IMG/VR virus record: IMGVR_UViG_3300020042_008651
Location: 1 to 35,171 of that record
Length of the DNA: 35,171 bases
Reading direction: 5' to 3' (one strand)
From: a virus
Lineage: Duplodnaviria; Caudoviricetes
How positions within the stretch are numbered: the stretch's first letter is position 1; each line of letters opens with the position of its first letter. The position numbers were made by a program, and so were the translations under genes. Under the pieces are notes generated by a model that saw only the letters and a list, made by a program, of their open reading frames with translations, was not told where the DNA came from and ran no database searches. Positions 1 to 35,171 of the stretch are shown here, piece by piece.

Positions 1-168
1 CCTTGCTCTTGTATTGCAATTTTAAGATATCCATTATCTATGCACTTATTTATTGACCTTGTTATGCTACTTCTATTGTCAGAATCACAAGACCTATTTG
101 CTTTATCTAAAATTTGTTTAATGTAATTTTCCATTTTATAAATGCAGTTGGTTGGATGCTGCTCCCCT
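1..168. repeat. Terminal direct repeat, left copy (circular overlap)
   Basis: Identical to 35004-35171 except C107 vs T35110. Confidence 0.95.
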
Positions 169-172
169 TTTT
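144..172 (-). ncRNA. Pseudoknot-like leader motif, copy 3 (also present at 35147-35170)
   Basis: Minus strand AAAAAGGGG-A-GCAG-CATCCAACCAA-CTGC, 9 nt before the ATG of the 147-aa ORF. Confidence 0.6.
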
Positions 173-175
173 AAT

Positions 176-385
176 TTAAGATACTGATTTTAAAAATTTA
201 GCTAATGTTGAAAATCTTACACCGTTATGATATACTGAAAATAATTCTGCATAGTTTTTACAAGGTCTTGGTAAATATTCTAACTTATAATCTTTTTCAT
301 TTACTCTTATAACTTGAATTAAAGAAGCATCTGTATAAGGTATTATTACTTCATATTGTTTTTTGCAATGTTTAATAGTTTTCAT
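176..385 (-). CDS. Hypothetical protein (early cassette)
   Basis: 69-aa ORF, ATG start with A/T-rich leader, tiles with neighbours. Confidence 0.7.
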   Translation of the reverse strand: MKTIKHCKKQYEVIIPYTDASLIQVIRVNEKDYKLEYLPRPCKNYAELFSVYHNGVRFSTLAKFLKSVS

Positions 386-390
386 AATTT

Positions 391-591
391 TTAGTTGTTT
401 GTTAATTTGTTAAAAATATTTTTTGTAATTCTTTCTCTACCTCCTTCAATATGATTAAACCAATATTGAGTATTATTCCAAAGTTCTAAAACTTCTAATT
501 TACCACCATTGATTATTGCATTTTCAAACCTTAAAATATCTGTAGATGCTTTAACGTAATCTCCTTTTAATTGTTTTCTTTTACCTTTCAT
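391..591 (-). CDS. Hypothetical protein (first gene of an early cassette)
   Basis: 66-aa ORF directly downstream of promoter 604-625. Confidence 0.75.
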   Translation of the reverse strand: MKGKRKQLKGDYVKASTDILRFENAIINGGKLEVLELWNNTQYWFNHIEGGRERITKNIFNKLTNN

Positions 592-603
592 AATTTCTTT
601 GTC

Positions 604-625
604 TCTTAACGACCTTTCAAAAGTA
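604..625 (-). promoter_or_regulatory. Early promoter, Bacteroidetes -7 box plus GGTC element
   Basis: TACTTTTG-AAA-GGTCGTTAAGA. Confidence 0.7.
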
Positions 626-701
626 AAATAATTAAATTAATAAAAAAATTATTATTGATTTATTTTTTAAAATAATTGTAACTAACTAAAAATGAACCGA
701 C

Positions 702-1526
702 TTATTTTTTATGTACCTGATCTATTATCATTGGAGTTGTATTTATCCATTTAATTGAATGATGGATTCTTTTGTTGTTGGCATTTAAAACCGATACTTT
801 AACACAAGATGGATTATACATAACCGAGAAAAATGATTTTACATAAGTTCCATTGTCTTTATATACTTCGGTTAATCCACTCTTTGTTTTTTGTGTGTCC
901 TTCTGGTCCAATTGTATAAATGGAAAGGTGCAAAATATATGACCTTTAGTTCCTAAATTGACATAAGTGGTCACATCCTCATTTAATCTTCCCATAAACT
1001 CAAACGGCCGTTCTGTTGAGCAAAAAAAACTATTCATAGCTTTCCTTCTAAACTTACTATTAAACCCTCCTATATGGTCTCCTCCTTGTGAAAATGCTAT
1101 TGTTTTAATATTAGTTGACTTGTAGAAATTAATCATTTTATCAAACACAAAGTCCAATCTTTTTTTGATAACTCTTGACCCCGTATCATATCTATAACTT
1201 AAACAATAATAGTCATCACACATCAAGCAAAAATATTTAATACCATTTTCTTTTGCAAGTTCAAAAATTGTGTTTGCACTAAACATTGTACTTCTCAAAT
1301 CTCCACTATTATCTCCACTATCATATTTTTTAGCAACCTCTTTTTTATCAAAGACTAAAAGTTCATCTCCATACTTGGATTTATAACCTTCTATTGTAGA
1401 ATCGGTGTTATCTCCTACAAGAAATATTTTGCCACTATAACCACATCTTTTAAGTGTGTCATAAGTCCAATTTTTATCTGGTCTACCATAGACCATAATA
1501 AACACTGCGAAATCTTTATTCTCCAT
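702..1526 (-). CDS. TAGT/GREB1-like glycosyltransferase (GT-A fold)
   Basis: FIMVYGRP N-terminal motif, MCDDY (DxD-like) and GRLNEDVTTY. Start moved to ATG 1526 (MENKDF, 274 aa) to avoid a 56-nt overlap. Confidence 0.7.
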   Translation of the reverse strand: MENKDFAVFIMVYGRPDKNWTYDTLKRCGYSGKIFLVGDNTDSTIEGYKSKYGDELLVFDKKEVAKKYDSGDNSGDLRSTMFSANTIFELAKENGIKYFCLMCDDYYCLSYRYDTGSRVIKKRLDFVFDKMINFYKSTNIKTIAFSQGGDHIGGFNSKFRRKAMNSFFCSTERPFEFMGRLNEDVTTYVNLGTKGHIFCTFPFIQLDQKDTQKTKSGLTEVYKDNGTYVKSFFSVMYNPSCVKVSVLNANNKRIHHSIKWINTTPMIIDQVHKK

Positions 1527-1914
1527 ACTCTTCAAGATATTGAGTTCTAATTTCTTCACACAACTTGACATAGCCTAATTGAATTGCCTTTTCAAAGTCT
1601 ATGATAACAAGAGCAGATTTCTCCATAAGATTTTGCATCTCTTGGTTTGAATTAGCATAGTAGTCGGCAATCTTTTCATAGTTAAACACATTGTGTCTCC
1701 TTGCTGCATCTATTAAAAAGTTTTTCTCTTCAAATGATACACTTGAGTTCTCAATCTCTTTGATGAGTCTATGGGTCTTCTCCTTGTTTACCAATTCCAA
1801 GATATGTGGTTTCTTGTTTTTAGGCTCATAGATTGGTGCTTCAATCTTTGATGAATACTTTAAGTTTTCATCCACTTTGTTCTCTTCCTTTGAGAATAAA
1901 TTTACTTGTTTCAT
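1516..1914 (-). CDS. Conserved partner protein of TAGT-like glycosyltransferases
   Basis: IEAPIYEP...AARRHNVFNYEKIADYY...SALVIIDF motifs recalled from such operons; overlaps the GT start. Confidence 0.6.
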   Translation of the reverse strand: MKQVNLFSKEENKVDENLKYSSKIEAPIYEPKNKKPHILELVNKEKTHRLIKEIENSSVSFEEKNFLIDAARRHNVFNYEKIADYYANSNQEMQNLMEKSALVIIDFEKAIQLGYVKLCEEIRTQYLEEYGE

Positions 1915-1918
1915 AGTT

Positions 1919-2140
1919 TTAGTTATCTATTATGTCTTCTTGATATACGTTGAATAAATTAATCAATCTTGCTTGTGTTGGTTCGTGCAATTGACCTCCT
2001 ACTCCTTGAATTGTTTTGCCTTCAATTAATCTTAACCAATAAGTAGTTTTATACCCATTTGAATCCAAGTCATTCTCAACCCATATCTCATCAACTAATG
2101 GATGGGTTTCTAATCCTTTAAATGTTTTTACTGTTTTCAT
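1919..2140 (-). CDS. Hypothetical protein
   Basis: 73-aa ORF in cassette. Confidence 0.7.
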   Translation of the reverse strand: MKTVKTFKGLETHPLVDEIWVENDLDSNGYKTTYWLRLIEGKTIQGVGGQLHEPTQARLINLFNVYQEDIIDN

Positions 2141-2158
2141 AATATTTATTTGTTATAA

Positions 2159-2377
2159 TTATTTTACTTTAATTGCCAAAACTATTTGTTGTGGCTCAAT
2201 CATATCATATTGAGAACCGCTTCCTGTTGGATTTACATTGTATCCAAGTAATAAACCAGTATGATGTATTACCACATCTTGAACTTTTCTTGTAACCATT
2301 TTTGAGATTGGAGGAGTCGGTCTATAATCGGTTACTATAAATGATATCTTGTCTCCTCTTTTGATTTCTGTTTTCAT
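2159..2377 (-). CDS. Hypothetical protein
   Basis: 72-aa ORF in cassette. Confidence 0.7.
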   Translation of the reverse strand: MKTEIKRGDKISFIVTDYRPTPPISKMVTRKVQDVVIHHTGLLLGYNVNPTGSGSQYDMIEPQQIVLAIKVK

Positions 2378-2389
2378 AATTTTTATTTA

Positions 2390-2575
2390 CTATTGATTGT
2401 TAAAATTAAATTCTACTATCTCTGATAAATGAAAATCCACATTTATCATTCTACCTTCTATCTCACATAAGCAAGTAATTCTTTTACCCACCATTTGAAC
2501 TACTTGATAAAAATTTCCATTTAAATTTTGATAGTTACTTTTTGTTTTGATTTTTGCACTTACTAAATTCTTCAT
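2390..2575 (-). CDS. Hypothetical protein (first gene of an early cassette)
   Basis: 61-aa ORF after promoter 2591-2612. Confidence 0.7.
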   Translation of the reverse strand: MKNLVSAKIKTKSNYQNLNGNFYQVVQMVGKRITCLCEIEGRMINVDFHLSEIVEFNFNNQ

Positions 2576-2590
2576 AATATTTATTTGATG

Positions 2591-2612
2591 TCTTAATGAC
2601 CCAACAAATCTA
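2591..2612 (-). promoter_or_regulatory. Early promoter, -7 box plus GGTC element
   Basis: TAGATTTG-TTG-GGTCATTAAGA. Confidence 0.7.
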
Positions 2613-2688
2613 AAATAACTTTTTGAATAAAAAAATTAATAATGATTTATTTTTACAATTATTTTTTAACTAACACATATTGAGCAAA

Positions 2689-3057
2689 TTAAAATTCATT
2701 TATTTTTTTTAGTGTATTATTTTCTTTTACAAGTTTAGTAACTACTGCTTGTAGTTCTATCAATTCTTGTTGTACTTTAAATAACTTTCTTGCGTTTATT
2801 TTTTCGTGGTAGTAAAATATGCCAAAGTGATTGTAAATATTCATTAAACGTGAAATAAAACCTTCTAATCTTAATATTTCTTTATTATCTTCTTTTGCTA
2901 TTTTCATTTTTATAAGTTTCTCTTCGTATTTTCCTATTAATGCAAAAAAATCAAATATGATATCAAACTTCTCATCTTCTCTTTTATATGATAATATTTC
3001 TAAATTAAGTAAATAATATTGGTCTAATGTTTCTTTGTATGATTTTTGGTAATCCAT
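2689..3057 (-). CDS. Hypothetical helical protein
   Basis: 122-aa ORF 3 nt downstream of the helicase. Confidence 0.7.
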   Translation of the reverse strand: MDYQKSYKETLDQYYLLNLEILSYKREDEKFDIIFDFFALIGKYEEKLIKMKIAKEDNKEILRLEGFISRLMNIYNHFGIFYYHEKINARKLFKVQQELIELQAVVTKLVKENNTLKKINEF

Positions 3058-3060
3058 AAT

Positions 3061-4032
3061 TTAGAATGGTATGTTAGGTTGGTAAAATGAATCTACTTTC
3101 GCTTTGTTGTTATCTATATTATTGAATGGAGTTGGTATATATCTTTGGTAACCATCAAACTCTTCATAGTAGGCATTTTTTATAAGGTCAAAACCAAGTG
3201 AGAATCTACCTTTGACACCTACTATTTTTGGTTTTGCTTTTCGTATATCCACATCCACAATATTTGATTGGATAAAGTTTCCGTTGTGTTCTATGTAATT
3301 CCTATGGATGCAAATTAGTGATTGAGCCTTAGCATACCACACCGATCCTCCTTCTATCTCATCGGGTCTTGGTGAACGTGGGAATTGTTCACCTTTTTCA
3401 ATGGTCGGATTCCGTGCGTGGCAAACCATAATATTATGGATATTGTGATATTTTGCAAACCTGTTCCACTTAGGTAAAGCATACTTTAAATATTCACTTA
3501 TTAATCCATTACCTTTACCTTTTAAATCGTGGTCCAGGTCATTCCAATTGTCAATTACGGCAAGGTTACAACCATATAATTTCTTTGCCTCTTTTACTAT
3601 CTCAAACCAATTTTCAAATGATATACCTTGCTCATCATTACCTTCAATTACGGTGAAGTATTCTTGAACGAATGCCTTCGCATTATAAAGTTCTTTTTCA
3701 CTTATGTAATTCTTATGTGCTTTGTTCATACTCTTACCCGTAAGGCAATGTATAAGTTCACAATAAATCTCGGCAGCTGTGCCTGTTTCTGGCGAGTATA
3801 CAATAGGTCTCATTTGGTAATTAACAACCATTGAAATTAATAATTGATACATAAATTGTGACTTACCACTTGTCGGATGACCATAGATAATAGTTGTATT
3901 ACCAAGTCTTAAATTATAATGATTCCTTGCACCTTCAAACCCTATAAAATATCCTGCTTTCATACCGTTTTCATACAAGTTCATAAACTCATTGTCTACT
4001 TTATTATCATTTATTTTAAGAATATTTACCAT
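3061..4032 (-). CDS. DnaB-like (SF4/RecA-fold) replicative helicase
   Basis: Walker A GHPTSGKS, YSPE, Walker B VIDNW, HAR and KAK motifs; follows the initiator gene. Confidence 0.8.
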   Translation of the reverse strand: MVNILKINDNKVDNEFMNLYENGMKAGYFIGFEGARNHYNLRLGNTTIIYGHPTSGKSQFMYQLLISMVVNYQMRPIVYSPETGTAAEIYCELIHCLTGKSMNKAHKNYISEKELYNAKAFVQEYFTVIEGNDEQGISFENWFEIVKEAKKLYGCNLAVIDNWNDLDHDLKGKGNGLISEYLKYALPKWNRFAKYHNIHNIMVCHARNPTIEKGEQFPRSPRPDEIEGGSVWYAKAQSLICIHRNYIEHNGNFIQSNIVDVDIRKAKPKIVGVKGRFSLGFDLIKNAYYEEFDGYQRYIPTPFNNIDNNKAKVDSFYQPNIPF

Positions 4033-4607
4033 ATGATTTTGCTCTCCTCTATTTTATTTTCTACCTTATTAAATTTTTTATTATTATTCTCCCAAGTAAT
4101 AAGTCTTTTGTCTACTTCAAAAGTTTTCTCTAAACTCATTTTAGTTTTACCATTAACATCTTTTTCTGACCAATATCTATAAAAAGAATTTAGGATATCT
4201 TTTGAATATTTTTCTTTGTGTTTTGATAACTCTTCTATAAAATCTTTATCTGAACATTTTTTATAATTAAATAAAATATCTTTATCTTTATCTTTTACTT
4301 TATCTGCATTTTTCGTATCGGATTTTATGCGATTGGATACGTTCGCATTCTTTCGCTTCTCCCAAGATGCCAATGCAATCTCCTTATTTTTTAAACTCTT
4401 CTCATTCCATTTTTCCAAATCACGTTTTAGATTTTGTTTAATCGGCTCAAAAACAATTTGAGTAAGTTTATCTATTGGAGTTGGATTAAGGTCATTGATG
4501 TAAGCTAAATAGTGTTTAAATAGCTTTCCTGCTTCTTCATCTGAAAGTTCTTTAACCGTGTGTATAATGTCACAATATAATAGAACTGATTTTTTATTTT
4601 CTGCCAT
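4026..4607 (-). CDS. Putative replication initiator (DUF6291-like N-terminus)
   Basis: SVLLYCD..LSDEEAGKLFK N-terminus, DKDKD linker, FYRYWSE..RLITW C-terminus; lies before the helicase. Confidence 0.65.
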   Translation of the reverse strand: MAENKKSVLLYCDIIHTVKELSDEEAGKLFKHYLAYINDLNPTPIDKLTQIVFEPIKQNLKRDLEKWNEKSLKNKEIALASWEKRKNANVSNRIKSDTKNADKVKDKDKDILFNYKKCSDKDFIEELSKHKEKYSKDILNSFYRYWSEKDVNGKTKMSLEKTFEVDKRLITWENNNKKFNKVENKIEESKIIW

Positions 4608-4623
4608 AGGTACTAAAACGGAA

Positions 4624-4722
4624 AATCCCCAAATCTGGTCGTATCAGAGATGGGGATTGCTTCCTATAATCAATTTAGAAAATTTGAAATAGTATGGTTA
4701 TTGAGATACGACCTTCAATAAC
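4624..4722 (-). ncRNA. Two-hairpin kissing-loop leader upstream of the initiator
   Basis: Stems 4624-4631/4651-4658 and 4697-4704/4715-4722. Loop segments 4637-4645 (ggtcgtatc) and 4705-4713 (gatacgacc) are exact reverse complements. Confidence 0.7.
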
Positions 4723-4742
4723 ACTTGCAATATTAAGTTTGA

Positions 4743-4922
4743 TTATTTAACGACTATTAACTTTTTGTCCACAATCAACTTGTTGAAGAAATCTTTTGTG
4801 TAAGACATACTTTGTAAATAATAATTCTCATCCTCACAAATTAATGTGACCGTATCATATAATGTAAATTTACATTTAAATACCTTTTTGTGTTTTGTGT
4901 CTTTTACTAATTGTATTTTCAT
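4743..4922 (-). CDS. Hypothetical 59-aa protein (below ORF-track cutoff)
   Basis: ATG 4922 lies 1 nt after the upstream stop; MKIQLVKDTKHKKVF...IVVK, TAA at 4743. Confidence 0.6.
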   Translation of the reverse strand: MKIQLVKDTKHKKVFKCKFTLYDTVTLICEDENYYLQSMSYTKDFFNKLIVDKKLIVVK

Positions 4923-4923
4923 T

Positions 4924-5367
4924 TTAGTATAGTATTAAGTTTATTGTGTCTGTAATTCTTTTAAATTTATCGGAGAATCTTTTGTCATATTCTAACAAGT
5001 TTTCTACCGATCTAATTGAGTGAATAATTGTTGTATGGTCTTTACCATATCTATGCCTTTCATTAGGTCTTGAGGTCATATAAAGTAGTCCTATTTCTTG
5101 TAATGAAAGTAATGTGTGCTTTCGTATCAAATACATTGATATTTGTCTTGGTTCTACAAGACTTCTTTTTCTTGTTGGAAGAATTAATTGACTTGGTTCT
5201 ATACCCCATTCAACTGCACAAATTTGGATTATCTTTTGCCCTATTTCATTGTAGCTTAATAAGTCAATATTTGTTTTCATAAAAAGTTTACAAGGAGTGC
5301 CTGTTGACTCTTTTATTTTCTTTTCTGCCTCTTCTATTATTTTACTTATAATTTCTTTACTTTCCAC
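4924..5367 (-). CDS. DnaA domain IV (C-terminal HTH) protein
   Basis: PRQISMYL...SLQEIG...KDHTTIIHSI signature of the DnaA DNA-binding domain; no AAA+ domain. Confidence 0.8.
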   Translation of the reverse strand: MESKEIISKIIEEAEKKIKESTGTPCKLFMKTNIDLLSYNEIGQKIIQICAVEWGIEPSQLILPTRKRSLVEPRQISMYLIRKHTLLSLQEIGLLYMTSRPNERHRYGKDHTTIIHSIRSVENLLEYDKRFSDKFKRITDTINLILY

Positions 5368-5884
5368 TTGTTTTATATTTATTTTTTAAAAATTCTAACT
5401 CCATTTCATTGTACTTATAGACCCTTGTTTCTTCGGCTAATAATTCCAAATCTTTTACTTTTTGTTCTCCAATCCTTATGACCAAACCTGCTCTATAATT
5501 GCTTTCATTACCATTTAAATATGTATTGCATTTTCTACATTGCTTGTGAACATTTAACTCATTAAAAATTACTCCACGATATATTTCGGCTTTTTTATAG
5601 TGTCCCCCATCCCATAACTTTGTTTCTTTTATTCCACAACTAATACAAGGTGAATCTTTGTCTCGCATACGAATCCATCTTTGAAATATGACCTTGACCT
5701 CATTTACTCTTTGAGTATATGTCTTCAATTTTTGTAGTTTTACTTTTTTCTCAAGTTTTAAAATATTGCTCTTTACTGGTTTGCTAAAAGCAAGTTCAAT
5801 TGCACACTTTGGAGAACATACTATTTGAGTGCTTTTATAAGGTGTAAATTTAGTCAAACATACTTTGCATTTCTTTTCTTTCAT
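5357..5884 (-). CDS. NinG/Rap-family recombination endonuclease
   Basis: CKVC..CSPKC, IRMRD..CISCG..WDGGHY..NVHKQCRKCN. Confidence 0.85.
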   Translation of the reverse strand: MKEKKCKVCLTKFTPYKSTQIVCSPKCAIELAFSKPVKSNILKLEKKVKLQKLKTYTQRVNEVKVIFQRWIRMRDKDSPCISCGIKETKLWDGGHYKKAEIYRGVIFNELNVHKQCRKCNTYLNGNESNYRAGLVIRIGEQKVKDLELLAEETRVYKYNEMELEFLKNKYKTSGK

Positions 5885-5885
5885 T

Positions 5886-6080
5886 TTAGTTTAAATTACT
5901 TTGCTTAAACCTTGTTTCAAGTAGAACAAAACTTTCGTTATTTTCGTGAGTTGTTATTTCGCTTACATCTTCAATAGATGCAAATGTAATCAGTCCATCT
6001 GAGTTAGATGTTACTTTATACATAACCTCTAAATTTGCATCCATCTCTTCTAAAATTTCAATTAAATCTAATACAGTCAT
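5886..6080 (-). CDS. Hypothetical acidic protein
   Basis: 64-aa ORF, MTVLDLIEILEEMD phage-type start. Confidence 0.7.
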   Translation of the reverse strand: MTVLDLIEILEEMDANLEVMYKVTSNSDGLITFASIEDVSEITTHENNESFVLLETRFKQSNLN

Positions 6081-6092
6081 AGTTGTTTGTTT

Positions 6093-6121
6093 AAAGCAAG
6101 GCAGCTATTAACTGCCCTGCT
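6093..6121 (-). terminator. GC-rich hairpin, weak terminator or attenuator
   Basis: GCAGGGCAG-TTAATAG-CTGCCTTGC followed by only TTT. Confidence 0.5.
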
Positions 6122-6129
6122 GTTTAAAT

Positions 6130-6417
6130 TTAGAATGGCAAATCTGTAGATGGTCTACTTAAATTAATTGCGTTGACATTATGAAAATATTTTCCATTAT
6201 ATTCTCTGCTATCTACTGAAAATGTTACTTCAACATCTCCACCGATTTGGTGACCATCTAATTGGTCTTGTTTTGTTAAACTAAAAGCAATTGTCTTTGG
6301 ATATTTTTCATCCAATGTTTGAATAGCAAATTCTATTTTGCTCCACTCTTTACCTGCTTTTGTTACTCCAGTAACTACTTCACCTATTGAGGTGATTTTT
6401 CCTTTGATTTTATGCAT
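6130..6417 (-). CDS. DUF3127-like ssDNA-binding protein
   Basis: OB-fold-like sequence (GKEWSK, YPKTIAF, SREYNGKYF) ending in DLPF. Confidence 0.8.
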   Translation of the reverse strand: MHKIKGKITSIGEVVTGVTKAGKEWSKIEFAIQTLDEKYPKTIAFSLTKQDQLDGHQIGGDVEVTFSVDSREYNGKYFHNVNAINLSRPSTDLPF

Positions 6418-7106
6418 TATATTATTGGTTTGGTTAATATTTCAATTAATTTATCTCTCTCTTGTGATGCTATTTCTACGGCATCAAGTATCTTTTGTTG
6501 TACCTCGTAGTCGGCTTTTATTATCTTATAAAATATTCTTGATTCCAACGGTAAATCTATCTCTATTTTATTCCCATCAAAGTCATAATTTGTAGAGGTA
6601 AGATATCTTACTAAGTAATGTGATTCTACTTTTGGAAAACCAAATTTTTCATTATGTATTGATAAACTCATCATTTGCATCTGAGCCTGATAAAAGTATG
6701 CTTTAGGCACATTTTGGAATTCTGGTTTTGAATCATTTATCATTAACATTTTTTGCTCAAAGAATTTCTCGGTTGGACACTTTAAATCCACACTTGCCGA
6801 AATTATATTGTCAAAATCATAAATAGCTGCATCAGGAGTTGAGCCACAATTCTCATTAATTGGATAATATTCTGAATCTAAATACAAAGCATTTAATCCT
6901 GTTACTTGTACAAATGATTCTAATGCCTCTAATTCGTTTATATTTCCGTGATCGGTATGTTTGTTTGAAAAAGATTTTGCATAGCCTCTAATCTTCTCTA
7001 CGGCTTTTTCCATTATATATGAATCTCTTGTCGCACCCTTTCCACCCACAAATAAATTGTGTGTAGTTGAGCCAGTGAATTTACCTAATCTTTCTTTACT
7101 TAGCAT
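6417..7106 (-). CDS. YqaJ/lambda-exonuclease family nuclease
   Basis: RLGKFTGS, HGNINE, STPD, DLKCP and YQAQMQM motifs. Confidence 0.8.
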   Translation of the reverse strand: MLSKERLGKFTGSTTHNLFVGGKGATRDSYIMEKAVEKIRGYAKSFSNKHTDHGNINELEALESFVQVTGLNALYLDSEYYPINENCGSTPDAAIYDFDNIISASVDLKCPTEKFFEQKMLMINDSKPEFQNVPKAYFYQAQMQMMSLSIHNEKFGFPKVESHYLVRYLTSTNYDFDGNKIEIDLPLESRIFYKIIKADYEVQQKILDAVEIASQERDKLIEILTKPII

Positions 7107-7614
7107 TGATTAAGTCCTCCACTTCTTTCGTTAAATGATACTTTGCTTTTACCTTATTTATATCTCCTCCTTTTTGTATATAGTCTTTTGCATCTAAAAA
7201 TGCTTGGCTATTCTTTGCAAGTGTAGGTCTTGAGTTGGTAACATTTTCATTGTCGGCATCAGCTTCTCTCTCATCTATTAAAAACAATCCGTTGAGTGCA
7301 TACTTCCGTGCATAGCTACTTGCCGTTCCTGTGGTCTGTTCGCTACTCATTCCTTTATGTTCACTTGTCTCGGCATAACCACTACAAAATATTTGGTCAC
7401 CTCCAACCGATATACAAGCATTAGCCTTAATGAATACTTTTGTCCCAAGTAAGACAATATCATCGGTGAGAGTTAATCTTGCACCATACTTATTTAAAAG
7501 TGGTTTTACCGCTTCTAAAATGTCCTCTGCACTTCTGTATTTGTACTTACCAAAAGTGTTGTAGTTTCCTTTTGGAACTCGTAGTTCCGATTGAATCTTA
7601 ATTAAATTTTCCAT
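7096..7614 (-). CDS. ERF-family ssDNA annealing protein
   Basis: YKYRSAEDILEAVKP; GTASSYARKYALNGLF..D..D. Confidence 0.9.
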   Translation of the reverse strand: MENLIKIQSELRVPKGNYNTFGKYKYRSAEDILEAVKPLLNKYGARLTLTDDIVLLGTKVFIKANACISVGGDQIFCSGYAETSEHKGMSSEQTTGTASSYARKYALNGLFLIDEREADADNENVTNSRPTLAKNSQAFLDAKDYIQKGGDINKVKAKYHLTKEVEDLINAK

Positions 7615-7849
7615 TGATTTCTTTGATTTGATTTTTTGTATTGATTAATTGATTGTAAAAAATATCTATTTGTTTTTGATATTTTTGGATTTGCAATATT
7701 ACCTTATTTGTTTGAACTTCGTTCATAAGTATCAAGATTTCTTCTTCAAGGTCTTGAATTTGAGAGATTAAAAATTTTTCATTAGTATACAAATCAGTTC
7801 TTTTAGATATGTCTCTAAATTTTTCTTGTAGTTCACTTATATTTTTCAT
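7598..7849 (-). CDS. Hypothetical coiled-coil protein
   Basis: 83-aa ORF overlapping neighbours. Confidence 0.6.
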   Translation of the reverse strand: MKNISELQEKFRDISKRTDLYTNEKFLISQIQDLEEEILILMNEVQTNKVILQIQKYQKQIDIFYNQLINTKNQIKEINGKFN

Positions 7850-8030
7850 TGTTTTCTTTTTTTAACTTGTCTACTAATTCTGTTTGAAGTCTCCATTGGT
7901 TTGCCGCTTTTCCAAGTTCAATATATTCTTGCTCATCGGCATCACTATTGTGAGTTAATTCTAAACATTGGTTGTAATACTTCCAATATAGAATCAATAT
8001 TTCTTCTTGCATTTTCAAATCTAAACTCAT
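7833..8030 (-). CDS. Hypothetical protein
   Basis: 65-aa ORF, ATGA overlap with the upstream gene. Confidence 0.6.
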   Translation of the reverse strand: MSLDLKMQEEILILYWKYYNQCLELTHNSDADEQEYIELGKAANQWRLQTELVDKLKKENNEKYK

Positions 8031-8260
8031 TCCTTATAACCTCCATCATTGTTGTAAAATTCCACGATTTCTTCCTCTATTCCTAAAATTTCTTTGATTA
8101 CAATAGTATAAGGGAATGAGCATAATTTTGGAGATTCTCCAAGTAACTGCTTAATAATAGTTTGAGATTGAACTTGGAATGTATCAGCTAACTTTCCAAT
8201 ATACTCCTGTCTTTTTAATAGTTCTAATACTATTTCTTTTTTTAATCTGACTTTTTGCAT
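8027..8260 (-). CDS. Putative Cro-like HTH protein
   Basis: KLADTFQVQSQTIIKQL resembles a helix-turn-helix. Confidence 0.5.
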   Translation of the reverse strand: MQKVRLKKEIVLELLKRQEYIGKLADTFQVQSQTIIKQLLGESPKLCSFPYTIVIKEILGIEEEIVEFYNNDGGYKE

Positions 8261-8466
8261 AACTTTAAAATATATGTTTGTTTTGTTTTTCTGTTGGTAT
8301 AGACTCCACTTCTTTTCATTGCACCACTAATAGAGCCCGTTGTAGTGGTTAATAATCTTGCTGCTTTACCTATGCTTACTTTACTTGCAATTGGTTCTTT
8401 GGTCGCACTAAAAATGTCAATTAATGTAGGTGCGAAATTCATCTCGTATCTTTCAAGTGGTGTCAT
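8242..8466 (-). CDS. Small HTH / NUMOD1-like DNA-binding protein
   Basis: SIGKAARLLTTTTGSISGAMKR. Confidence 0.45.
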   Translation of the reverse strand: MTPLERYEMNFAPTLIDIFSATKEPIASKVSIGKAARLLTTTTGSISGAMKRSGVYTNRKTKQTYILKLCKKSD

Positions 8467-8720
8467 ATAAATTTTTTCTCCATTAGTATTGTTGCAACTT
8501 CGTTAAACTTTGACTCAAACTCTTCTTGAGTGCCGACTTCATTGCAAGTTAAAGCAATGCTTGTGTAATTTACAGCTATTGATTCGCTACCATTAGCAAA
8601 ACAAATCTGCATTGCATCTCTTTCATTTATTATTTTGTAATAGTAACAAATGTTCTTACGATAGGCAGGTAATTCAATATCGTGCGTTTCTTCTACTGTT
8701 TTTGAGATTGTGATTTTCAT
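8463..8720 (-). CDS. Hypothetical protein
   Basis: Start moved to ATG 8720 (MKITISK, 85 aa). Confidence 0.65.
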   Translation of the reverse strand: MKITISKTVEETHDIELPAYRKNICYYYKIINERDAMQICFANGSESIAVNYTSIALTCNEVGTQEEFESKFNEVATILMEKKFI

Positions 8721-8734
8721 TGTTTTTTTATTTT

Positions 8735-8836
8735 TTAGTCGTGAGTGATTAATAATACTACATAACACATTAAAAACATAGCTAAACAAATTAATGCTCC
8801 TAAAATAATTTCTAAAATTTCATTGTTATCTTTCAT
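8735..8836 (-). CDS. 33-aa single-TM peptide (not in ORF track)
   Basis: MKDNNEILEIILGALICLAMFLMCYVVLLITHD; fills the gap between 8720 and 8826. Confidence 0.55.
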   Translation of the reverse strand: MKDNNEILEIILGALICLAMFLMCYVVLLITHD

Positions 8837-9083
8837 TTTCGTTGGTTATTATTTCGGTTGTGTAAAATGGCATCTCCATAGAATGATAGACTCTCTTAGT
8901 GTCTTTGATTAGGTCGTTGTAATGCTCTTCTGCCTCGTGATGACTTACTCTTGTTTGACCTTCTAAATTGCAACCATACTCACTTAAAATGGCATAGCCT
9001 AATTCTGCTTTGAAAATTGCAATTGTGATTAGATGTTCTTTTGAAAACATCTGGGTAAATGTTAATGATTTGATTTTTTCCAT
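8826..9083 (-). CDS. Hypothetical protein
   Basis: 85-aa ORF preceded by the RNA motif. Confidence 0.7.
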   Translation of the reverse strand: MEKIKSLTFTQMFSKEHLITIAIFKAELGYAILSEYGCNLEGQTRVSHHEAEEHYNDLIKDTKRVYHSMEMPFYTTEIITNENER

Positions 9084-9092
9084 TTTATTTGT

Positions 9093-9118
9093 GAAGTGTA
9101 GGATGCTTCGCCCCTTTT
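9093..9118 (-). ncRNA. Pseudoknot-like leader motif, copy 2
   Basis: AAAAGGGG-C-GAAG-CATCCTACA-CTTC, 9 nt before ATG 9083. Confidence 0.6.
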
Positions 9119-9120
9119 AG

Positions 9121-9408
9121 TTATAATTCTTTTTTAGTCATTATGTAACCAATAGGAAACTTTTTCTTACATTCACTTCCTATTCCCATTACCCAAGAAT
9201 CTGAATATTTGTTTTTATCTGATGATGGATATGCATCAAGACCATAAATAGAATTTATAAAATATTTTGGGTTGGTTATTGCTTTTCCACAGCAAGGGCA
9301 ATGGTCTAAATTTTCATCGTATGCTTTTTCTTGATTTCTGTTAAACATTGCATCATTAGATATTGTTGGAATAGAAATGATGTTTGCAGGTTCTTTTTTG
9401 TTTTCCAT
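9121..9408 (-). CDS. Putative Zn-binding protein
   Basis: CPCCGK ... GSECKK. Confidence 0.7.
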   Translation of the reverse strand: MENKKEPANIISIPTISNDAMFNRNQEKAYDENLDHCPCCGKAITNPKYFINSIYGLDAYPSSDKNKYSDSWVMGIGSECKKKFPIGYIMTKKEL

Positions 9409-9415
9409 TTTGTTA

Positions 9416-9462
9416 TCTTTTTACGACCCAACAAAGATATTTTTCTTTATTACAAAAACAAA
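9416..9462 (-). promoter_or_regulatory. Early promoter, -33/-7 boxes plus GGTC element
   Basis: TTTG-N19-TATCTTTG-TTG-GGTCGTAAAAAGA. Confidence 0.8.
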
Positions 9463-9505
9463 TAAAAAAATTATTTATTTTGTAAGTAGTTGGCTCTTAG
9501 CTTTC

Positions 9506-9694
9506 TTATTTTTTAAATTCTGCAAATCTCAAACCTAATTCAAAATAATAAGATTTATCAGGTACAAATCCATCTTCAAATAATTGTATTATAATAAATT
9601 TATTTCCATCATAAATTGATAATTTATAATTAAAACCTTCTTGTTTACAAAATTTTTCAAGTGGGGTGCTAAATTCTAATACTAACTTTTCCAT
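9506..9694 (-). CDS. Hypothetical protein
   Basis: Start moved to ATG 9694 (MEKLVL, 62 aa); the track's GTG start lies inside the RNA motif. Confidence 0.65.
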   Translation of the reverse strand: MEKLVLEFSTPLEKFCKQEGFNYKLSIYDGNKFIIIQLFEDGFVPDKSYYFELGLRFAEFKK

Positions 9695-9704
9695 AATTTT
9701 TATT

Positions 9705-9732
9705 TGCAGTGTAGGATACTGCACCCCTTTTT
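9705..9732 (-). ncRNA. Pseudoknot-like leader motif, copy 1
   Basis: AAAAAGGGG-T-GCAG-TATCCTACA-CTGC-A, about 10 nt before ATG 9694. Confidence 0.6.
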
Positions 9733-9736
9733 AGTT

Positions 9737-9943
9737 TTAGTTAATTGAATTTTGAACTAAATTAGCATTTTTCATCACACTTTTTCCTTCATAAACTTCA
9801 ATTGTTTGTTCAATTGTTTTTAGTGCTTTTACTAAACTATCCCAATCTATTAAATTGTCGTAAGTATGGAAATCTGCACAAGTATTATTTTTTAATACTG
9901 AAATTGATTTTTGGGCATTTTTTAATGCGGTTAATGTTTTCAT
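9737..9943 (-). CDS. Hypothetical protein (first gene of an early cassette)
   Basis: Start moved to ATG 9943 (MKTLTAL, 68 aa); the track's TTG is part of the -7 box. Confidence 0.7.
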   Translation of the reverse strand: MKTLTALKNAQKSISVLKNNTCADFHTYDNLIDWDSLVKALKTIEQTIEVYEGKSVMKNANLVQNSIN

Positions 9944-9968
9944 AATTTTGGTTTTTTTAGTTTTTGTT

Positions 9969-9990
9969 TCTTTTTGACCCTTCAAAGATA
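9969..9990 (-). promoter_or_regulatory. Early promoter, -7 box plus GGTC element
   Basis: TATCTTTG-AAG-GGTCAAAAAGA. Confidence 0.75.
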
Positions 9991-10075
9991 ATAATAGGTA
10001 TTAATAAAACTAATAATTTTTTTATTTATTTTATAAGTGTTTGATTTTAAACATATTTATTTTTTAAGAGGACAC

Positions 10076-10105
10076 AAAAAAACCCAAATAAATCAATATT
10101 TGGGT
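10076..10105 (-). terminator. Rho-independent terminator ending the late operon
   Basis: ACCCAAATA-TTGATT-TATTTGGGT followed by a T-run. Confidence 0.75.
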
Positions 10106-10139
10106 GTTTTTAAATTTGCAAATTATCTTAAATAACTAT

Positions 10140-10442
10140 TTATTTTTTACTGATCTCATATTGGTGCATAAAGTTTCCAAGTTTGTCTACTAATTCTTCA
10201 TTTAACCATTCACTTGAGTTTGAATAGAAGAGTAAACAATGAATTAACTCGTGGTAGAAGGTAGCTTGTATTATCTCATCTTTATAACTGGTCCACCCTT
10301 TTTCAGTTTTATATTTCTTTGCAAGTATTATCTTATTTTCAAAACTACAATACATACCATAACACTTATTCTTGTGGCAATACAAGTCATCATAAATTAC
10401 TTCTATTACTTGTCCTAATATTTGAAACTTATTTGGTATCAT
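10140..10442 (-). CDS. Small HExxH zinc metallopeptidase-like protein
   Basis: TFYHELIH...NEELVD. Confidence 0.7.
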   Translation of the reverse strand: MIPNKFQILGQVIEVIYDDLYCHKNKCYGMYCSFENKIILAKKYKTEKGWTSYKDEIIQATFYHELIHCLLFYSNSSEWLNEELVDKLGNFMHQYEISKK

Positions 10443-11155
10443 AATTCCATTAATTCATTAATTGCCGTTCTCCCATCTATTATAACACCACAACCGATTG
10501 CAGGTTTCTTGCCATATTTAGCATATGAGAAAGCAATATTTTTATGGTCAATGCCACAACCGACTTGCTGACCGAAAATCTTAAAGTTTGCACCTACAAA
10601 ATACTCGGTGTATGCTTGAGTGTGTAGATGACCTTGTACGGTTGACATCATATCGGCTTTACATTTAACTCTTGCTGTTCCTCCTTCTCCGTGCAAGTAT
10701 TGAACACCATCAATAACGTGTCTATCTACAAAAGTCCAAGTCGGTACTTCTAACACATCCTTATAGTCTCTAATCCACTTTTGTGATATGCCACCCGTTT
10801 GTGCTTTTCGCATTATTAAGCGGTCGTGGTTACCAATTATTACCGTAGCATTTGGAAAATAGTCGTGCCATTTTTTTAGTTTTCTAATAGTAAACTCAAG
10901 TTCATCTTTTCCTCCAATTGCTTCGGGAATTGTCTCGTGGTATGAGGCAAAATGATTGTCGGCTATATCACCGATAAAAACCACATCGGTGCATTTATAT
11001 TTATTATAAATCTCTTTGCAAAATTCAAAGTAACCATCAAGACAAAACGGCTCGTGTAAGTCACCAATTACCAACACTCTTTTTTGATTATTCTCAATTC
11101 TTTTTTTCTTGATAGAATCGTATTCTTCTTGTGTTATTCTTGGTCTCATTTTCAT
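10439..11155 (-). CDS. Calcineurin-like metallophosphoesterase
   Basis: GDLH, GDIAD, GNHD, HG and GHLH motifs. Confidence 0.9.
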   Translation of the reverse strand: MKMRPRITQEEYDSIKKKRIENNQKRVLVIGDLHEPFCLDGYFEFCKEIYNKYKCTDVVFIGDIADNHFASYHETIPEAIGGKDELEFTIRKLKKWHDYFPNATVIIGNHDRLIMRKAQTGGISQKWIRDYKDVLEVPTWTFVDRHVIDGVQYLHGEGGTARVKCKADMMSTVQGHLHTQAYTEYFVGANFKIFGQQVGCGIDHKNIAFSYAKYGKKPAIGCGVIIDGRTAINELMEL

Positions 11156-11157
11156 AG

Positions 11158-11340
11158 CTATTTCATATTAAATAAATTCTTTAAATAATCTAAAGTCTCA
11201 TCTGGTTTTGTGATGTCTTTAATCTCCAAGAAATTTAGTCTATTATTTATTTGTTGCTTTGCATCTTCTACTGATCTTGCACGAACAATGGTGTACATCT
11301 TGCGACCATTAAACTCATAAAATATTTTGTAGTCTTTCAT
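11158..11340 (-). CDS. Hypothetical protein
   Basis: 60-aa ORF in operon. Confidence 0.65.
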   Translation of the reverse strand: MKDYKIFYEFNGRKMYTIVRARSVEDAKQQINNRLNFLEIKDITKPDETLDYLKNLFNMK

Positions 11341-11394
11341 AATGAATTGTATTTAATACGTTATCGGGTATAATTTGACCTAATGAATGCTATA

Positions 11395-11583
11395 TCATAC
11401 CTCATTGGGTATAATGCTTTCAGATAGTTCTAAAATATGGTTATCTATCACAACTTCAGGATATGTAATACCAACTAATAATGATTTAAATGCAGTAAAG
11501 AAATCTTCAATCCCTGCTTCATCACTTAACTCAATTGTATGCTTATTTCCATAAGCAGTTACACTTAAAATTATTTTATCCAT
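11395..11583 (-). CDS. Hypothetical acidic protein
   Basis: 62-aa ORF overlapping the spanin stop. Confidence 0.6.
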   Translation of the reverse strand: MDKIILSVTAYGNKHTIELSDEAGIEDFFTAFKSLLVGITYPEVVIDNHILELSESIIPNEV

Positions 11584-11989
11584 TATTCATTATTTTATGA
11601 AAGTAAGCAATTAAAAAATAAATCAATATTATCAATGGTAAGATATACCAATAGTCTGCTCCTAATTGTTTATACCAACTTAATTTAGGGTAGTCAACTG
11701 GAACTTTTACAAATATTTTTTTATAGTAAATAAATGTATCCTCTTTGCACTTGCCTTCTATGTATATTTTCCCAAATTTCTTAACATAAACTATTTCTAA
11801 TTTATCTTTAGTAATAAATACTGAATCAATAGTATCATTAAATATCGTATCGGTTCGTATCGTTTCGGTTCTAATCGTATCGTGAATGGTTACAACTACA
11901 TTAACTGTATCTTTTGAGCAAAACTTCTTTATTGCTTGGTTCTTGGTATAGCAAGAAGATAGTAATAAGATGAGGATTAAATATTTCAT
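11576..11989 (-). CDS. Putative unimolecular spanin
   Basis: Lipoprotein signal MKYLILILLLSSC, beta-rich middle and C-terminal TM helix; downstream of the endolysin. Confidence 0.7.
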   Translation of the reverse strand: MKYLILILLLSSCYTKNQAIKKFCSKDTVNVVVTIHDTIRTETIRTDTIFNDTIDSVFITKDKLEIVYVKKFGKIYIEGKCKEDTFIYYKKIFVKVPVDYPKLSWYKQLGADYWYILPLIILIYFLIAYFHKIMNNG

Positions 11990-12099
11990 TTTCTTTTCTT
12001 TTTTAAGTCTTGTTCTTTTTTTAAATCAATTGCTTTTTGTTTTTCTTTAGCTATGATTATTGCAACTATTCTTGCTCTTTCAATGTCAACCGAATCCAC
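11986..12099 (-). CDS. 37-aa basic peptide in the lysis cassette (not in ORF track)
   Basis: GTG directly after the endolysin stop; VDSVDIERARIVAIIIAKEKQK...KKKRK; ATGA overlap with the spanin start. Confidence 0.5.
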   Translation of the reverse strand: MDSVDIERARIVAIIIAKEKQKAIDLKKEQDLKKKRK

Positions 12100-12513
12100 T
12101 TATTTTATAACAAGAATTTGTTTTCTATTACCACTCTTTTTTAATGAGATGTGCAGCCAGGTATAGTCATATTCATTTATCAATTGGTCATATTCCAAAC
12201 CACTTAATTTTATGAAATCAAATATCTTTTTATTTTCTAATTTTGGACCGGCGGTAATATCAATTGAATTTCCTAAAACGTGACCACTTGTCTTACTTCC
12301 TCTGACTTCCTTATTCAATTCTTTGCACCGATAAAAACTGTTTATTATTATTGGTTTATCATACCACTCTCTAATCGGCTCAAATAAGTTTTCGGCAACA
12401 TATTTCATAGCATCAAGTTCAAGTTTATTAGGCTCATTCTTTATGCCTTTATCAATTGCTTTTTGACTAAATATTGACTCTTGTAAAGTTATGTGTTTAC
12501 TTATTATTTCCAT
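12100..12513 (-). CDS. Endolysin, peptidase M15 family
   Basis: SFYRC..LN..V, SGHVLGNSID (SxHxxGxxxD) and WLHIS. Confidence 0.9.
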   Translation of the reverse strand: MEIISKHITLQESIFSQKAIDKGIKNEPNKLELDAMKYVAENLFEPIREWYDKPIIINSFYRCKELNKEVRGSKTSGHVLGNSIDITAGPKLENKKIFDFIKLSGLEYDQLINEYDYTWLHISLKKSGNRKQILVIK

Positions 12514-12523
12514 TGTTCACTTA

Positions 12524-12709
12524 TTAGTTTACTTTTGAATTAATCTTTGTCATATACCCACCAATTCCAATCAACGCACTCAATATTAATTTTGGGTATT
12601 CTTTTTGTATATTAAAAGTAACCCAATCAATAGTTACCCAAGCATTCGCAATAGCCACCACGAATCCAATTAATGTGCTTAATCTACTTTCCCAATTTTT
12701 TTTTAGCAT
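12524..12709 (-). CDS. Putative holin (2 TM)
   Basis: Two hydrophobic segments; directly upstream of the endolysin. Confidence 0.6.
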   Translation of the reverse strand: MLKKNWESRLSTLIGFVVAIANAWVTIDWVTFNIQKEYPKLILSALIGIGGYMTKINSKVN

Positions 12710-12869
12710 CCCAATTTTTTATAAATTTTATGATAGACAAAATTGAAAATATAAATGCACTCAATCCTGCTAATGCTTGAATTAATGGGAGTAAAGCACT
12801 TGCGTAAGCAGTTATAACTCCACCCCATACAAATACGTTTTCAATAAATAAAGTAGTATTCTTATTCAT
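12684..12869 (-). CDS. Putative holin or antiholin
   Basis: Hydrophobic body with basic C-terminus (AKKKLGK). Confidence 0.55.
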   Translation of the reverse strand: MNKNTTLFIENVFVWGGVITAYASALLPLIQALAGLSAFIFSILSIIKFIKNWDAKKKLGK

Positions 12870-13102
12870 TAAATTAATCCAAGTTTAGCCTTAATTTTTT
12901 CATCCATTGTTTGATACACACTCCAATCATCTAACTCTTCAGGTGTCATATACCCAACCGATGCTTCTACAATTAAATCATTGTAATATAGTATGTAGTT
13001 AAAAGGAAAGTTTACCTCATCAAATGGCATAATTTCATAAGATAAAATATTTACCAATCCTAAACTTAAATATTCTTGTAATGTAATAGTTATAGTTCTC
13101 AT
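12869..13102 (-). CDS. Hypothetical acidic protein (possible tail-fibre chaperone)
   Basis: 77-aa ORF coupled to the fibre-like gene. Confidence 0.55.
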   Translation of the reverse strand: MRTITITLQEYLSLGLVNILSYEIMPFDEVNFPFNYILYYNDLIVEASVGYMTPEELDDWSVYQTMDEKIKAKLGLI

Positions 13103-13941
13103 ATTCCTAAAGCAGTATAAGTATTTAAAATATATGTTCTTAATAACTGATTATCAAAATTGTTATTTCCGTGACCACTTACGAGATGTCCTGTTGTAGC
13201 ATCAAGATTAGCAGTAGAGGTATTACCTAAAATAGCCAACTCACCAATTTCTTGACTTAATATTGTTGATGTTGGTGCTATTGTAAATGAAGTAGAAGTC
13301 GTGTTTATAATTACACGAACAGTATTTGCAGTTCTTGTACCACATAGCCAATTGCGAGCAGAGGTTGTAATACCACTTGCAATTGCTGTTGTAGCAGTAT
13401 GGTTCATATTTATAGTAATTTGACCACTTGTATTTTTAAATATAGAAGCATTTCTTGTAGAAGTTCCCGAACCTTGACCCATCATACTTGAATTAGATGA
13501 ATTAGTAGCAACCACTCCATAAATAAATTGAGAACAATTAAATCTATCAGCAGACCATTTCGGTGCAGTTGCGGGGTTATAGCCAAATGTTAAATATCCA
13601 CCTGTACCAACTGATGTTCCATTTGAAATAAATCCCGAATTATTATTCCAATTTATTCTTGATGAATTAACTTCAACTGCATCATAAGAACTATTTATTA
13701 AGTTAATTTTTGCAGCAGTTCTATCATTAGTTCCTACAAATAAATGGAATTTATCAAGACAATCAAAGATGCCTGATGACACCATTGGTTTGATAAGATT
13801 ATTATCAATGATGGTTAGTACTCCACTATCAATAGTTCCTCCTGCAGCCACAATTCTTGATTGCCAAGATAAAGCCTGACTACTCAAACCTGTAGCAGTT
13901 ATGTTATTAAAAGTAGTTCCGATTCCTATGCCTAAAGCCAT
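13099..13941 (-). CDS. Virion fibre / LamG-like beta-sandwich protein
   Basis: MALGIGIG start, S/T/N/G-rich beta-strand composition, late region. Confidence 0.55.
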   Translation of the reverse strand: MALGIGIGTTFNNITATGLSSQALSWQSRIVAAGGTIDSGVLTIIDNNLIKPMVSSGIFDCLDKFHLFVGTNDRTAAKINLINSSYDAVEVNSSRINWNNNSGFISNGTSVGTGGYLTFGYNPATAPKWSADRFNCSQFIYGVVATNSSNSSMMGQGSGTSTRNASIFKNTSGQITINMNHTATTAIASGITTSARNWLCGTRTANTVRVIINTTSTSFTIAPTSTILSQEIGELAILGNTSTANLDATTGHLVSGHGNNNFDNQLLRTYILNTYTALGI

Positions 13942-13943
13942 AA

Positions 13944-14210
13944 TTAGTTATAGCAAATAATCGTTCCACTTGTTAAAGTAACTGCATTAAATACCGAGCC
14001 ATTTCCTGCCGATAAATATGCTCCTGCTTTGATTGTAACTCCCGTAAGGTTTTTTGATGTCATTACATTTACACTATCTATTTGCAATGCACTAAAAACT
14101 GCATCTGAATTAACTACAATTGATGTGTATGTCTTACCTGTAAATGCTGAAGTTGTGCTTATAACTTCAAAACTTTGTGACCCTACTATTTGCTCTAATG
14201 CTGTTGCCAT
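13944..14210 (-). CDS. Small virion structural protein
   Basis: 88 aa, beta-rich, TLTSGTIICY ending; preceded by the late motif. Confidence 0.6.
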   Translation of the reverse strand: MATALEQIVGSQSFEVISTTSAFTGKTYTSIVVNSDAVFSALQIDSVNVMTSKNLTGVTIKAGAYLSAGNGSVFNAVTLTSGTIICYN

Positions 14211-14251
14211 ATTTGTATTTTATTTATTTAATAATATATTTTTTTATTCTT

Positions 14252-14695
14252 TTATTTTAAAGGAACTTGACATCTATTTCTATCTTGCATCAATTGGAAG
14301 TTTAGAGTCATTGTCCAACCATTTACAATGTCAGGCATTGCTTCACGAATTGGAATTAATGGAGTTGTAGTTTCTAAAATGAAGTAATCTTGATATGCAT
14401 AAGATGTCAAAATTGAATAGATGTCTTGAGCAATACTTAACGTATCAGATAACACATCTTTCTCGTTATTATTATCTGTTTTAACGATGTCTAACACCTT
14501 TAATTCAATTGTTAGGTATAAACTATTAGAATCAATATTTGAATCCTTTACATCGGTCCAAACAAGAGGATATCTTTCTTGCTCACTTGCACTTATTTCG
14601 GCATCTTCTCCAAAATTATAATAGTTAACTTGTCCGTGTGAATTAGAAATAGTTTCTATTAAATTTAAAACTTGATTGAGTGTGTAAAATTCCAT
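14252..14695 (-). CDS. Putative tail terminator / completion protein
   Basis: 147 aa, acidic, YPLVW...NGW; position after the head-tail adaptor. Confidence 0.55.
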   Translation of the reverse strand: MEFYTLNQVLNLIETISNSHGQVNYYNFGEDAEISASEQERYPLVWTDVKDSNIDSNSLYLTIELKVLDIVKTDNNNEKDVLSDTLSIAQDIYSILTSYAYQDYFILETTTPLIPIREAMPDIVNGWTMTLNFQLMQDRNRCQVPLK

Positions 14696-14712
14696 TTTTT
14701 TATCTTAAAATA

Positions 14713-15306
14713 TTAGCACCAATGACATCTTTTTTCACTTGGTTGAATTTTTATACCTTGAAAATTATACTGACCTTGACAACCATTACCATCTCCTAAA
14801 ACTAATCCACTATTATAGTTATTTTGTTTAGCGAAAATAGTATCTACGTTGGTATTTATTTGGTTCAAGTATAAAGGATAAGATACAGAGTTAGCAAGTA
14901 GGTAATTTGTCATTCTTTGAGCATAAACTTGAGCCTTATTCCTTGCATCATCCATCAATCTTTCTATGTCTTGCATTGATGCTGGTTGCATATTGTCTGC
15001 GTTCTGAACTCCTACGGCTTTATTAAAGTATTTATAGTTCATAGCCATCGGTAATTCCATACGACAATACCATACCATTACATCGGTGATATAATCGTTC
15101 AGTAAAGTAGTGTTTAATTGCGTTAAAGTGGATGTTCTTATTTGCTCAATAACTTGGTTATACAATTGAGTTCCCATTATCGGCAATACATAATACTTTT
15201 GAACATCCATAATGGTAGGCTTTACCACTTTCATATCCACGTTATCTTGTAAAACTGACCTATCTTTTAAGGTTTGCTCACTTAGGAATAAAACTTCTGC
15301 TGCCAT
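14713..15306 (-). CDS. Putative head-tail adaptor
   Basis: 197-aa helical protein immediately after the portal. Confidence 0.55.
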   Translation of the reverse strand: MAAEVLFLSEQTLKDRSVLQDNVDMKVVKPTIMDVQKYYVLPIMGTQLYNQVIEQIRTSTLTQLNTTLLNDYITDVMVWYCRMELPMAMNYKYFNKAVGVQNADNMQPASMQDIERLMDDARNKAQVYAQRMTNYLLANSVSYPLYLNQINTNVDTIFAKQNNYNSGLVLGDGNGCQGQYNFQGIKIQPSEKRCHWC

Positions 15307-15313
15307 ATCTTAT

Positions 15314-17299
15314 TTATTTAATTTTTTTTACAATTGACTGAACCCATATGTGTCTACAATATGGCAAATTTACGTTTTTCAACGGGTCGTGATACCATCC
15401 TCCTCTTCTTGTAAATGCATCATAGTTCGGTATGCCATACAAGTCACCCAAATCTCTTCCAATGTTTATGATATCTTCTCTTGAAAAGTATCTTTCATTC
15501 TGCATCATAGCTGAACAAAACTCTCTGCTACTATCTCCAATTAGATCAGGTGCCGTATCTCTTAATGCATACTTGTATCTTATAAGTAATTCATCGAAAG
15601 ATGGCAGTTTTGTTGCATCTCCTTTAGTGGTTACATTCAATACTCCTTTATTATCTAAAATTAATTTTTCACCTACCAAAGTTTCAATCAATCCTTCCAC
15701 ATTATCCATACTAATCTTTAATATTTTGGCAATATTTTCTTTAGTAATATTTGGATTCTTTTTAATTAAATCTAATAGACCTTTTTCACCATCGGTCATT
15801 GCGAAATCTTGACTTGAAAGCATAGTTTTTTTACGTTTTAAAGTAACAAAATTCTCTGCTGGTTCCCCATATTTCATAAATACTTCCAAGTCCAAGTTAT
15901 CTTGAGCTGAAGTAAAATCGTGGTTGCACATTCTATCACTATTAAATCCCGCAGGTGCGGCAGAATCTGCACTTGGTGTTATTGTATCTCCTCCTTCTAA
16001 TCCTTGTTTGCCTATGATTGCTCTTACCTCATTTGGTGTTAACTGATTTAATACTTTAGTAGCTACCAAAGGACTTAATGCACCTAATGAATCGGCTACC
16101 GTAGATGTCACATTTTTGATTTCTAATGGTTTTCTTCCTACTATATCTCTCATTTCATCTTTAGTTAAAATACTCATTAAAGTAGCTTCACTAAAGTTTG
16201 GCATAATAGGTTCTAAAGGTTTAATTTCTAACTTGCCTTTTATCGGTGCAAATAAATTATAAATGTTTGTTTGTACTTTTTGTTTTGGTGATATATAAGT
16301 TGCCGAGAATATGTTGTAAGCATCTATCATTTCATCTCTTCCACCAAGTTGACCTGCTACTCTCACACCGAATATCATTGGTGAGGTAATTTTATGTCCA
16401 ACAAAAATTTCTTGTTGAATAGTTTCATTCAATGCCTCATATTTTTGTGCAAAATCACCAGCATTTAAGTCTTCAATTCTTGCTGCTCTTGCGGGGTCAT
16501 CTACGAAATCAATAACAATAGAACCTGCACTATCGGTAGAGGTAAATTTATTCTTTAATTTACGTTCGGTAACCTTCATTTCATCATCGGAAGGGACACC
16601 GTTCATAAACGTAATAAATTTACTTCCTTTAAATCCATTTTGTATTTCTGCACGATGGAAATTTGCTATTTCAGCATCGGTAATAATAGCTGGAACAGCT
16701 CCAATATATTCAGGTAATGTGTATGTATTTAAATTTGGTCTATAAGACTTGTAATAGTAAATAGACTCAGCTTGTTTTTTTGCATTAGGGTCAAAAGGAG
16801 GATAAGTTTTATCTATAAATGGATTGTGTTTTTCTTGACCATTTTCATCCATCCATTCATTGCTTGAATAGAATTCTGTATTATCATAATTACTTCTTAT
16901 TTTGCAATAGTCAACGTGGTAAATATCATAACCTTTTCCTCCTTTTCTTCCAACTACTTTTAAATAGCATCCTCCAAATAATTCACAATCTAAATTTGTC
17001 TTAGATAATAAATCATTTAAGGTCTCATACGGATTAGGATTATCAATAAAACCTTGCAAAGATATTATATCTTTCCCTTCCATATTTGTCTGATCAAATA
17101 CAAACCCTTGACCATTTATATAAAGCTGTTTTGAGGTTATAATAGCATTATGTTTTGCACTTCTATTGAAGAGAGTAACTAAATACTCAGGGTAGTTATT
17201 TGTCTCACCATACTTAATGAAATCTTTTCCTTTTGTTTCAACAAACATCGGGACTTTATCATTTGAGAAACCTAATTTTATAATTGAATCTTTATACAT
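15314..17299 (-). CDS. Portal protein with C-terminal winged-HTH and MuF-like domains
   Basis: YGETNNYP..SAKHNAII and GHKITSPMIFG portal motifs; wHTH-like segment 15620-15802; SREFC...RGGW...CRHIW tail. Confidence 0.8.
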   Translation of the reverse strand: MYKDSIIKLGFSNDKVPMFVETKGKDFIKYGETNNYPEYLVTLFNRSAKHNAIITSKQLYINGQGFVFDQTNMEGKDIISLQGFIDNPNPYETLNDLLSKTNLDCELFGGCYLKVVGRKGGKGYDIYHVDYCKIRSNYDNTEFYSSNEWMDENGQEKHNPFIDKTYPPFDPNAKKQAESIYYYKSYRPNLNTYTLPEYIGAVPAIITDAEIANFHRAEIQNGFKGSKFITFMNGVPSDDEMKVTERKLKNKFTSTDSAGSIVIDFVDDPARAARIEDLNAGDFAQKYEALNETIQQEIFVGHKITSPMIFGVRVAGQLGGRDEMIDAYNIFSATYISPKQKVQTNIYNLFAPIKGKLEIKPLEPIMPNFSEATLMSILTKDEMRDIVGRKPLEIKNVTSTVADSLGALSPLVATKVLNQLTPNEVRAIIGKQGLEGGDTITPSADSAAPAGFNSDRMCNHDFTSAQDNLDLEVFMKYGEPAENFVTLKRKKTMLSSQDFAMTDGEKGLLDLIKKNPNITKENIAKILKISMDNVEGLIETLVGEKLILDNKGVLNVTTKGDATKLPSFDELLIRYKYALRDTAPDLIGDSSREFCSAMMQNERYFSREDIINIGRDLGDLYGIPNYDAFTRRGGWYHDPLKNVNLPYCRHIWVQSIVKKIK

Positions 17300-17301
17300 A
17301 T

Positions 17302-17718
17302 TTATGGTTGGTATACTATTAATGTGTTATCTACTGAATCATAAGTTATGTCGGTATTATTTGCAAATACTACATAAACTAATCCATCTTCTACTTCTTT
17401 TGTTATAAAAGGAACTGCCGCTTGTGCATTAGCAAGTCCACTTGTGTTTGCTAAACTTGTTTGATAAACTTTGTAATCATAATATCCTTGAGAACCAAGT
17501 GTGACTTCTCCATTTAAAGTGTTAGCACTTGCCTTTTCAATTATTGTAAACTTGTTGAATCTATCTTTGTATGCACTTATGTCCGTTCCTATAAAATAAT
17601 AACTAACAAGTGTTTGTTGACTCACAAATTTAAACAAATAAATCGGATTAGAAATAGTAGTATTTTCTTTTAAGGTTACTATTATATTATTTGTTGCCGA
17701 TTTGTTAAACTTTATCAT
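17302..17718 (-). CDS. Putative head-closure / structural protein
   Basis: Start moved to ATG 17718 (MIKFNK, 138 aa); the track's GTG start lies within the terminator. Confidence 0.6.
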   Translation of the reverse strand: MIKFNKSATNNIIVTLKENTTISNPIYLFKFVSQQTLVSYYFIGTDISAYKDRFNKFTIIEKASANTLNGEVTLGSQGYYDYKVYQTSLANTSGLANAQAAVPFITKEVEDGLVYVVFANNTDITYDSVDNTLIVYQP

Positions 17719-17754
17719 ATCTAATAATATATTAATTGTTATTTTTATATGCAT

Positions 17755-17781
17755 AAAAAAACCCACTCATAAAGAGTAGGT
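17755..17781 (-). terminator. Rho-independent terminator after the major tail gene
   Basis: ACCTACTC-TTTAT-GAGTGGGT followed by T6. Confidence 0.75.
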
Positions 17782-17809
17782 CTTTTATATGAAAACAATG
17801 AAAAGAAAT

Positions 17810-18328
17810 TTAAACTATAATAGTTGCTAACAATGATGCTAATGCTTCTTGTGAGAAGGCTTTTTCCTGACCCATAAAAGTCAAACTGTAGCCATTAAAC
17901 TCATTCATATTTGCACCACTTGTAGCAGTTCCACCTGACACTTGCATACCATTTTCTTTACCAAAAATAAATGCTTGACCAGACTTCATTTCTACAATAA
18001 TCACACATCTATTTTGTATCAATAATGATAATTTAGCAGATGTGGCTTGTTGCATCTTTAAGAAGTTTGCGGTGATAGTTTGCTCATAAGCAACGGTACC
18101 GATTGCAGGGTCTGATTGTATTGCTACACTTGTCATATTAGCACCACGAGGTTCTAACTCATATTTATAAAAACGAGTGCCTGTTGCTTTAGTGATTGCC
18201 GAAACAATTCCACTTGAATTTTCAGCATATGATGTTACATTAGCCAACTCGGTAATGTATAGATTTTTTATTCCGCCGACCGTGTCTTTACAGTCTAAAG
18301 CATAATTTGATACGATTGCACAAGGCAT
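17810..18328 (-). CDS. Major tail (tube) protein
   Basis: MPC...CKDTVGGIK start, FGKENG, NGYSLTF; follows the capsid gene. Confidence 0.7.
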   Translation of the reverse strand: MPCAIVSNYALDCKDTVGGIKNLYITELANVTSYAENSSGIVSAITKATGTRFYKYELEPRGANMTSVAIQSDPAIGTVAYEQTITANFLKMQQATSAKLSLLIQNRCVIIVEMKSGQAFIFGKENGMQVSGGTATSGANMNEFNGYSLTFMGQEKAFSQEALASLLATIIV

Positions 18329-18343
18329 TTTGATTAGGGGTTT

Positions 18344-18377
18344 AAAAAAGGTAGTAACTTTATGCTACTACCTTTTT
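18344..18377 (-). terminator. Rho-independent (bidirectional-type) terminator after the capsid gene
   Basis: AAAAA-GGTAGTAGC-ATAAA-GTTACTACC-TTTTTT. Confidence 0.8.
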
Positions 18378-18383
18378 GGTTAA

Positions 18384-19325
18384 TTATATTGTGAATTTAA
18401 CAATCTCAGCTACTTGAGAAACTTGAACACCAAACTTGTATTCCATTTTGAATCTTACCAAGTCAAAGTCTTCTGAGTACCAGAATTTAAAGGACTCTTC
18501 TTCGTTCTGAAGGTCAACTCCCATAAACATATTAGCATCTTGTAAAGCATAAATTACGTTTACGTTGTTCAAACCTGGACAAGAAACTACTTTTACATTT
18601 GTTCCGTGGATAAACATTTCGCCTAATGCATTGTCAACCGCTGTATAGTTAAATAAATTTGCGTTAGTTAATGCGATTTGATACATTCTAAAAATGTGAG
18701 TTCCAACGTTTACTTTTAAATCTGTTTTGTCTAATAAAGCTATTGGAATTGCTTTGTAAACACCTTGCATAATTGAAATAATGTTTGCTTCAGTGATTGC
18801 TGTAACTACAGCACTTACATAAGCAGTTGCATTAGCTTGAATAGGACCAGTTGCGGCATTGATAATTTTTACCAAACCATCAAATTTGTTTAAGTTAGGA
18901 TTACCACTTGCTGTATCTCCTGTCCAAATAGCTACTTCTAATTGTTCAGAATTTGTACCTGTAACGGTATTTACAAAGGCTTGGTCAATACCACCAGGTA
19001 AAGCACTATAATTAGAACCTGGAGATAATAATAATTGAGTGTATTTTGCTTCAAGGTCTTTGATACAGAATTCTTTGTTAACTTTGATTTTACCAATGGT
19101 CAAAGTTCTACCACTAATTGTTGTGTTTCCACTTGCTGAAAATCCACAAGTTGAACCATCTTGCCAAAATAAAGTGTCCGATAAAGTTGGAACTTCTATT
19201 GAAGATTTTACTCCAGTTAAAGGAGTCATTCTTGAAGCTGTTTTTGCTTCAAACATTGCCTTTGTAATCAAAACATTTTCGTTCGGATTGGTATAGGCTG
19301 CTAAACTTGATACTACGAATGCCAT
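18384..19325 (-). CDS. Major capsid protein
   Basis: 313 aa, IWTGD..FDG motif; follows the scaffold and precedes a terminator. Confidence 0.85.
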   Translation of the reverse strand: MAFVVSSLAAYTNPNENVLITKAMFEAKTASRMTPLTGVKSSIEVPTLSDTLFWQDGSTCGFSASGNTTISGRTLTIGKIKVNKEFCIKDLEAKYTQLLLSPGSNYSALPGGIDQAFVNTVTGTNSEQLEVAIWTGDTASGNPNLNKFDGLVKIINAATGPIQANATAYVSAVVTAITEANIISIMQGVYKAIPIALLDKTDLKVNVGTHIFRMYQIALTNANLFNYTAVDNALGEMFIHGTNVKVVSCPGLNNVNVIYALQDANMFMGVDLQNEEESFKFWYSEDFDLVRFKMEYKFGVQVSQVAEIVKFTI

Positions 19326-19353
19326 AATTTTTTTTTATTTATTTTTTTTTAAT

Positions 19354-19896
19354 TTATATGTTACTATTTTTCCATTCAGCAATTCTATCTGCGGCTGATT
19401 GTTTTGTTTTTGCTTTTTTAAATGTTGAGTTCTTAGGTGCTTCAACTTCTACGATTGGTTCTTCAGCAATTGTCTCAACTATTTCTTTTATTTCATTGAA
19501 TTTTGAATCTACATTTTGACTTGCTAATTCTACTGCACTAAACATCTCCGACATTTTAGTTTCCATTTCAGCAATTTTCTTTTCACAAGATGCCATTCTC
19601 TCTTCATAAGCACTCATATCATTAGGTGCTGCCATTTCTTCTTCTACTTCTTCTGATTTTGGTTCTATCATTGTTACCAAACCTCCTACTGTAGTTACTA
19701 AAGTACCATCACTTAATTCGTGAGTAGCATCGGGAGCAGGTGTAGTGTTACCATCGGTATCAATTACCATAATTGCTGAACCTTCACCCAATTCACCTTC
19801 CCATTGTATAAGTGTGCCATCGGCTAATTTTGCATCATTAAAATTTTCATTTTGAAACAATGCTTTTATCTTTGCGAACGCATTAAATTTTGTCAT
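19354..19896 (-). CDS. Capsid scaffolding protein
   Basis: Acidic, repeated L(A/S)DGT, coiled coil; directly upstream of the capsid gene. Confidence 0.7.
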   Translation of the reverse strand: MTKFNAFAKIKALFQNENFNDAKLADGTLIQWEGELGEGSAIMVIDTDGNTTPAPDATHELSDGTLVTTVGGLVTMIEPKSEEVEEEMAAPNDMSAYEERMASCEKKIAEMETKMSEMFSAVELASQNVDSKFNEIKEIVETIAEEPIVEVEAPKNSTFKKAKTKQSAADRIAEWKNSNI

Positions 19897-19915
19897 TTTT
19901 GTTTATTTATTTGCT

Positions 19916-19931
19916 TAATAATATACATAAT
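19916..19931 (-). repeat. 16-bp inverted repeat, left copy (contains the late motif TATATTATT)
   Basis: taataatatacataat is the reverse complement of 21027-21042. Confidence 0.8.
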
Positions 19932-20041
19932 TTATTTTTTTGTTTTAATTGTCAATTATTATAATTATTAAAAAATTTATGAATTTTATTATTCTTATTT
20001 TCAATCACTTATAAAATAAATAAAATTATTTTGAAAATAGT

Positions 20042-20087
20042 TTTGCGAATATCAAAAGTATTTTTACATTTGTGAGGTCAAAAAGAC
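20042..20087 (+). promoter_or_regulatory. Early promoter, -33/-7 boxes plus GGTC element
   Basis: TTTG-N19-TACATTTG-TGA-GGTCAAAAAGAC. Confidence 0.8.
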
Positions 20088-20096
20088 ATAACAATT

Positions 20097-20225
20097 ATGA
20101 GAAACAAGATAAAAGAAATCAAAAAATTAAGCCCACTACATAGAGAATATTTAATCTATAAAATCTATATGAGTGCTTTCGTAATAGCAATATTATTAAT
20201 GGTCATTAACAATTTAATCAAATAA
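20097..20225 (+). CDS. 42-aa single-TM peptide (not in ORF track)
   Basis: MRNKIKEIKKLSPLHREYLIYKIYMSAFVIAILLMVINNLIK, first ATG after the promoter. Confidence 0.6.
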   Translation: MRNKIKEIKKLSPLHREYLIYKIYMSAFVIAILLMVINNLIK

Positions 20226-20230
20226 ACAAA

Positions 20231-20839
20231 ATGGAAAACGTAAAATTAAATTTAAGTTCAGTAAAAGTAGGAAACTACAGATTTGAAATCTATGAAGAGG
20301 CTCTACAAGTAGGAGGAGGTATTATTATGAAGTATTTTGCAAAAAAGTTTCTTTTAACTCCTAAAGGTAAGTATCAAAAAGAAAAGTGTTTGTTCTTTTA
20401 TGCTTTTAGAGATGAATCAGTAAGAGATGAGAAAGTGAGCAAAAATATTGACAATATCACTGCCAATTTAATTACTCTTGAGAATGAGAAGGCTCAAAAA
20501 AAAGAGGCTCAAAAAAACCTTGTTAATCCTTTTAAAGTAGGTTCTTTGTTTTATGATTCGTGGGGTTATGACCAAACTAATATTGATTTCTTCCAAGTAG
20601 TTGAAGTTAAACCAAAGTCAGTAGTATTGAGAAAGATTGGTCAAATATTCCACAAGAGTGCAGGTTTTATGTGTGAATATGTTCTTGCTGATGTTGACAA
20701 TTTCATAGGAGAGCCTTTCGCAAGACCATTGAGAGTTAGTAGAGATGGAAAGTCAATTGGAGTGAATGCGGAGATGTCAAGAAGAGGGTTGTTGTTTGAA
20801 TATCACGGTCAGCCTAAGTATCAATCACATTATGCATAA
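20231..20839 (+). CDS. Conserved hypothetical phage protein
   Basis: 202 aa with FKVGSLFYDSWGYDQTNIDFFQVV motif (SH3-like barrel suspected). Confidence 0.8.
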   Translation: MENVKLNLSSVKVGNYRFEIYEEALQVGGGIIMKYFAKKFLLTPKGKYQKEKCLFFYAFRDESVRDEKVSKNIDNITANLITLENEKAQKKEAQKNLVNPFKVGSLFYDSWGYDQTNIDFFQVVEVKPKSVVLRKIGQIFHKSAGFMCEYVLADVDNFIGEPFARPLRVSRDGKSIGVNAEMSRRGLLFEYHGQPKYQSHYA

Positions 20840-21002
20840 TACGAGCAGAGGCGGGAAAAGAATTGGTTCAGGCAGAAAATCTGGACCAATCACAAAGACA
20901 ATCTCATTCCGAATCACTGAAGAGTTGTACTTTGAAACAAAAAATAAAAATATAATTGATTTAAACAAAAAATTTGTTCAATGGGTAAAAAACTTAAAAT
21001 AA
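20832..21002 (+). CDS. Small DNA-binding protein (GGxRxGxGRK hook plus RHH-like strand)
   Basis: Start moved to ATG 20832 (56 aa): RGGKRIGSGRK..KTISFRI. Confidence 0.65.
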   Translation: MHNTSRGGKRIGSGRKSGPITKTISFRITEELYFETKNKNIIDLNKKFVQWVKNLK

Positions 21003-21026
21003 CAAAAGAATTTTATAATAAATGTC

Positions 21027-21042
21027 ATTATGTATATTATTA
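21027..21042 (+). repeat. 16-bp inverted repeat, right copy (late motif facing ORF 21088)
   Basis: attatgtatattatta. Confidence 0.8.
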
Positions 21043-21087
21043 TCAATAAAAATACATATATTGTAAACCTAATAAATAATTTAAAAA

Positions 21088-21258
21088 ATGGATATAATAA
21101 TAGATAATAAACCAGTTGAGATTGAATCTTATGAAAAGGTTCTTACTGAATTAATTAATGGTAGACCACCAGTCAATGAGAATGAAAGAGAAATAGTTGC
21201 TGAATTAGAGCAAATGAAAAAGGAAAATTTTATTCCTTATATTCCTTCTAACCTTTAG
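21088..21258 (+). CDS. 56-aa acidic protein, candidate antitoxin (not in ORF track)
   Basis: MDIIIDNKPVEIESYEKVLTELINGRPPVNENEREIVAELEQMKKENFIPYIPSNL; 12 D/E vs 6 K/R; A-rich leader; 11-nt tail-to-tail overlap with the zeta gene. Confidence 0.7.
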   Translation: MDIIIDNKPVEIESYEKVLTELINGRPPVNENEREIVAELEQMKKENFIPYIPSNL

Positions 21259-22162
21259 ACTTATTTAAAAACTTTTTATAAGCGGTAGGATTATAAATAG
21301 TTTCTTTACCATTAGCTTTACTATATATTAATTTTGGAGTAGTTCCATTATTATCATATAAATGTAATTCATTAAATACATTATTTTTAGATAGCTTAGG
21401 GAATATAGTGGATATTTCTCTATGCATATCTTTAATATATTTAGGAGGTATGTGTCTTCCAGTATCAGCTGCTCTTTGTTTTGCTCTATCTAAAGATGTT
21501 TTAACATCTGTAGTTACATAATGAGCAATTACATTTTTACCCGCATCTCTTTGCATTTTAACTTTGTCTGCCACACTTTGATAACTACCATCTCCAACCG
21601 CATCAATAACCGCATCAAATTTATTATTTGCTGCATTTTTAACTATATCTTTTGAAAGTTTAGAACTTTCCTCGTGTACTTTTGATGCTGCTTTAAAATT
21701 TTTACTCTCAAGCATTTTATTATATTCTGGCAATTCTTTTTTTATTCCATCTGGGTCAATTTTAAGAATACCACTTGGATATGTAACTAATCCAGATGAC
21801 TCTAAAGAACTTTTGCCTGTTGCCGGCGCTCCTCCTAAAAAATAACTTGTTCCTAAATTAGTTGAACCTTTTGACATTTCTTTATCAATTATTTCTTTTT
21901 GAAATGCTACTCTCTCTTCATTAAAATTACCATCTTTATCTGAATATAATTTTAAGGTGTCAATTTCTGGACTTGATAATAATTTATCTACATTTGCTTG
22001 TGCTTCTTTCTGATATTTGGCAGTTATTTCTTGAGGAGATTGTCTCCCTATTTTACCAATATTATTTTTTTCAGAGTCACTTCCTCCTTCTTTAGTTCTA
22101 CCACTTCCTGGACCTCCAAATCTTACAAATCTTATTAATTCTATTGCTTGTTCTCTTTTCAT
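21248..22162 (-). CDS. Zeta-toxin (PezT-like) P-loop kinase with N-terminal GGPGSGR leader
   Basis: GGAPATGKS Walker A, IDPDGIK..LPEY, VHEESS, VIDAVG, R...TGRHIP and LYDN motifs. Confidence 0.85.
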   Translation of the reverse strand: MKREQAIELIRFVRFGGPGSGRTKEGGSDSEKNNIGKIGRQSPQEITAKYQKEAQANVDKLLSSPEIDTLKLYSDKDGNFNEERVAFQKEIIDKEMSKGSTNLGTSYFLGGAPATGKSSLESSGLVTYPSGILKIDPDGIKKELPEYNKMLESKNFKAASKVHEESSKLSKDIVKNAANNKFDAVIDAVGDGSYQSVADKVKMQRDAGKNVIAHYVTTDVKTSLDRAKQRAADTGRHIPPKYIKDMHREISTIFPKLSKNNVFNELHLYDNNGTTPKLIYSKANGKETIYNPTAYKKFLNKSKG

Positions 22163-23055
22163 TAATTATCAATTTGTTTAACTATATCAATCATTTGTTC
22201 AATTAAATCTTTTGGTTTCTCATCTATCTTTTCGGTCTTAAAAACACCTTCAACCGAGAACCCTTTAAACTCACCTGTCTTGATAAAATTATTCCAAATA
22301 TCTTCGTTATCTACTTTATAACTACCGAACCAACTACCATCAGTTAAGTTAAATCCTTTTGGAGAATTGATATCTCTTGAACTATCAATGATGAAATTTT
22401 CAATCATATAAACACCATCCAACATTTTGGATGAATCGTGCATCATATTTACCTCTTTATCCTTTGAATGCTTGAAGAATTTATTTCTTAGGTTGTATAT
22501 ATCCACCGCAGTAAAAACTCCGTAATACTCGCCACTTTCATCTCTTCTATAAATTGGTAAATCGGCAACCATCAAAGCACCACTAATAACTTTTTTTTCT
22601 TTGTCGGCAACAAATGATATAAACTTATTTTTTTTATCAATTTGCTCAAGTTTTCTTGTTGCCCATTCAACACCTGCATCTCCTCCCCAAGCTAACCACA
22701 TCAAACGACCACAACCATCTCCTAATTTCTTATCACTATTTTGTCTATGTCTTTCAAAGGCACTCATTCTCGCTATGGTTTCACGAGTTATCGGTTCTCC
22801 TTTTGCTAATTGATTAGCCCGTTGTTTTCCAACACTTGTACCGCAATCTCCCCATCCATTTTTCTCGGCATAATCCAAAGCAGTTTGTGCATTTTCACTC
22901 GCTTGTTTTGGGTAGTCATCATAGCTTTCAAAGTCTTGCTTATTAAATGTTTGCCAATTTAATTCAATAGCAGGATTATCTACTAATGCCATTGCCTCTA
23001 ATTGACATTCATCTTCTTCTCCAACTACAAATCTATAAATAGGTAATTTGTCCAT
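22162..23055 (-). CDS. Prohead serine protease (XkdF-like) with ~98-aa inserted domain
   Basis: LVDNPAIE, NMMH and GFSVEG motifs; insertion at aa 43-140 containing WLAWGGDAG. Confidence 0.8.
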   Translation of the reverse strand: MDKLPIYRFVVGEEDECQLEAMALVDNPAIELNWQTFNKQDFESYDDYPKQASENAQTALDYAEKNGWGDCGTSVGKQRANQLAKGEPITRETIARMSAFERHRQNSDKKLGDGCGRLMWLAWGGDAGVEWATRKLEQIDKKNKFISFVADKEKKVISGALMVADLPIYRRDESGEYYGVFTAVDIYNLRNKFFKHSKDKEVNMMHDSSKMLDGVYMIENFIIDSSRDINSPKGFNLTDGSWFGSYKVDNEDIWNNFIKTGEFKGFSVEGVFKTEKIDEKPKDLIEQMIDIVKQIDN

Positions 23056-23074
23056 AAGTAATAATATATTTATT

Positions 23075-24940
23075 TTATTTTATTGTAGCTTTTCTTAGTA
23101 TACCTTTTACTTTATCTTGGGTGTTAGTAATGTCGGTTTCAACTACTATCACTTTTCCCGTAGTGTTTATATTATTTATGTCAATTGGTTTATTTTGATT
23201 TAACATAGCACCACTTAATGACTGAGGAATTCTTGGTATTGTTTGAGACATTGTAGGAAGATTACCTCCTCCTCCTCCACTTTGATTTGGAATAGGTGTA
23301 TCAATAATTCCTTTAACCGCAGCAAGTCCCGCCAAACCGATTGCAATTGATGAGGCAATAGCTAAAGGTGTGTTTGCTGCATTGGCGGCTAAAGTCTTTG
23401 CTATTGCGGTGTAGGTAGATATAGTTGCTGCAGCTATGGATAACACTTTACCTTCAACGGTATTCTTTCCAACCAAATCACTTATAACATTTAATGAGTT
23501 TGCATAAGAATCCAATAATTGCAATTTTGCATCTTTCTCTTTTCTTGCTATTTCTATTTTTGCATCACTTACTTGCTTCTCGGTTAAAAGATGTTTCTCC
23601 CCTAACTCATCTAATGCTTTATACCTTTCCTCTGTGCTTTCTAACTCATCTTTTGCTATTGCTTTTAAATCTTCAATATGAGATGCCTTTTGTTCGGCAG
23701 TTGCTAAGTCTATACTATCTTGTCTTCTCTTCTCTCTATCTTTTACAAATTTGTCTTTATCTATTTCAAGTTTTTCAATACTTCTATTATAGTCTCCTTG
23801 AGTTATTACTTTATTTTTTAGATCAGTATCTAATATCTTTTTTTCAATTTTTTGTTGAGCCTCTAATTCGGCTACAGTCCTCGTACCTTTTGCTTTTAAT
23901 TGGTCAAGTTCAAATACTAATTCAGATTTCTTTTCCGCTTGTATTTTTAAATTTTTTTGCTTCTCTAACTCTTTTAAATCTTTATTATGACCAGCAATTA
24001 AAACCTTCTCCTCTTGTCTTAATTTCTCAAGTTCATCTTTGTTATCTACTGCAGCTTTTTGTTTTAATCTATTTAGTTCTAATTCGTGCTTATAAGTTTT
24101 TTGACCACTTGCTCTTTCTATTTCTAATTCCTTTTCTCTTTGCTTGATTAATCGGTCTAACTTTTCTGCTGCTGCTGCTTCTTCATTTGCTTTTATTCCT
24201 GCTTCTGCACCCTTCTTATAATTGCCTACTATATTATAACCATTTTTTATTTCTTCTAATGCACCTTTAAAATCACCTTGTATTAATTTACTAAATGTTT
24301 TGAATGGCATAAGTATAGCATTCTTAATAACTTCACCTGCACCATAAGCTACTTCACGAAGTTTATCAAATATTTTACCCATATCATTAAAGATAGGGAA
24401 TGAATTTTTAACTACTTTTGATATTGCTTCCCAATTTGCATAAAGTAATCCTGCTGCTACAACTATCAAACCTATTCCCGTAGCACCTATTCCTGCTTTG
24501 ATTCCTTTTAATGCATCTCCTGCAACATTCTTTAAGTTCTTCCAAGCATCTCCCATTCCCATCAATCCATTCAAACCTGTAGCTAAAGCAATTGCACCTT
24601 GAGTCTTTGCCATTACTTTATTCAAGTCTTCACTTTCACTTCCCATTAATGCCATTGCACCTTGCATAGCCGCAAAACCATTTGCCGCAATACCAACTGT
24701 ATCGGCTAATGCTTGAAACTTTTTCTCGGGATGAAAAGCATTAATAGTATCTTTTGTATCACTTATTTTATCTCGTAATTCTCCTGCTCTTTTTGCCGCG
24801 TTAACGAATGCCTCACTACCTTCTTCAAGAGTCATCAATTCATTTGTTACTTGTCGTAATTCTGACTTTAAACTCTTAACCGATGCTACCGCAGAAGTTG
24901 CTTTTACTTCAACATCTACTACTACTTTTTCTGTTGCCAT
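23075..24940 (-). CDS. Tape measure protein
   Basis: 621 aa, A/G-rich hydrophobic segments flanking a long K/E coiled coil. Confidence 0.8.
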   Translation of the reverse strand: MATEKVVVDVEVKATSAVASVKSLKSELRQVTNELMTLEEGSEAFVNAAKRAGELRDKISDTKDTINAFHPEKKFQALADTVGIAANGFAAMQGAMALMGSESEDLNKVMAKTQGAIALATGLNGLMGMGDAWKNLKNVAGDALKGIKAGIGATGIGLIVVAAGLLYANWEAISKVVKNSFPIFNDMGKIFDKLREVAYGAGEVIKNAILMPFKTFSKLIQGDFKGALEEIKNGYNIVGNYKKGAEAGIKANEEAAAAEKLDRLIKQREKELEIERASGQKTYKHELELNRLKQKAAVDNKDELEKLRQEEKVLIAGHNKDLKELEKQKNLKIQAEKKSELVFELDQLKAKGTRTVAELEAQQKIEKKILDTDLKNKVITQGDYNRSIEKLEIDKDKFVKDREKRRQDSIDLATAEQKASHIEDLKAIAKDELESTEERYKALDELGEKHLLTEKQVSDAKIEIARKEKDAKLQLLDSYANSLNVISDLVGKNTVEGKVLSIAAATISTYTAIAKTLAANAANTPLAIASSIAIGLAGLAAVKGIIDTPIPNQSGGGGGNLPTMSQTIPRIPQSLSGAMLNQNKPIDINNINTTGKVIVVETDITNTQDKVKGILRKATIK

Positions 24941-24944
24941 TTAT

Positions 24945-27725
24945 TTATAATATTATTGGGTGTAATCTGTATTGTAATTCTATTAACATTTGACTGTTAC
25001 CTGCTGCTCCTAAATTTCCTGCTGAATGTATCTCTAATGCTAATTCTTTAAAAGGTAAATTATTAATATTTACACCTCTTTGTTTTGTCGCAGTTGTAAC
25101 GTGAGTAATTCCGTTATCAAAATCTAATATGTGAGTACCATCTCCATTAAATTGCAAATGTAATTTATGGTTATTGTAAGCAGTCTTTGGTGTGGTTGTT
25201 CCAAAGAATACAGTAATATAAGCATCATATACTTCGGTCCAAAACCCTTCTATTGATGCTAATAATTGAACAGGAGTTGTATGTAAGTTACGAAGTTCTG
25301 CAATCGTTAGAACTCTTGAAAGAAGTAATGGTTGGTCAATATTATTTATTACTGTTTCACCATCTCTCACACTTTTATAATTTGATGTGCCTATATAAGT
25401 TGTATTATTATTATTTAATTGATTATTCGCCCCACCAAAAACATTTATTAAGTCTCCATTTACTAAATTATTATTTGAGTTAATTAAATTAGCTGATCCT
25501 TGTACTCTATTCTCAAGACCACTTACATTTAAGTCAACATCTTTTTCATATTCGTTTCCATTCGGGTCAACATTTCTAAAAAAAGTAAGTTCCCCATCTC
25601 CTCCATTCCAAGTTTGAACTCCTCCACTAAAAACAGGTGCTACGGCTAACTTTAAAAAAGTAAGTTTTGCTGGTTCCTCACTATTGGAATCAAAGTCTAT
25701 TTCATAAAGCCTATAGTATTGTTTATCTATAAAATAATAATTTCTAAAAGATAATTTGTTTACTTCATTTTCACTTAATTTAGCATATAGAGTAACTGTC
25801 TTACTATCTTTATTTGTAATCTCTTGGAGTCCTTTTTTATGGTATAGATTAAAAAAATTATTGTCGGTATATGTTACACTTCTATTTGTTGTGTAAAATA
25901 TTTCTTTTGGAGTATAATAGTTGACATCATAAGTTGGACTTGTTACACTATTTAAATGCCCGACATACGGATATCTATCAAAGTAATGATAAGTATTATC
26001 TGGGTCTTTTAAATGGAAGAAATTAGTTCCAAAACTATTACTTAAACCACCAGCATATAATAATCTCAACTTGCTTGTGCCATCGGTTCTATTACCACTT
26101 GAATCTCTAAAAACTATTTGAGAAAACACCACACCATCATTCTTAGATTTTATCAATGGAGTTGGTGCAAAGACTACACTTGTGGTGAATGTATCATTTA
26201 CAAAATCATTTACTACACCAATTTTTGCACTTCCATATGGTTGGTTATATCTAAGTAAATAATCATTATTTGCGGCATCTTTATCTATTGCCATTTGATA
26301 ATTATATTCTTTAAATCTTAACTCTGATAATGGTTTAATTTCTATAGGTCTTGACATATCCACTTTGCTTGTCAAGTCAACTATTTCTTCTAAATAGAAT
26401 TGGTCTCTCGGTTCTATTATTAGTTTCTTTGGGTCAAGTGGATTAGGCTCAATATATAAGTTGAACAAGTTAATTACCGATACTAAAAAGTCACTTTGTT
26501 TTATATCACTTGGGAGGCAATTTGCAAGTAGCATAGTGTCACCAACAGCAATAGCTGAATCTATAACTCCATTAAAAAATGAACCCGATTTGAATATTAC
26601 ATTTACTGTACTTGCCGTAGCAAATCTTAATGTAAAATATTTAACTACTATCTCATCTCCTGCTTCACAATAAAACTCCGTAGTGAAATTACTTGTTCTA
26701 ACCGATGGACTAATTAATGAGTTATCATAAGATTGTGTTACACTACTAAATACATTAGTACCATTTTTATGTATTTCGTAATTAAAGAAAACATTAGTTG
26801 AACATTGTGAAATTATACTACAAGCAAATTTATATTTTGCACTTTTTCGTGCAGTAAAAGTAAATGTAGTATTATCGTATCCAGGTGGAACGGTATCTTG
26901 AATAACATTATTAAAAGGAACTGATGCCGAACTACCAAATCCAAATGTAATAGGACTACTATCGGTTGTTCTATCTGCCTCAAATGTATTAGCCGTTACT
27001 TGTGCCTCACTTAATAATAATTTATTTTGAGTGCAAGGAACTACTAAATTATTATAATGCCCACTTGTTAAAAATGAAGATTGAATCCTATATCCCGCAT
27101 CTTTAAATATTTGCTCAATTATTGTTCTTAAAAATATTTGTGGTTTCCAATTGGTAGTAAAGTATCCTCTTTGATTATTACTTAACCCCAAATCAATTAA
27201 ACCATAATAATATCCTCTTGTGTGACTTGGTGACCAACTTGCCTCAATGTTTGTATAATTCCAAACGTGGTTGTAAGCACTTAAATTTAATTGACTTAAT
27301 TTTTTATCTCCTAAGTCTTGGAAAAGGTTTGCCGTTTTACCAATGATTACTATTTCATATTCTATTTGGTAGTCATCTAATACATTTATATTTGTCAATT
27401 GAAGGTAACCATCAATCATTACGATATTGTTCTTATAAAGTATTGCATTAGCCTTTAAATTAGGGTTGAAGTCTGGTGCAAAATTATAAGTGTTGGTATT
27501 GTTTACCGACCTTGCTAAATTAAATATATTACTAAAGATGTCATTATTGTTATGGGTGCCAGGCAAAGTGATGGTCTTGGTGAAATCACTTTTTCTTTCA
27601 GCAATATTTTGGATGTCAATAATACTTTTATTAATTGGTAAAGCTACATTATCATACAAATCTAATTCATATTCAACTATGTTTGCTCCTGCAATTTGAT
27701 TAATTACTAATCTATTTTGATTCAT
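24945..27725 (-). CDS. Large tail tip / hub protein
   Basis: 926 aa, ELDLY..DIQ..KSDFTKTITLPGT..N N-terminus, FNLYIEP, Asn-rich C-terminal part. Confidence 0.7.
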   Translation of the reverse strand: MNQNRLVINQIAGANIVEYELDLYDNVALPINKSIIDIQNIAERKSDFTKTITLPGTHNNNDIFSNIFNLARSVNNTNTYNFAPDFNPNLKANAILYKNNIVMIDGYLQLTNINVLDDYQIEYEIVIIGKTANLFQDLGDKKLSQLNLSAYNHVWNYTNIEASWSPSHTRGYYYGLIDLGLSNNQRGYFTTNWKPQIFLRTIIEQIFKDAGYRIQSSFLTSGHYNNLVVPCTQNKLLLSEAQVTANTFEADRTTDSSPITFGFGSSASVPFNNVIQDTVPPGYDNTTFTFTARKSAKYKFACSIISQCSTNVFFNYEIHKNGTNVFSSVTQSYDNSLISPSVRTSNFTTEFYCEAGDEIVVKYFTLRFATASTVNVIFKSGSFFNGVIDSAIAVGDTMLLANCLPSDIKQSDFLVSVINLFNLYIEPNPLDPKKLIIEPRDQFYLEEIVDLTSKVDMSRPIEIKPLSELRFKEYNYQMAIDKDAANNDYLLRYNQPYGSAKIGVVNDFVNDTFTTSVVFAPTPLIKSKNDGVVFSQIVFRDSSGNRTDGTSKLRLLYAGGLSNSFGTNFFHLKDPDNTYHYFDRYPYVGHLNSVTSPTYDVNYYTPKEIFYTTNRSVTYTDNNFFNLYHKKGLQEITNKDSKTVTLYAKLSENEVNKLSFRNYYFIDKQYYRLYEIDFDSNSEEPAKLTFLKLAVAPVFSGGVQTWNGGDGELTFFRNVDPNGNEYEKDVDLNVSGLENRVQGSANLINSNNNLVNGDLINVFGGANNQLNNNNTTYIGTSNYKSVRDGETVINNIDQPLLLSRVLTIAELRNLHTTPVQLLASIEGFWTEVYDAYITVFFGTTTPKTAYNNHKLHLQFNGDGTHILDFDNGITHVTTATKQRGVNINNLPFKELALEIHSAGNLGAAGNSQMLIELQYRLHPIIL

Positions 27726-28888
27726 TATAAAGATTGTCTATATCGTGAGTATGTGTATTCTATATCAAAAGAAACATTAAACAACTTTCTATCATTCAAA
27801 AATTTCTTTGTCTCATAATTTTGATTAGATATATTTACTGAAACAAAATTAGTTGAACTGCGTTCAAGATAAATAATTGGTGATGTAGATAACTGCTCAA
27901 GTAATAAACTTTGCTCTTCAGTAATCCAATCTGATTGTATATTGATTGTATCATTTATTGTAGTGTTATAATTTGTTTTAAGCCTATCTGATTTCAAATA
28001 ACTAATAGGTAATGGTGCTTTGAATTGTTTACGTTCAATGGTTTCACTTTGTCTTGAGTTTCTTATAAAATTAAATGACTCAAATGCACCTAATTTATTT
28101 AACCAATGTAAACGAATGGTTGAATAGTATGAACATTGTGGAGTATATGTAAAAGTTTTTGATGCTAATATTACATCAGCACTTGTTTTAACTTGAATTG
28201 TATAAGTTCCATTCGCTAAAGTCAAACCTGATGTATCAAGAATCCACTTACCTGCGTTAATATTAAATAGATGTTCTTTTGCGGGTAAAGTTATTGTTTG
28301 AGTATAAGTAGTTCCTGACAATAAAACAACTTTAGCTGCCACTCTATTAGGGTCAAAAAAAGTAAGTATTTTATTTTGACTTGTTTCAATATTTTCATTT
28401 ACCGATGTGTTTGCATTTAGAAAACCAAAACCACTTACATTGCAATTCGCATATGAAGTAGGAGTGAAATCTTCAAAATCAAATATTCCGTTTGATGCAA
28501 ATTTAAAACTATTTACACTTGGTGTCGTAGGGTCACTAACTAATACTGCACTCAAAGTTGGAACTCCTGCAATATCATATAGTTCACGACATTCAATATA
28601 ATATTTTAAACGTGAATTAGTATTTGCCGCAACATAACTTGCTTGAGCATTTAAAAAGTCATAGCTAACATAGTTTTTAAGCACACTACCAATATCAAAA
28701 GTTAATGAACTACTTGAAGGTTGTGCAGGATATTTTAATCGTGCTAACAAAGTTGAAGTAGTAGTTTCTTTTATATCAATTATAAAGTTGAAATTTGGTT
28801 GAGCAGTATTAGTGCTTGTGATTGTATAAACCACTTGATTGAATGCCCCTATAAAAGCATTAGGAGATGTATTTATTGTGATTGCCAT
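27725..28888 (-). CDS. Tail structural protein (distal-tail-like)
   Basis: 387 aa, WLNKLGAFESFNF and SPIIY motifs; TAATG-coupled to the hub gene. Confidence 0.65.
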   Translation of the reverse strand: MAITINTSPNAFIGAFNQVVYTITSTNTAQPNFNFIIDIKETTTSTLLARLKYPAQPSSSSLTFDIGSVLKNYVSYDFLNAQASYVAANTNSRLKYYIECRELYDIAGVPTLSAVLVSDPTTPSVNSFKFASNGIFDFEDFTPTSYANCNVSGFGFLNANTSVNENIETSQNKILTFFDPNRVAAKVVLLSGTTYTQTITLPAKEHLFNINAGKWILDTSGLTLANGTYTIQVKTSADVILASKTFTYTPQCSYYSTIRLHWLNKLGAFESFNFIRNSRQSETIERKQFKAPLPISYLKSDRLKTNYNTTINDTINIQSDWITEEQSLLLEQLSTSPIIYLERSSTNFVSVNISNQNYETKKFLNDRKLFNVSFDIEYTYSRYRQSL

Positions 28889-28890
28889 AT

Positions 28891-29532
28891 TTAAAATTCT
28901 TGAACTATTTGAGCGGTTATTTTTCTTCCTATTTCTTTTGACATTGCTTGTGATAATATTCTTAATCTCTTTTTACCAACGGCTGGTTCTACATAATTTA
29001 CCGCTTTGATTCCACTTAATTTTGTAGCTATTGCCATTCCTTTTGCTGCCTTCTCTATTGCATCGTAATTAGCTACCTTTTTTTTGTTTTTAGTATTGTA
29101 TAGTCTTATTCTTTTTGTTGGAGTCTTCACACTCTTTAAACCCAGTTTAGATATATACTCTTTAAAACTATCTATCATTGAATCGGGAGTTCCTAAGTTC
29201 CTAAATTTGAATGGTGAGTTAGGTGCTTTAGCTTTATTTCTTAATCCTTGAACTCCTTTATCCAAATATTCCCAATGGTCTTGCATAGTAACTATTTGAA
29301 TCTTTAAATTACCATTTGCATCAATCGGAAAAGGTTTTGGTGCAAGGTCAGCAATTAGTTTTCCCCTATCTCCTATTCTCGTTTTCTTTGACAAAATTTT
29401 TCGCATAATAAGAATACTTGCATTCGCCCACTCAACCATAATTTTCTCAGCACCACTTCCTAATTCTTTTTCAAAATTATCGGTAGATGAGCCATACTTA
29501 CTTCCTATCTTAGTTCCTTGACCTTTTGCCAT
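28891..29532 (-). CDS. Putative neck / tail-completion protein
   Basis: 213 aa, basic, YLDKGVQG and GIKA motifs. Confidence 0.55.
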   Translation of the reverse strand: MAKGQGTKIGSKYGSSTDNFEKELGSGAEKIMVEWANASILIMRKILSKKTRIGDRGKLIADLAPKPFPIDANGNLKIQIVTMQDHWEYLDKGVQGLRNKAKAPNSPFKFRNLGTPDSMIDSFKEYISKLGLKSVKTPTKRIRLYNTKNKKKVANYDAIEKAAKGMAIATKLSGIKAVNYVEPAVGKKRLRILSQAMSKEIGRKITAQIVQEF

Positions 29533-29786
29533 AGCCTTTTTTCTTCTTCGCTTTTATCCTTGTAAAATACAACCGTATTTAAAAACTCAATTATGTTCAT
29601 ATCAAAATAGAAGTCCCATTTACTCCTATCATTATTTGACATATTATTTATGACACTAATCCAACCCCACTTTTCTTCAAATGTTCTACCACTTTGCTGT
29701 TCTCGTTCGCTACCTTCACTGACTTCTTCACTTCCTCCTCCAAGTAAGTTTGGATATTGTCGGCTAATTCCTTGAAATATTTGCAA
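29505..29786 (-). CDS. Tail assembly chaperone, -1 frameshift extension (gpT-like)
   Basis: Opens in the -1 frame exactly at the T9 run of the upstream ORF; FEEKWGW motif. Confidence 0.7.
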   Translation of the reverse strand: MQIFQGISRQYPNLLGGGSEEVSEGSEREQQSGRTFEEKWGWISVINNMSNNDRSKWDFYFDMNIIEFLNTVVFYKDKSEEEKRLWQKVKELR

Positions 29787-30265
29787 AAAAAAAGCATTAT
29801 AGGATATGATTGTGTTATCTTCATATGCTTGTAAAACAAGTCGGCAATCTCTTTATGCTTATCTGGATTGTACTTTAGTTTTTTACCATACCAAGTTCTC
29901 TCCACACAAATACTCGCCATTATATTATGAATATTATTCACAATATCTTTCTCACTCTTACAAAAAGAAGTTGCATCTATGTATTGATTCGCACCCATTT
30001 TTTGAGTTTGCCATATACACTCAAACCTTCTCCATTTTACTCTAAACTTTAATTTTAGTTTAGTATCACTTGTTAGCTTTTCAATGTCATTGAACTCTTT
30101 TAATGCATTAGTGAGTTCCTCAATAGGCATAGACTCTATTTCATCAAATGTTTTGTTTGTTACAATAGCCAACATTTTAATGCTCTTATCCAAAATATCG
30201 GTTTCAAAATCAGATATAGTCTTGCATTGAATAAATTGTCCTATTGTTAAATTCTTTAGTTTCAT
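29648..30265 (-). CDS. Tail assembly chaperone (gpG-like)
   Basis: 205 aa, contains the slippery codons CTT TTT TTT TGC (LFFC). Confidence 0.7.
   Translation of the reverse strand: MKLKNLTIGQFIQCKTISDFETDILDKSIKMLAIVTNKTFDEIESMPIEELTNALKEFNDIEKLTSDTKLKLKFRVKWRRFECIWQTQKMGANQYIDATSFCKSEKDIVNNIHNIMASICVERTWYGKKLKYNPDKHKEIADLFYKHMKITQSYPIMLFFCKYFKELADNIQTYLEEEVKKSVKVANENSKVVEHLKKSGVGLVS
29785..29793 (-). other. Programmed -1 ribosomal frameshift slippery site
   Basis: T TTT TTT heptamer in the correct X XXY YYZ phase. Confidence 0.7.
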
Positions 30266-30297
30266 TTTATAAATAATATATTTAAGTTGGTTATTTG

Positions 30298-31476
30298 TTA
30301 AACACGAATTGTGGCATATCTTCCTTGAGGTCTATTGTTTAATTTGTTTAATGCAAAATACCGAATAGCATCTAAACTATGATTTGAATGGTCTATTGGT
30401 TTTCCAGTCAATTTACCATCTCTATCTTTCTCCCATTGGTAAGACCTCAATTCTTTTATGGTATTAGTAGAGTTCTTAGTTATATTCATTTGATACCTTT
30501 TTAAGATATCTATGCCGATTTTAATTGAGTCTGGACCCTTTTGTGCTGACTGCATATTAAAGCCTTGTAACCGCAATTCTTGTATTGATTTTGGTTCGGC
30601 ACTATCTGCCACAATATCATAAGGTCTTGTGATGTTTATTGACTTCATAAAGTTTCCGATGTCATTGTTTGTCATATTGGTTCGGTATAATAGTTCATCA
30701 ATATAAAGTTCATTATCCATCTTATAAATTGCCATTAAAGTTGTTGGGTCGTTTGTAAACCCGAAATCCATTGAATAACCGAGTAATTTTGCATCGGTAG
30801 GTATTCCATCCACTTGCCTCCAATTATCAAACACAACACCCTCCAAACTTCCAATTTGACCCAATCCATATACTTTCCACCAGTTCGCCCAATATGATGA
30901 GGTCTCTGCTTTTTCTTTTGCCTTCTCTATTTCTTTGACCAATGCAATATCTAATGCCTCATTGTCTTTGTAGGTAAGGATTATATGCTCGGCATCCTTA
31001 TCACTCATAAGTTCCGTATGCACCCAAAACTCACTACTTGGATTAAAGTCTAAGTAAATGAAGTTTTTTGTTCTTATAGCTAATTGATGGTATGCCTCAA
31101 AGTTTACATTGTTTGCCTCATTGATGAACAAAACATCTCTTCTTGCACCTCTTAACTTATTAGGCTGATCGGCACTAAAGAATTCAATGTAAGATTTATT
31201 TTTGAAGGTATATTTTAAAGTGGATTTATTAAATTGATTGTCATTATAGAATCCAATCCAATCCATTATTTTTAAAAAATCTTTTAATGCACCCCTGCGG
31301 ATTTGTGGTATTGTCTCGGCTACTATGCTAATCTCACTATTTGGATTCTTGTATGCATAATCTATGAGCAACGGAATTATACTAAAGGTCTTTGAACTTG
31401 ATGTCCCACCCTGCACAATTCTTATCCTTTTTTTTAAATTAGATATCTTTGTTTGAGCCGTAGTTTCTTTTAGCAT
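30298..31476 (-). CDS. terL: Terminase large subunit (PBSX/SPP1-like)
   Basis: QGGTSSSKT Walker A, FINEAN Walker B, DFNP, DFGFTNDP, ADSAEP and NHSLDAIRY. Confidence 0.95.
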   Translation of the reverse strand: MLKETTAQTKISNLKKRIRIVQGGTSSSKTFSIIPLLIDYAYKNPNSEISIVAETIPQIRRGALKDFLKIMDWIGFYNDNQFNKSTLKYTFKNKSYIEFFSADQPNKLRGARRDVLFINEANNVNFEAYHQLAIRTKNFIYLDFNPSSEFWVHTELMSDKDAEHIILTYKDNEALDIALVKEIEKAKEKAETSSYWANWWKVYGLGQIGSLEGVVFDNWRQVDGIPTDAKLLGYSMDFGFTNDPTTLMAIYKMDNELYIDELLYRTNMTNNDIGNFMKSINITRPYDIVADSAEPKSIQELRLQGFNMQSAQKGPDSIKIGIDILKRYQMNITKNSTNTIKELRSYQWEKDRDGKLTGKPIDHSNHSLDAIRYFALNKLNNRPQGRYATIRV

Positions 31477-31509
31477 AATGCGAATTGCTCATCGTGTAGA
31501 CAAGCGGTT

Positions 31510-31926
31510 TTATTGACTTTCTTCATTTTTCTTGATGTTCAAATCAAGACCTTTAAAAATTTCTCTCTCACCCGATACTTCTACTTCTTGTTTTTCAATA
31601 TATCCTCTCTTCTTTCCTTTAGTTTTTAAGTAGAATATTATTGAACTCGGATTCGGTGCATCTTTAATTTCTACTATGTCTCCTCTGTTTGTCACTACTT
31701 CGTGACTTGCTCCTTGCATCAATACATTTAATTGAGATTCTGCAAAATCAATAGCCATATCATTGATACCTTCTACTGCTTCTTTATAAGTCTCATCTTC
31801 TCTCATCCATAGGTAATGAGTAGTTCTATCTATGCCTACCATCTTTGCTGCAGTAGTAACAATTCCAAGACTTTTTTCAAGAGCCTCAATCATTGCTTTT
31901 TTTAGTGTTGAGTTTTGTTGTTTCAT
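31510..31926 (-). CDS. terS: Terminase small subunit
   Basis: N-terminal HTH (AAKMVGIDRTTHYLW), IIFYLKTKGKKRGY; upstream of terL. Confidence 0.8.
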   Translation of the reverse strand: MKQQNSTLKKAMIEALEKSLGIVTTAAKMVGIDRTTHYLWMREDETYKEAVEGINDMAIDFAESQLNVLMQGASHEVVTNRGDIVEIKDAPNPSSIIFYLKTKGKKRGYIEKQEVEVSGEREIFKGLDLNIKKNEESQ

Positions 31927-32456
31927 TATTTTAATTTATAAAGTATTGACCATTGAGTAGGTAGGTTTAAATTCTTGACAAATTCGTATCCAAGTTTATC
32001 AAAAAGTATATTCCATTCTTCTTCAGTTTTAATATTGATATGTCCCCATTCTTCATCACCATTTGTCTTGTTAGGTGTTGAACTAAATAATATATTTTTA
32101 GGTTTTATTTTCTTAAATAGTGCTTTAAGTTCTTTATCGGTCATATGCTCTGCAACTTCTATGAATACAAGCAAGTCAGTTGTAATAGGTTTTGGCAATA
32201 CAATTAAGTGAGGTAAGTTTTCTGCCATATAATTACGATGTGCTTCAAAATACTCATAGCATACCACGTTAAATTCTTTGTTATAAAAAGAGTTTGAGTA
32301 AGCACCTACACCTGCTCCGTAATCTAATACTGATTCAAATGTTATCTCTTTTGCTATTGCATCAACTGTTGCATCACATAGGTTTATAAAATCGTTATTA
32401 AATGGACTTATTCCCATTTTAAGTTCTGCTTCTAAAAATTCTTTATCTGTTATCAT
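31926..32456 (-). CDS. Class I SAM-dependent methyltransferase
   Basis: VLDYGAGVG, EVAEH, FSSTP and GHIN. Confidence 0.85.
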   Translation of the reverse strand: MITDKEFLEAELKMGISPFNNDFINLCDATVDAIAKEITFESVLDYGAGVGAYSNSFYNKEFNVVCYEYFEAHRNYMAENLPHLIVLPKPITTDLLVFIEVAEHMTDKELKALFKKIKPKNILFSSTPNKTNGDEEWGHINIKTEEEWNILFDKLGYEFVKNLNLPTQWSILYKLK

Positions 32457-32767
32457 TTCTTTCTATTTGCGTATAAATGTTTTGGTTTTTCTTCTATTAC
32501 TTCTTCTTCTTGTTTTGGATTATCTAATTCATATTTGTTTACGAATCTCACCATATTCTTCATTGCTTGAATCATACACCCTTGACAATCTCCTGATCTA
32601 ATTCCCGTTATTTCTTGACTATATTCTTTTATTCTTATGAGTTGATAATTAGTGCCACACCAACTACTCTCCTTGTCAAATATTTTGATGAGTTCAAGTA
32701 TTGTGAATCTCTCGTCAACTAATGGAGTGCTTTGCATCTCCTCGTAAATTTCTTGGTATCTTCTCAT
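32453..32767 (-). CDS. Hypothetical protein with CxxC
   Basis: 104 aa, CQGC. Confidence 0.65.
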   Translation of the reverse strand: MRRYQEIYEEMQSTPLVDERFTILELIKIFDKESSWCGTNYQLIRIKEYSQEITGIRSGDCQGCMIQAMKNMVRFVNKYELDNPKQEEEVIEEKPKHLYANRKK

Positions 32768-32769
32768 TT

Positions 32770-33000
32770 TTAAAATTTAAATAATAATCTTTTTAGTAAT
32801 ATTGAACCATAAGCACCATAACCTGCATATGCAAAAGGTTCGGCATAAGTTTGCAAATTGAAAACATACGTTACCACACATACCCAAAAGGTAAGGCATA
32901 CTATACAGTTAAATGGTTTAAAATCCATCCACTTTGGGACTTGAGTTAATGAAAAGAATGATACGAATACCATTGCTATTCCAATTGAAGTTAATATCAT
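32770..33000 (-). CDS. Small membrane protein with CxxC
   Basis: KPFNCIVCLTFW and 2-3 hydrophobic segments. Confidence 0.7.
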   Translation of the reverse strand: MILTSIGIAMVFVSFFSLTQVPKWMDFKPFNCIVCLTFWVCVVTYVFNLQTYAEPFAYAGYGAYGSILLKRLLFKF

Positions 33001-34106
33001 TTTTTTAATATTTGTTTGTATGTATTATATCTTAATTCTGCTATCTTATCAATTGACTGCACTTGAACATCCAAATATAATTGTTCGCTTAAATCTTCAA
33101 TCATATTAGGGTTGCGAATTAGTTTAACCATATTTTTAAACCAATCGTGTTTGTTCTTTGCTTTAAGGCAATTCTTATCGGTTAGTAAAGTATTGTATGG
33201 ATGCACATCACTTACTATTACTGCCTTCTTTTTGAATCCTGCTTCAAGTAATTTAAGATTGGATTTCATATTGTTGAATCTTGTGTTTTTCAAAGGTATT
33301 AGAGCCACGTTTATATTGTCATAAAAGTAAGCATAGTTATGAACATCGGTACTTGGAAAGATTTCAAAGTTTTTAGCACTTGCTTTACCTTTACACGACA
33401 AAACACCTAACATTGCCTCTGATTCCTCATCTCCTTTTGCGTATCCACCATATATCATCTTGAATTCATCCTTGTACCTATAATCCGTGTATAAGGCTAA
33501 TAAGCTATCGTGCATTAGCATAATGTCATCAAAATGAGTTATACTACCACTCCAACCAAAAACTACCTTTAAATCGGATTTAAATGGTTTTGGCTCAAAT
33601 TGTGCCAATGGAGGTAATCCATTTGGAATAATGTAAGTTTCTTTTTTACCAACCTCTTTTTGTATCTCATCGGCTAATAATTGATGAGTGCAAGTAATTA
33701 CATCGGCATATCTTAAAGAGTCTTTTACATCAGCTCCTACACCTTGTCTTTTTGATTCGTTGTAAAGAATGTGGTTTGTAGGAAGTTGGAAGTCATCATC
33801 CATATCTAAAACAAATTTTACCCCTGCCTTTTTTATTTTATCGGCTACCTTTTTTGATTCCAATATTTTTGACATAGTTCTATTGCCTATTATCAAATCA
33901 AACCTTTTTATAAAGTCTATTGAATCTACACCATCTATTATGTCGGAATCAATATCTCCCGCTTGATACAAGTCTACTTCATTTGGATAAAACTTTGCTA
34001 ATGCCTTGTGTGGATTTAACAATCGGTGATAGTCCACACCATTAAGAGTTGACTTTTCACCTGGCTTTGTTTCCGAGTAACTTGGTATTAATACTAATAT
34101 TTTCAT
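32997..34106 (-). CDS. GT-B fold glycosyltransferase (GT4-like)
   Basis: GVDYHRL..P, DMDDD, IPNG, GWSGSITH, FNNMKSNLKLLEAG and IVSDV.PY. Confidence 0.85.
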   Translation of the reverse strand: MKILVLIPSYSETKPGEKSTLNGVDYHRLLNPHKALAKFYPNEVDLYQAGDIDSDIIDGVDSIDFIKRFDLIIGNRTMSKILESKKVADKIKKAGVKFVLDMDDDFQLPTNHILYNESKRQGVGADVKDSLRYADVITCTHQLLADEIQKEVGKKETYIIPNGLPPLAQFEPKPFKSDLKVVFGWSGSITHFDDIMLMHDSLLALYTDYRYKDEFKMIYGGYAKGDEESEAMLGVLSCKGKASAKNFEIFPSTDVHNYAYFYDNINVALIPLKNTRFNNMKSNLKLLEAGFKKKAVIVSDVHPYNTLLTDKNCLKAKNKHDWFKNMVKLIRNPNMIEDLSEQLYLDVQVQSIDKIAELRYNTYKQILKK

Positions 34107-34606
34107 TTCTTTAAAATTTTTGAGTATTCCTTTATTCTATTTTTTGCCTTCCTTAGTATTTCATAACTTATACCTGTTGCTCTATGCACCTTTGATAAAG
34201 TACCAAGTTCATTGTAATGTAATAAGATTCGGTTATCAATCTCATCCAACTCAAGCATAAACTCTTCAATAGTTTCTAATTCAATATTACTATAAAGAGG
34301 TTCATCTATATGAATAGGCTCTGCCGTTGGTAATGTATTATCTTGTCTTGAATAAATATAACTAAAATCCTCATATTTATAAATGATATAACCAAGTTTG
34401 CCTTGCTTACTAATTATATTTCTTGCGACACAAAAAAACCAAAAAGGGAGATGCTCTTTGGTCGGTAGTCGGTCTTCATTAATAGTCAATATTTGCTCAC
34501 ACACTTCTTGGAATATATCCTCGCAGTATTTCTTGTTGATTTTATAGCAAGTAGTTCTGAAACTATCATTGCTCAAAATGTGGTTTATAATTTCTTCTCG
34601 TGTCAA
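34103..34606 (-). CDS. Sigma-70/ECF-like transcription factor (probable late activator)
   Basis: Region-2-like EDIFQEV..ARN and region-4 HTH LSKVHRATGISYEIL. Start moved to TTG 34606 (167 aa). Confidence 0.65.
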   Translation of the reverse strand: MTREEIINHILSNDSFRTTCYKINKKYCEDIFQEVCEQILTINEDRLPTKEHLPFWFFCVARNIISKQGKLGYIIYKYEDFSYIYSRQDNTLPTAEPIHIDEPLYSNIELETIEEFMLELDEIDNRILLHYNELGTLSKVHRATGISYEILRKAKNRIKEYSKILKK

Positions 34607-34617
34607 AATTTTTGCAT

Positions 34618-34645
34618 AAAAAAAAGCACCAATAAATTGATGCTT
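34618..34645 (-). terminator. Rho-independent terminator immediately upstream of the sigma-like gene
   Basis: AAGCATCAAT-TT-ATTGGTGC followed by T8. Confidence 0.7.
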
Positions 34646-34693
34646 CAAAAATAGATTATATTTTATTTTATGTTTTCCACAAGTTTTAAACTA

Positions 34694-35137
34694 TTATATT
34701 GATACTTTCTCAATACTTCTTCCACTGCCATAACATTCAAAACATATACCTTCACAATAATAATTAAATGCTTCTATTATACCTTTTCCATTACATCTTG
34801 AGCATTCACACCCTTGTGTAAATTGCTCACCGATATAAACTTTATTTTTATTTAAAATTTTACCAAGAAATCTTAATATTTCGTTTTCAGATATTTTGCC
34901 TCCAAAATAGTTGACATACTTTTTGCCAAAACCTAAAACTTCAATATTAAATTTATACAAAGAACCATCTTCATTTTTAAACTTTGGATTAGTCCAAACT
35001 CTACCTTGCTCTTGTATTGCAATTTTAAGATATCCATTATCTATGCACTTATTTATTGACCTTGTTATGCTACTTCTATTGTCAGAATCACAAGACCTAT
35101 TTGCTTTATTTAAAATTTGTTTAATGTAATTTTCCAT
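34694..35137 (-). CDS. Protein with DnaJ-type zinc finger
   Basis: CSRCNGKG...CFECYGSG. Confidence 0.8.
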   Translation of the reverse strand: MENYIKQILNKANRSCDSDNRSSITRSINKCIDNGYLKIAIQEQGRVWTNPKFKNEDGSLYKFNIEVLGFGKKYVNYFGGKISENEILRFLGKILNKNKVYIGEQFTQGCECSRCNGKGIIEAFNYYCEGICFECYGSGRSIEKVSI

Positions 35138-35171
35138 TTTATAAATGCAGTTGGTTGGATGCTGCTCCCCT
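35004..35171. repeat. Terminal direct repeat, right copy
   Basis: Matches 1-168 with one substitution. Confidence 0.95.

Follow-up and report, generated by a model that had tools for sequence, protein, structure and literature searches.

A conserved leader with complementary hairpin loops ahead of phage replication genes

Several described RNA leaders resemble the one reported here. In the guanidine-IV element (the GGAM-1/mepA motif), a 5' hairpin kisses the loop of a terminator hairpin, and the kiss is proposed to promote read-through (PMC7736828, PMC11611296). In the initiator leaders of plasmids ColIb-P9 (IncI-alpha) and pMU720 (IncB), an upstream stem-loop pairs over a long range, and the ColIb-P9 repZ system depends on three things, namely a leader peptide, a concealed start codon and Inc RNA: translation of the leader peptide frees the pairing partner, the start codon and Shine-Dalgarno sequence lie inside a stem, and the antisense RNA competes (PMC4705826). 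In phage P4 the CI RNA arises by processing of the leader and acts via seqA and seqC to terminate replication-gene transcription; with Gifsy-1 IsrK it shares premature termination before replication genes, short and read-through forms, and a segment near the promoter whose complement lies in a structured region further down the leader (PMC4825925).

The leader that we describe has something in common with each of these and belongs to none of the named families; it is an uncatalogued, kissing-loop, attenuator-like RNA element. It lies in a linear virus record of 35,171 bases with a completeness rating of 100%, all of which was analysed and is called the window below; terminase, portal and tape-measure genes mark it as a tailed phage, and the minus strand encodes nearly all of its genes. 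The leader lies in a gap of 135 nt (4608-4742), bordered by a 59-aa ORF and a 193-aa DUF6291 gene, with genes for ERF, a YqaJ exonuclease, SSB, NinG and a DnaA C-terminal-domain protein upstream. An earlier reading of this DNA from its letters alone, hereafter the sequence-only reading, had called this the only long intergenic gap in the replication module; it is the longest within the recombination-replication block, but another of 113 nt is found at 2576-2688.

The DUF6291 protein (4026-4607, minus strand; PF19808, E 7e-19) matches a primosomal protein family weakly (phrog_6451, E 4e-5) and has weak fold matches to DnaD-domain (E 0.07) and replisome-organizer (E 0.16) proteins, and one of its homologues is annotated 'replication protein'. 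From these matches and its position we consider it likely to be a replication initiator or replisome organizer, and we refer to it as the initiator; its model had no match in PDB fold or sequence searches. Its gene's end is overlapped by that of a 323-aa replicative helicase (3061-4032, minus strand; phrog_239 primase/helicase, E 4e-22). Homologues of the DUF6291 protein come mostly from Bacteroidota assemblies and phages, and the host is therefore likely a Bacteroidota bacterium.

Read along the minus strand, the leader consists of a TAATATTG box, a first hairpin (H1), an AU-rich spacer, a second hairpin (H2) and a U-rich tail before the ATG at 4607, about 115 bases in length. The box (4728-4735) is one mismatch from TAnnTTTG, the Bacteroidota sigma-A -7 box, and the eight close relatives have a perfect TAnnTTTG at the same position. 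Since this box spans -12 to -5 (PMC9723704), transcription is predicted to start at about 4723, at the foot of H1. H1 (4697-4722, minus strand; arms 4697-4704/4715-4722; -6.2 kcal/mol) has an 8-bp AU-rich stem and a 10-nt loop that holds the 7-nt pairing code GUCGUAU (4706-4712), extendable to 9 nt (4705-4713). The minus-strand spacer (4665-4696) has a conserved core, AAUUUUCYAAA, with a mean pairwise identity of 87% in the close family, against 64% for the loops. H2 (4620-4664, minus strand; 8+4-bp stem 4624-4658) is terminator-like, with a 4-bp inner stem, a 2x2 internal loop, an 8-bp GC-rich stem and an optional 4-bp foot, and folds with an energy of -16.5 for the core and -19.8 in full. 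Its 7-nt loop, AUACGAC (4638-4644, minus strand), complements the H1 code and lies 30-37 nt before the ATG. The U-rich tail, which shares 4608-4625 (minus strand) with the translation-initiation region, is imperfect: whichever register is taken, 8 nt contain 5 U.

Much of this anatomy had been proposed in the sequence-only reading and checks out: both hairpins have the arms and stem that it gave them, the near-consensus -7 box stands just before the first, and the second ends, at 4624, 16 nt before the ATG (12 nt if the 4-bp extension to 4620-4664 is counted). Its claim that the loops hold exact 9-nt complements is right as to the match, which is 100% between 4637-4645 and 4705-4713, but not as to the loop: that of H2 has only 7 nt (4644-4638), so the 9-nt match takes in the G-C pair that closes its stem, and the conserved loop-loop core is 7+7 nt. 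The calculated duplex energy is -13.2 kcal/mol for the 9-bp pairing and -7.0 for the 7-bp core.

Within the window, the match stands out only modestly from chance. A distant inverted match of at least 9 nt arose in 11/500 dinucleotide shuffles of the gap, and in 2/500 when at least 5 G/C were required; the fold z of the transcribed strand is -2.6. In a design-based scan, five of 314 promoter-like sites had a match of at least 7 nt, and only the site at 4735 is intergenic and also has both a strong hairpin and a match rich in G/C. A covariance model run across the genome found one copy of the leader and no second. A 213-nt DNA contig (run X4), perhaps not independent of the source sample, equals 4491-4695 without difference and so covers H2 and the spacer, not H1, while DNA contigs of four runs with small shares yielded no variants across H1.

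What decides the matter, on the comparative sequence evidence, is covariation. The close family comprises the window and eight relatives, aligned; a DNA-pattern scan for relatives returned 12 matches, of which four were not initiators and were dropped. All 63 cells (63/63) of the 7-bp loop-loop helix are paired across the nine sequences, with compensatory changes at five of the seven positions, two pairs being invariant, and the family uses six different loop codes. H1 is 100% paired over the seven pairs tested, three of them compensatory; the inner stem of H2 is 97% paired, with compensation in three of four pairs, and its outer stem is 86% paired, a value that reflects a one-column misregister of the alignment in that stem. 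The observed values were reached by 0/500 shuffles on four of the five measures and by 13/500 on the remaining one; for the structure as a whole the figure was 0/500, and slid registers were only 30-49% paired.

The design recurs well outside this family. Several searches, including the best 80 of 524 listed homologues, gave 187 loci with at least 200 nt upstream, which reduced to 123 distinct regions in 90 clusters. For each we asked whether the first 30 transcribed bases were complementary over at least 7 nt to the inside of a GC-closed hairpin. Among these loci, 21/30 clusters with a perfect TAnnTTTG and such a hairpin were complementary, against a mean of 1.8 and a maximum of 5 in 50 shuffles; with one mismatch in the box, as in the window, 5/11 were. 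Pairs drawn across clusters matched in 83 of 1640 cases. Under looser rules and with no control, the design was seen in 10 of the remaining 49 clusters (two proximal, eight further upstream) and not in the other 39. Those eight (L021, L107, L122, L126, L149, L169, L009 and L218) have it 285-551 nt before the initiator; because a small gene stands in between in L218, the leader probably marks the head of the operon and not of the initiator gene as such. Initiator homologues in four isolate chromosomes (L118, L131, L135, L140) have no leader within 600 nt.

The complementarity that the sequence-only reading expected upstream of homologous initiators is thus retained, in 63/63 cells and in 21/30 clusters, and its central idea, a conserved RNA element with loop-loop pairing and its own promoter box ahead of the replication genes, holds. 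We regard the leader as virtually certain to be real as a conserved element and as very probably regulatory, and the sequence comparisons indicate that the loop-loop pairing is under selection. An ordinary promoter and terminator whose loops match by accident, which the 11/500 gap shuffles might have suggested, has next to no probability. That candidate is refuted by compensatory changes at 5/7 positions without one broken cell and by the recurrence in 21/30 clusters where 1.8 were expected.

All five cultured Flavobacterium and Cellulophaga phages inspected (5/5, a small number) carry the leader, directly before the initiator in phi13:2 and phi19:3 and before a small gene preceding the initiator in 11b, tooticki6-1 and elemoA. 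Of these, tooticki6-1 is described as lytic (PMC7077304). The covariance model of the close family recovered, apart from the sequences used to train it, little more than the 11b leader (rough E 0.002); this weak reach explains why sequence models miss the class, which is hard to find in this way because the letters turn over and the pairing is kept. Two contigs of one Flavobacteriaceae MAG, L111 and L112, have near-identical leaders with the codes GGTCGGA and GGTAGGA, and represent either co-resident phages or mis-binning.

Leader forms were compared in 35 of 41 leaders, those that matched over 6 nt or more (the other six were dropped); some of the 6-nt matches among them may be chance. By a cut-off of our own, the 5' segment lies in a hairpin loop in 18/35, the type found in the window, and the other 17/35, a sister form, have no H1. 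The properties of H2 in these 35 leaders make a leaky intrinsic terminator the best reading of it. At least 5 T follow the last G-C pair within 8 nt in 29/35, and at least 5 A precede the 5' arm in 13/35. About 50 nt separate the end of H2 from the next ATG in tooticki6-1, too far for H2 to hide a ribosome site. A simple terminator scan called no terminator in the window, where the tail has only 5 U in 8 nt, and the distance from H2 to the ATG (9-36 nt, median 15, in the 35 leaders) fits translational control too.

We suggest, at about even chances, that the leader is a transcription attenuator, in which a kiss of the H1 loop on the emerging tip of H2 allows read-through into the initiator and helicase genes and so sets the level of their expression. 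From the position of the promoter box, transcription would start at about 4723 and H1 would fold first. Folding of an intrinsic terminator begins at the closing pair of the stem, next to the loop. The 7-nt tip of H2, on emerging and while the 3' arm of H2 was still to be made, would form 7-10 bp with the H1 loop and so take the closing pair of the short inner stem; the complementarity is present in the sequence, and the timing is computed. In stepwise folding, which considers nested folds only, the 9-bp H1-H2 helix is the minimum-energy structure at 92 and 96 nt, and H2 is from 100 nt on. The pairing would thus have only a brief interval in which to form. Delay of H2 would then give read-through; if the H1 loop were missed or already occupied, H2 and the U-rich tail would, by analogy with guanidine-IV, stop transcription at about 110 nt. 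The reverse direction, in which pairing stabilises the terminated form, could also apply.

The guanidine-IV element shares with this leader the pairing of a 5' hairpin loop with the loop of a terminator hairpin. However, its loops are highly conserved, bind guanidine and precede sugE-type exporters, whereas the phage loops vary freely with compensation (six codes in nine sequences), precede DUF6291 and helicase genes, and have no guanidine-IV match in Rfam. A small-molecule pocket is unlikely, and no ligand seems to be needed, because the loop letters vary freely and the duplex is calculated at -13.2 (7-bp core, -7.0) kcal/mol. If the attenuator reading holds, the leader would show the guanidine-IV device, a kiss on the terminator loop, working without a ligand.

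The sister form offers what may be a second way of opening H2. An ATG lies near the pairing segment in 14 of its 17 leaders (9.3 expected, a weak enrichment), and in 11 of these 14 an ORF remains open through H2 (3.3 expected), as compared with 0/18 among the hairpin-type leaders, the window included. As ORFs through H2 are confined to leaders without the H1 hairpin, H2 appears, from this distribution, to be opened by either an RNA loop or a ribosome; the role of H1 would pass, in sister-form leaders, to a ribosome translating the leader ORF. In eight loci (L010, L018, L019, L109, L124, L148, L184, L214) a sister leader stands about 135 nt before the initiator, with an upstream ORF of 31-51 codons that runs from the pairing segment through the terminator-like hairpin to a stop over the initiator start.

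Such ORFs bring to mind the plasmid systems, and the sequence-only reading had inferred an analogous IncI/IncB-like translational switch, in which H2 hinders ribosome loading, H1 or a ribosome on a leader ORF opens it, and an antisense RNA to H1 competes. The phage and plasmid leaders do share pairing of an upstream stem-loop with a sequence close to the initiator start. In favour of such a switch, the foot of H2 in the window reaches to within 12 nt of the ATG, and 8/11 of the sister-form ORFs have their stop at the initiator start or beyond it and overlap the initiator in the -1 frame, much as RLP and repY do (PMC4705826). The first codons of the initiator hold a stop in that frame, however, and any -1-frame ORF has to end there. 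Near-matches to an antisense TAnnTTTG at -59 to -62 occur in 8/9 close-family sequences, perfect in L007; across the 35 leaders, though, 3.9 would be expected to have an antisense TAnnTTTG and one does, and nothing in the window matches it well. The window also lacks a leader ORF, and its start codon lies outside H2, so that by sequence it has none of the three things that ColIb-P9 needs (leader peptide, hidden start codon, Inc RNA); further, the pairing here is with the tip of a hairpin. Both the T-rich tails and the gap of about 50 nt in tooticki6-1 favour termination instead. We therefore regard a translational switch as improbable, and neither the IncI-type mechanism for the window copy nor the antisense RNA proposed with it is borne out. 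The spacer core at 4665-4685 contains the near-consensus antisense TAnnTTTG of the eight close relatives, degraded in the window; it could instead be a nuclease or protein site.

The plasmid-like state that had been hinted at fares no better. The record is indeed that of a phage without an integrase, as had been said (PF00589, 0 matches), but it gave 0 matches to resolvase (PF00239), ParA (PF13614) and HTH_3 repressor (PF01381) models as well. IncI and IncB are plasmid replicons, whereas this is a tailed phage without ParA, and the leader is also found in tooticki6-1, described as lytic. Nothing therefore points to a plasmid state.

Under the attenuator reading an off signal is needed, and the simplest option, a speculative one that we hold with less than even confidence, is a competing H2 tip supplied in trans by earlier terminated leaders, which would accumulate as phage DNA multiplies. 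Such competition is in keeping with how P4 CI and IsrK act. More broadly, it is possible, if doubtful, that Bacteroidota phages count their own genomes in this way, with terminated leader RNAs silencing replication genes by occupying, in trans, the H1 loop or the leader-ORF start of new transcripts. In that case the 7-10-nt code would let co-infecting lytic phages tell self from non-self by RNA alone, and recombination could exchange it. The codes are orthogonal, with matched duplexes at -9 to -15 kcal/mol and most mismatched ones weaker than -6, and distant relatives have many more codes than the six of the close family. The loops within a terminated RNA could pair with each other, in which case it would be inert in trans. 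Diversifying selection on the code was not detected in 18 independent pairs, its rate of change being no higher than that of the rest of the leader (20/265 vs 164/1565, p=0.15).

Action in trans is also the essence of a P4 CI-like scheme, in which H2 would be excised as a stable small RNA, bind H1 loops and silence the replication genes, including those of co-infecting phages with the same code. Logic and target are shared with P4 CI RNA (PMC4825925), a seqA-like upstream segment complementary to the structured RNA is present, the codes are orthogonal, and the conserved AU-rich spacer could serve as a cleavage site. Against this, the window's 7-mer code has just two minus-strand occurrences, at 4712 and 15065, so that no seqC-like second copy lies downstream; the code does not change faster than the leader; the leader is much smaller (about 115 nt) with a terminator-like hairpin in place; Rfam gives no match to C4/CI-type families; and a lytic phage carries the leader. 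We consider this scheme quite unlikely.

The kissing loops of ColE1 RNA I and RNA II, which have a 7-nt loop geometry, are bound by Rop. By analogy, the kissed two-hairpin RNA might be the product itself, either a stable terminated RNA or a shape read by a phage protein that sets termination or translation. Both tips in the window can, from the sequence, form 7-nt loops closed by G-C, and the two invariant kissing pairs of the close family would suit such a role. This seems very unlikely, as 17/35 leaders have no H1 and the leader is not tied to a particular initiator N-terminus. In the mosaic block 2689-5367, the first 60 residues of the window's initiator are identical to those of L002 and L003 (100%), whereas H1, the code, the upstream 59-aa ORF and the helicase follow L004, whose initiator N-terminus is 55% identical over 60 aa; initiator C-termini are of two types among the close relatives. 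Leader and initiator thus seem to recombine independently with no loss of the match between the loops; this speaks against recognition of the code by the initiator.

The Rfam search that had been proposed matched no family: at gathering score the window gave nothing and 14 related loci gave nothing except one tRNA, and below it the window had only two chance miRNA matches (E 5-8). In the openly accessible literature we found no description of the leader and no paper for 'DUF6291'. Supplements 3-6 of PMC10690425 contain no match for DUF6291 or the spacer motif, although part of the leader, such as H2, could be among that study's 10,006 candidates. An uncatalogued RNA control element thus heads the replication genes of many Bacteroidota phages, and its presence in cultured phages of environmental hosts makes it testable now. 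It would offer a handle on the timing of replication in phages without repressor or integrase and, for engineering in Bacteroidota, naturally occurring 7-10-nt switches that are orthogonal to one another.

Elsewhere in the record, a TET-associated glycosyltransferase (PF20691) adjoins a ParB-like protein at 702-1914, a pair that is likely a DNA base-modification cassette. A 304-aa P-loop protein with matches to minor head proteins and polynucleotide kinases (21248-22162) adjoins the head protease gene, and beside it lies a lone plus-strand ORF (20231-20839).

Follow-up and report, generated by a model that had tools for sequence, protein, structure and literature searches.

The nutR site of phage lambda and the put site of HK022 lie early in the early operon, after the first gene, and antitermination by put needs no phage cofactor. 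In T4-type phages, PeSL cassettes are conserved non-coding blocks that bound swapped small early genes. The element described here is 22–25 nt long and has the same position as nutR and put, but it has no boxA/boxB, no twin hairpins, no close terminator and no shared N-like protein. It differs from the PeSL blocks in that the swapped gene is bounded on the right by a pseudoknot that covaries and lies apart from the promoter.

Hammerheads that flank single phage genes, as covered in part by Perreault et al. 2011 (PMC3088659), and the plain hairpins of the phages studied here are likewise small early intergenic RNAs that are sometimes repeated. Compared with the hammerheads, the element is about half the size, has crossing stems, shows no sign of cleavage, and lacks the three-stem catalytic core. 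The pseudoknots reported as obstacles to RNase E (PMC9943677) are, like the element, H-type, coaxial (predicted here) and situated in A/U-rich mRNA; the tests in the sections of that study drawn on here used viral and telomerase pseudoknots in E. coli reporters, whereas the element occurs naturally, as a phage family, and is at the lower end in size. REP sequences, to go by the corresponding sections of PMC12306157, are also repeated intergenic structures close behind a stop codon, and are linked to mRNA stability and translation. However, REPs are chromosomal palindromic stem-loops, while the element is a phage pseudoknot with 1–3 copies per genome. ToxI and phage pseudo-ToxI share with it a 22–25 nt H-type core, a G at the turn of loop 1, loop adenines and A-rich tails (PMC8860590, PMC5086642). 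Relative to ToxI as given in the excerpted parts of those papers, the element is not tandem, has no toxin gene, lacks the positions of the U:U:G triplet and has variable tails.

The comparison with Rfam proposed in the original prediction returned nothing for the window copies or beyond them: no Rfam 15 covariance model matched over a copy in the window (E ≤ 1), in 10 loci including type B (E ≤ 5) or in 20 loci at the gathering thresholds. No description of the motif was found in the literature, though Fremin et al. 2023 (PMC10690425) screened intergenic regions of IMG/VR, and the element could be among the 10,006 unnamed candidates mentioned in the portion of that paper used here. It is a genuine pseudoknot family of two subtypes that marks a hypervariable first-gene slot, and is apparently uncatalogued.

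The window, the whole 35,171-nt stretch of DNA that was analysed, is a circular 35-kb phage assembly with 30.6% GC and a terminal overlap of 168 nt (1 mismatch). It encodes a terminase, portal, tape measure, Erf, exonuclease, SSB and helicase. The best matches of the terminase are to Flavobacterium phages (54%), which together with the promoter boxes suggests a host in the Bacteroidota. These boxes are TAnnTTTG sequences at 9990, 9439 and 625 that we take to be Bacteroidota −7 promoters. The original prediction of three minus-strand copies was borne out – the copies are distinct, all intergenic, and far above chance (Table 1). A pattern scan of the window with up to 2 mismatches gave 5 matches against 0.65 expected, a number reached in 0 of 100 shuffles, while a structure descriptor found exactly copies A, B and C, with 1 match in 30 shuffled windows; a covariance-model scan of the window gave no further strong copy beyond these. 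The equivalence of 144–172 and 35147–35170 is indeed the terminal overlap, and the copies do lie one or two genes past an early promoter, A and B after the first gene and C after the second. The motif had also been drawn with an ATG GAA AA at its end. ATG GAA follows all three copies, but many second codons occur across the family, and as a pairing partner or motif component it was rejected as not conserved.

Table 1. Positions of the pseudoknot copies and the surrounding features in the window
Feature	Position	Strand	Remarks
Pseudoknot copy A	9706–9727	−	Stem 1, nt 1–3/12–14; stem 2, nt 6–9/19–22; 9 nt after upstream stop, 11 nt before ATG
Pseudoknot copy B	9093–9114	−	A-U at pair 7:21; 6 nt after stop, 9 nt before ATG
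Pseudoknot copy C	144–167	−	6-nt loop 3; 8 nt after stop, 9 nt before ATG
Duplicate of copy C in terminal overlap	35147–35170	−	Not a fourth copy
Putative Bacteroidota-type −7 promoter box, copy A transcript	9983–9990	−	Consensus match only
Putative −7 promoter box, copy B transcript	9432–9439	−	Consensus match
Putative −7 promoter box, copy C transcript	618–625	−	Two genes upstream of copy C
First early gene upstream of copy A	9737–9943	−	68 aa, no family
Gene downstream of copy A	9506–9694	−	62 aa, no family
First early gene upstream of copy B	9121–9408	−	95 aa, no family
Gene downstream of copy B	8826–9083	−	85 aa; operon continues to Erf, exonuclease, SSB
Gene upstream of copy C	176–385	−	69 aa, no family
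Gene downstream of copy C	34694–35137	−	147 aa
Terminator-like hairpin with U8, ending copy C transcript	34618–34645	−	About 500 nt after copy C; read directly

Several other features of the window were recorded. Four minus-strand boxes (9990, 9439, 2612 and 625) are each followed by a shared GGTC, and three of them also by a short GTC...GAC/GAT hairpin close to where the transcript is predicted to begin; other short leader hairpins occur in related phages. A −7-like box adjoins the terminator hairpin (34653–34618, minus strand), and a transcript from it would omit the 5’ arm of the hairpin and could express the ORF at 34103–34615, which may be sigma-like and had no Pfam or PHROG match. The only long plus-strand ORF in this otherwise single-strand genome is at 20231–20839, with a promoter-like box nearby at 20065 (+). 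Two glycosyltransferase-like genes on the minus strand, 702–1571 and 32997–34106 (phrog_842 and phrog_7162), suggest DNA or surface modification.

In the more common form of the element, type A, numbered from its first G, positions 1–3 pair with 12–14 (stem 1) and 6–9 with 19–22 (stem 2). Loop 1 consists of G4 and one variable base, loop 2 is Y-A, and loop 3 is 4–7 nt ending in A. Pairs were tested by pattern scans in which the partner positions were left free. In the first of these (scan 40), 56 of 59 matches were kept and 3 set aside as chance; pair 1:14 was G-C in 51 and A-U in 5, pair 2:13 was G-C in 55 and A.C in 1, and pair 7:21 occurred as all four Watson-Crick types (C-G 50, A-U 3, U-A 2, G-C 1). 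With stem 2 free (scan 41), the stem was retained in 42 of 45 matches, the 3 unpaired ones being set aside; G6.U22 was found in 4, and one had changes at both 7:21 and 8:20. In scan 42, G3, G4, A11 and U12 were invariant in 61 of 61, and position 10 was C in 56 and U in 5. A metagenome scan with 21 matches had 7:21 paired in all, 1:14 paired in 20 (G-C 9, A-U 10, G.U 1; the other was A.C) and 8:20 paired in 20 (A-U 14, G-C 6; A.C 1).

An alignment of 56 distinct cores (A2), from which 32 loci had been excluded beforehand as chance matches by their GC-rich or coding context, was paired in 99.2% of cells, with double changes in 3 of 7 pairs, which 0 of 500 shuffles equalled; the cell counts are of sequences rather than independent events. 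Four loci were excluded before an alignment A1, and 21 of the 26 rows of a further match set were dropped. Pairing fell to 33–59% in slid registers of the 56 cores; in the cores themselves, G3.U12 and G9-C19 never vary. A single hairpin from the G run to nt 10–15 was rejected, with 86% paired and no double changes. G.U variants are present and A.C almost never, so the sense strand is favoured. The sequences support an H-type pseudoknot on that strand with compensatory change in both stems. The covariation sought by the original prediction in a larger alignment is thus present in both stems, as is the GCAG/CTGC versus GAAG/CTTC change among the window copies. Its proposed pairing of an invariant GGG with a loop UCC is supported as regards a pseudoknot, since the crossing stems covary, but not as regards the invariance: pair 1:14 covaries and stem 1 is different in type B. 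Nested folding energies of the window copies were no better than those of shuffles (z −0.8 to +0.5), so stability is predicted to rest on tertiary contacts. In vivo the fold would be held by loop contacts, namely the invariant G of loop 1 and the terminal A of loop 3.

The second subtype was found through synteny, by looking at what follows the first post-promoter gene in Erf-neighbour loci chosen without the motif. The 86 loosely defined units of this kind had 10 type A copies, 5 related knots and 4 plain G-rich hairpins. A descriptor search over 1.9 Mb gave 9 type B copies and 2 off-slot matches, and a pattern search of 49 records added one copy; most of the 45 descriptor matches that were not type A have a second helix of A/U pairs only and were treated as plain hairpins rather than pseudoknots. 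The 10 type B copies have other stems but the loop signature and slot of type A. Loop 1 is GG, stem 2 has five pairs, and there are at least five different stem-1 sequences, each paired. Stem 2 is paired in 50 of 50 cells, evidence that is weak alone, with only 1 double change and 96 of 500 shuffles equal. Most of the positions that are invariant in type A (G3, G4, A11, U12) are changed. Three loci bridge the subtypes, with the type A loop 2 and stem-1 3’ strand retained in type B. Architecture (geometry and loop contacts) rather than sequence is conserved across the subtypes. In six loci (L138, L143, L148, L151, L156 and L163), type B copies lie 16–21 nt before the Erf recombinase gene itself.

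A strict pattern scan of IMG/VR found the element in 121 stretches (ca. 180 estimated), nearly all of them AT-rich and intergenic. Some copies have no leading AAA run, so the family is larger than the patterns found. In all, considerably more than a hundred contigs of uncultured phages, whose hosts are probably Bacteroidota, carry the element. It is usually in single copy and not tandem: of 50 records searched by covariance model, all of which contain a match by construction, 7 hold 2–3 strong copies. No credible copy was found in 185,579 GTDB genomes with a tighter pattern, which variant prophage copies would escape; the 1 match was GC-rich with a mismatched 7:21 pair. Membership among REPs, which are repeats of host chromosomes, was rejected on this count. 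BLAST of cultured phages with type A and type B gave chance pieces only, and neither the model nor the descriptor detected a copy in FpV9, P12024S, 27 kb of elemoA_2-5C or 20 kb of PT33.

Among 18 near-complete carriers, 15 have one virion set in common and 3 do not. Widely present families are structural or recombination proteins, and no protein family was common to all 18, although BLAST could miss a very divergent short protein. The flanking genes belong to many families – 92 among 134 upstream and 64 among 137 downstream – and have no common pathway and no match to a toxin family. Only 9 of 87 upstream representatives had PHROGs matches, all of unknown function, and 2 of 75 downstream proteins had Pfam matches, both DUF932. 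With no cognate phage protein and unrelated flanking genes, the element would depend on host machinery or plain mechanics, and is most simply read as a compact mechanical device within the mRNA.

The variability is concentrated in the gene before the element. The second gene is 88–93% identical within five lineages and 72% within a sixth, and the promoter region is 80–99% identical in three lineages, while the first gene is at background (50–57%). Within the lineages of conserved second genes, the number of first-gene families was 12 in 16 instances, 8 in 11, 10 in 11, 7 in 10, 6 in 6 and 5 in 5. These figures show a hypervariable first gene that is exchanged between phages with conserved flanks. 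In 10 instances the gene 3’ of the element is of the same family as that after copy B, and the upstream genes in these belong to 7 families; a homolog search with the copy B gene gave no confirmed relative. A close homolog of the gene after copy C lies upstream of a copy in another locus (L125). Neither the swappable first gene nor the tight link to the upstream stop codon described below was part of the original prediction. The conserved sequence of the element is likely to serve, as a by-product, as the right-hand homology boundary for exchange of the first gene.

The reading we prefer, at a probability of about 40%, is that the element is a passive coaxial barrier that stabilises the downstream message and insulates it from the swappable first gene. 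It corresponds to the stabilising or processing role among the three functions originally proposed. A host enzyme of the RNase E/G type, scanning from the 5’ end of an A/U-rich early transcript, would be slowed at the knot, which lies along the scanning path where a hairpin would be bypassed. The lifetime of the downstream message would then be independent of whichever gene fills the first slot, and the knot may also slow 3’ trimming of the first-gene fragment. In the sections of PMC9943677 drawn on, H-type pseudoknots impede scanning by RNase E and stem-loops are bypassed; the more coaxial pairs, the greater the protection, and the smallest knot tested was that of BWYV, with 8 pairs. The element has 7–9 predicted stacked pairs and so may be a weak barrier. 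Bacteroides thetaiotaomicron has a member of the RNase E/G family, but a barrier assumes that the Bacteroidota enzyme scans like that of E. coli, in a host that is itself deduced from the phage sequence. Against it, too, the near-invariant sequence of type A across unrelated virion lineages could reflect specific recognition by a host factor, and plain hairpins in the same slot would not be expected to block scanning. Such G-rich hairpins, some U-tailed, occupy the post-first-gene slot in four loci (L169 at 3700, L192 at ca. 10150, L197 at ca. 15150 and L161 at ca. 4600). In one carrier (L452, 1249–1303, plus strand), a complete hammerhead-like core with three stems and both conserved core segments, below the Rfam gathering score, lies where a 270-nt leader ends and directly precedes the gene upstream of the pseudoknot. 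Given these hairpins and this core, the region appears to be used for mRNA punctuation.

The spacing of the element bears on a role at the ribosome. An upstream gene was present for 141 of 146 type A instances, and the distance from its stop codon to G1 was 6–14 nt in 137 of these, with a mode of 7 and never less than 6, despite a stop triplet 0–5 nt before G1 in some frame in 62. The distance from the end of the knot to the ATG was 6–11 nt in half of the copies (75/150) and 15–33 nt in nearly all others (73/150), but never 12–14 nt, where 13 of 48 plain hairpins lie. This gap may reflect mechanism or the modular 10–11 nt start regions of these phages. Over all instances, the distances cluster near 7–11, 18–23 and 27–33 nt, about 10–11 nt apart. 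A knot that aids SD-blind initiation on the second gene, blocks re-initiation, or brakes termination on the first gene in the manner of REP stem-loops lying up to 15 nt past a stop codon, would be consistent with these limits. The excerpted parts of two papers report that REPs less than 16 nt from a stop codon lower translation (PMC12306157) and that Bacteroidota ribosomes ignore SD sequences (PMC7797042). However, plain hairpins in the same phages also peak 6–8 nt after the stop, more loosely (43 of 68 at 6–14 nt, 8 under 6). The stop spacing is therefore largely generic, mostly a matter of staying clear of the ribosome, and under the barrier model a spacing of no less than 6 nt from the stop and 6–7 nt from the start would likewise keep the knot outside ribosome footprints. 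The copies far from the start, the four gene families that occur at both start spacings, and the enhancement of F. johnsoniae initiation by reduced structure, also from the part of PMC7797042 used here, argue against a ribosomal role, which we consider unlikely though deserving serious attention. The translation enhancer first proposed on the strength of ATG GAA loses that argument, and half of the copies are 15–33 nt from the start. An improbable version is that the knot docks on the 30S platform in place of the SD helix and passes first-gene ribosomes to the operon, as a minimal bacterial counterpart of an IRES. Recoding by readthrough or frameshift was rejected: the knot spacing (mode 7 nt) falls within the 5–9 nt expected, but no fixed frame joins the ORFs, the relative frames 0, 1 and 2 of the flanking genes being 23, 38 and 32 of 93.

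In most cases the element comes after the gene that is first from a Bacteroidota-type promoter: of 129 complete upstream genes, 93 are preceded by a −7 box, compared with 61 of 753 control ORFs, and 4 by another copy. This position resembles that of lambda nutR after cro. It would suit a factor-independent, put-like mechanism, in which the knot, as it emerges, would attach to host RNA polymerase or to a Nus factor and so counter pausing or Rho-dependent termination in the early operon. Yet a scan for U-tailed hairpins found none in the 400 nt that follow each of 38 copies, nor any in the scanned downstream stretch for 14; the scan omitted copy C, which is at the contig end and has its terminator ca. 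500 nt on. Of the two downstream terminators originally proposed, the hairpin at 34618 does have a U8 tail, while the one at 6093 has a weak U tail and is 3 kb after copy B. Several phages with 2–3 copies within one operon, and the exclusion of a shared N-like factor at the sensitivity of BLAST, also weigh against antitermination. We regard the put-like mechanism as improbable, and a nut-type site with a cognate antiterminator, one of the readings first put forward, is weakened by the lack of a close terminator and of a protein family common to all 18 carriers.

To our knowledge, the element is smaller than known ribozymes and riboswitch aptamers. A ligand aptamer, an operator for a host protein or a part of a self-cleaving motif would account for the invariance of the unpaired or wobble bases G3, G4, A11 and U12, and hammerheads are described from such phage gaps in the portion of PMC3088659 used here. 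Against this, type B departs at most of these positions and the flanking genes have no pathway in common. A preQ1-I-like riboswitch was rejected, with so many downstream families and no one pathway among them. We give little credence to these other kinds of RNA chemistry.

A pseudo-antitoxin released from the early mRNA could act as a decoy, mimicking a type III antitoxin knot and inhibiting a host endoribonuclease toxin. In the excerpted PMC8860590, ToxI has as its core an H-type knot of 25 nt and two 4-bp stems, much like the element, with the conserved loop-1-turn G, A-minor loop adenines and A-rich tails; phage pseudo-ToxI is known (PMC5086642, in part), and the early position suits anti-defence. 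But no Rfam family matched, the copies are usually single, no matching arrays occur in the GTDB genomes, ToxN binding needs specific tails where those of the element vary, and ToxN is reported mainly from Firmicutes and Fusobacteria in the same part of PMC5086642. A search for the ToxN family gave no match anywhere, its controls included, and so has no bearing on the decoy. As a type III antitoxin proper (ToxI/CptI/TenpI), the element was rejected: the compact core with A-rich tails is there, and tandem repeats upstream of a toxin gene are not. The decoy earns very little credence. Hardly credible is a DNA homology block for cassette exchange, or an antisense terminator, with an incidental RNA fold – the element does bound the hypervariable slot and the opposite strand at copies A and B scores terminator-like, but homology does not need compensatory changes in two crossing stems, the G.U variants turn into A.C mismatches on the complementary strand, and copies without the A run exist.

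Few natural pseudoknots with covariation in both stems are as small as this element, and its two subtypes make it a clean structural object. In many aquatic-type Bacteroidota phages it is the marker of a hypervariable first-gene slot, and the 87 upstream families, none with a known function, offer a list of genes that may serve host takeover or anti-defence. Should the barrier model be true, the element would be a natural case of a phage tuning mRNA decay by a pseudoknot; if the ribosome model is true, it would bear on the recruitment of SD-blind ribosomes. Under either model, it could be a portable expression part for the Bacteroidota.

Follow-up and report, generated by a model that had tools for sequence, protein, structure and literature searches.

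A zeta-fold kinase and its predicted small immunity protein as a candidate exchangeable cassette on a phage prohead protease

Introduction

In the MuF toxins of phages, the C-terminal part attached to a head protein is a variable effector, and a small gene lies downstream (PMC5576092, PMC3482391); Apk2/Tis1/Aph1 is an experimentally tested MuF system (PMC10083569). Why phage heads carry toxin domains, and whether these are injected, is stated to be an open matter for MuF toxins (PMC10083569). The locus described here raises a related question: what is a kinase of the zeta/PezT type doing directly behind the prohead protease of a phage, with a tiny gene facing it from the opposite strand? An earlier note had read the two genes as a convergent toxin-immunity pair, co-expressed late, with the kinase held inactive during assembly and then packaged or used to aid lysis. 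That reading had missed the protease fusion, the RelA/SpoT domain as alternative cargo and the modular swap. We propose, with a probability of about 0.6, that the tail of the prohead protease carries a swappable cassette, in which the kinase is the effector and the 56-aa protein provides the cognate immunity. Because the two are exchanged at that tail as one unit, against a different enzyme with partner genes of its own, the kinase is probably a toxin that is packaged in the head, with the tiny protein as predicted antidote.

Layout of the locus

The window is a whole virus record of 35 kb, with genes for terminase, portal, tape measure, a capsid-like protein, recombination and an endolysin (12100-12513), and its minus strand holds nearly all of them. 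Between the prohead protease/kinase genes and the probable scaffold gene, so called because it is placed between protease and capsid gene, lies a plus-strand island (20097-21258; Table 1), the sole positive GC-skew block of the window (about 20-21 kb). From a promoter match and from homologues in Chitinophagaceae genomes, we infer a Bacteroidota host.

Table 1. Features of the protease-kinase locus and of the opposite-strand operon.
Feature	Position	Strand	Basis
XkdF-family prohead protease	22162-23055	-	PF14550 XkdF E 2e-10; NMMH at residue 203, GFSVEG at 265
Kinase leader: short helix ending in Phe, then GGPGSG	22100-22162	-	Alignment
Zeta-fold P-loop kinase, 304 aa	21248-22162	-	PF06414, AlphaFold model, fold search
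56-aa two-helix protein, predicted cognate immunity protein	21088-21258	+	Homologues, co-occurrence, cargo swap
16-nt motif with TATATTATT, candidate late promoter of the 56-aa gene	21027-21042	+	Identical to scaffold-gene leader
Small ORF: 56 aa from 20832 or 78 aa from 20766	20832-21002	+	Variably present in cassette
202-aa protein, phrog_37844	20231-20839	+	Homologues in cassettes of zeta- and RelA/SpoT-bearing phages
Bacteroidota -33/-7 promoter match TTTG-N19-TAnnTTTG	20042-20072	+	Heads opposite-strand operon 20097-21258
Probable scaffold gene, other flank of inserted cassette	19354-19896	-	Position

Within the island, the gene for the 202-aa protein (191-202 aa in relatives) travels with cassettes of both the kinase and the RelA/SpoT type, and does so in either orientation, whether the carrier is XkdF or MuF. 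No homologue of it stands between protease and scaffold in plain-protease phages, and the protein belongs to large viral families of the ESM Atlas that are without annotation. The product of the ORF at 20832-21002 may be ribbon-helix-helix-like; its 56-aa form has no family match.

Two further aspects of the record may be mentioned. Its gene order is odd, running through terminase, tail genes, protease, scaffold and capsid, and the portal gene comes only after those for the capsid (15314-19896 vs 23075-31476). Two glycosyltransferase-like genes and a methyltransferase (702-1571, 31926-32456, 32997-34106) suggest glycosylation of DNA or virion.

The protease as carrier

The protease stop codon TAA overlaps the kinase ATG as TAATG at 22162, just as the earlier note had it. 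In the window and its close relatives the kinase is separate from the protease and has its own leader, and this leader copies the helix-Phe-GGPGSG junction of fused relatives. Fusion prevails among the 67 full kinase matches: 56 have the XkdF motif GFSxEG upstream and are fused behind the prohead protease, and two are fused to MuF. P0068, a 68th match, has only the leader in common; the domain that bears it there is RelA/SpoT-like and narrowly misses the Pfam cut-off (E 2.5e-5). A search for longer forms brought in a further XkdF fusion, a further MuF fusion and a kinase whose N-terminus is unannotated. The same kinase clade is found on MuF in L060, P0064 and P0345; judged as a MuF toxin, the kinase of the window has no PF04233, which is present in the relatives P0064, P0066 and P0345.

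The linker between protease and kinase takes the form [FLMY]-GGPGSG or WD/YD..RD..GR, and every one of the 56 protease fusions has F, L, M or Y before GG (53) or WD/YD (3). To judge from these sequences, leader and junction would act as a capsid-targeting and protease-cleavage element. Since either the prohead protease or MuF is the usual fusion partner of the kinase, packaging in the head is plausible, and we consider it probable.

A frameshift or assembly error was considered as the origin of the TAATG split and rejected: the same split, with its own leader, recurs in L001, P0002 and P0068, and in the kinase frame a stop codon lies two codons ahead of the ATG. The protease also holds an insert of about 105 aa (about residues 42-146; 22618-22932), with a phrog_2859 match over residues 46-151, which is absent from the L001 orthologue (a protease of 193 aa). 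Flanked by Phe residues like the cargo linker, and found in L032, L034 and L054, which also carry a fused kinase, this insert may be a second swappable cargo slot.

Exchange of cargo at the protease tail

Sister phages bear a RelA/SpoT domain, a 72-74-aa ORF and an HD hydrolase instead of the kinase and small gene. In L071-L073 (the start of L074 is missing), XkdF is fused to the RelA/SpoT-like domain and the co-directional 72-74-aa ORF comes next; the position of the 56-aa gene is taken by an HD hydrolase on the opposite strand. The label 'Tis1-like' for the 74-aa family is an indirect one, since the family aligns with an ORF whose match to Pfam Tis1_ImmP is below the cut-off (E 2.5e-4).

How tightly small gene and cargo are associated can be gauged from the best 80 of at least 586 protease matches, ranked by similarity to a kinase-bearing protease, which comprise 70 plain loci, seven with RelA/SpoT, two with the kinase and one with other cargo. 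Behind the plain proteases the scaffold gene follows directly in 67 cases, a contig end cutting the other three. Among these best 80 loci the small family is found in the two kinase loci only and the 72-74-aa family in the six complete RelA/SpoT loci only; the small family is also found in 0 of 77 loci of a RelA/SpoT search, of which 73 are near-copies of one other phage type.

Exchange is seen between close relatives. Between L021, which has the kinase, and L155, which has RelA/SpoT, the protease domain compared is identical, and cargo types are interleaved on a protease tree, with 12 label changes for the kinase (51 proteases, including a random 22 of the 59 distinct plain ones; bootstrap values had not fully settled). 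When the DNA of L021/L155, L024/L158 and L026/L073 is compared, the match breaks off immediately behind the linker and sets in again where the ~191-aa gene ends; from these borders, in all three pairs, the swapped block is the kinase, the small gene and its short leader. Plain-protease phages are without the entire cassette. As in polymorphic toxin systems, the relatives thus have a conserved N-terminal carrier with an exchangeable C-terminal effector (the kinase of the window being split from the protease), and an adjacent small gene changes with the effector.

The small gene could in principle be a member of the operon of the 191/202-aa gene rather than the partner of the kinase. This was rejected, as RelA/SpoT phages keep the operon and replace the gene, and the bacterial genome G472 has a kinase-small pair with no such operon downstream.

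Two variants were noted in passing. L167 (3501-4415) has a third type of cargo, helical and of about 110 aa, after GGPGSG on the protease, without cassette or partner gene, and in L060 (4852-6717) and L057 (1985-2678) the operon of the cassette runs the other way round with respect to the head genes than it does in the window.

The 56-aa gene and its association with the kinase

The convergent ORF of the earlier note is present, overlaps the 3' end of the kinase gene by 11 nt (21248-21258) and is a conserved, real gene. It is under coding constraint (dN/dS 0.03-0.47 in all 11 pairs listed, out of 21), and 135 proteins are homologous to its product, forming 130 clusters at 50% identity. The acidity ascribed to it holds for the window (pI 4.4, net charge -6) and not as a family trait, with net charge running from -8 to +3 among 22 distinct homologues. 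Its predicted model consists of two helices (pLDDT 83), and it has no match in Pfam, PHROG, NCBIfam, Foldseek-PDB or the ESM Atlas, nor among GenBank phages.

Whether the small ORF accompanies zeta homologues convergently had been proposed as a check, and it does so for 27 of the 31 distinct kinases of loci L001-L061 (counting that of the window and leaving out two loci in which the kinase ORF is incomplete), a count over loci that are not independent because they are related by descent. The other four are L035 and L057, which end too early, the MuF fusion of L039/L060, and L041, a kinase 28% identical and without the small gene; in L060 a small-gene homologue is co-directional, 1.7 kb downstream of the MuF-kinase. 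Identities of kinase and small protein correlate at 0.90, vs 0.44-0.48 with the protease, a correlation for which linkage alone accounts.

Bacterial genomes extend this picture. Across 401 Chitinophagaceae genomes the small family occurs in four, one of which was the centre of the search, and kinase matches in eight; the only close kinase homologue (E 4e-46, HEESS kept) belongs to G472, where a 58-aa small-protein homologue overlaps the kinase stop, directly downstream and co-directional, on a contig end beside housekeeping genes. When the whole phylum was sampled, one genome out of 401 had the small family, and this was the centre itself. In no fewer than five bacterial genomes, all incomplete (G001-G003, G713 and G519), the small family is present and no such kinase was found. 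The protein P0242 has a 74-aa-family domain (E 6e-7) fused to a small domain, and in L148 a small-family gene stands right behind an HD hydrolase; both fit orphan or poly-immunity use, but equally show that the small gene is able to stand alone.

Around that L148 gene (4240-5189), a 110-aa ORF, the HD hydrolase and the small-family gene (62 aa) stand in a row adjoining type I restriction-modification-like genes, possibly as a poly-immunity cluster, and in G519 (L248) a small-domain fusion lies beside a restriction-type gene. Near three other HEESS-type kinases (L041, cyanophage PSS2 gp030 and Bacteroides phage DAC16 gp76) there was no significant small-family match, PSS2 gp033 bearing a weak resemblance to the 56-aa family (8 bits, hhalign probability 4.5%). 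PSS2 itself (L151, 8297-9231) has four small ORFs, gp031-gp034, after its MuF-zeta polyprotein, with gp031 convergent and overlapping.

Taken together, co-occurrence, module swapping and the separate co-directional pair in a bacterial genome strongly support the pairing, and the 56-aa protein is very probably the cognate partner of the kinase. The convergent orientation originally claimed does not always apply, L060 and G472 being co-directional.

Fold and substrate site of the kinase

Assignment to the zeta/PezT family is borne out by the profile search, in which kinase residues 105-275 match PF06414 (E 5.9e-24), and by the AlphaFold model (pLDDT 84.8), which Foldseek places closest to S. pyogenes zeta (TM 0.60), followed by AvrRxo1 (0.57) and PezT. 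A HEESS motif is invariant in the family, as are K117 (Walker A Lys) and D138 (catalytic base) in 67 of 67 sequences, and alignment to 1gvn equates these two with K46, the Walker A lysine, and D67 of zeta.

The substrate site differs. Zeta residues T118, R120, E100 and T128, which contact UDP-GlcNAc (PMC3062530), are replaced in the sequence alignment by V189, D191, K171 and D199 (the placements of E100 and T128 being less secure), with D191 invariant and V189 and K171 nearly so across the 67 kinases; the substitution T118V abolishes PezT toxicity (PMC3062530). Measured against zeta/PezT UDP-GlcNAc kinases, the protein has the fold, the PF06414 match and the catalytic Lys and Asp, and does not have the UDP-GlcNAc contacts; the gene upstream is the protease and not an epsilon/PezA antitoxin. 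By sequence and predicted fold it would be a zeta-fold small-molecule kinase, one that should not be filed as a UDP-GlcNAc zeta toxin. By analogy with ng_zeta1, which binds UDP-sugars in a flipped mode (PMC5923241), it could nevertheless bind UDP-sugars in that way.

An altered site of this kind is also compatible with a head-delivered counter-defence or host-takeover enzyme, one inactivating, for example, an immune-signal nucleotide or an NAD-type metabolite and not toxic to growth, with the small protein as timer or regulator instead of a true immunity protein. Some long phage proteins do contain zeta-fold domains, among them one that bears the name Anti-CBASS protein Acb1, and protease- and MuF-fused nucleotide enzymes have been proposed as injected counter-immune factors (PMC9503650). 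However, a dedicated partner that swaps with its cargo, and an Apk2-like cargo with two partners, fit toxicity better, and we regard this alternative as rather unlikely. True toxicity of the kinase, with immunity conferred by the 56-aa protein, seems fairly likely.

Less likely again is a UDP-GlcNAc kinase of the classical zeta kind, kept inactive in the late phase and afterwards set free to weaken the cell wall, whether for lysis or for entry of the DNA. Zeta is indeed the closest fold, the catalytic Lys and Asp are kept, and zeta on MuF is already in print, with wall weakening proposed for MuF-zeta fusions by Iyer et al. (PMC5512222). Yet because the four UDP-GlcNAc-binding residues are not kept, one of them changed as in the non-toxic T118V form of PezT (PMC3062530), UDP-GlcNAc-driven lysis is unlikely; the phage has its own endolysin, and the RelA/SpoT domain that takes the same slot is not a wall enzyme. 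The substrate and the lysis aid suggested by the earlier note are weakened on these grounds, and this explanation as a whole is very improbable. Slimmer still are the chances of a selfish addiction or hitch-hiking module acting in the infected cell only, with nothing packaged and the small gene perhaps a mere operon neighbour: the cassette is patchy on the protease tree and orphan small genes exist in bacteria, but in-frame fusion to two unrelated head proteins, the conserved linker and the leader helix of the split form all point to the head, and the small gene tracks the kinase, not the operon.

Candidate expression signals

The motif TATATTATT lies at 21033-21041, its end 47 nt ahead of the ATG of the 56-aa ORF, and has 11 copies in the window against 3.1 expected; four of its six minus-strand copies are within 21 nt of a late-region start. 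The leaders of the 56-aa gene and the scaffold gene match over 16 nt (21027 vs 19931). Of 24 distinct sequences upstream of the small ORF, only 2 contain this 9-mer in its exact form; most other phages have a YATTTAWA-type motif of their own, read by eye, ahead of both small ORF and structural genes. As a separate matter, the common 16-mer at 19916-19931 (minus) and 21027-21042 (plus) makes an inverted pair around most of the plus-strand operon.

The 56-aa gene is the last of that operon, which is headed, 25 nt ahead of its first ORF, by TTTG-N19-TACATTTG (20042-20072), the Bacteroidota promoter consensus (PMC6847099). Such -33/-7 matches number two in the window vs 1.65 expected, which is not above chance; what speaks for the match is its position, and that a full match heads or lies within the cassette in 5 of 13 relatives. 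Since a host-type promoter match heads the operon and a late-type motif stands directly upstream of the gene, expression both early and late may be suggested, and the original view of late co-expression is at best half right.

Relation to known systems

From sequence comparison, the system fits a variant of the phage-head polymorphic toxins that is carried on the protease rather than on MuF. Like MuF toxins, it has a variable C-terminal effector on a head protein and an adjacent small cognate gene, and the trio of RelA/SpoT, small protein and HD hydrolase found in the same slot of relatives resembles Apk2/Tis1/Aph1. Unlike MuF toxins, its carrier is the prohead protease, or in the window a free leader, and its partner gene is mostly convergent and in an opposite-strand operon; MuF toxins are described in temperate phages, whereas here no integrase was seen among the 60 ORFs scanned. 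With epsilon/zeta, PezAT, AvrRxo1 and ng_zeta1 the kinase has in common the fold, the Walker A lysine and the catalytic aspartate (PMC3062530, PMC5923241). It departs from epsilon/zeta and PezAT in the replaced UDP-GlcNAc-binding residues, the invariant HEESS and a 56-aa two-helix partner without PDB match, encoded downstream or convergently as opposed to upstream.

Alt and the internal proteins of T4 have a capsid-targeting sequence; packaging is described for Alt (PMC5512222). The free cargo here likewise bears a short leader, probably removed by the head protease; its sequence is unrelated, and unlike those proteins it has a dedicated partner gene. Fusions of capsid-processing peptidases with enzymes are in print, for example Nudix on a capsid protease (PMC9503650). 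For these and the MuF-zeta fusions, the text covered describes no partner, no zeta or RelA/SpoT on XkdF and no toxin-immunity swap (PMC5512222, PMC9503650), and the domain-architecture supplements of both papers may list XkdF-zeta fusions. In the main texts covered, mostly from outside the subscription literature, neither XkdF as a polymorphic toxin-immunity carrier nor the 56-aa partner family was described.

Proposed mechanism and implications

If the kinase and the 56-aa protein do form a toxin-immunity cassette, the kinase would be made late with the head genes, would enter the prohead via the protease or its own leader helix and would be cut free after an F, L, M or Y residue, to be ejected with the DNA. 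In the cell it would phosphorylate a cytoplasmic acceptor of nucleotide type, other than UDP-GlcNAc bound as in zeta. Binding by the small protein would inhibit the kinase: an early supply, driven by the host-type promoter, would switch off the injected enzyme, and a second, late one from the TATATTATT-type motif would protect the assembling cell. A bolder and unlikely extension is a dead-man switch, in which the injected, protease-borne kinase poisons the cell unless the genome survives to transcribe the 56-aa antidote from the host promoter, with Chitinophagaceae hosts capturing orphan antidotes.

Near-identical phages provide natural plain, kinase and RelA/SpoT versions of the locus, with sharp module borders, a second carrier and a candidate cut site. 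To these are added a new family of small partners and a zeta-fold kinase whose substrate site is altered, and together they make pairing, substrate and processing directly testable with two short genes. Were the dead-man switch true, cells that destroy phage DNA would be punished for it, and competing phages would be told apart by toxin type.
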